From an uncultured virus (IMG/VR IMGVR_UViG_3300025066_000019) (Duplodnaviria; Heunggongvirae; Uroviricota; Caudoviricetes), in the IMG/VR virus record IMGVR_UViG_3300025066_000019: 20,000 bases of DNA. One strand, written 5' to 3'. Positions within the stretch are counted from its first letter, which is position 1. Each line of letters begins with the position of its first letter. Shown piece by piece: positions 1 to 20,000 of the stretch. The notes under the pieces are model-generated. The model was given only the letters and a program-made list of their open reading frames with translations. It searched no databases and was not told where the DNA came from. Position numbers and translations under genes: made by a program.

Positions 1-201
1 AATTTATTTGGTTTCTATCGGCTAGGAGAACCCACTATTTTTGTAGACCTTTACTTTATCAAGGATACCATCTGGCCTATGGTGAAGAACGACTGTATGG
101 GGCATGGTTATGGTCATCCTCTTAACTTCCCTCCTGTCAGGTATGATGGTAAAGTAGGAGATGTTGCCAATGAGGAATGGAGAAAGGAAGACTTCAAGTG
201 A
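1..201 (+). CDS. 3' end of a hypothetical protein (partial, runs off the window)
   Basis: Frame 1 is open from base 1 (NLFGFYRLGEPTIFVDLYFIKDTIWPMVKND...EEWRKEDFK) to TGA at 199-201, overlapping the next GTG start. Confidence 0.7.
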   Translation, partial: NLFGFYRLGEPTIFVDLYFIKDTIWPMVKNDCMGHGYGHPLNFPPVRYDGKVGDVANEEWRKEDFK

Positions 202-680
202 TATATCTATCTAACGTAGGCATTAGTCAAAACTCACTTCGTAATCCACTGTCTGTGGTTCCAATGAGTCAGTACGTTTCCGAAGGAGGTTTATTTAATA
301 GAACAACCCTTCCGAAGGAAGCACCACTAATTTCTATCGCTAGGTTTGAAGATGGTTACCAGATGATTCGTGATGGTCACCATCGTGCTTGTGCAATGCT
401 CATTGGTGGCAGAAAGTATATTGACTGGTCGGAGTACCTGATTGAACACTACACATATAAACGATATAACAGTGTAAACTACTCAGCAGGATGGGTTACC
501 CCCATCGACCCAATCACTGAAGTAAGAATTGGAGACTTAAAAGACTGGAAGCAAAGAGTTAAGCAAATCTGGGATACTCAAAGTCCCCAACATGCAATTC
601 ACCTAATCAACACCAGACGGGATTTATACTCTAGTAAGAAAGAGTTTGATACCATCGAGTCACTATCAGAAAGAATGTAA
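198..680 (+). CDS. ParB/sulfiredoxin-like N-terminal domain protein
   Basis: YQMIRDGHHRACA matches the ParBc DGHHR motif. The GTG at 198 overlaps the upstream TGA (the ORF track starts at 177). Confidence 0.65.
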   Translation: MIYLSNVGISQNSLRNPLSVVPMSQYVSEGGLFNRTTLPKEAPLISIARFEDGYQMIRDGHHRACAMLIGGRKYIDWSEYLIEHYTYKRYNSVNYSAGWVTPIDPITEVRIGDLKDWKQRVKQIWDTQSPQHAIHLINTRRDLYSSKKEFDTIESLSERM

Positions 681-1231
681 TGAAGAGAGAAACAGTAGCA
701 GAAAATAAATGGATGGGTATGTATCAGATTCTAGATGATAGACCCTATACCTACGCCAGTCGTCGTCCAGTTGGTAAACAACACATGGATGGTGGTCAAA
801 CCGCCGATGCCGTAACCGTGATTGCCTTACATGGTGAAGAGATTGTCTTTATCAAGAATAATAATCGTCCTGTGATTGGTGAGCCCCAGTTGGAACTTCC
901 CGCTGGAATGATTGATGAAGGCGAGACAGTGATGGAGGCAGGTATTCGTGAACTTAAGGAAGAGACCGGATTAACCTTTAATGAAGAAGATAATCCTCTG
1001 GTTATCCCCAAGTGTTTTAAGTCGGCAGGTTTCACTGACGAGAGTACAGGTCTGCTTATCGGCTCTTGTTTTGGAGAACCATCGAAAGAATTCCAAGAAG
1101 ATAATGAAGATATTGATGTTATCATCTGTGGACCACAAGACCTAAAGCGTATCATTGAGGAAGAAGGATGTCAGATGTCTATTTCTGTAGGTATCTTTTA
1201 TGCGATTGCAACTTCTCGATACCCCTCTTGA
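680..1231 (+). CDS. Nudix hydrolase (ADP-ribose pyrophosphatase-like)
   Basis: Nudix box GMIDEGETVMEAGIRELKEETGL preceded by ELPAG, with downstream SAGFTDE and EDIDV as in NudF-type enzymes. Confidence 0.9.
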   Translation: MKRETVAENKWMGMYQILDDRPYTYASRRPVGKQHMDGGQTADAVTVIALHGEEIVFIKNNNRPVIGEPQLELPAGMIDEGETVMEAGIRELKEETGLTFNEEDNPLVIPKCFKSAGFTDESTGLLIGSCFGEPSKEFQEDNEDIDVIICGPQDLKRIIEEEGCQMSISVGIFYAIATSRYPS

Positions 1232-1256
1232 CAAACCAACGACCCTTTGCTATAAT
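1228..1256 (+). promoter_or_regulatory. sigma70-type promoter
   Basis: TTGACA(1228-1233)-N17-TATAAT(1251-1256) with extended TG. Confidence 0.85.
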
Positions 1257-1299
1257 ATTCATATAACAACCTGTGACCTTTAACGAGTGAGGAAACGAA

Positions 1300-1623
1300 A
1301 TGGGCAAGTATGCCGATTCAATCAAAGCTTCGCGGCAACACATGTCGCCACAAAAAATCGCGGAAGAGAAGAACGCGAGGTGTCGGGCACGTAATGCCCA
1401 ACGACGCAAGGAAGTACAGGAGGAAGTTAGTGAGCGATTGCTACACTGGCAGTCTCTTTCTCTTGAGCAACAGTTGGAGCAGTTAGATGCTCGACTGGGG
1501 AAGGACGTGGGGGCTGTTAAGCAGCGAGCCCGCATTCTCCACTCTATCGCTGATAGAGCCAACAAGGCTATTGCCAATGACGAGGCTCGTCGTGCTAAGA
1601 AGAAAAAGAAGAAAAAGAAATGA
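1300..1623 (+). CDS. basic hypothetical protein with poly-Lys tail
   Basis: ORF downstream of the promoter with a GAGG RBS; helical, K/R-rich, ends in 8 Lys. Confidence 0.8.
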   Translation: MGKYADSIKASRQHMSPQKIAEEKNARCRARNAQRRKEVQEEVSERLLHWQSLSLEQQLEQLDARLGKDVGAVKQRARILHSIADRANKAIANDEARRAKKKKKKKK

Positions 1624-1946
1624 GCAAGTGGTATATAACCTCTGGTAGTATCAAGAGCATCATTACGTCTGACCACCCGTTGGACGCTGCTGCTGAGGCA
1701 CTTAGTAAGGCCAAAGAAGGAACCTTTGTAGAGAACTTTATCTATGTTGACCAACGTGGACATAGACCTCTCTCATGTGAACCATGGGCTGACGAGGATG
1801 GTATTCGTCATCCTACTGAAAAGTCTAGTGATGACTTAGTCACTAAGATTGGTGAACAGAATTACTTGGCTCCTCAGTTTGCTTATTCTACAGAAACAGT
1901 ATTTGAAAGGATGGGTTGGAATGCCAAGAGGGACAAAGACCTGTAA
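1620..1946 (+). CDS. hypothetical protein
   Basis: ATGA overlap with the upstream gene; 108-aa ORF. Confidence 0.75.
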   Translation: MSKWYITSGSIKSIITSDHPLDAAAEALSKAKEGTFVENFIYVDQRGHRPLSCEPWADEDGIRHPTEKSSDDLVTKIGEQNYLAPQFAYSTETVFERMGWNAKRDKDL

Positions 1947-2424
1947 AAATCAATCCTGTGGTGCAGCTAATGGCCCAAGGTCATTCTTCTGCAAGGAATG
2001 TGGTGAACCTTTTGTGGTTAAAGGTAAGAAGTCAACGCCAATTATGAAGGCAGCGACCGATACCAATGACTACAAGGAACACTTCGACGAGATTGATTAT
2101 AGCCGAGACGAGTCCAACGTCAGAAACTTTGACGGTACTGCTCGCTGCTGGGTTAGTAAGTGCGGCAAATTCCGCATTAGACAGTACAAGACCTTCCAGG
2201 GTATTGACGTAGGTCATTCTCGACGTACTATTCTGGAGTCTAGGATTGAACACCCCGCTGAGTTCGGGCCTAAGTGGAAGATTGTCTCTCGTCATGTTGT
2301 CTTTAAGTCTGCTGGTCGTCGTTATGTAAGAATGGCACGACAACAAAAGATTAGGAAGACAGCAGAAGAACAACGTCAAGAAAGTTTTAATGCAAGACTG
2401 AGTCATCGTCTAACAAGAAAGTGA
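1921..2424 (+). CDS. zinc-ribbon protein
   Basis: Likely start at ATG 1921 (MPRGTKTCKNQSCG...FCKECG, four Cys); basic C-terminus. Confidence 0.7.
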   Translation: MPRGTKTCKNQSCGAANGPRSFFCKECGEPFVVKGKKSTPIMKAATDTNDYKEHFDEIDYSRDESNVRNFDGTARCWVSKCGKFRIRQYKTFQGIDVGHSRRTILESRIEHPAEFGPKWKIVSRHVVFKSAGRRYVRMARQQKIRKTAEEQRQESFNARLSHRLTRK

Positions 2425-2428
2425 TACC

Positions 2429-2896
2429 ATGTTTAGACCCCTGGTGCTACTATTGTTATTATGTGCTACAGCCTTTTCTTATGACGGGAAGAATGAGAAT
2501 CCCTACGTCGTTAAAGACAACATAGATAAGGTTGAGAGAAACAATTTCTATGACGACGAGGGGAGACTGGTATTTGTCCAGTTTATTTTCTGGGAAGAAA
2601 CCCCTCATTGGCATAGTCGCCCATATAACGTAATGGCCTGGAGGCTAGACAAGGGAATCCCACGTCCTTCTTATATGTATGACACTGGTAGTGTTTATAG
2701 ATATAGAATGATTTGGAATGATGGCGGAACAATGAGAGACATCAGGTGTAAAATCTTTACAGAGACATGGACACAAGAGGATGTAGAGATACTTGAAAGA
2801 GAGTTTTTACCAAAAGAGCATCGGAAGGGGTTATTGAAACTCCGAAAGGCTCGTCCAGAAATACGTATGGAAGATTTACTTCTTCCTCCTAAGTAG
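2429..2896 (+). CDS. secreted hypothetical protein resembling a Planctomycetota conserved family
   Basis: Signal peptide (MFRPLVLLLLLCATAFS); motifs NFYDDEGRLVFVQFIF, AWRL and ETWTQED..ILERE.LP. The family resemblance is from memory. Confidence 0.7.
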   Translation: MFRPLVLLLLLCATAFSYDGKNENPYVVKDNIDKVERNNFYDDEGRLVFVQFIFWEETPHWHSRPYNVMAWRLDKGIPRPSYMYDTGSVYRYRMIWNDGGTMRDIRCKIFTETWTQEDVEILEREFLPKEHRKGLLKLRKARPEIRMEDLLLPPK

Positions 2897-2905
2897 GAAA
2901 ATACC

Positions 2906-3214
2906 ATGGCATTAGACAGACAGGGTGAATGCCCAGAATGTGGAGTCAGTTGGGATGGTGGATGTATCTTCGAAACCTGTATCGCTGAAAATAATTGGCA
3001 AAAACACCACGATACAGAACAAGCGTATATTGCACATCTTAAAGAATTTTACAGTCCGCCGTATCGCTGGGGGAGAATGATTGGTATTCAACTAGGATAC
3101 GACCACCCAAATCATTATGACGGGGTCTCTTACTGGCAATGCCCCGATTGCAAAGCTACCTGGAATCGTTTTACTGAAGAACTTGAGGAAATACCTAGAC
3201 ATGTTAAAGATTGA
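2906..3214 (+). CDS. zinc-finger hypothetical protein
   Basis: CPECG and WQCPDC pairs; AGGA RBS. Confidence 0.8.
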   Translation: MALDRQGECPECGVSWDGGCIFETCIAENNWQKHHDTEQAYIAHLKEFYSPPYRWGRMIGIQLGYDHPNHYDGVSYWQCPDCKATWNRFTEELEEIPRHVKD

Positions 3215-3674
3215 CATTGAACATCTACGACAGAAAGACCTAACAGATGTTTTAGCGATTGAAGAAGAAGCCCATGACTATCCTTGGTCGGCGGGTGACT
3301 TTAATAAACACGCTATGCACCTATCCACTCGACAGTTTACAGCAACAGTAGACGGTGAGATTGTCGGCTATATTGCAATCAATACTGACAGAGAGAGGGT
3401 TAGGACTATTGAGAACATTGCTGTTCGTAAAGACATGAGAAGGAAAGGGATTGCGACATACTTAGTTAAGGAGACATGCGACTTTTTTCCAGAAGAGTTT
3501 GATATTGTTCAGGCAATGGTTAATGAAACCAATGATGTTGCTATTGGATTCTTCAGTAAAGGAATTGGTTGCAAGGCTGTACTAGTTAAAGAACCCTACG
3601 AGGAAATCGACCGAGACGGATACTTATTTTCACGATTCTGGAATGGAGATAGAGAACTTGTCGAGGCAAATTAA
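3201..3674 (+). CDS. GNAT acetyltransferase, RimI-like
   Basis: DLTDVLAIE...PWS, IENIAV...RRKGIA (acetyl-CoA motif A), V.ETN..AI.FF; probable start ATG 3201. Confidence 0.85.
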   Translation: MLKIDIEHLRQKDLTDVLAIEEEAHDYPWSAGDFNKHAMHLSTRQFTATVDGEIVGYIAINTDRERVRTIENIAVRKDMRRKGIATYLVKETCDFFPEEFDIVQAMVNETNDVAIGFFSKGIGCKAVLVKEPYEEIDRDGYLFSRFWNGDRELVEAN

Positions 3675-3713
3675 CATAAAATGTTTTACTTACTTACGGA
3701 GATACTGCTAGAG

Positions 3714-4142
3714 ATGACACCGAAAACGATACCTGTACTTAAACTACAAGAAGATGCCGTACTGCCACACAAAGACGATGGGGACGCTGGCTGGGATTTA
3801 CACTCAACAGAAGACATCAAGTGCCCCTCACAGGACGCTGTTTTAGTTTCCACTGGAATTGCCATGGAAATCCCCGAGAACCACGTTGGTCTTTTATGGG
3901 ACCGCTCAGGGATGGCATCTAAGAAGAAATTTCATCGGATGGCAGGGGTTATCGACTCCTCTTATCGTGGTGAGATTAAAGTCCTACTACAAAACAATAG
4001 TCACTTCACTCAGTACATAGCTGCGGGAGATAAGATTGCTCAGATACTTATTCAGGAAGTGCCAGAGTTTGAAATGAAGGAAGTGAAAGAGTTGAACGAA
4101 ACTAAACGAGGTGATGGCGGTTTCGGCTCTACAGGAGAATAG
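3714..4142 (+). CDS. dut: dUTPase (trimeric)
   Basis: All five motifs present: AGWDL, RSG, GVIDSSYRGE, KIAQ, RGDGGFGSTG. Start is ATG 3714 or 3681. Confidence 0.95.
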   Translation: MTPKTIPVLKLQEDAVLPHKDDGDAGWDLHSTEDIKCPSQDAVLVSTGIAMEIPENHVGLLWDRSGMASKKKFHRMAGVIDSSYRGEIKVLLQNNSHFTQYIAAGDKIAQILIQEVPEFEMKEVKELNETKRGDGGFGSTGE

Positions 4143-4238
4143 GGTGGCGACTGGTGACTGGTGTTGCCCTTGGTCTACAAAACCAATGAGGGGTGCGTAA
4201 ACCGCATCCTTGGTAGGTTCGATTCCTATCCGCCACCG
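4143..4238 (+). tRNA. tRNA-Sec-like (selC-like body) with ACA anticodon
   Basis: GGTGGCG(A)/(C)CGCCACC acceptor, 6-bp D-stem with TGGT loop, anticodon loop CTACAAA, 9-bp variable arm, GTAGG-TTCGATT-CCTAT T-arm, G73. Confidence 0.85.
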
Positions 4239-4239
4239 C

Positions 4240-4268
4240 TTGACGAATGAAGGTTGAGGTGTTAAGAT
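4240..4268 (+). promoter_or_regulatory. sigma70-like promoter, possibly giving a leaderless mRNA
   Basis: TTGACG-N17-TAAGAT with extended TG; ATG at 4274 lies at the expected start site. Confidence 0.5.
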
Positions 4269-4273
4269 AAGAT

Positions 4274-5122
4274 ATGAGAAGAAACAGACTAAACCGAATG
4301 CGTACTTACTTGGTAGGTGCAATGGAATTCGCTCCTGATGGAGGTGTTCAATGGCGAGAAAGAATTACTCCCTGGCTTAATAGTCGAGGTGTATCTGTCT
4401 TTAACCCATGTGATAAGCCCTGTGATGTAGGAAGCGAGAAACCAGAGGATAGGTTGCTGCGACAGGCAATGCTTGCTCGTGGACAGTATGACGAATTCCT
4501 AGATGACGCTGGTCCACTTCGTCCTTACGACCTAAGAATGGTTGATATATCAGATTTCCTGATTGTTCATATTGATACTGACCTTCATGCTTGTGGTACA
4601 TACGAAGAGATTACCACAGCAAACAGACAGAAGAAACCTATCATTATTCATTGTAAGCAAGGCAAGAAGGGTCTTCCTCCTTGGTTGTTTTTGATGCTTG
4701 GTAAGTCTCATGTTACAGTATTTGATTCATGGACAGAGGTTGAGAGCTATCTTGATTATATTAATTCATACGACTCCATTGACCACTTGAAACGTTGGGT
4801 GTTCTTTGATTTAGACAAAGTTGATAAACCTGCTGAGGAGGCGTTTAGAAAACGTCAGTTTAAACTTGATTTTCGTGAAAGGATTAATCCTGTGTATGTT
4901 GGAGCAGAAGCGGATATTGGTGACAAGGTTGTTTATAGTAATGTCAATGCTGGTTACGAAGGTGACCAAGATGATGCTGCTGAACACCTAATCATGAATG
5001 CAGAGTATACTATTTCTTCTGTATTGGTTGAAAAATGGAGTACTCGTATATACCTTGACGAGGCTCCTGGTATTGCCTTTAACAGTGTTATGTTCTCCCC
5101 AGCCTTAGTAGAGGAAGAGTGA
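4274..5122 (+). CDS. nucleoside 2-deoxyribosyltransferase-like protein with an extra C-terminal domain
   Basis: YLVGAM...WRE..., VFNP, DLRMVDISDFLIV, GTYEE (catalytic Glu region), KKPII. Confidence 0.8.
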   Translation: MRRNRLNRMRTYLVGAMEFAPDGGVQWRERITPWLNSRGVSVFNPCDKPCDVGSEKPEDRLLRQAMLARGQYDEFLDDAGPLRPYDLRMVDISDFLIVHIDTDLHACGTYEEITTANRQKKPIIIHCKQGKKGLPPWLFLMLGKSHVTVFDSWTEVESYLDYINSYDSIDHLKRWVFFDLDKVDKPAEEAFRKRQFKLDFRERINPVYVGAEADIGDKVVYSNVNAGYEGDQDDAAEHLIMNAEYTISSVLVEKWSTRIYLDEAPGIAFNSVMFSPALVEEE

Positions 5123-5442
5123 TGCCTTACATAGAACAAGGTAAGCGTTTATATATTGATGACGACATTAACGAACTTAAACGTGGTTTAATTAGCAACT
5201 TCGGTAGTGAAGACATTGAAGGGGCTCTGCATTACGTAATAGCTCAACTCTTAGAGGTTATTCCTCAATCGTCCAGTCTGTCTGGTGAGTGGAGATATAA
5301 ATACATTAATCGTGCGTCAGGAGTGCTAACACAAGTACAAGAGAACTTCGACGAACGTATCGTTAAACCCTATGAACGAATGGCGATGGAAAAGAATGGT
5401 GACATCAGTAGCTATGCAAAGTTTGACGATTCCCGTAAGTAG
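5122..5442 (+). CDS. conserved phage hypothetical protein (MPYI...G.L.Y...PYE....NGD family)
   Basis: Motif pattern typical of a small phage protein often found beside nucleotide-metabolism genes. Confidence 0.75.
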   Translation: MPYIEQGKRLYIDDDINELKRGLISNFGSEDIEGALHYVIAQLLEVIPQSSSLSGEWRYKYINRASGVLTQVQENFDERIVKPYERMAMEKNGDISSYAKFDDSRK

Positions 5443-5701
5443 TCTCGACTGGAAGTTTCTCACCAAGGTAATTCAACAGCTTGGTAGACTGACAGAGGAA
5501 GAGATTGACCCTATAACGTGGCGTAAAGCTTTTAATAAGGTTGGCGTAACATATGGTGGAGACCTTACTCCTCTTGCTGTTAAAGCCGAAGAGAAGCCTT
5601 ATCTACTTATTACATTTACAACCCCTAACCTGAAGACTGTCAAGCAGCGTATTACCTTTAGTGGTGCTTACGAGCCCGTCAGATTCGAGGCACCTCAGTG
5701 A
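5414..5701 (+). CDS. hypothetical protein
   Basis: ORF fills the gap between neighbours; start uncertain (5372, 5393 or 5414). Confidence 0.6.
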   Translation: MQSLTIPVSSLDWKFLTKVIQQLGRLTEEEIDPITWRKAFNKVGVTYGGDLTPLAVKAEEKPYLLITFTTPNLKTVKQRITFSGAYEPVRFEAPQ

Positions 5702-5973
5702 ATATCCTCTTACATGTTCTAGTATTCCTATTTGTGACGTTTATGTACTCAGGTCTGAGTGCTGTTACTGCCTTATGGACAAAACAGGTGGTGAATGGTA
5801 AGGCATGGGGAAGTTTTATGACAGGAAGTTTGTCGAGATTATTAGCATTGGGTGGGTTGTCCTTTGCGTTCTTATTTGAGCAATTCGTCGTAAGTGCTTT
5901 CGTAGGAATGGTTTTGGGCGAGGGATTAGGTTCCTATCTCGTGGTGAAGTACCATATGATTGATAGCAAGTAA
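5698..5973 (+). CDS. small membrane protein (about 3 TM segments)
   Basis: Hydrophobic 91-aa ORF; GTGA overlap with the upstream stop. Confidence 0.7.
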   Translation: MNILLHVLVFLFVTFMYSGLSAVTALWTKQVVNGKAWGSFMTGSLSRLLALGGLSFAFLFEQFVVSAFVGMVLGEGLGSYLVVKYHMIDSK

Positions 5974-6044
5974 TTATCCCTTTTGTGGTCTTTCGGTGTA
6001 TAATACAGTGTAAGACAATTATTCTGTACAGGAGAACAAGAGAC

Positions 6045-8318
6045 ATGCGTAAAATCCTAATGGCTTTCATGCTAGTTCTCGCAATGTCACTCCCTGCTGC
6101 GGCTTACCCACTGAGTTTGAACGAGATTGCACAAGCAACCTGCCGTGTTGGCGTTTCTGGTGCTTCTGGTTCTGGTACTGCTATTCATGAAGATAAGGAC
6201 TATGTGTACATTCTAACCAATGCTCACGTAGTTGGCAACTCTCGGTCGGGTTTAGTTGAGTTTTTCCCAGGAGGTAGGAAAACAGCTAAGATTCCAGCAA
6301 GTGTCATTTGGCGAGAACACCAAGCTAACACAGATGTAGACTTCGCTATTATGAAGGTAGCTAAGAATACATTGTATGGGTACAAGCCTAGGATTATCCC
6401 CCTGGCTCCCTCGTCCTATCAAATCAAAGCAGGTCAATATATTGCTTCGGTTGGACACCCTGCTGCTCGTTGGGCACAGGCGTGGGAAGGTTACGCATTA
6501 AGAGACGGCAGTAGTCGAGTATTATTTACTCCTCCACCTCTGGGTGGACAGTCTGGTTCTGGCATCTTTGTTAATATTGATGGTTATACCTATCTCGGGG
6601 CAGTTCTTACATGGAGAATTGGAAGAGATGGTAGAGACTCAAAGGGTTATGACCTAGCTCAAGGTGGTGCGATTCCATCAAGTACCTTTGATAAGGTGTT
6701 TGGTGGTAAGGTTTCGTATACCCCAGAGAGAACTCCCTATAATTACCGTGAGGTTAAAACCGTAATCACCAAGATTGGTTATGCTAAAGACTCAAATGGT
6801 AAATGCTGGCCGATAACATATTATGACGATGGTAGCTATGAGGCTAAGGTTCCACCAGGAACCCAAATAGTTCAATGGAACTTGAGCCAGTCTCAATGTA
6901 ATCCATTTGGTTCCCGCCCTGGTCCAGGGTTTTTAGATGGAATCAATCCTTTTACTCCTCCTCGTCGTAATCCTCCTAGTCCTAAGCCAGAAGCACCGGC
7001 TCCTCCGTATATTGACCCAGGAAAACCTGATGTTGTTCCTCCTCCATCTATTGGTGGGTTTGGTCATGGCACCCCAGGCAATGGTATTTATGGTAGTCTT
7101 GAAGAGTTGAAGAAGAAGAATGAAGAACTGCTTAATCAGAATAAGGGGTTGTCTAATCAGTTGACAGATGCCCAGAAGGCACTGGATATTGAACGCACTC
7201 ACTTGTCGGCTCTAAAAGACAGTCTTGATGCCGCACAGGCAGACCTTACTATTAAGGACGGTCAGATTAAGAGACTTGAGGGTTCAGTGAAAGACTTATC
7301 TTCCAAAGTGGAAGGTTTAATTAGTCAAATTGGTCTTAAAACTGCTATCATCAACGATAATGCTGGTAAAATTACTGAACTAAAAGATAAAGCTAAGGCT
7401 GATGCAACAGCTTTGGCTACTGCAAAAGGTAACACTGATGTAGTAATAAAGAATAATGTGTCTCTTCAGACCCAGAAAGACCGACTCAAAAATGGATTAT
7501 GGGGCGTGTCTGGGCTAAGTGGCGTATTATTACTAGTGGGGGGATGGTTCTACAGGAAGAAGCTTAGGCCGAAGCTTGATGGAGCCGCAGAGAATATCAT
7601 TGATAAAGTAGAAGACAAGGTTGAAGATAAAATTGGCGGTTATCTTCCAGACGTTATTAAGGATTTTGGAGATGCTAAGCTTCATAATCTGAAAGACAAA
7701 CTGTTTTCGAAAGTTGATGAAAAGCTTAATGCCGAGAAGGAAGAACTTGGTAAGATTGGTGATGTCCTAGGTAAGATTTCAACATTACTAGAGAAGACTG
7801 ACGAAAGAATGACAACGATGGAGACTAAGGTATCCCTTGTTTCTGCCCCTGTCGTTAATGCACCTACTCAGGTAAGTATTGAGATTGAAAACCCTGTAAT
7901 TCCGCCTGCTGACCCTGTCCCTGCTGAAGGGCTTAGACAGTTTGCAGAGTTATGGAAGGCAGAAGGGCAAGACCCCAAGAAATTGGCACTCTATGGTATT
8001 TTGTACCATGAGGCCGTCAACCTGCTTCGTAAGGGGCAGTTATATGTTAAAGGCAACGACCGTACACAGGGTCAGGAAGCCACCGCTAATAAATTGGACG
8101 AGTGGGTAGAGAATCAAATACTTACTCGACCAGCAGATGTTCTCTTGCAAGGTAATGAAGTAATCCACCAAGTAATGGTTGGTCATCTTTACCGTGAGGC
8201 AGTAGAGAAACTTCGAAACGGAGAATTCCCAGTGTTGGGAGCAAAGGAAACTGCTAATATCATCGACAGATGGGTACAGCAGGAAATGCTAAGACGAATG
8301 AACAAATCAGTAAGATAA
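6045..8318 (+). CDS. exported, membrane-anchored trypsin-like serine protease
   Basis: AGGAG RBS before ATG 6045; signal peptide; catalytic triad LTNAHVV, DFAIM, GGQSGSG; then Pro-rich linker, coiled coil and TM (GLWGVSGLSGVLLLVGGWFY-RKK). Confidence 0.85.
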   Translation: MRKILMAFMLVLAMSLPAAAYPLSLNEIAQATCRVGVSGASGSGTAIHEDKDYVYILTNAHVVGNSRSGLVEFFPGGRKTAKIPASVIWREHQANTDVDFAIMKVAKNTLYGYKPRIIPLAPSSYQIKAGQYIASVGHPAARWAQAWEGYALRDGSSRVLFTPPPLGGQSGSGIFVNIDGYTYLGAVLTWRIGRDGRDSKGYDLAQGGAIPSSTFDKVFGGKVSYTPERTPYNYREVKTVITKIGYAKDSNGKCWPITYYDDGSYEAKVPPGTQIVQWNLSQSQCNPFGSRPGPGFLDGINPFTPPRRNPPSPKPEAPAPPYIDPGKPDVVPPPSIGGFGHGTPGNGIYGSLEELKKKNEELLNQNKGLSNQLTDAQKALDIERTHLSALKDSLDAAQADLTIKDGQIKRLEGSVKDLSSKVEGLISQIGLKTAIINDNAGKITELKDKAKADATALATAKGNTDVVIKNNVSLQTQKDRLKNGLWGVSGLSGVLLLVGGWFYRKKLRPKLDGAAENIIDKVEDKVEDKIGGYLPDVIKDFGDAKLHNLKDKLFSKVDEKLNAEKEELGKIGDVLGKISTLLEKTDERMTTMETKVSLVSAPVVNAPTQVSIEIENPVIPPADPVPAEGLRQFAELWKAEGQDPKKLALYGILYHEAVNLLRKGQLYVKGNDRTQGQEATANKLDEWVENQILTRPADVLLQGNEVIHQVMVGHLYREAVEKLRNGEFPVLGAKETANIIDRWVQQEMLRRMNKSVR

Positions 8319-8333
8319 TTAGGAGATTTCAAA

Positions 8334-8969
8334 ATGCCTACAAGTAACACTTTTCATGGTTCCAATACCCGATTCGCCAATGGCGGACTTCACGCTTTAC
8401 TTGCGGAAATTATTAAATTCCGTAAACAACTAACTGTACGCACTGAGTTTCGTGCCCAGAGTGGTTGGGATAACGCCCTGAATGCCTATATGGTTGAAGG
8501 ACTGGAACATCTAGGTAATACCCTAGAAAACATCACTTATAATCCAGCATCAAGAACTAAGGAAGAGTTAGAAATTGACGCTGCTGACACTACCCGTCAA
8601 TTAGCAGATGATTATGATGCACAAGCCATCTCGTCTGATAATGTTGTAATGCCCCCCGGTCGTGAACGCGATGTTGTGTGGCAACTTGACGGAACAGATG
8701 TTGACATTCCTCAGATGACTACCGACAATTGTCCGAATGACTTTGCTCGCATCTTTATTACAGGACTTGATGGTTTCTTTACTGAAGCCACTCGTGTTGA
8801 CTCTCGATTTAACCGTAACGTGATTACGAAAAACGAGAGCGTAATGTTGCGTAATCTGTTGGACGAACTGTATACTGTATGTCAGCGTAAGGGTGGTGAA
8901 GCCAACCGTACAGACATTGTACAGGGTACTCTTCCAAGTCAAGAGCCTGAAACTTTCCAAGGAGCATAA
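8334..8969 (+). CDS. hypothetical protein
   Basis: AGGAG RBS, 211-aa ORF, followed by a terminator. Confidence 0.85.
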   Translation: MPTSNTFHGSNTRFANGGLHALLAEIIKFRKQLTVRTEFRAQSGWDNALNAYMVEGLEHLGNTLENITYNPASRTKEELEIDAADTTRQLADDYDAQAISSDNVVMPPGRERDVVWQLDGTDVDIPQMTTDNCPNDFARIFITGLDGFFTEATRVDSRFNRNVITKNESVMLRNLLDELYTVCQRKGGEANRTDIVQGTLPSQEPETFQGA

Positions 8970-8997
8970 GGATAAAAAACAATCCTTCTTCAAAGGC

Positions 8998-9035
8998 AAA
9001 GGGGCGGCTCTTTCGAGAGAGTCGTTCCTTTTTTT
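8998..9035 (+). terminator. rho-independent terminator
   Basis: GGGGCGGCTCT/AGAGTCGTTCC hairpin followed by T7. Confidence 0.8.
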
Positions 9036-9045
9036 ATGGATTGAC

Positions 9046-9075
9046 TTGACAAAACCCCGTTGGGGATGCTATAAT
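9046..9075 (+). promoter_or_regulatory. sigma70-type promoter for tmRNA
   Basis: TTGACA-N18-TATAAT with extended TG, ending 11 nt before the tmRNA 5' end. Confidence 0.75.
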
Positions 9076-9086
9076 AAGGTACACAA

Positions 9087-9490
9087 GGGCCATCACTGGT
9101 ATCGACTGGATGGATTGAATTGTGAATTGCGTGTCGTGGTTGGTTAGTTGGCCACGTAAAAAGCTAACCGAAAATCTTAATTGCTAACACAAATAAGAAC
9201 GTTATCGCCAATACCATCGCTGGTGTTGCTCCTCGTTTCGAGGGAAATAGCCTAAACGCCACAAGCGTTTCTGCTATCCGTTCCGTAGCTCTGGTTGCGT
9301 AACAAAGCCTTGGTCGGGCTAAACAGACCAAACGTGTCGGCGTTACCGGCCTAGTCCCAACAATGTGTATGAGTGGGTAAAGACATCCATTACACTGACT
9401 TTGTTTGCTGAGTAAGATTCAACAAACTATACACGTAGACGTTTGCGGTACAGACATAACAGGACTCGGGTTCGACTCCCGAATGGTCCA
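9087..9490 (+). ncRNA. ssrA: tmRNA
   Basis: GGGCCAT/ATGGTCC-A acceptor with G3:U70; TCGAC after the D-loop; pk1 (CGTGG..GGTTAG..CCACG..CTAACC); tag ORF 9183-9302 ending ALVA*; 3' GGAC-TCGGG-TTCGACT-CCCGA. Confidence 0.93.
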
Positions 9491-9510
9491 CTTGACAGAA
9501 AAGGTTTGAA

Positions 9511-9774
9511 ATGGTAGAAAAGATGGTAGGCAGAGACGAGTTGAAAGCTTTACTTGCCCAACATCAAATTGACGAGGTTGCGAAAGTTTTACAGCCGAAG
9601 AAAGGTCAGTCGTTAGCTGACAGAGCGAGGGAGCTAGTCTCTAATCGTTACGAGCTAAGTGAATTACATCTTGGTGCAAACGATGATGTTGAGTATTGGA
9701 CTGACAGGTTAGGGGATGCGAAAGCAGACGTTCTTTATTGTCAGTCTCAACTTAATATGTTAGGAATAGAATGA
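9511..9774 (+). CDS. hypothetical protein (paralog of the next gene)
   Basis: Shares VLQPK.GQSL..RA.EL with 9771..10031; start 9511 or 9523. Confidence 0.7.
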   Translation: MVEKMVGRDELKALLAQHQIDEVAKVLQPKKGQSLADRARELVSNRYELSELHLGANDDVEYWTDRLGDAKADVLYCQSQLNMLGIE

Positions 9775-10031
9775 CGGTTCATCATACAGGTTGCGAAAGA
9801 CATACTAAATTGACAAGTAGTCATCCCATATGCGTTATGTGTGTTTTGAATGAAGTAGCAAGGCTTGAAGGAATACTTGAACAACTTAAGTTTGTTTTAC
9901 AGCCGAAAGAAGGGCAGTCGCTACCACAAAGGGCGAATGAGCTAAGAGACCAGCTAGTAAATGCAGAAACGGATGCTGAATATTACAAAGCAAAATACAA
10001 TGGCACTTGGCCTGAAGGAGATGACGAATGA
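9771..10031 (+). CDS. hypothetical protein
   Basis: ATGA overlaps at both ends; Cys/His-rich N-terminus. Confidence 0.75.
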   Translation: MTVHHTGCERHTKLTSSHPICVMCVLNEVARLEGILEQLKFVLQPKEGQSLPQRANELRDQLVNAETDAEYYKAKYNGTWPEGDDE

Positions 10032-10456
10032 AGAAGTTAGTCTTAGCGATGATGTTGATGGTGACACTTTGCCTTGTCGGCTGTAAAGGTTCGATTGGGT
10101 TTAAGTTTAATTCTAATCTCCACGCTGCTCCGATTGAACAAGCAGAGAATAGGGTTACAACCTTCCTTTATTTTGGTGCTGACTGGTGCCACTACTGTAA
10201 GGTAATGAAAAGCACAACCTTTGCTAATAAAGAAGTTCAAAAAGAAATTGAGAAGCTGAGGTCTTTTAGACATGAAGGAAAGACTGTTGCGGAACAGGCA
10301 GTCTACAAGAAGTATAAAGTCACTGCGTTGCCCACTGTGATGGTGGGTTATTACAACAATGATAAAAAGTGGGTTGAAGTTGACCGCTATGCTGGTTATG
10401 TCGGCCCTGAGAGTTTTTTGAAGTGGCTACGTAAGCATACAAAGAAACCTTCCTAG
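10028..10456 (+). CDS. thioredoxin-family lipoprotein
   Basis: Lipobox LVGC; FGADWCHYC active site; cis-Pro motif ALPT. Confidence 0.88.
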   Translation: MKKLVLAMMLMVTLCLVGCKGSIGFKFNSNLHAAPIEQAENRVTTFLYFGADWCHYCKVMKSTTFANKEVQKEIEKLRSFRHEGKTVAEQAVYKKYKVTALPTVMVGYYNNDKKWVEVDRYAGYVGPESFLKWLRKHTKKPS

Positions 10457-10458
10457 AG

Positions 10459-10749
10459 ATGCACAAATGCGATACGTGTGGTGGTCAGGATTCGCGTTGT
10501 CCCGACTGCTTAACGCCGGAACGATTTATAACAATACTGCAAAGGGCAATATTGGAAGCGAAGAGAACTGGTAAGAAAAAGAAACGTGAAGATTTAGAAG
10601 CGGTGTTAGCCAACCTCCCCCGGTTTCCAGTGATGGCAATGATGGAGGCAGAGGCTAGAAACTTTAGTGAAGAGTTTATGACGACGTTGAAACGCTCCCT
10701 TCGTGTGCGTGAGTTTGGCGACCAAAAATATTCTGACGAAAACGGTTGA
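10459..10749 (+). CDS. hypothetical protein with N-terminal CxxC-CxxC
   Basis: CDTC...CPDC. Confidence 0.7.
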   Translation: MHKCDTCGGQDSRCPDCLTPERFITILQRAILEAKRTGKKKKREDLEAVLANLPRFPVMAMMEAEARNFSEEFMTTLKRSLRVREFGDQKYSDENG

Positions 10750-10774
10750 CAAAACTAAGAACGAAAGGTATAAT
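10746..10774 (+). promoter_or_regulatory. sigma70-type promoter heading the tRNA array
   Basis: TTGACA-N17-TATAAT. Confidence 0.85.
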
Positions 10775-10805
10775 GTGAAGAGAGAAGGCAATAGTCTTCA
10801 AACAT

Positions 10806-10888
10806 GGAAGTGTTGGACAGGTGGTGTGTCTAGCTGGCTGTAAACCAGTCGCCTTCGGGCATTGTGGGTTCGATTCCCTCCATTTCTA
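10806..10888 (+). tRNA. tRNA-Tyr(GTA)
   Basis: GGAAGTG/CATTTCT acceptor, GCTGG-CTGTAAA-CCAGT, GCCTTCGGGC variable arm, TTCGATT T-loop. Confidence 0.88.
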
Positions 10889-10988
10889 CTAGAGGTTGAA
10901 TATACTTGAAGGAATACCGGAGACTAAGCTTGATAGTGACGGCTCCTGACCAAGATAGTATGTTGGTTGCAACCAATCTCTTAATCAT

Positions 10989-11062
10989 TCCGAAGGGCTC
11001 CTCTAGGTGGGGGGACGCGACTGTTAATCGTGATGCGATTGGTTCGAATCCAATCTTCGGAG
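10989..11062 (+). tRNA. tRNA-Asn(GTT)
   Basis: TCCGAAG/CTTCGGA-G, CGCGA-CTGTTAA-TCGTG, TTCGAAT T-loop. Confidence 0.9.
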
Positions 11063-11064
11063 CT

Positions 11065-11146
11065 TGTCGTTCGTTTTAAGATATAAGATACCGCTCGTGA
11101 GAGCGGAGATGGGGATAGGGGATGAAACCCTGAAGGCCTCACGGCA
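11065..11146 (+). ncRNA. candidate four-way-junction ncRNA, copy A
   Basis: TGTCGT/ACGGCA closing stem and GNRA hairpin CCGCTC-GTGA-GAGCGG; homologous to 18468..18566. Confidence 0.6.
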
Positions 11147-11151
11147 TACAT

Positions 11152-11247
11152 CAAGCAGTTGTCCGCTGATGGTCGCGGTGCTAGTCTTGGAAACTAGAGC
11201 CTGTAAGCCGAACTTACGGGTCGGAGGTTCGATTCCTCTCTGCTTGA
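11152..11247 (+). tRNA. tRNA with Pro(TGG) anticodon and a long variable arm
   Basis: CAAGCAG/CTGCTTG-A, CTAGT-CTTGGAA-ACTAG, 9-bp V-arm GCCTGTAAG/CTTACGGGT, TTCGATT T-loop. Confidence 0.85.
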
Positions 11248-11277
11248 CTTGATTTTTTACACTAATAGGAAAAAGAT

Positions 11278-11490
11278 ATGAAAAGAAGAACGGTTAGAAG
11301 TGTACAAGGTAGTTCTCATAGAGGGACTCCAGAAGTAACAGGAAATACCGTTATATGGTTTGGTAAGCACAAAGGTAAGTATGTAGGAGATGTTCCACAT
11401 GATTATCTACGTAGCTTACTAAATCGAACAGGTAGACACACACCAGCTTTTTTGATGTTGTGTTTATATATTAAGAAAATACTAGATTAA
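11278..11490 (+). CDS. small protein with FGKHKG motif (DUF3820 / exonuclease X C-terminal-like)
   Basis: WFGKHKGKYVGDVPHDYL; AGGA RBS. Confidence 0.7.
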   Translation: MKRRTVRSVQGSSHRGTPEVTGNTVIWFGKHKGKYVGDVPHDYLRSLLNRTGRHTPAFLMLCLYIKKILD

Positions 11491-11563
11491 GGCCCGGTGC
11501 TGTATTGGCTAGGCAGTGAGTTTTTCACGCTCACCTATCGGGGTTCGATTCCCCGTCGGGTCG
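11491..11563 (+). tRNA. tRNA-Glu(TTC)
   Basis: GGCCCGG/TCGGGTC, TGAGT-TTTTCAC-GCTCA, CGGGG-TTCGATT-CCCCG. Confidence 0.88.
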
Positions 11564-11602
11564 CTTACTATTATGAAGTAGAAGAAACTAAGGAACGAGA
11601 CA

Positions 11603-12463
11603 ATGGGTTACCTACATATTAATAACCTGTACAAGGACCAGGACATCTTGATGTTTAAAGAGTGTTACGCACTCGAAAAGATTCATGGTACTTCTGCTCA
11701 TATAAAGTACAAAACAGAGACAGGTATTACCTTCTTCTCTGGTGGCGAAAAGCACGCTAGGTTCGTAGAACTGTTTGACGTAGAAGGGCTCACTGAGAAA
11801 CTCAGAGCATTCGGCGTTGAAGAGATTACTATTTTTGGCGAGGCATACGGTGGCAAATGCCTGGGTATGTCTGGCACTTATGGTAAGGAATTAAAATTTG
11901 TAGCCTTCGATGTTAAGATTGATGACTGCTGGTTAGACGTTCCTAAAGCCGAAGCGATTGTGTTGGAGTTAGGCCTCGAATTCGTTTGGTATGTTAGGTG
12001 TATCACCGACATTGACAAATTGGACTTAGAATGCTATGCTGAGTCAAAGCAGGCTATTCGTAACGGAATGGGTCCAGGCAAGAAGATGGAAGGTGTTGTC
12101 CTTCGTCCTATTGTTGAGTTAACCAAAAACAATGGTAGTAGAGTCATTGTTAAACATAAGAGAGACGACTTCAGTGAGACGAAGACCCCTAGGGTTGTTA
12201 GTCCTGAAAAGTTGAAGATATTGTCAGATGCCAAAGAGGTAGCCGAAGAGTGGGTCACCCCAATGAGGCTAAATCACGTACTCGATAAGATTGAGGGTGG
12301 TGCTTCTATGGAGAAAATGAGAACTATCATCTCAGCTATGATTGAAGACGTAAAGCGTGAAGGTGAAGGAGAGATTGAGTGGTCACAGACTGTTGCCAAA
12401 GCGATTGGTAAGGCAACTGCCGTAATGACTAAGCAATACTTCCAGAATAAACTTCATGCGTAA
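11603..12463 (+). CDS. RNA ligase, Rnl2 family
   Basis: Nucleotidyltransferase motifs I (EKIHGT), III (FGE), IIIa (FVAFD), IV (EGVVLRP) and V (VKHK), plus an Rnl2-like C-terminal domain. Confidence 0.9.
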   Translation: MGYLHINNLYKDQDILMFKECYALEKIHGTSAHIKYKTETGITFFSGGEKHARFVELFDVEGLTEKLRAFGVEEITIFGEAYGGKCLGMSGTYGKELKFVAFDVKIDDCWLDVPKAEAIVLELGLEFVWYVRCITDIDKLDLECYAESKQAIRNGMGPGKKMEGVVLRPIVELTKNNGSRVIVKHKRDDFSETKTPRVVSPEKLKILSDAKEVAEEWVTPMRLNHVLDKIEGGASMEKMRTIISAMIEDVKREGEGEIEWSQTVAKAIGKATAVMTKQYFQNKLHA

Positions 12464-12508
12464 CAATACACCGTTGGTCGCGTCGGGTTGCAAATAACGT
12501 GACACCAT

Positions 12509-12577
12509 GGGGGTACTCTATGGGTAGGCGTTGACTCTTGCAAAGTCGATTGACGGGTTCGATTCCCGATACCTCCA
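12509..12577 (+). tRNA. tRNA-Ala(TGC) with a shortened D-arm
   Basis: GGGGGTA/TACCTCC-A with G3:U70, TGACT-CTTGCAA-AGTCG, TTCGATT T-loop; 69 nt. Confidence 0.82.
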
Positions 12578-12662
12578 CTATGAATAAAGAAGAAAGAAAA
12601 GAGTTTTTGTTTTGGTCTGGTTGTATAGCCATTGTAATCCTTTATTGTTTGGTGTTTAGATA

Positions 12663-12863
12663 ATGACCGATGAACTAGCCGCTCGCAGACATTCTTTTAA
12701 ACTAGGAATGCATATTGAAAGACAGTATGCTAACTATGCTAATCTGACATTTAAAGAGAAATGCCAATTAGTAACAGACGTTAGGATTGCCATGGAAATC
12801 TTTGACGGTGACGAAAGAATTGTTAGACTACATGATATGATTGATTTTTTGAACGGGGTCTGA
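12663..12863 (+). CDS. hypothetical protein
   Basis: 66-aa ORF in the co-oriented gene run. Confidence 0.6.
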   Translation: MTDELAARRHSFKLGMHIERQYANYANLTFKEKCQLVTDVRIAMEIFDGDERIVRLHDMIDFLNGV

Positions 12864-12864
12864 G

Positions 12865-13035
12865 ATGGCTGATTCAACAGATGGACGCGAAACAGGAATC
12901 AACTTTATCTCTAGTTTAGACCTAAATAAAAAAGAGGTTAAGAGCGAGACTCAAGAACTCTTTGATTATTTGTTGAGGTCACAAGATAGCTTTTTGGGTA
13001 TAACAGAAAACCCAGATGGTTCAATTGATTATTAA
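12865..13035 (+). CDS. hypothetical protein (56 aa, below the ORF-track cutoff)
   Basis: MADSTDGRETGINF...NPDGSIDY*; abuts the upstream gene and tRNA-Trp. Confidence 0.55.
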   Translation: MADSTDGRETGINFISSLDLNKKEVKSETQELFDYLLRSQDSFLGITENPDGSIDY

Positions 13036-13038
13036 TAC

Positions 13039-13112
13039 AGGCCGTACTTAAAGCACTGGGTGCAATGCAATCTCCAAAGTTGTAATAAGGGGTTCGATTC
13101 CTCTGCGGCCTG
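13039..13112 (+). tRNA. tRNA-Trp(CCA) with an atypical D-arm
   Basis: AGGCCGT/GCGGCCT-G, GCAAT-CTCCAAA-GTTGT, TTCGATT T-loop. Confidence 0.8.
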
Positions 13113-13204
13113 CTTGTCCTCTGAATAAGGAGAACATTAAACGTGAACGCTAAACCGTAAGGTTCCCCCAGGTCAGGGCGTTATGATAAAAAACTGACAA
13201 ACAT

Positions 13205-13273
13205 GCCTTCACCACTGGATGCGGCACCGGGTCTACGAAACCTGGATGCTAGGTTCGATTCCTAGTGGAGGCA
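13205..13273 (+). tRNA. tRNA-Arg(ACG) with a reduced D-arm
   Basis: GCCTTCA/TGGAGGC-A, CCGGGT-CTACGAA-ACCTGG, CTAGG-TTCGATT-CCTAG; 69 nt. Confidence 0.82.
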
Positions 13274-13279
13274 CTTATT

Positions 13280-13355
13280 GGCCCGGTAGAAGCTGTTGGT
13301 TAGTTTCGCCACCCTCTCAAGGTAGAGTTCAGGGGTTCGATTCCCCTTCGGGTCA
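13280..13355 (+). tRNA. tRNA-Glu(CTC)
   Basis: GGCCCGG/TCGGGTC, anticodon loop CTCTCAA, AGGGG-TTCGATT-CCCCT. Confidence 0.87.
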
Positions 13356-13387
13356 CTTACAGAAGAAGTCCTAGCTAAGGAAACCAA

Positions 13388-13588
13388 ATGAAGTATAATC
13401 TACGAGTGATGGTTGAAGGTTCTACAGTTATTCAGTTGAACTACGAAACAAACGACGAAGAGAACGTTGTGAATGAGATGGCGGAAAGATGTAAGGAAGT
13501 TGCCGCTGATGGAGTTTTTGACGGTAATCAGTATTACCCTCCTAACTCAATCAAAAAGATTATTATGAATATCGACGAGGAAGCTTAG
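13388..13588 (+). CDS. hypothetical protein
   Basis: TAAGGA RBS; 66 aa. Confidence 0.75.
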   Translation: MKYNLRVMVEGSTVIQLNYETNDEENVVNEMAERCKEVAADGVFDGNQYYPPNSIKKIIMNIDEEA

Positions 13589-13598
13589 CTTCCTAAAT

Positions 13599-13671
13599 GG
13601 CCTAGGGTCCAAATGGTAATGGAGGTTGATTGTCTATCAACACGCTGCGGGTTCGATACCCGTCTGGGTCG
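13599..13671 (+). tRNA. tRNA-Asp(GTC)
   Basis: GGCCTAG/CTGGGTC-G, TCCA/TGGA D-stem, GTTGA-TTGTCTA-TCAAC. Confidence 0.88.
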
Positions 13672-13777
13672 CTAATCGGAGGTAGAGTGCGAAGTGTACA
13701 ACTGTCGTGTAGACAGTGTGTCCTAGAGTAACGTCTGGGTGCCAATGACAACAATTTGATATTTAGAAAGACGAACT

Positions 13778-14134
13778 ATGAACTGTAAGTGTGGACGTGA
13801 GTTTACAGCCGATGACATTGAGCAGATGGCAGAGGGTTCGTTGACAGAATGCCCCAGGTGTTCTACCCCATATGAGGTAATAACCACTCATGGTTCTGAT
13901 GCTGTCCTTCCTAATAGTATAGACTTTGATGTCTCCTCATTATTTAAGGACGACGTTGATATACTTGGGGAAGTGAGAGAGGTCACCAAGCAGTTGTTTA
14001 ACAAGTATGGGTATGACCCAGATGACTTTATCGTTGATATTAGATGGAGAGTCAAAGATTTGGAGACTGAGGGTAAGTACATAACCGAAAAAATTGAGGG
14101 GGTTAGTATGAGTCACGTTAGGTTTGAGAAATGA
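13778..14134 (+). CDS. hypothetical protein with N-terminal zinc ribbon
   Basis: CKCG...CPRC. Confidence 0.75.
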   Translation: MNCKCGREFTADDIEQMAEGSLTECPRCSTPYEVITTHGSDAVLPNSIDFDVSSLFKDDVDILGEVREVTKQLFNKYGYDPDDFIVDIRWRVKDLETEGKYITEKIEGVSMSHVRFEK

Positions 14135-14204
14135 CTGGTTGGTCGAGTGGTAAGGCAGTAGGTTGCAACCCTACTTTACGCCGGTTCGAATCCGGCACCA
14201 GTCT
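14133..14204 (+). tRNA. tRNA-Cys(GCA)
   Basis: GACTGGT/ACCAGTC-T (U73), GTAGG-TTGCAAC-CCTAC, GCCGG-TTCGAAT-CCGGC. Confidence 0.92.
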
Positions 14205-14218
14205 CTAAAGGAAGTGAC

Positions 14219-14425
14219 ATGGAAGAAGAATTTGATTATGAAATAGACTGTCCATGGTGTGGGCATGAAGTTGGAATAATTCTAGACTGGGAAGGTGGCG
14301 AGTGTCCTAATTGTCATAACGAATACACAGAAGAAGAACGTTGTACGGAAGACTACAGCGATTGCTGGGCGGAACTAGACTGGGACCGCTGGAGACCAGC
14401 AGAAGAACGAAGTAAGCAGGTATAG
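14219..14425 (+). CDS. small acidic zinc-finger protein
   Basis: CPWCG...CPNCH; AGGA RBS. Confidence 0.75.
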   Translation: MEEEFDYEIDCPWCGHEVGIILDWEGGECPNCHNEYTEEERCTEDYSDCWAELDWDRWRPAEERSKQV

Positions 14426-14488
14426 TATAATCTGGCAGTACCACGGTTTCGTACTCCGTAAGTTTCGGTTCGAGTCCGAATGCCTGCT
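14416..14488 (+). tRNA. tRNA-Thr(CGT)
   Basis: GCAGGTA/TGCCTGC, ACGG(T)-TTCGTAC-(T)CCGT, TTCGG-TTCGAGT-CCGAA. Confidence 0.85.
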
Positions 14489-14489
14489 C

Positions 14490-14518
14490 TTGACAAATTG
14501 ACGTTTAGGTGTTATGAT
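14490..14518 (+). promoter_or_regulatory. sigma70-type promoter
   Basis: TTGACA-N17-TATGAT with extended TG; spacer shares TTGACGTT with the 15957 promoter. Confidence 0.6.
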
Positions 14519-14520
14519 AT

Positions 14521-14594
14521 GGGCAATTGGCTTAGATGGTTAAAGCACTACGTTGACATCGTAGAGACCGCTGGTTCGAGTCCAGCATTGCTCA
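14521..14594 (+). tRNA. tRNA-Val(GAC)
   Basis: GGGCAAT/ATTGCTC-A, CTACG-TTGACAT-CGTAG, GCTGG-TTCGAGT-CCAGC. Confidence 0.92.
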
Positions 14595-14624
14595 CTTACT
14601 AATTTTGACTTTAAGGAAAATAAG

Positions 14625-14852
14625 ATGTCTGATTCAAGTACAGGTAAAACGACTGTTAGTTGTTCGCTTCCAAGTGTAATGCTTCTAACGATTATTTTGT
14701 TGGTGTTGCAATACACTGTCGCACCTCAGCTTCCCTGGTGGCTAGTTTGGGGACCACTGATGCTCTTTGGTACAGTCCTAGCAGGTTTCATTGGGTTTGG
14801 ATTGCTTTTACTTGCGATTGGTTTTATTGGAGCGGTTTTTATAGGCGATTAG
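14625..14852 (+). CDS. small membrane protein
   Basis: TAAGGA RBS; two hydrophobic segments with PWWLVWGPL. Confidence 0.8.
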   Translation: MSDSSTGKTTVSCSLPSVMLLTIILLVLQYTVAPQLPWWLVWGPLMLFGTVLAGFIGFGLLLLAIGFIGAVFIGD

Positions 14853-14913
14853 TTCAATGGTAGAACAGGTGTCTTACATGCATCATACGTGGGTTCGATT
14901 CCCTCATTGCCTA
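14843..14913 (+). tRNA. tRNA-Val(TAC)
   Basis: AGGCGAT/ATTGCCT-A, GTTC/GAAC D-stem, GGTGT-CTTACAT-GCATC. Confidence 0.9.
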
Positions 14914-15008
14914 CTAGTCACGATAAATAGCTCTTATGGCTTGTGACCATAATGACTGAATCGTTTGAGTGTTTTGTTGTCGCAAGTAATGGAACACAAG
15001 ACTATTAT

Positions 15009-15082
15009 GGTAGCGTTAGTGTAATGGTTTGCACGTCTCGCTGTGAACGAGAAAGGGTAGGGTTCGATTCCCTCATGTTACC
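15009..15082 (+). tRNA. tRNA-His(GTG)
   Basis: G-1:C73 pair, GTAGCGT/ATGTTAC, TCTCG-CTGTGAA-CGAGA. Confidence 0.9.
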
Positions 15083-15160
15083 CCTTTATGTCCGGTAATG
15101 TCCGGTAACGGTCTAAACAGACCCTAAGTCCTTATTTTTCGATAGGTTTTGTGTCCGGTA

Positions 15161-15760
15161 ATGTCTGAATACAAATGTGAATGTTGTGGTGTTGAACTAA
15201 TAGAAGGTCATCGTTACCGTCTATGTTGGTTTTGTGAGTATACATCATCCACTCGTTTAGATGGCCCAAACGAAGAAATTTCCGTAATCGGTAACAACAA
15301 ACATTGGTTGGAAGAACCAGTTAAAGCCGAAAAGGCTGACCCTGGACCAGAGAATGAGACTGACTTGTCGGCTCTAGAGAAGAGAGTGGTTAGACTAGAA
15401 GAGATTATTGCTGGTTATGAAACGTTTTTTAATTCAGATGCAGAAATAATTGTTGGACTGCCTATTCCTGATGAAGATGAAAACCCCCAAATGAAAGGGT
15501 GGTACGGTTGGGCAGAGGTTGGTTTTGCTAACACAGAAGAGACTCGCGTTGTTATTGAACAACCAGAAGATGATGAAGACGGGGTTGTCCGTACTGGAAC
15601 ATTTAAGGACCAAGGTTTTTGCGGGGGGTTGTGTCAAAGACATACAATACTTGAATACTATTGTTCTGGTCACGAAAGGGATTCCTCTGGGGATACCATT
15701 ACCTGTTTGACTTGTGGCTCTGTACAATATGGAATGAGCGGTAAGTGGCAAAAACCATAG
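15161..15760 (+). CDS. Cys-rich acidic hypothetical protein
   Basis: Probable start ATG 15161 (MSEYKCECC); several CxxC pairs. Confidence 0.7.
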   Translation: MSEYKCECCGVELIEGHRYRLCWFCEYTSSTRLDGPNEEISVIGNNKHWLEEPVKAEKADPGPENETDLSALEKRVVRLEEIIAGYETFFNSDAEIIVGLPIPDEDENPQMKGWYGWAEVGFANTEETRVVIEQPEDDEDGVVRTGTFKDQGFCGGLCQRHTILEYYCSGHERDSSGDTITCLTCGSVQYGMSGKWQKP

Positions 15761-15774
15761 GAGGTTATCAGTAA

Positions 15775-15960
15775 ATGATTTGGGGAATAATTAAACTAAT
15801 TGGCTATTTGTTTTACATTCCTAAGTGTGAACGTACCTGTGAGAACGGGTATCACAAATGGGGAAAATGGGAAAGGTACGCTGTTACCTACCAAATAAAT
15901 CATTGCACCCTATGTAACCGAGAAATAGTAAAACCAAGGTTACGGGGATACGACCCTTGA
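15775..15960 (+). CDS. small hypothetical protein (C..G.H.W...C..C)
   Basis: AGGAGG RBS; 61 aa. Confidence 0.7.
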   Translation: MIWGIIKLIGYLFYIPKCERTCENGYHKWGKWERYAVTYQINHCTLCNREIVKPRLRGYDP

Positions 15961-15985
15961 CAGATTGACGTTGAGAAGCTATAAT
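15957..15985 (+). promoter_or_regulatory. sigma70-type promoter
   Basis: TTGACA-N17-TATAAT. Confidence 0.85.
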
Positions 15986-16003
15986 AAAGAAGAAGAAAGA
16001 CAT

Positions 16004-16074
16004 TGTCCTCGCGATTTGGTTAACCGGCTCGCTCTGATGAAGCAAGTGTCTGGGTTCGACTCCCAGGGGGACAA
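16004..16074 (+). tRNA. tRNA-Ile(GAT)-like, atypical (weak D-arm, G37)
   Basis: TGTCCTC/GGGGACA-A, loop CTGATGA, CTGGG-TTCGACT-CCCAG. Confidence 0.7.
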
Positions 16075-16079
16075 CTCAT

Positions 16080-16170
16080 GGTAGGTACGCTATTGGTTAA
16101 GTAAATTACTCTTGTTCGCAAGTGTTCTTGTGGCTACAGGCCATTGCAGGTTCGAATCCTGCACCTACCT
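16080..16170 (+). tRNA. tRNA-like RNA lacking a canonical anticodon loop
   Basis: Perfect GGTAGGT/ACCTACC acceptor and GCAGG-TTCGAAT-CCTGC T-arm; anticodon arm ends in CTTG-TTCG-CAAG; variable arm GTGGC/GCCAT. Confidence 0.7.
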
Positions 16171-16201
16171 CTTACTAACTATTTTTAACATTTGAAGAAC
16201 G

Positions 16202-16375
16202 ATGGATAAAAACGAAAGAAAGAAGGCTAAAGCTTTCCGAAAGCTGAGGCAGAACAAAAGAAGTCAACAGTATGTTCCTGGTGATACTACTGAAGATGAA
16301 GATACTCACTTTGAGTATAACGAAAAGGATGATTGGGAAGGCGAACGTCGTCCCAAAAATAAAGGTCGTCGATAG
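16202..16375 (+). CDS. small charged hypothetical protein (57 aa)
   Basis: MDKNERKKAKAFRKLRQNKRS...KNKGRR*; fills the gap between tRNAs. Confidence 0.55.
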   Translation: MDKNERKKAKAFRKLRQNKRSQQYVPGDTTEDEDTHFEYNEKDDWEGERRPKNKGRR

Positions 16376-16384
16376 ACGACATAT

Positions 16385-16460
16385 GTGGTCTTGGTTACTG
16401 GTCTGGTGACAGTGCTTGATTGAAGTCCAAGAAAGTTCGGTTCGATTCCGAAAGGCCACG
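16385..16460 (+). tRNA. tRNA-Phe(GAA)
   Basis: GTGGTCT/AGGCCAC-G, loop TTGAAGT, TTCGG-TTCGATT-CCGAA; enlarged D region. Confidence 0.8.
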
Positions 16461-16462
16461 CT

Positions 16463-16665
16463 AGGTATACGGGGTTCCTATAAAAAATGAATTTTTATCA
16501 ATAACATACCCCCCACCTTTTATTAAGGAAATAAAGTAGAAGAGGTTCCTATACCATGACAAACAGCCCCTACGGGGGCTGTATCCAAAAACCTACCTCT
16601 CACTTTTTACGAAACTGGGTACTACGAGGTTCCTATAAAAAAGCATAATTTTATACCTCCCACCC
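16463..16665 (+). repeat. three tandem structured repeats (candidate ncRNA array)
   Basis: Units at 16463-16518, 16533-16606 and 16617-16665, each RRGT-bulge-GRGGT-TCCTATA-variable-T-ACCYC-YC-ACYY. Confidence 0.8.
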
Positions 16666-16680
16666 TAACTTAAGGAAACT

Positions 16681-18462
16681 ATGAAAATGAAAACTCTGGA
16701 ACTATTTAACGCTGTCGTTGCTAAGCCATCAATTGAGCATGTTTGGATTTCCGATAGTGGATACATTATCGAGCCTAACGCTCTTTGGGCGAAGGATAAG
16801 ATTGTAAGTCATTATCGTAAGGCAGAGCTAAACGGCAATGATTTGAACAAGACCTTCCATAAGTCTTGGGATAAGGTTAAGAATAGCTCACGTTTTGAGT
16901 TGTTTGTTGACCAGATTTTTCACTATTTGTCTACTTACGGGACAATGTTCGAGGGGGAGGTTTATATCCCCAATGAAGTATTGGATATTCCCGATGTTGA
17001 GCTTACCTATAAGGTAATTAAGGCGTACACTGTAGAGGAGATGACTAATAAGTGTCTGGGACTACTGCGTTCCGGCATCGCTCTAAAGGAAGAGACCATC
17101 GACGACGTGTTGGCGGTTCTTACTGACGAGTTAGGTTATGTCTTCACTGGTGATGAAGGTGTTCGTAACAAGGAGGCTATCGTCAAGATTGCTGATTTGT
17201 ACGGAGTATTGCCGAAGGAGACAATGGCGTTTTTCCGTTATGTAATTTACCGGGCAACCGGAGAGTCCTTGCTGATTAAGAATGGAAAGTCCATTGCTGC
17301 AATCAAAGCAAGTAACTATAACCCTTCTGCTGCATTCAACCAGTTTGGTGTAGAGAAGTTAGCAGAGATTTTTAATCGGTTCAAGCCTTTGTTCTTGGCT
17401 TTCAAGAGCAAGTGTCCTAAGACCATTAACAAAATTTCAAAGATGTCGAAGTTTTACCATAAGCCATTAGTTCAGAACCCTCTTGGTGTTGTTACTAGTC
17501 AGCAGTTGACGATGAACGACGAGCATTGGTTGGATAACGCAACTCCGTTTGCTTTGTTCAAGGCAATGACCGCTTGTTTTGACAACCTTAAGAACCGAGA
17601 CTCATTCGTTTACCGTATTCGTAATGGTAAGTCTTGGGTAACTGAGCGAGAAGGCAAGACTAACGATAAGGCAACTCTTATCAGTAGCCATAACCTTAAC
17701 TACCTATCGAGCTATATCCATGGTAGATTTGGTTTGGAAGGCAAGAAAATCTTCCTTCCTAAAGATATTGATTATGCTCTACCAACGTCTGAGAAGATGT
17801 TTGTAGGGAACATCCCAACTGGAACCAAGTTCCATGGGGATAAACTCGCTGTTGGTGTGTACTGGAAGAATAGTTGGGGGGCTCGTGACCTTGACCTTTC
17901 TAGTATTGACATCAGTGGAGCAAAGGTTGGTTGGAATTCCTCTTATGACCATCGTGGTCTAACGTATTCTGGTGACATTACTAATGCTCCAAATGGTGCT
18001 GTAGAATACCTCTACGCTAGTAGTGGACAGTTGGGGGGTGCCGCATTGGTACAGAACAACGTTTACATGGGTGATGACGAGTGTTCCTACAAAATCATCA
18101 TTGGGCGTGGTGACGAAATGTCCAGAGATTACATGATGAATCCAAACAACTTGTTTGCTGAAATCAAGTGTCAGTCAGTGCAGAAGCAGACCATCCTTGG
18201 TTTGTTCTTGCCAGGAAGTTTCGTTGTATTAAACTTTGGTGCGGGACATGCTAGGGTTTCCGGCAGTGGTAAAACAACGTCGGTAGCACGTAATGCTCTG
18301 TATCAACAGTGGAATAACTCTCTGACTTTTAATGACTTGGTTACCGTCCTAGGTGCCGAGATTGTTGATAGCCGAGAGGAGGCTGATTACGATTACTCCC
18401 TTGATTCGCTGGAGAAGGATAGCTTTACGAAGCTTTTCAGTGAAGAGGGCGTGTTGGTATAA
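16681..18462 (+). CDS. 593-aa protein with a helical N-terminal region and TerD-like C-terminal domain
   Basis: TAAGGA RBS; C-terminal GVYW....DLDLS...YSGDITNAP.GAVEY resembles the TerD DLD.S and GD...E motifs. The CDS is certain, the family call tentative. Confidence 0.6.
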   Translation: MKMKTLELFNAVVAKPSIEHVWISDSGYIIEPNALWAKDKIVSHYRKAELNGNDLNKTFHKSWDKVKNSSRFELFVDQIFHYLSTYGTMFEGEVYIPNEVLDIPDVELTYKVIKAYTVEEMTNKCLGLLRSGIALKEETIDDVLAVLTDELGYVFTGDEGVRNKEAIVKIADLYGVLPKETMAFFRYVIYRATGESLLIKNGKSIAAIKASNYNPSAAFNQFGVEKLAEIFNRFKPLFLAFKSKCPKTINKISKMSKFYHKPLVQNPLGVVTSQQLTMNDEHWLDNATPFALFKAMTACFDNLKNRDSFVYRIRNGKSWVTEREGKTNDKATLISSHNLNYLSSYIHGRFGLEGKKIFLPKDIDYALPTSEKMFVGNIPTGTKFHGDKLAVGVYWKNSWGARDLDLSSIDISGAKVGWNSSYDHRGLTYSGDITNAPNGAVEYLYASSGQLGGAALVQNNVYMGDDECSYKIIIGRGDEMSRDYMMNPNNLFAEIKCQSVQKQTILGLFLPGSFVVLNFGAGHARVSGSGKTTSVARNALYQQWNNSLTFNDLVTVLGAEIVDSREEADYDYSLDSLEKDSFTKLFSEEGVLV

Positions 18463-18467
18463 AAAAC

Positions 18468-18566
18468 TGTCGTTCGTCTAAAAATTCTCGTGGGATAGTA
18501 ACCACATATAGGGTAAGACGCCATCGGAAGGTGGAAATAGGAGCAACACTTAGACCTCCTGCGGCA
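18468..18566 (+). ncRNA. candidate four-way-junction ncRNA, copy B
   Basis: TGTCGT/GCGGCA closing stem, GTCT/AGAC, CCATC-GGAA-GGTGG, AGGAG/CTCCT; homologous to 11065..11146. Confidence 0.6.
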
Positions 18567-18569
18567 TTC

Positions 18570-18642
18570 GGGTCGGAAGCTAATCTGGTGTAGCGTTCGC
18601 TTGTTAAGCGATTGATGGTGGGTTCGATTCCCACACGGCCCT
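18570..18642 (+). tRNA. second tRNA with GTT (Asn) anticodon, atypical acceptor (G1:C72, U73)
   Basis: GGGTCG/CGGCCC, GCTA/TAGC D-stem, TCGC-TTGTTAA-GCGA, GTGGG-TTCGATT-CCCAC. Confidence 0.8.
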
Positions 18643-18658
18643 CTGAAAGGAAGTTATA

Positions 18659-18904
18659 ATGGATATAAACGAGATTGAAGAAGAACACGGTATGCTGGTA
18701 TTCGAAGTTTGTGGAGAGCCAGTGGTTGGTCAAGAAGTTTTGGTTCCTGTTTATCCTATAAGCAACGAAGATGATTCCCTTGACCAAAATAAGGAAATAA
18801 TGAAAAGATACATTGAGGAGTACGCTAGGCATAATGCCTTTTGTATACAGTATCAACTCCCTAATAGGTTGATACACCCTAATGAATTTATTTTAGGAGC
18901 GTAG
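18659..18904 (+). CDS. hypothetical protein
   Basis: AAGGA RBS; 81 aa; stop overlaps tRNA-Lys. Confidence 0.7.
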   Translation: MDINEIEEEHGMLVFEVCGEPVVGQEVLVPVYPISNEDDSLDQNKEIMKRYIEEYARHNAFCIQYQLPNRLIHPNEFILGA

Positions 18905-18969
18905 CAAACGTTGGCATTGCAACTGGCTTTTACCCAGTAAAAACGGGGGTTCGATTCCCCTCGCTCCCA
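18895..18969 (+). tRNA. tRNA-Lys(TTT)
   Basis: GGAGCG/CGCTCC (A1:C72 mismatch), GCAA/TTGC D-stem, ACTGG-CTTTTAC-CCAGT. Confidence 0.87.
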
Positions 18970-19006
18970 CTTAGGAAACTTACTTTAATCTAATCAAGGA
19001 AACGTT

Positions 19007-19432
19007 ATGTCGATTGTATTGTTTTGGATTCTGTGGTTCTTCTTAGTTCTTTTTACTCTTGGGTGTACTGCTGTATATTTTGAGGAAAGGCGAGAAGGGC
19101 AAGGAAAGAAGGCTTTGATTGCTGCTGCACTTGTCGGCTTTACATTGTTCTGGGGCACTGGTGCCTACTACGAGAGTGAGTGTAAACTGGGCGAGACTCA
19201 TGTCTATGAGATATTTGAACAGGATGGTGCTAAATACGCTATCGACCCAAGAGCCGCTACTGACCGTAAGTTCATTAACCTAAATAAACTTTTTGAGAAG
19301 CAGATTCCAGATGATGTTGAACTACATCGTAAGGAATACAATGGGGATTTTAGTTGGGGCTTATGGTTTCACGGCTGCACTAAGTACGACCTAATGGAAG
19401 TAAACCCTTTTGAAGAGGTAAGTAAGATATGA
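19007..19432 (+). CDS. membrane protein (2 N-terminal TM segments)
   Basis: AAGGA RBS; two hydrophobic helices. Confidence 0.8.
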   Translation: MSIVLFWILWFFLVLFTLGCTAVYFEERREGQGKKALIAAALVGFTLFWGTGAYYESECKLGETHVYEIFEQDGAKYAIDPRAATDRKFINLNKLFEKQIPDDVELHRKEYNGDFSWGLWFHGCTKYDLMEVNPFEEVSKI

Positions 19433-19731
19433 GTGTTGAAATTCGGGTAGAATGGAAGAAGAAACCATCGGTATCCTTTTCTCCCAGTTTGTTATGGGGG
19501 GCTGGACATGGAGAGGTTTATCAACAGCGTTCTCATGGCGAGTTGCAAGAGAGTTATCTGGTAGGTGCTGGAGGTGCTGAAAATCCTATTAGTATTTGGT
19601 TCGACACTGACAGTCGTAAGTATAGACTGTCTTCTGAGACGGTGGAAGACCTTAAGTCTTACCTTTCTCATATTGATTATGTTCATTGTCCAGATGCAAG
19701 ACTTGAGATAGCTTTGCACTTGACGAGTTAA
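19429..19731 (+). CDS. hypothetical protein
   Basis: ATGA overlap, GAGG RBS. Confidence 0.7.
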   Translation: MSVEIRVEWKKKPSVSFSPSLLWGAGHGEVYQQRSHGELQESYLVGAGGAENPISIWFDTDSRKYRLSSETVEDLKSYLSHIDYVHCPDARLEIALHLTS

Positions 19732-19757
19732 GTCGTCCAAGGACGACAAGTAGATTC

Positions 19758-19843
19758 GGTAGAGATTGTAATTGGCGTACTAAGCAATCTTGAAAATTGT
19801 CCACCTGTGAAAGGGTGTGGGGGTTCGATTCCCTCCTCTACCG
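19758..19843 (+). tRNA. tRNA-Ser(TGA)
   Basis: GGTAGAG/CTCTACC-G, GCAAT-CTTGAAA-ATTGT, long variable arm, TTCGATT T-loop. Confidence 0.9.
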
Positions 19844-20000
19844 CTTAGTTTGTGAGTATTGCTGTGAAATCAGCACCCAGATATGGGAGCTAGAAAGTGA
19901 AGTCGGGCCTATAAACCCGAACCTTTACAAGTAACAGGTAACAATACATACCCCTATGCTGGGACGCTGGCGTAAGACTGTCATGGTAGGGTTGACAGCA

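Follow-up and report, generated by a model that had tools for sequence, protein, structure and literature searches.

A selenocysteine-type tRNA gene with an ACA anticodon in an uncultured phage

Bacterial tRNA-Sec is characterized by a 13-bp acceptor/T domain in an 8/5 arrangement. Its partners are described as depending on different parts of the molecule: the long variable arm is a determinant for SerRS, the 6-bp/4-nt D arm is a determinant for SelA (by shape rather than by sequence), and the longer acceptor together with the 13-bp domain acts for SelB and against EF-Tu, whose binding is weakened about 100-fold (PMC7609411). Reviews report that recoding by a SECIS extends to UAG, UAA, and ten sense codons, among them the Cys codon UGU in Aeromonas salmonicida (PMC10778597, PMC8124441). 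The A. salmonicida tRNA-Sec is annotated, following Mukai et al. 2016, with the anticodon ACA, which pairs with UGU (PMC5756416, PMC10573291), and its acceptor domain is given as 12 bp (PMC10573291); one review has GCA/UGC for Aeromonas instead (PMC11415595). Altogether, Sec tRNAs with a sense anticodon are known from very few bacteria, and phage Sec tRNAs have so far been a footnote without an assigned role. The latter include a tRNA-SeC gene predicted by tRNAscan-SE in Basilisk-like Bacillus phages, which its authors presented as the first phage example and as being of unknown significance (PMC6145125).

Several further tRNAs resemble tRNA-Sec in shape while serving other amino acids. Mukai et al. 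2017 describe allo-tRNAs and (8/4) tRNA-Ser/His in phage tRNA clusters, and also selC* tRNA-Cys (PMC5389517). Allo-tRNAs are reported to exist with 35 different anticodons and to insert Ser in E. coli (PMC5389517).

Here, we analyze a tRNA gene from an uncultured virus, located in a stretch of 20,000 nucleotides that we refer to as the window. The window is phage-like, gene-dense on one strand, and has a G+C content of 43%. The gene is of the selenocysteine type, has the anticodon ACA, and occupies 4143-4238 on the + strand (96 nt, including the discriminator G4238), an assignment based on its match to the Rfam tRNA-Sec family (RF01852), its cloverleaf fold, and its recurrence in a second assembly, the metagenome contig L172. 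The cmscan match covers 4143-4237 on the + strand and the full length of the model (positions 1-91), with a score of 68.9 bits (E = 1.7e-12) against a gathering score of 47 bits. The minimum free energy (MFE) computed for the tRNA is -43.2 kcal/mol, compared with -28.7 +/- 3.4 kcal/mol for 200 dinucleotide-preserving shuffles, none of which (0/200) was as stable (z = -4.27).

The anatomy, all on the + strand, includes every Sec-type shape feature that was tested, together with an anticodon other than UCA. In the MFE fold, positions 1-7 of the 5' acceptor strand (4143-4150) pair with the 3' strand (4231-4237), and in the 8/5 reading, A8 (4150) stands opposite C88 (4230) as an A.C mismatch. The D arm (4153-4168) consists of a 6-bp stem, GGTGAC/GTTGCC, which includes two G.U pairs, and a 4-nt loop, TGGT, and the anticodon arm (4169-4187) has 5 bp plus a C27.U mismatch at the sixth position and a 7-nt loop, CTACAAA; both arms appear in the Rfam alignment as well as in the fold. 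The anticodon ACA (4177-4179) is complementary to the Cys codon UGU. The fold further gives a variable arm (4189-4211) with a 9-bp stem and a 5-nt loop. It is followed by the T arm (4212-4230; GTAGG/CCTAT, loop TTCGATT), in which G4212-C4230 is a possible sixth pair (7/6 reading). Immediately past the discriminator lies a C-T trailer (4239-4240), and no CCA is encoded.

The initial annotation of this DNA, made from the sequence, had singled out the D arm, the 13-position acceptor/T arm, the 9-bp variable arm, and G73 as hallmarks of tRNA-Sec, and had proposed comparing the gene with the Rfam tRNA-Sec model. Both its coordinates and its anatomy agree with the Rfam match and the fold, and the RF01852 score is above the cut-off. 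The locus is thereby confirmed as a genuine Sec-type gene. ARAGORN called 17 other tRNAs in the window and missed this one. Even as an inert passenger, the gene would therefore illustrate that standard tRNA finders miss Sec-type genes with a non-UCA anticodon.

The acceptor/T helix comprises 13 stacked positions, which can be divided in more than one way. The MFE fold splits the helix 7/6, giving 13 pairs, and the 8/5 reading, with A8.C88 open, is predicted at -41.1 kcal/mol, i.e., 2.1 kcal/mol above the MFE. The Rfam alignment implies a 12-bp 8/4 reading in which C88 bulges out, and this lies 6.4 kcal/mol above the MFE. With an A.C at the eighth pair, 7/6 and 8/5 are both candidate splits of the helix.

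Set against selC as a class, the tRNA has an RF01852 score above threshold, the 13-position helix, the 6-bp/4-nt D arm, the long variable arm, and G73; what it lacks is the UCA anticodon that reads UGA, in place of which ACA is found both in the window and in L172. G73 is also present in the phage's own tRNA-Ser(UGA). The feature that defines sense-codon tRNA-Sec, a sense-complementary anticodon on an RF01852-scoring body, is present, which matches the tRNA to that class by its form. Compared by published description, the A. salmonicida tRNA-Sec shares the Sec-type body and ACA against UGU, and its sense-codon recoding is reported to be SECIS-dependent; it differs in being chromosomal, in belonging to a bacterium with the full Sec machinery, and in its 12 bp, whereas the tRNA described here is phage-borne, has 13 positions, and is accompanied by no visible sel genes or identified target in the window. 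The initial annotation had pointed to the natural selC variants with sense anticodons reported by Mukai and colleagues, and the pointer was apt, since ACA/UGU is exactly the variant described for A. salmonicida (PMC5756416, PMC10573291). It had also treated ACA as a rarity: the Sec-type ACA is real, but, given A. salmonicida, less unprecedented than was assumed (PMC5756416, PMC10573291). In the literature searched, we found no report of a phage tRNA-Sec with a sense anticodon. Thus, an ACA anticodon on a tRNA-Sec and a tRNA-Sec in a phage are each already known, and it is their combination that is new.

The other Sec-shaped tRNAs are less close. Allo-tRNAs and (8/4) tRNA-Ser/His share with the phage tRNA a Sec-like D stem and tetraloop, a long variable arm, G73 or U73, and an anticodon that does not match the charged amino acid, but they are defined by a 12-bp acceptor branch (8/4 or 9/3), whereas the favored folds of the phage tRNA have 13 positions (PMC5389517). 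Membership among the allo-tRNAs was rejected on the ground that the sole 12-bp reading is so much less stable than the MFE fold. The selC* tRNA-Cys and tRNAReC are likewise Sec-shaped and tied to cysteine decoding, but are described as having U73 and a GCA or UCA anticodon and as being charged by CysRS (PMC5389517, PMC7609411); G73 and ACA rule out membership of the phage tRNA in this group. With G73 instead of U73 at the end of the acceptor and A34 as the wobble base, a Cys identity is, more generally, not to be expected. A tRNA-Cys with an extended variable arm, a type that occurs in IMG/VR, was also ruled out, those tRNAs having U73 and ordinary D arms.

An independent view of the anticodon is provided by L172, which was found with a pattern made of the D arm and the T loop. 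This contig aligns without gaps to 1151-7226 of the window at 99.36% identity; 39 of the 6076 positions differ, 35 of them clustered in 4744-5095, and the tRNA is identical at 96/96 positions, ACA included. The anticodon that had been noted at 4177-4179, in the loop CT-ACA-AA, is thus present in the window and repeated in a second contig. An assembly error, which the initial annotation had named as one way in which ACA might prove spurious, is unlikely, since two separate assemblies of slightly different strains agree on it. ACA is therefore genuine in at least one phage population, with the qualification that the window and L172 are too close to each other for long-term conservation of ACA to be judged from the pair.

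Beyond this population, the anticodon of the relatives found is TCA. Counting L172, the pattern of D arm and T loop matched 33 copies at 32 loci, of which species genomes and metagenomes contributed 16 each, and all 32 copies besides L172 carry TCA. The named TCA copies come from metagenome-assembled genomes (MAGs) of Planctomycetota (Phycisphaerae, Pirellulales, Anaerohalosphaeraceae), Thermaerobacter/Bacillota, and Gemmatimonadota, and these cellular copies fold as ordinary 8/5 selC. ACA may thus be a private mutation of one lineage, a possibility raised at the outset, because all more distant relatives found have TCA. A search for ACA class-II tRNAs gave no match in 401 sampled Planctomycetota genomes (0/401).

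Canonical bacterial selC, or tRNA-Sec(UCA), as exemplified by the copies from Planctomycetota, Thermaerobacter, and Gemmatimonadota, shares with the phage tRNA the D arm (18/18 pattern bases), the C-U linker, C27.U, G49.U65, the T loop, G73, and an 8/5-type layout. The phage tRNA differs from it in having ACA for UCA, A.C for A-U at the eighth pair, a longer variable arm (9 bp), no CCA, and a position within a phage operon. The C27.U mismatch is common to the phage tRNA and the Planctomycete selC copies. Outside the columns forced by the pattern, identity to the phage tRNA is 71% for the Planctomycete, 67% for the Thermaerobacter, and about 62% for the viral copies, with no single origin standing out.

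The nearest copy, a cellular selC (L154), is identical to the phage tRNA at 77/97 aligned columns, or at 48/68 outside the pattern-fixed columns. Relative to it, three stem pairs have changed on both sides and are still paired: acceptor pair 3 from A-U to U-A, pair 2 of the anticodon stem from C-G to U-A, and pair 3 of the T stem from G-C to A-U. In addition, one U.G has become C-G, and one pair is lost, namely the eighth acceptor pair (A-U to A.C). Since the three double differences preserve pairing, this comparison argues against decay and suggests that the ACA tRNA has been under structural selection.

Other phages also carry tRNA-Sec genes, of the UCA form. In addition to the tRNA-SeC of the Basilisk-like Bacillus phages, which is another Sec-type tRNA within a phage genome (PMC6145125), a loop-based scan for the UCA form gave 22 viral tRNA-Sec loci. 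Five of them were scored with the Rfam tRNA-Sec model; four reached 68-74 bits, and the fifth, cut by the contig end, reached 46.9. The UCA tRNA-Sec genes of the IMG/VR family (G001-G005) adjoin tRNA-Ala, tRNA-Glu, and tRNA-Thr, and the phage fragments that carry such genes have a CheckV completeness of 3-18%, implying large genomes, and encode a gp25 baseplate gene and 7-deazaguanine-type genes. When we scanned for the shared 3' end of this family, 16 loci were found, and all 15 that were readable have C-U-U-C-A-A, i.e., UCA. The family resembles the phage tRNA of the window in its 7/6-type MFE fold with C66 opposite a mismatch, in having other tRNAs nearby, and in lacking CCA, and a 29-nt stretch of the T arm and 3' acceptor is 93% identical between the two; it differs in the anticodon, UCA in 15/15 readable copies. 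No protein similarity was detected between the window and the phages of this family. Among 74 loci of class-II-shaped viral tRNAs with a non-T wobble base, 39 had CCA, 35 had GCA, and none had ACA. The IMG/VR patterns built on the anticodon arm (at least 118 loci), on the D arm (28 loci), and on the D arm with the T loop (0 loci) likewise gave no relative of the ACA tRNA.

Within the window, the gene is embedded among phage genes. A dUTPase gene (3681-4142, +; Pfam PF00692, 1.4e-29; phrog_135, 1.8e-50) ends with its stop codon directly before the first base of the tRNA, and 35 nt past the end of the tRNA starts a 282-aa ORF (4274-5122, +), the N-terminal part of which has weak matches of the nucleoside 2-deoxyribosyltransferase type. 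Further genes in the window include a tmRNA (9087-9493; 103 bits with Rfam), a cluster made up of the 17 tRNAs called by ARAGORN, and, inside that cluster, an RNA ligase (11603-12463). The separate, normal tRNA-Cys(GCA) that had been placed at 14133 is indeed called by ARAGORN at 14133-14205 (+; U73; Rfam, 60.2 bits), also within the cluster. All 17 ARAGORN tRNAs, as well as the Sec-type tRNA, end in N73-C-T, and none encodes CCA. In this 3' end, the Sec-type gene resembles the tRNAs that make up the phage's working set.

How such a tRNA might be used is suggested by its anatomy. As the shape features for SerRS, SelA, and SelB are all present and a Cys identity is not expected, an Aeromonas-type reading is the most economical. 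In the mechanism that we consider most likely, SerRS charges the tRNA, SelA converts the serine, and Sec is inserted at selected UGU codons in a manner that depends on SelB and a SECIS, although we hold this tentatively and give it somewhat less than an even chance. In this account, the phage, probably with a large genome, carries an intact selC-type tRNA gene in which the wobble U is replaced by A, such that ACA would read UGU. The transcript would be cut out of the dUTPase operon, after which CCA would be added. The host SerRS would charge the tRNA with serine, guided by the long variable arm and G73, and SelA, guided by the 6-bp D stem and 4-nt loop, would turn the serine into selenocysteine. 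By virtue of the 13-position acceptor/T helix, EF-Tu would exclude the tRNA and SelB would carry it. The tRNA would then act only at UGU codons with a downstream SECIS hairpin, in phage or host genes, and the remaining UGU codons, along with SECIS sites under selenium scarcity, would be read as Cys by the normal tRNA-Cys. We infer the charging, the conversion, the dependence on SelB, and the existence of targets from the anatomy of the tRNA and the Aeromonas precedent.

With respect to codon range, an E. coli tRNA with ACA in a loop identical to that of tRNA-Arg2 is reported to read UGU (3.6% reassignment), with UGC below detection and no inosine (PMC11066159). By analogy, an unmodified A34 should limit the phage tRNA to UGU. 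The broader proposal, that a UGU-reading Sec tRNA supplied by the phage switches selected Cys codons, each followed by a SelB-binding hairpin and located in phage or host genes, to Sec during infection, is possible but doubtful. If true, it would constitute virus-driven conditional recoding of a sense codon, with a harmless fallback to Cys whenever the tRNA or selenium is missing.

The initial annotation had suggested looking in phage and host for the genes selA, selB, and selD and for SECIS elements after UGU codons; the window yielded no sel genes and no convincing SECIS. There was no match to the SelA, SelB, SelD, or deaminase families among the 40 ORFs scanned in the 20-kb window. A 593-aa ORF, considered as hidden Sec machinery, was rejected, as its family is one of hypothetical viral proteins that are unconnected with SelA or SelB. 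The window ORFs contain 93 Cys codons (67 TGT and 26 TGC, UGU being the commoner), and we folded the 45 nt downstream of each of them for comparison with the background of the ORFs. No SECIS-like hairpin stands out in this set: the best values are -15.9, -15.8, and -15.5 kcal/mol, relative to a background 1st percentile of -15.6 kcal/mol, i.e., about what is expected by chance. At the best TGT site (6897), the downstream hairpin is capped by an apical G-U-C loop, but the Cys before it is the only one in a Pro-rich linker of a 777-aa protein. The WCHYC motif of a thioredoxin-like lipoprotein encoded downstream of the Sec-type tRNA is specified by TGC..TGT and is absent among the best 15 of the 93 downstream folds. 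The missing sel genes and SECIS elements weigh little either way, because they concern 20 kb of phage DNA from a genome that is probably much larger.

Several other explanations have to be weighed against insertion of Sec at UGU. The tRNA could be a neutral passenger: a selC-type tRNA would have been acquired, a U34-to-A change in this lineage would have ended the reading of UGA, and the RNA would be made with no decoding target and no role. The occurrence of TCA in every relative outside the population (the 32 D-arm-sharing copies and the 15/15 readable copies of the other phage family) fits this account, as do the lack of sel genes and SECIS-like signals within the window and the near identity of the window and L172, by which no conservation of ACA over evolutionary time is demonstrated. 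It sits less well with an intact cloverleaf whose differences from the nearest cellular selC include three double, pair-preserving ones, with the 3' end that the tRNA has in common with the phage's other tRNAs, and with reports that ACA is functional in Aeromonas (PMC5756416, PMC10573291), and we regard it as unlikely. Somewhat more improbable is a role outside translation or in anti-defense. The RNA might soak up SelA, SelB, SerRS, or a host anticodon nuclease as a decoy or sponge, give rise to tRNA fragments, or provide a recombination site connected with integration into selC. The phage does invest heavily in tRNA biology, with the 17 ARAGORN tRNAs, the tmRNA, and the RNA ligase in the cluster. 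As for recombination, integration into selC is known to occur, and selC lies at the end of several viral contigs, judged by position in the contig. However, no integrase or nuclease match is present in the window, the tRNA gene is present in full and not as a half-site, and its acceptor strands are unlike those of every cellular selC found, such that integration would not rebuild the host gene; for a decoy, there is nothing specific in favor.

The two remaining explanations change what the tRNA would insert or read. If the tRNA were charged by SerRS, left unconverted, and accepted by EF-Tu, it would place Ser at UGU generally, as the Ser-accepting allo-tRNAs do. G73 and the long variable arm suit SerRS, Ser-inserting allo-tRNAs with 35 anticodons are described in E. 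coli (PMC5389517), and an A.C mismatch where the acceptor and T stems meet might make the helix looser. We nevertheless consider this improbable to a marked degree, given that both favored folds have 13 positions rather than the 12 of the allo-tRNAs, with the 12-bp fold 6.4 kcal/mol worse, that a longer acceptor is reported to cut EF-Tu binding about 100-fold (PMC7609411), and that a general swap of Cys for Ser would harm the Cys-rich zinc-ribbon proteins of the phage. The initial annotation had further suggested that A34 could become inosine, so that UGU, UGC, and UGA would all be read; UGA/SECIS selenoprotein genes could then still be served. In support, the loop C-U-A-C-A-A-A differs from that of tRNA-Arg(ACG) at position 36 only (tRNA-Arg2 loop: PMC11066159). 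The TadA-substrate loop U33-A34-C35-G36 is not matched by the phage tRNA, in which position 36 is A. Moreover, the E. coli tRNA with ACA in the tRNA-Arg2-identical loop is described as having no inosine by cDNA sequencing and UGC reading below detection, with TadA being very specific (PMC11066159), and no deaminase family match is present in the window. Reading of all three codons is therefore disfavored relative to reading of UGU only, and we regard it as the most improbable of the explanations, a very slight prospect.

Should insertion of Sec at UGU be correct, a phage tRNA of this type directed at a Cys codon would give the first indication of viral re-targeting of Sec insertion, or at least of more than one origin of the ACA/UGU solution. 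A compact natural Sec tRNA with 13 positions and a sense anticodon could also be of use in code engineering.

The lineage that carries the gene is barely sampled. Among cultured phages, no relevant match was obtained for the locus or for the tRNA alone (blastn), nor for the 777-aa ORF (tblastn), and IMG/VR searches anchored on the dUTPase and on the 777-aa ORF gave no relatives. The dUTPase homologues found are distant only (<60% identity). In a billion-scale protein set, the thioredoxin-like lipoprotein has one near-identical homologue, located on a 555-nt contig, and nothing else. The tmRNA of the window, as a clue to the host, had no match in the five MAGs with the most similar selC or in E. 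coli genomes. The only phage link found is the RNA ligase, which has 50.9% identity to a ligase of LR745208.1, an uncultured phage of 485 kb; in that genome, no tRNA-Sec was found above threshold, the best match (44 bits) being a tRNA-Ser. We take the genome represented by the window to be probably much larger than 20 kb.

Two minor observations concern the sequence directly downstream of the tRNA. The C-terminal part of the 282-aa ORF (4274-5122) is hypervariable between the window and L172, and a diversity-generating retroelement (DGR) was rejected as the cause of the variable stretch at 4744-5095, as there is no template-like repeat in the window. In a promoter and terminator scan around the tRNA, nothing exceeded the shuffled expectation; one promoter-like site was seen at 4240-4268, just 3' of the tRNA.

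The 3' ends of the window's tRNA genes, comprising the Sec-type gene with anticodon ACA and 17 genes called by ARAGORN, are highly regular. C-T directly follows the discriminator (N73-C-T) in all 18 genes, and CCA is encoded by none of the 18. The N73-C-T ends are a uniform 3' processing signature of the window tRNAs.

Several other tRNA genes of the window are unusual or doubtful. The 97-nt gene with anticodon UGG (Pro) at 11152-11248 (+), called tRNA-Pro by ARAGORN, resembles tRNA-Pro in its C1:G72 pair and A73, yet carries a class-II-like variable arm of 9 bp; its top Rfam match is tRNA-Sec, at a sub-threshold 32.9 bits. The top match of a 71-nt tRNA-like gene at 13040-13110 (+), which was missed by ARAGORN, is also tRNA-Sec (28.4 bits), and its loop, CUCCAAA, presents the anticodon CCA. 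ARAGORN likewise missed a 91-nt tRNA-like gene at 16080-16170 (+; Rfam tRNA, 23.3 bits), in which a variable arm is present and the anticodon region is tetraloop-like. For the “tRNA-Asn(ATT)” that ARAGORN places at 16385-16461 (+), the acceptor and T arms are good but the anticodon arm is of poor quality, having either a G at position 33 or a loop of 9 nt, and Rfam gives no tRNA match at E<=1. This gene is a doubtful or degenerate tRNA, and therefore a second A34 tRNA is not established for this phage.

Beyond the window, class-II-shaped tRNAs, with a long variable arm, were found at 74 IMG/VR viral loci (L179-L252), of which 39 have a Trp (CCA) and 35 a Cys (GCA) anticodon. Many of these loci lie in contigs of 100-550 kb, and U73 occurs in some of the Cys-anticodon tRNAs. 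A long variable arm on a tRNA that is normally class I seems to be a recurrent feature of large phages. In addition, phages carry a family of tRNA-Sec(UCA) genes (L283-L289, from viral records G001-G005, and L300-L315); of five copies scored with Rfam, four reach 68-74 bits and one, cut by a contig end, 46.9 bits. A tRNA-Ala gene lies directly 3' of these genes, which are located on fragments of large phages. The fragments also encode a gp25 baseplate protein and carry QueD/QueE/FolE/TGT-like (7-deazaguanine) genes, and their visible parts contain no sel genes.

The window also encodes a full-length tmRNA at 9087-9493 (+; Rfam RF00023, 103.1 bits), which is absent from the ARAGORN output and has no match among the five MAGs bearing the most similar selC. 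An Rnl2-like RNA ligase (11603-12463, +; Pfam PF09414, phrog_548), with 50.9% identity to its counterpart in the 485-kb uncultured phage LR745208.1, suggests tRNA repair. The ligase gene sits within the tRNA cluster.

Comparison of the window with L172, a second metagenome assembly, places 35 of 39 differences within a stretch of ~350 nt (4744-5095), which is the hypervariable C-terminal third of the protein encoded at 4274-5122 (+). A DGR is unsupported here, the window having no template-like repeat. A thioredoxin-like lipoprotein (10028-10456, +; lipobox LVGC) has the active site WCHYC, with the cysteines encoded TGC..TGT, and a large protein set yielded a single homologue, 96% identical and encoded on a contig of 555 nt. 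A 51-nt direct repeat (9586-9636 and 9894-9944, +; 78% identity) has one copy in each of two neighbouring small ORFs (9511-9774 and 9771-10031), and these genes are probably paralogues.

Follow-up and report, generated by a model that had tools for sequence, protein, structure and literature searches.

The 20,000-nt stretch of DNA analysed here (the window) is part of the genome of a large uncultured phage, and two short segments on its + strand raise the question of what an RNA with the outline of a tRNA, and with no anticodon, represents when it lies beside phage tRNA genes. The first of these, EL1 (copy 1), is 82 nt in length (11065..11146, +) and was delimited using its sequence, MFE fold, alignment and pair counts. 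The second, EL2 (copy 2), is 99 nt in length (18468..18566, +) and was delimited using its sequence, MFE fold, match to a model of copy 1, and pair counts. Seventeen tRNA genes were called in the window by ARAGORN, several of those in the array being degenerate and scoring only 19-32 bits, and a tmRNA was found with Rfam (9087-9493). A tRNA-Sec-like gene (4143-4237, +) scored 68.9 bits with the tRNA-Sec model (cut-off 47) and received no ARAGORN call. The proteins encoded in the window include an RNA ligase, a dUTPase, a NUDIX hydrolase, a GNAT acetyltransferase and a thioredoxin-like protein, and many of the ORFs have no known family. One such ORF of 593 aa (16681..18462, +) was used as the query to fetch related phages, and its homologues are found on IMG/VR contigs of up to 326 kb that also carry tRNA arrays and a tmRNA.

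Several other features were observed in this part of the genome. Three tRNA-like genes with normal GGUUCGAUUCC-type T arms (13040-13110, 13205-13274 and 16080-16170, all +) were not called by ARAGORN. The first scored 28.4 bits with the tRNA-Sec model and the third 23.3 bits with the tRNA model, both below the respective cut-offs, and the second had no + strand match to the tRNA clan, its likeness to a tRNA coming from its fold. The tRNA called by ARAGORN at 16385-16461 (+) has an unusual anticodon, AUU (Asn codon AAU), and scored 19.8 bits on the tRNA model. Ahead of the 593-aa ORF, 219 nt are free of genes and contain three exact copies of GGTTCCTATA (16473-16482, 16544-16553 and 16628-16637, +), spaced 71 and 84 bases start to start, and with one mismatch allowed there were 5 copies against 1.2 expected. 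These repeats are possibly phage-specific promoters or protein-binding sites.

When each copy was folded alone (MFE, + strand), EL1 and EL2 formed the same four-way junction, and the RNAalifold consensus of the two was again this junction, with helices of 6/4/5/4 bp and linkers of 2/1/4/0 nt. The suggestion of the earlier note that a structured RNA of tRNA-like topology is present twice was thereby confirmed. The MFE z-scores were modest (-2.33 for EL1 and -0.87 for EL2), and the reverse strands of the two elements did not form this junction. In the MFE structures P1 has 6 bp, P2 has 6 or 4-5 bp, P3 has 6 or 5 bp, and P4 has 4 or 5 bp, and P3 is capped in both copies by a GNRA tetraloop. In EL1 (all parts on the + strand), P1 (11065-11070/11141-11146) is followed by a UC linker (11071-11072) equivalent to tRNA U8 C9, by P2 (11073-11078/11084-11089, loop 11079-11083) and a single A (11090), by P3 (11091-11096/11101-11106) with its GUGA loop (11097-11100), by an AGAU linker (11107-11110), and by P4 (11111-11114/11137-11140), the 22-nt loop of which contains an inner hairpin. 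In EL2 (likewise on the + strand), P1 (18468-18473/18561-18566) and UC (18474-18475) are followed by P2, formed by GUCU (18476-18479) and AGAC (18516-18519), whose 36-nt loop holds an inner GUGG/CCAC hairpin and ends at its 3' side in GGGUA. A single G (18520) then leads to P3 (18521-18525/18530-18534) with its GGAA loop (18526-18529), an AAAU linker (18535-18538), and P4 (18539-18543/18556-18560) with a 12-nt loop. An alternative pairing in EL2, of UUAGAC in the P4 loop with GUCUAA in P2, is absent from EL1 and was treated as chance. A protein-coding reading was also rejected, the overlapping ORFs (62, 57 and 146 aa) having no Pfam match below an E-value of 0.09.

Both copies start with TGTCGTTCGT (11065-11074 and 18468-18477) and end in RCGGCAT, as the earlier note had read them, and within the window the exact 10-mer was found only in EL1 and EL2. 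In 20 kb many 10-mers are expected to recur, so the repeat of TGTCGTTCGT alone carries little weight. The copies are identical in their first 10 bases and in the 3' CGGCAT and have diverged elsewhere, the loops differing completely, with further common blocks at UAAGAY, the CC at the start of P3, and GGARAU. Over the first 14 bases EL1 and EL2 agree at 12 positions, while the best of 181 tRNAs agrees at 10 of the 14; these tRNAs were those called by ARAGORN in the fetched related-phage loci and in the window itself. As far as sequence comparison can tell, EL1 and EL2 are closer to each other than to any of the 181 tRNAs compared. The window was searched with a covariance model (R1) for which EL1 was the only input and which contained no tRNA, and EL2 was the best other match (19.8 bits, E ~5e-4), the next matches being true tRNAs at 12 bits or less (tRNA-His and tRNA-Val). 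The best match of this model in related phages was a true tRNA at 19.2 bits (L056 9714-9782) against the 19.8 bits of EL2, so the R1 score alone does not mark EL2 as the closer relative.

The two sequences were aligned under the guidance of the copy-1 model (alignment A4), and 42 of the 44 pair cells were found to hold standard pairs. The compensatory changes that had been claimed for the two copies were recovered: four pairs had changed on both sides (two in P3 and two in P4) and five showed compatible one-sided changes, and 8 of the 13 stem bases that changed between EL1 and EL2 lie in the four compensatory pairs. Sliding the 3' partners by 1-3 columns dropped pairing to 36-57%, and the observed covariation was reached in 26 of 500 column shuffles. 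With n=2 sequences from one phage lineage the statistics are weak and the covariation is suggestive, and the evidence for selection, which comes from two paralogues of that lineage, is thin. Since the D and T arms are not conserved between EL1 and EL2, a shared tRNA-like elbow is doubtful.

The helices and linkers of the consensus are those of a tRNA cloverleaf, and the arrangement of four helices with linkers of about 2, 1, 4-5 and 0 nt was found both by MFE folding and by RNAalifold. The positions that mark the tRNA core are also present in both copies, with UC after P1 supplying U8, a G opening P2 as G10, and an A or G between P2 and P3 as purine 26, and the conserved 5' block corresponds to tRNA positions 2-11, including U8, C9 and G10. 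Positions 7-15 of EL2 (TTCGTCTAA) are identical in 3 of the 181 ARAGORN tRNAs, two of which are tRNA-Glu(UUC), so that the match of this segment to tRNA-Glu(UUC) of related phages is 9/9. EL2 has GUCU/AGAC as its D stem and a D loop that opens with A and closes with GGGUA around an inserted hairpin, the two ends resembling A14...G18G19..A21. The variable region is AGAU in EL1 and AAAU in EL2, and AGAU is also found in a tRNA-Glu of a related phage. In related phages nearly all matches of R1 fell on tRNA genes, at 10-19.2 bits. Because the stems and linkers, the R1 matches, the 5' block and the gene spacing all agree, EL1 and EL2 are, on the evidence of their sequences, strongly derived tRNAs of the glutamate-tRNA type and not an independent new fold.

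Compared with a tRNA of the glutamate type (RF00005), EL1 and EL2 are alike in their linkers of 2/1/4/0 nt, in U8, C9, G10 and the GUCU/AGAC D stem, in purine 26, in a 5-bp anticodon stem, a 4-nt variable region and a T stem of 4-5 bp, and in their spacing within the array. They differ in having a GNRA loop, no T-loop sequence, and an acceptor stem of 6 bp in both copies and not 7, or alternatively one of seven positions with a mismatch at 1:72, where the flanking bases give U-U in EL1 and C-U in EL2. The 7-nt anticodon loop with U33 and an anticodon is absent, and GUGA (EL1) and GGAA (EL2) stand in its place. The T-position loops, 22 nt in EL1 and 12 nt in EL2, have no UUCRA in register, and the T loop GUUCRANY is absent. 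The D loop is closed up in EL1 and expanded by about 28 nt in EL2, and of the two copies only EL2 has, as a counterpart of G18G19, a GGG before the 3' side of the D stem. Neither element was among the 17 window tRNA genes called by ARAGORN, and RF00005, for which the cut-off for membership is 29 bits, gave no match at E<=10, including in searches confined to the 90-105 nt around each element. EL1 and EL2 cannot decode. In their derivation an acceptor-like stem, U8-C9, the D stem from G10, purine 26, the 5-bp anticodon stem, the 4-nt variable region and the T stem have been kept, while the anticodon loop has been replaced by a GNRA tetraloop and the T and D loops by non-canonical loops that are expanded or, in the case of the EL1 D loop, shortened.

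Both elements lie in close contact with tRNA genes. EL1 begins 1 nt after a tRNA-Asn(GUU) (10989..11063, +; called by ARAGORN, 39.7 bits with Rfam) and ends 5 nt before a tRNA with anticodon UGG (11152..11248, +; called by ARAGORN), which is atypical in its length of 97 nt and its long variable arm. EL2 begins 5 nt after the stop codon of the 593-aa ORF and ends 3 nt before an ordinary tRNA-Asn(GUU) (18570..18643, +; called by ARAGORN, 46.5 bits with Rfam). It had been claimed that each copy ends 3-5 nt before an atypical tRNA; the spacing was correct for both copies, but the following tRNA is atypical only in the case of EL1, the tRNA-Asn after EL2 being normal. The tRNA at 11152-11248 was a better fit to the tRNA-Sec model, where it scored 32.9 bits (cut-off 47), than to the tRNA model. 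Its D stem apparently has 6 bp and its UGG anticodon corresponds to proline codons, and it could be a type-II or 'allo'-like tRNA that places another amino acid at CCN codons.

A consensus scan located a sigma-70-type promoter (10746..10774, +; TTGACA, 17-nt spacer, TATAAT, 12/12 positions) at the head of a unit made up of tRNA-Tyr, a 99-nt spacer, tRNA-Asn, EL1 and the type-II tRNA(UGG), and the same scan found no + strand terminator-like site between this promoter and EL1. Promoters with 12/12 matches to the sigma-70 consensus were observed at three places (9046-9075, 10746-10774 and 15957-15985, all +), just upstream of the tmRNA, tRNA-Tyr and tRNA-Ile respectively. The 99-nt spacer between tRNA-Tyr and tRNA-Asn (10890-10988, +) folds into a three-way junction at -23 kcal/mol and resembles neither a tRNA nor EL1 and EL2. 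In all 17 ARAGORN tRNAs a C and then a U directly follow the discriminator base, and none encodes a full CCA; this C-U looks like a phage-specific 3'-processing signal. If EL1 and EL2 are read with an unpaired 1:72 (U-U and C-U, respectively), both have the C at position 74 and lack the U at 75, so that their 3' flanks are only partly consistent with the tRNA pattern.

In the sequences searched, no homologue of EL1 or EL2 was found outside this phage lineage. A blastn comparison with GenBank phages matched only the tRNA-Tyr in the copy-1 region and nothing in the copy-2 region. Two strict IUPAC pattern scans of IMG/VR gave 0 matches and 1 chance match in coding DNA (L057). Model R2 found no homologue in 25 loci around homologues of the 593-aa ORF, in 5 whole related phage records or in 11 metagenome loci, and R1, run with filters off, matched true tRNAs in one more whole record and in ~290 kb taken from the tRNA arrays of related phages and the regions next to them. 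With a cloverleaf-plus-GNRA descriptor, the only matches outside the window were chance matches in AT-rich or coding DNA, the loose form of the descriptor fitting ~20 places in 0.29 Mb of other DNA on both strands; in the window it fitted EL1, EL2 and one spurious draw over a tRNA. Finally, 25 inter-tRNA gaps among 171 tRNAs from 23 sources (22 loci and the window) were folded, and none outside the window was EL-like, several of the gaps being tRNAs overlooked by ARAGORN. The nearest relatives share only 45-67% identity in the 593-aa protein (31% in one outlier locus) and 51-65% in the RNA ligase, so the absence of the elements there is weak evidence. A metagenome contig (L034) was 99.7% identical to window positions 3603-20000, and in it EL1 is unchanged and EL2 has one substitution, at an unpaired D-loop base. 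A lack of further homologues or of covariation was named in the earlier note as grounds for giving up its proposal; the first holds outside this lineage in the sequences searched, and the covariation seen between the two copies is suggestive. In one related phage, a 64-nt gap between tRNA-Gly and tRNA-Phe (L047 8709-8772) folds with an acceptor-like stem and a CUUCCAA loop (the Gly UCC anticodon loop) and seems to be without a T arm, and may be another kind of truncated tRNA look-alike.

The explanation that we consider on balance probable, with modest confidence, is that EL1 and EL2 are paralogous, tRNA-derived, non-decoding small RNAs, selected as mimics and cut out together with tRNAs. The main rival to this explanation is pseudogene decay, by which the elements would be old copies of a tRNA-Glu-type gene that lost their anticodon and T loops by mutation and are carried along in a loosely packed genome. 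Their tRNA ancestry is clear, the low scores of several array tRNA genes fit a relaxed constraint, no homologues were found in the related phages searched, and the copies differ freely in their D and T arms, all of which agrees with decay. Neutral decay should break stems, however, and here 42 of 44 cells remain paired in spite of 13 changed stem bases; a GNRA tetraloop is located exactly at the anticodon position in both copies, and the copies agree fully in the first 10 bases and the 3' CGGCAT where all else has diverged. We therefore regard decay as unlikely, though it is the alternative to be taken most seriously.

A lower probability still is given to a cis-acting processing or leader element, in which EL1 and EL2 would provide a cut-here signal or a folding aid for the next tRNA or for the upstream mRNA at its 3' end, and the RNA once excised would have no role. 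The short distance of both copies from the following tRNA, and the position of EL2 just behind the stop codon of the 593-aa ORF, would be expected of such an element. Because EL1 lies between two true tRNAs and EL2 directly before one, a cut-here role would be redundant, as the adjoining tRNAs already supply RNase P and 3'-processing sites. Of the 17 tRNAs that ARAGORN called in the window, the remaining 15 are not preceded by an element of this type. The processing element offered by the earlier note as one possible function was set aside for this redundancy, which makes it a quite improbable account of the two copies.

The same note had also considered a ribozyme, and a new self-cleaving ribozyme, or some other catalytic or ligand-binding four-way-junction RNA, would have come to its cloverleaf outline by chance, with the 5' decamer serving as an active or cleavage site. 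A catalytic RNA might show the pattern observed here, in which the first 10 nt and the 3' CGGCAT are strictly conserved beside freely varying helices, and no known family explains EL1 and EL2. At the gathering score no Rfam family lay over either element in the whole window, and at E<=10, in searches of both regions, of 9500-20000 and of each element alone, only noise was found (PAGEV at 7.8 bits and RAGATH-12 at 14.2 bits), which is the outcome the earlier note had anticipated in calling the RNA undescribed. That description holds in so far as no Rfam family applies, and not in so far as it implied an independent new fold, since the elements appear to be derived from a glutamate-type tRNA. 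No match over EL1 or EL2 was obtained at E<=10 with the Rfam ribozymes (hammerhead, twister, twister-sister, hatchet, pistol, hairpin and HDV-like) or with the Rfam riboswitch families, and the HDV-like, hammerhead and hairpin-ribozyme layouts, when compared with the sequences by eye, did not appear to fit. Against catalysis there is also the fact that the conserved block equals tRNA positions 2-11 with U8 and G10 and matches the tRNA-Glu D arm, and that no internal loops or pseudoknot candidates are common to both copies. A ribozyme or ligand-binding RNA is thus very unlikely.

The RAGATH-12 family (RF03149) was considered for EL2 and rejected. The score of 14.2 bits compares with a cut-off of 75 for this family, which is marked by the conserved 5' block CUGUCUGGAGUG, and over EL1 there was no match to RAGATH-12. 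The likeness to EL2, which is weak over the whole model, consists of a UAGUA-CAC-UAUAGG block, a GNRA hairpin, a 4-nt linker and a second hairpin. The model gave 13-15 bits at random places in related phages (4 of 5 records) and reached the same noise level in 12 of 14 control genomes, and because of these equal scores the EL2 match is regarded as noise. Eleven genuine RAGATH-12 examples from IMG/VR are 5' leaders that run into an RBS and ATG, and are without the tRNA-like 5' half. As a separate observation on this family, all 11 examples (L058-L068) lie directly upstream of an ORF, an ATG comes 3-6 bases after their 3' AGGUAA, and another conserved block occurs ~24 nt upstream of the start of the Rfam model. 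This suggests that RAGATH-12 is a cis-regulatory leader; a literature search for RAGATH-12 was without result.

That two unrelated spacers merely happen to contain the same 10-mer and allow similar folds to be drawn, as the expected frequency of repeated 10-mers in 20 kb and the ~20 places in 0.29 Mb that fit the loose descriptor on both strands might allow, is extremely improbable, given that in the window the descriptor gave only EL1, EL2 and one spurious draw, that the copy-1 model finds copy 2 at E ~5e-4, that both copies lie within 5 nt of a tRNA start, and that they have GNRA at the same place and the UAAGAY and GGARAU blocks in common.

If EL1 and EL2 are selected tRNA mimics, they would be transcribed as part of phage tRNA operons, and the host RNase P would cut at the 5' end of each element and at the 5' end of the next tRNA, with 3' trimming to follow. 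The product would be a stable, tRNA-shaped RNA that is unable to read codons, and it would most plausibly act as a mimic, one example being a sponge or decoy directed at a factor that recognises the acceptor stem together with the tRNA core. The acceptor stem and the U8-G10 core are strictly conserved and the rest is free to change, which suggests that a partner reads that part of the molecule, and it is on account of this conservation, together with the redundancy of a pure cut-here role, that a mimic or decoy is favoured. The 'tRNA mimic' of the earlier note is, given the tRNA derivation, the part of its guess that holds. The decoy role is one that we infer, and a fuller version of it, in which a mimic family built on the tRNA-Glu body uses its conserved acceptor stem and core to inhibit or divert a host factor recognising tRNA bodies, is proposed tentatively and is in our view unlikely to be correct in all its parts. 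The factor could be a tRNA-targeting defence nuclease, or an enzyme that processes or modifies tRNA.

Non-decoding RNAs of tRNA shape are known from other systems. These include mascRNA from the 3' end of MALAT1 (RF01684), plant mitochondrial t-elements and mitochondrial tRNA punctuation, folds for which recognition by RNase P and RNase Z is assumed or has been demonstrated, and which mark the ends of long transcripts where there is no tRNA. EL1 and EL2 are likewise tRNA-shaped and non-decoding, but true tRNAs adjoin both copies, and the mascRNA model matched only a real tRNA in the window (11491-11562, 25.2 bits) and neither element. The tRNA cluster of phage T4 contains the stable RNAs known as species 1 and 2, which have no assigned function and are processed together with the tRNAs. 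They are similar to EL1 and EL2 as small RNAs inside a phage tRNA cluster, a likeness drawn from their description only, and to our knowledge they have not been described as anticodon-less cloverleaves. YrlA RNAs, which are also found in some phages, have canonical T and D loops and a Ro60-binding stem, while EL1 and EL2 are without the T and D loop motifs; no Rfam match to a Y-RNA was found in the regions searched, nor a TROVE (Ro60) domain among the 21 window ORFs scanned. YrlA is described as a bacterial Y-RNA-like tRNA mimic, a non-coding RNA whose tRNA-like module does not decode (PMC4201824; bioRxiv 10.1101/312249). In another paper, a passage that refers to 'anticodon-less' tRNA concerns the cleavage product of a Schlafen-like nuclease and not a gene (PMC13434031). 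No description of phage-encoded anticodon-less cloverleaves was found in those parts of the literature that were searched, and there is none in Rfam 15.

Large phages are now considered to use their tRNA sets to counter host codon bias and tRNA-cutting defences. An RNA of tRNA shape that has deliberately abandoned decoding would put that scaffold to another use, as a mimic and not as an adaptor. The weight of a single case, two paralogues in one uncultured phage lineage, is limited. If the fuller decoy reading is true, a decoy of this kind would protect or tune the large tRNA set of the phage itself, and EL1 and EL2 would point to a widespread and undescribed class of phage tRNA-mimic RNAs. 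As neither ARAGORN nor the Rfam tRNA model picks up genes of this type, tRNA arrays may hide more of them.
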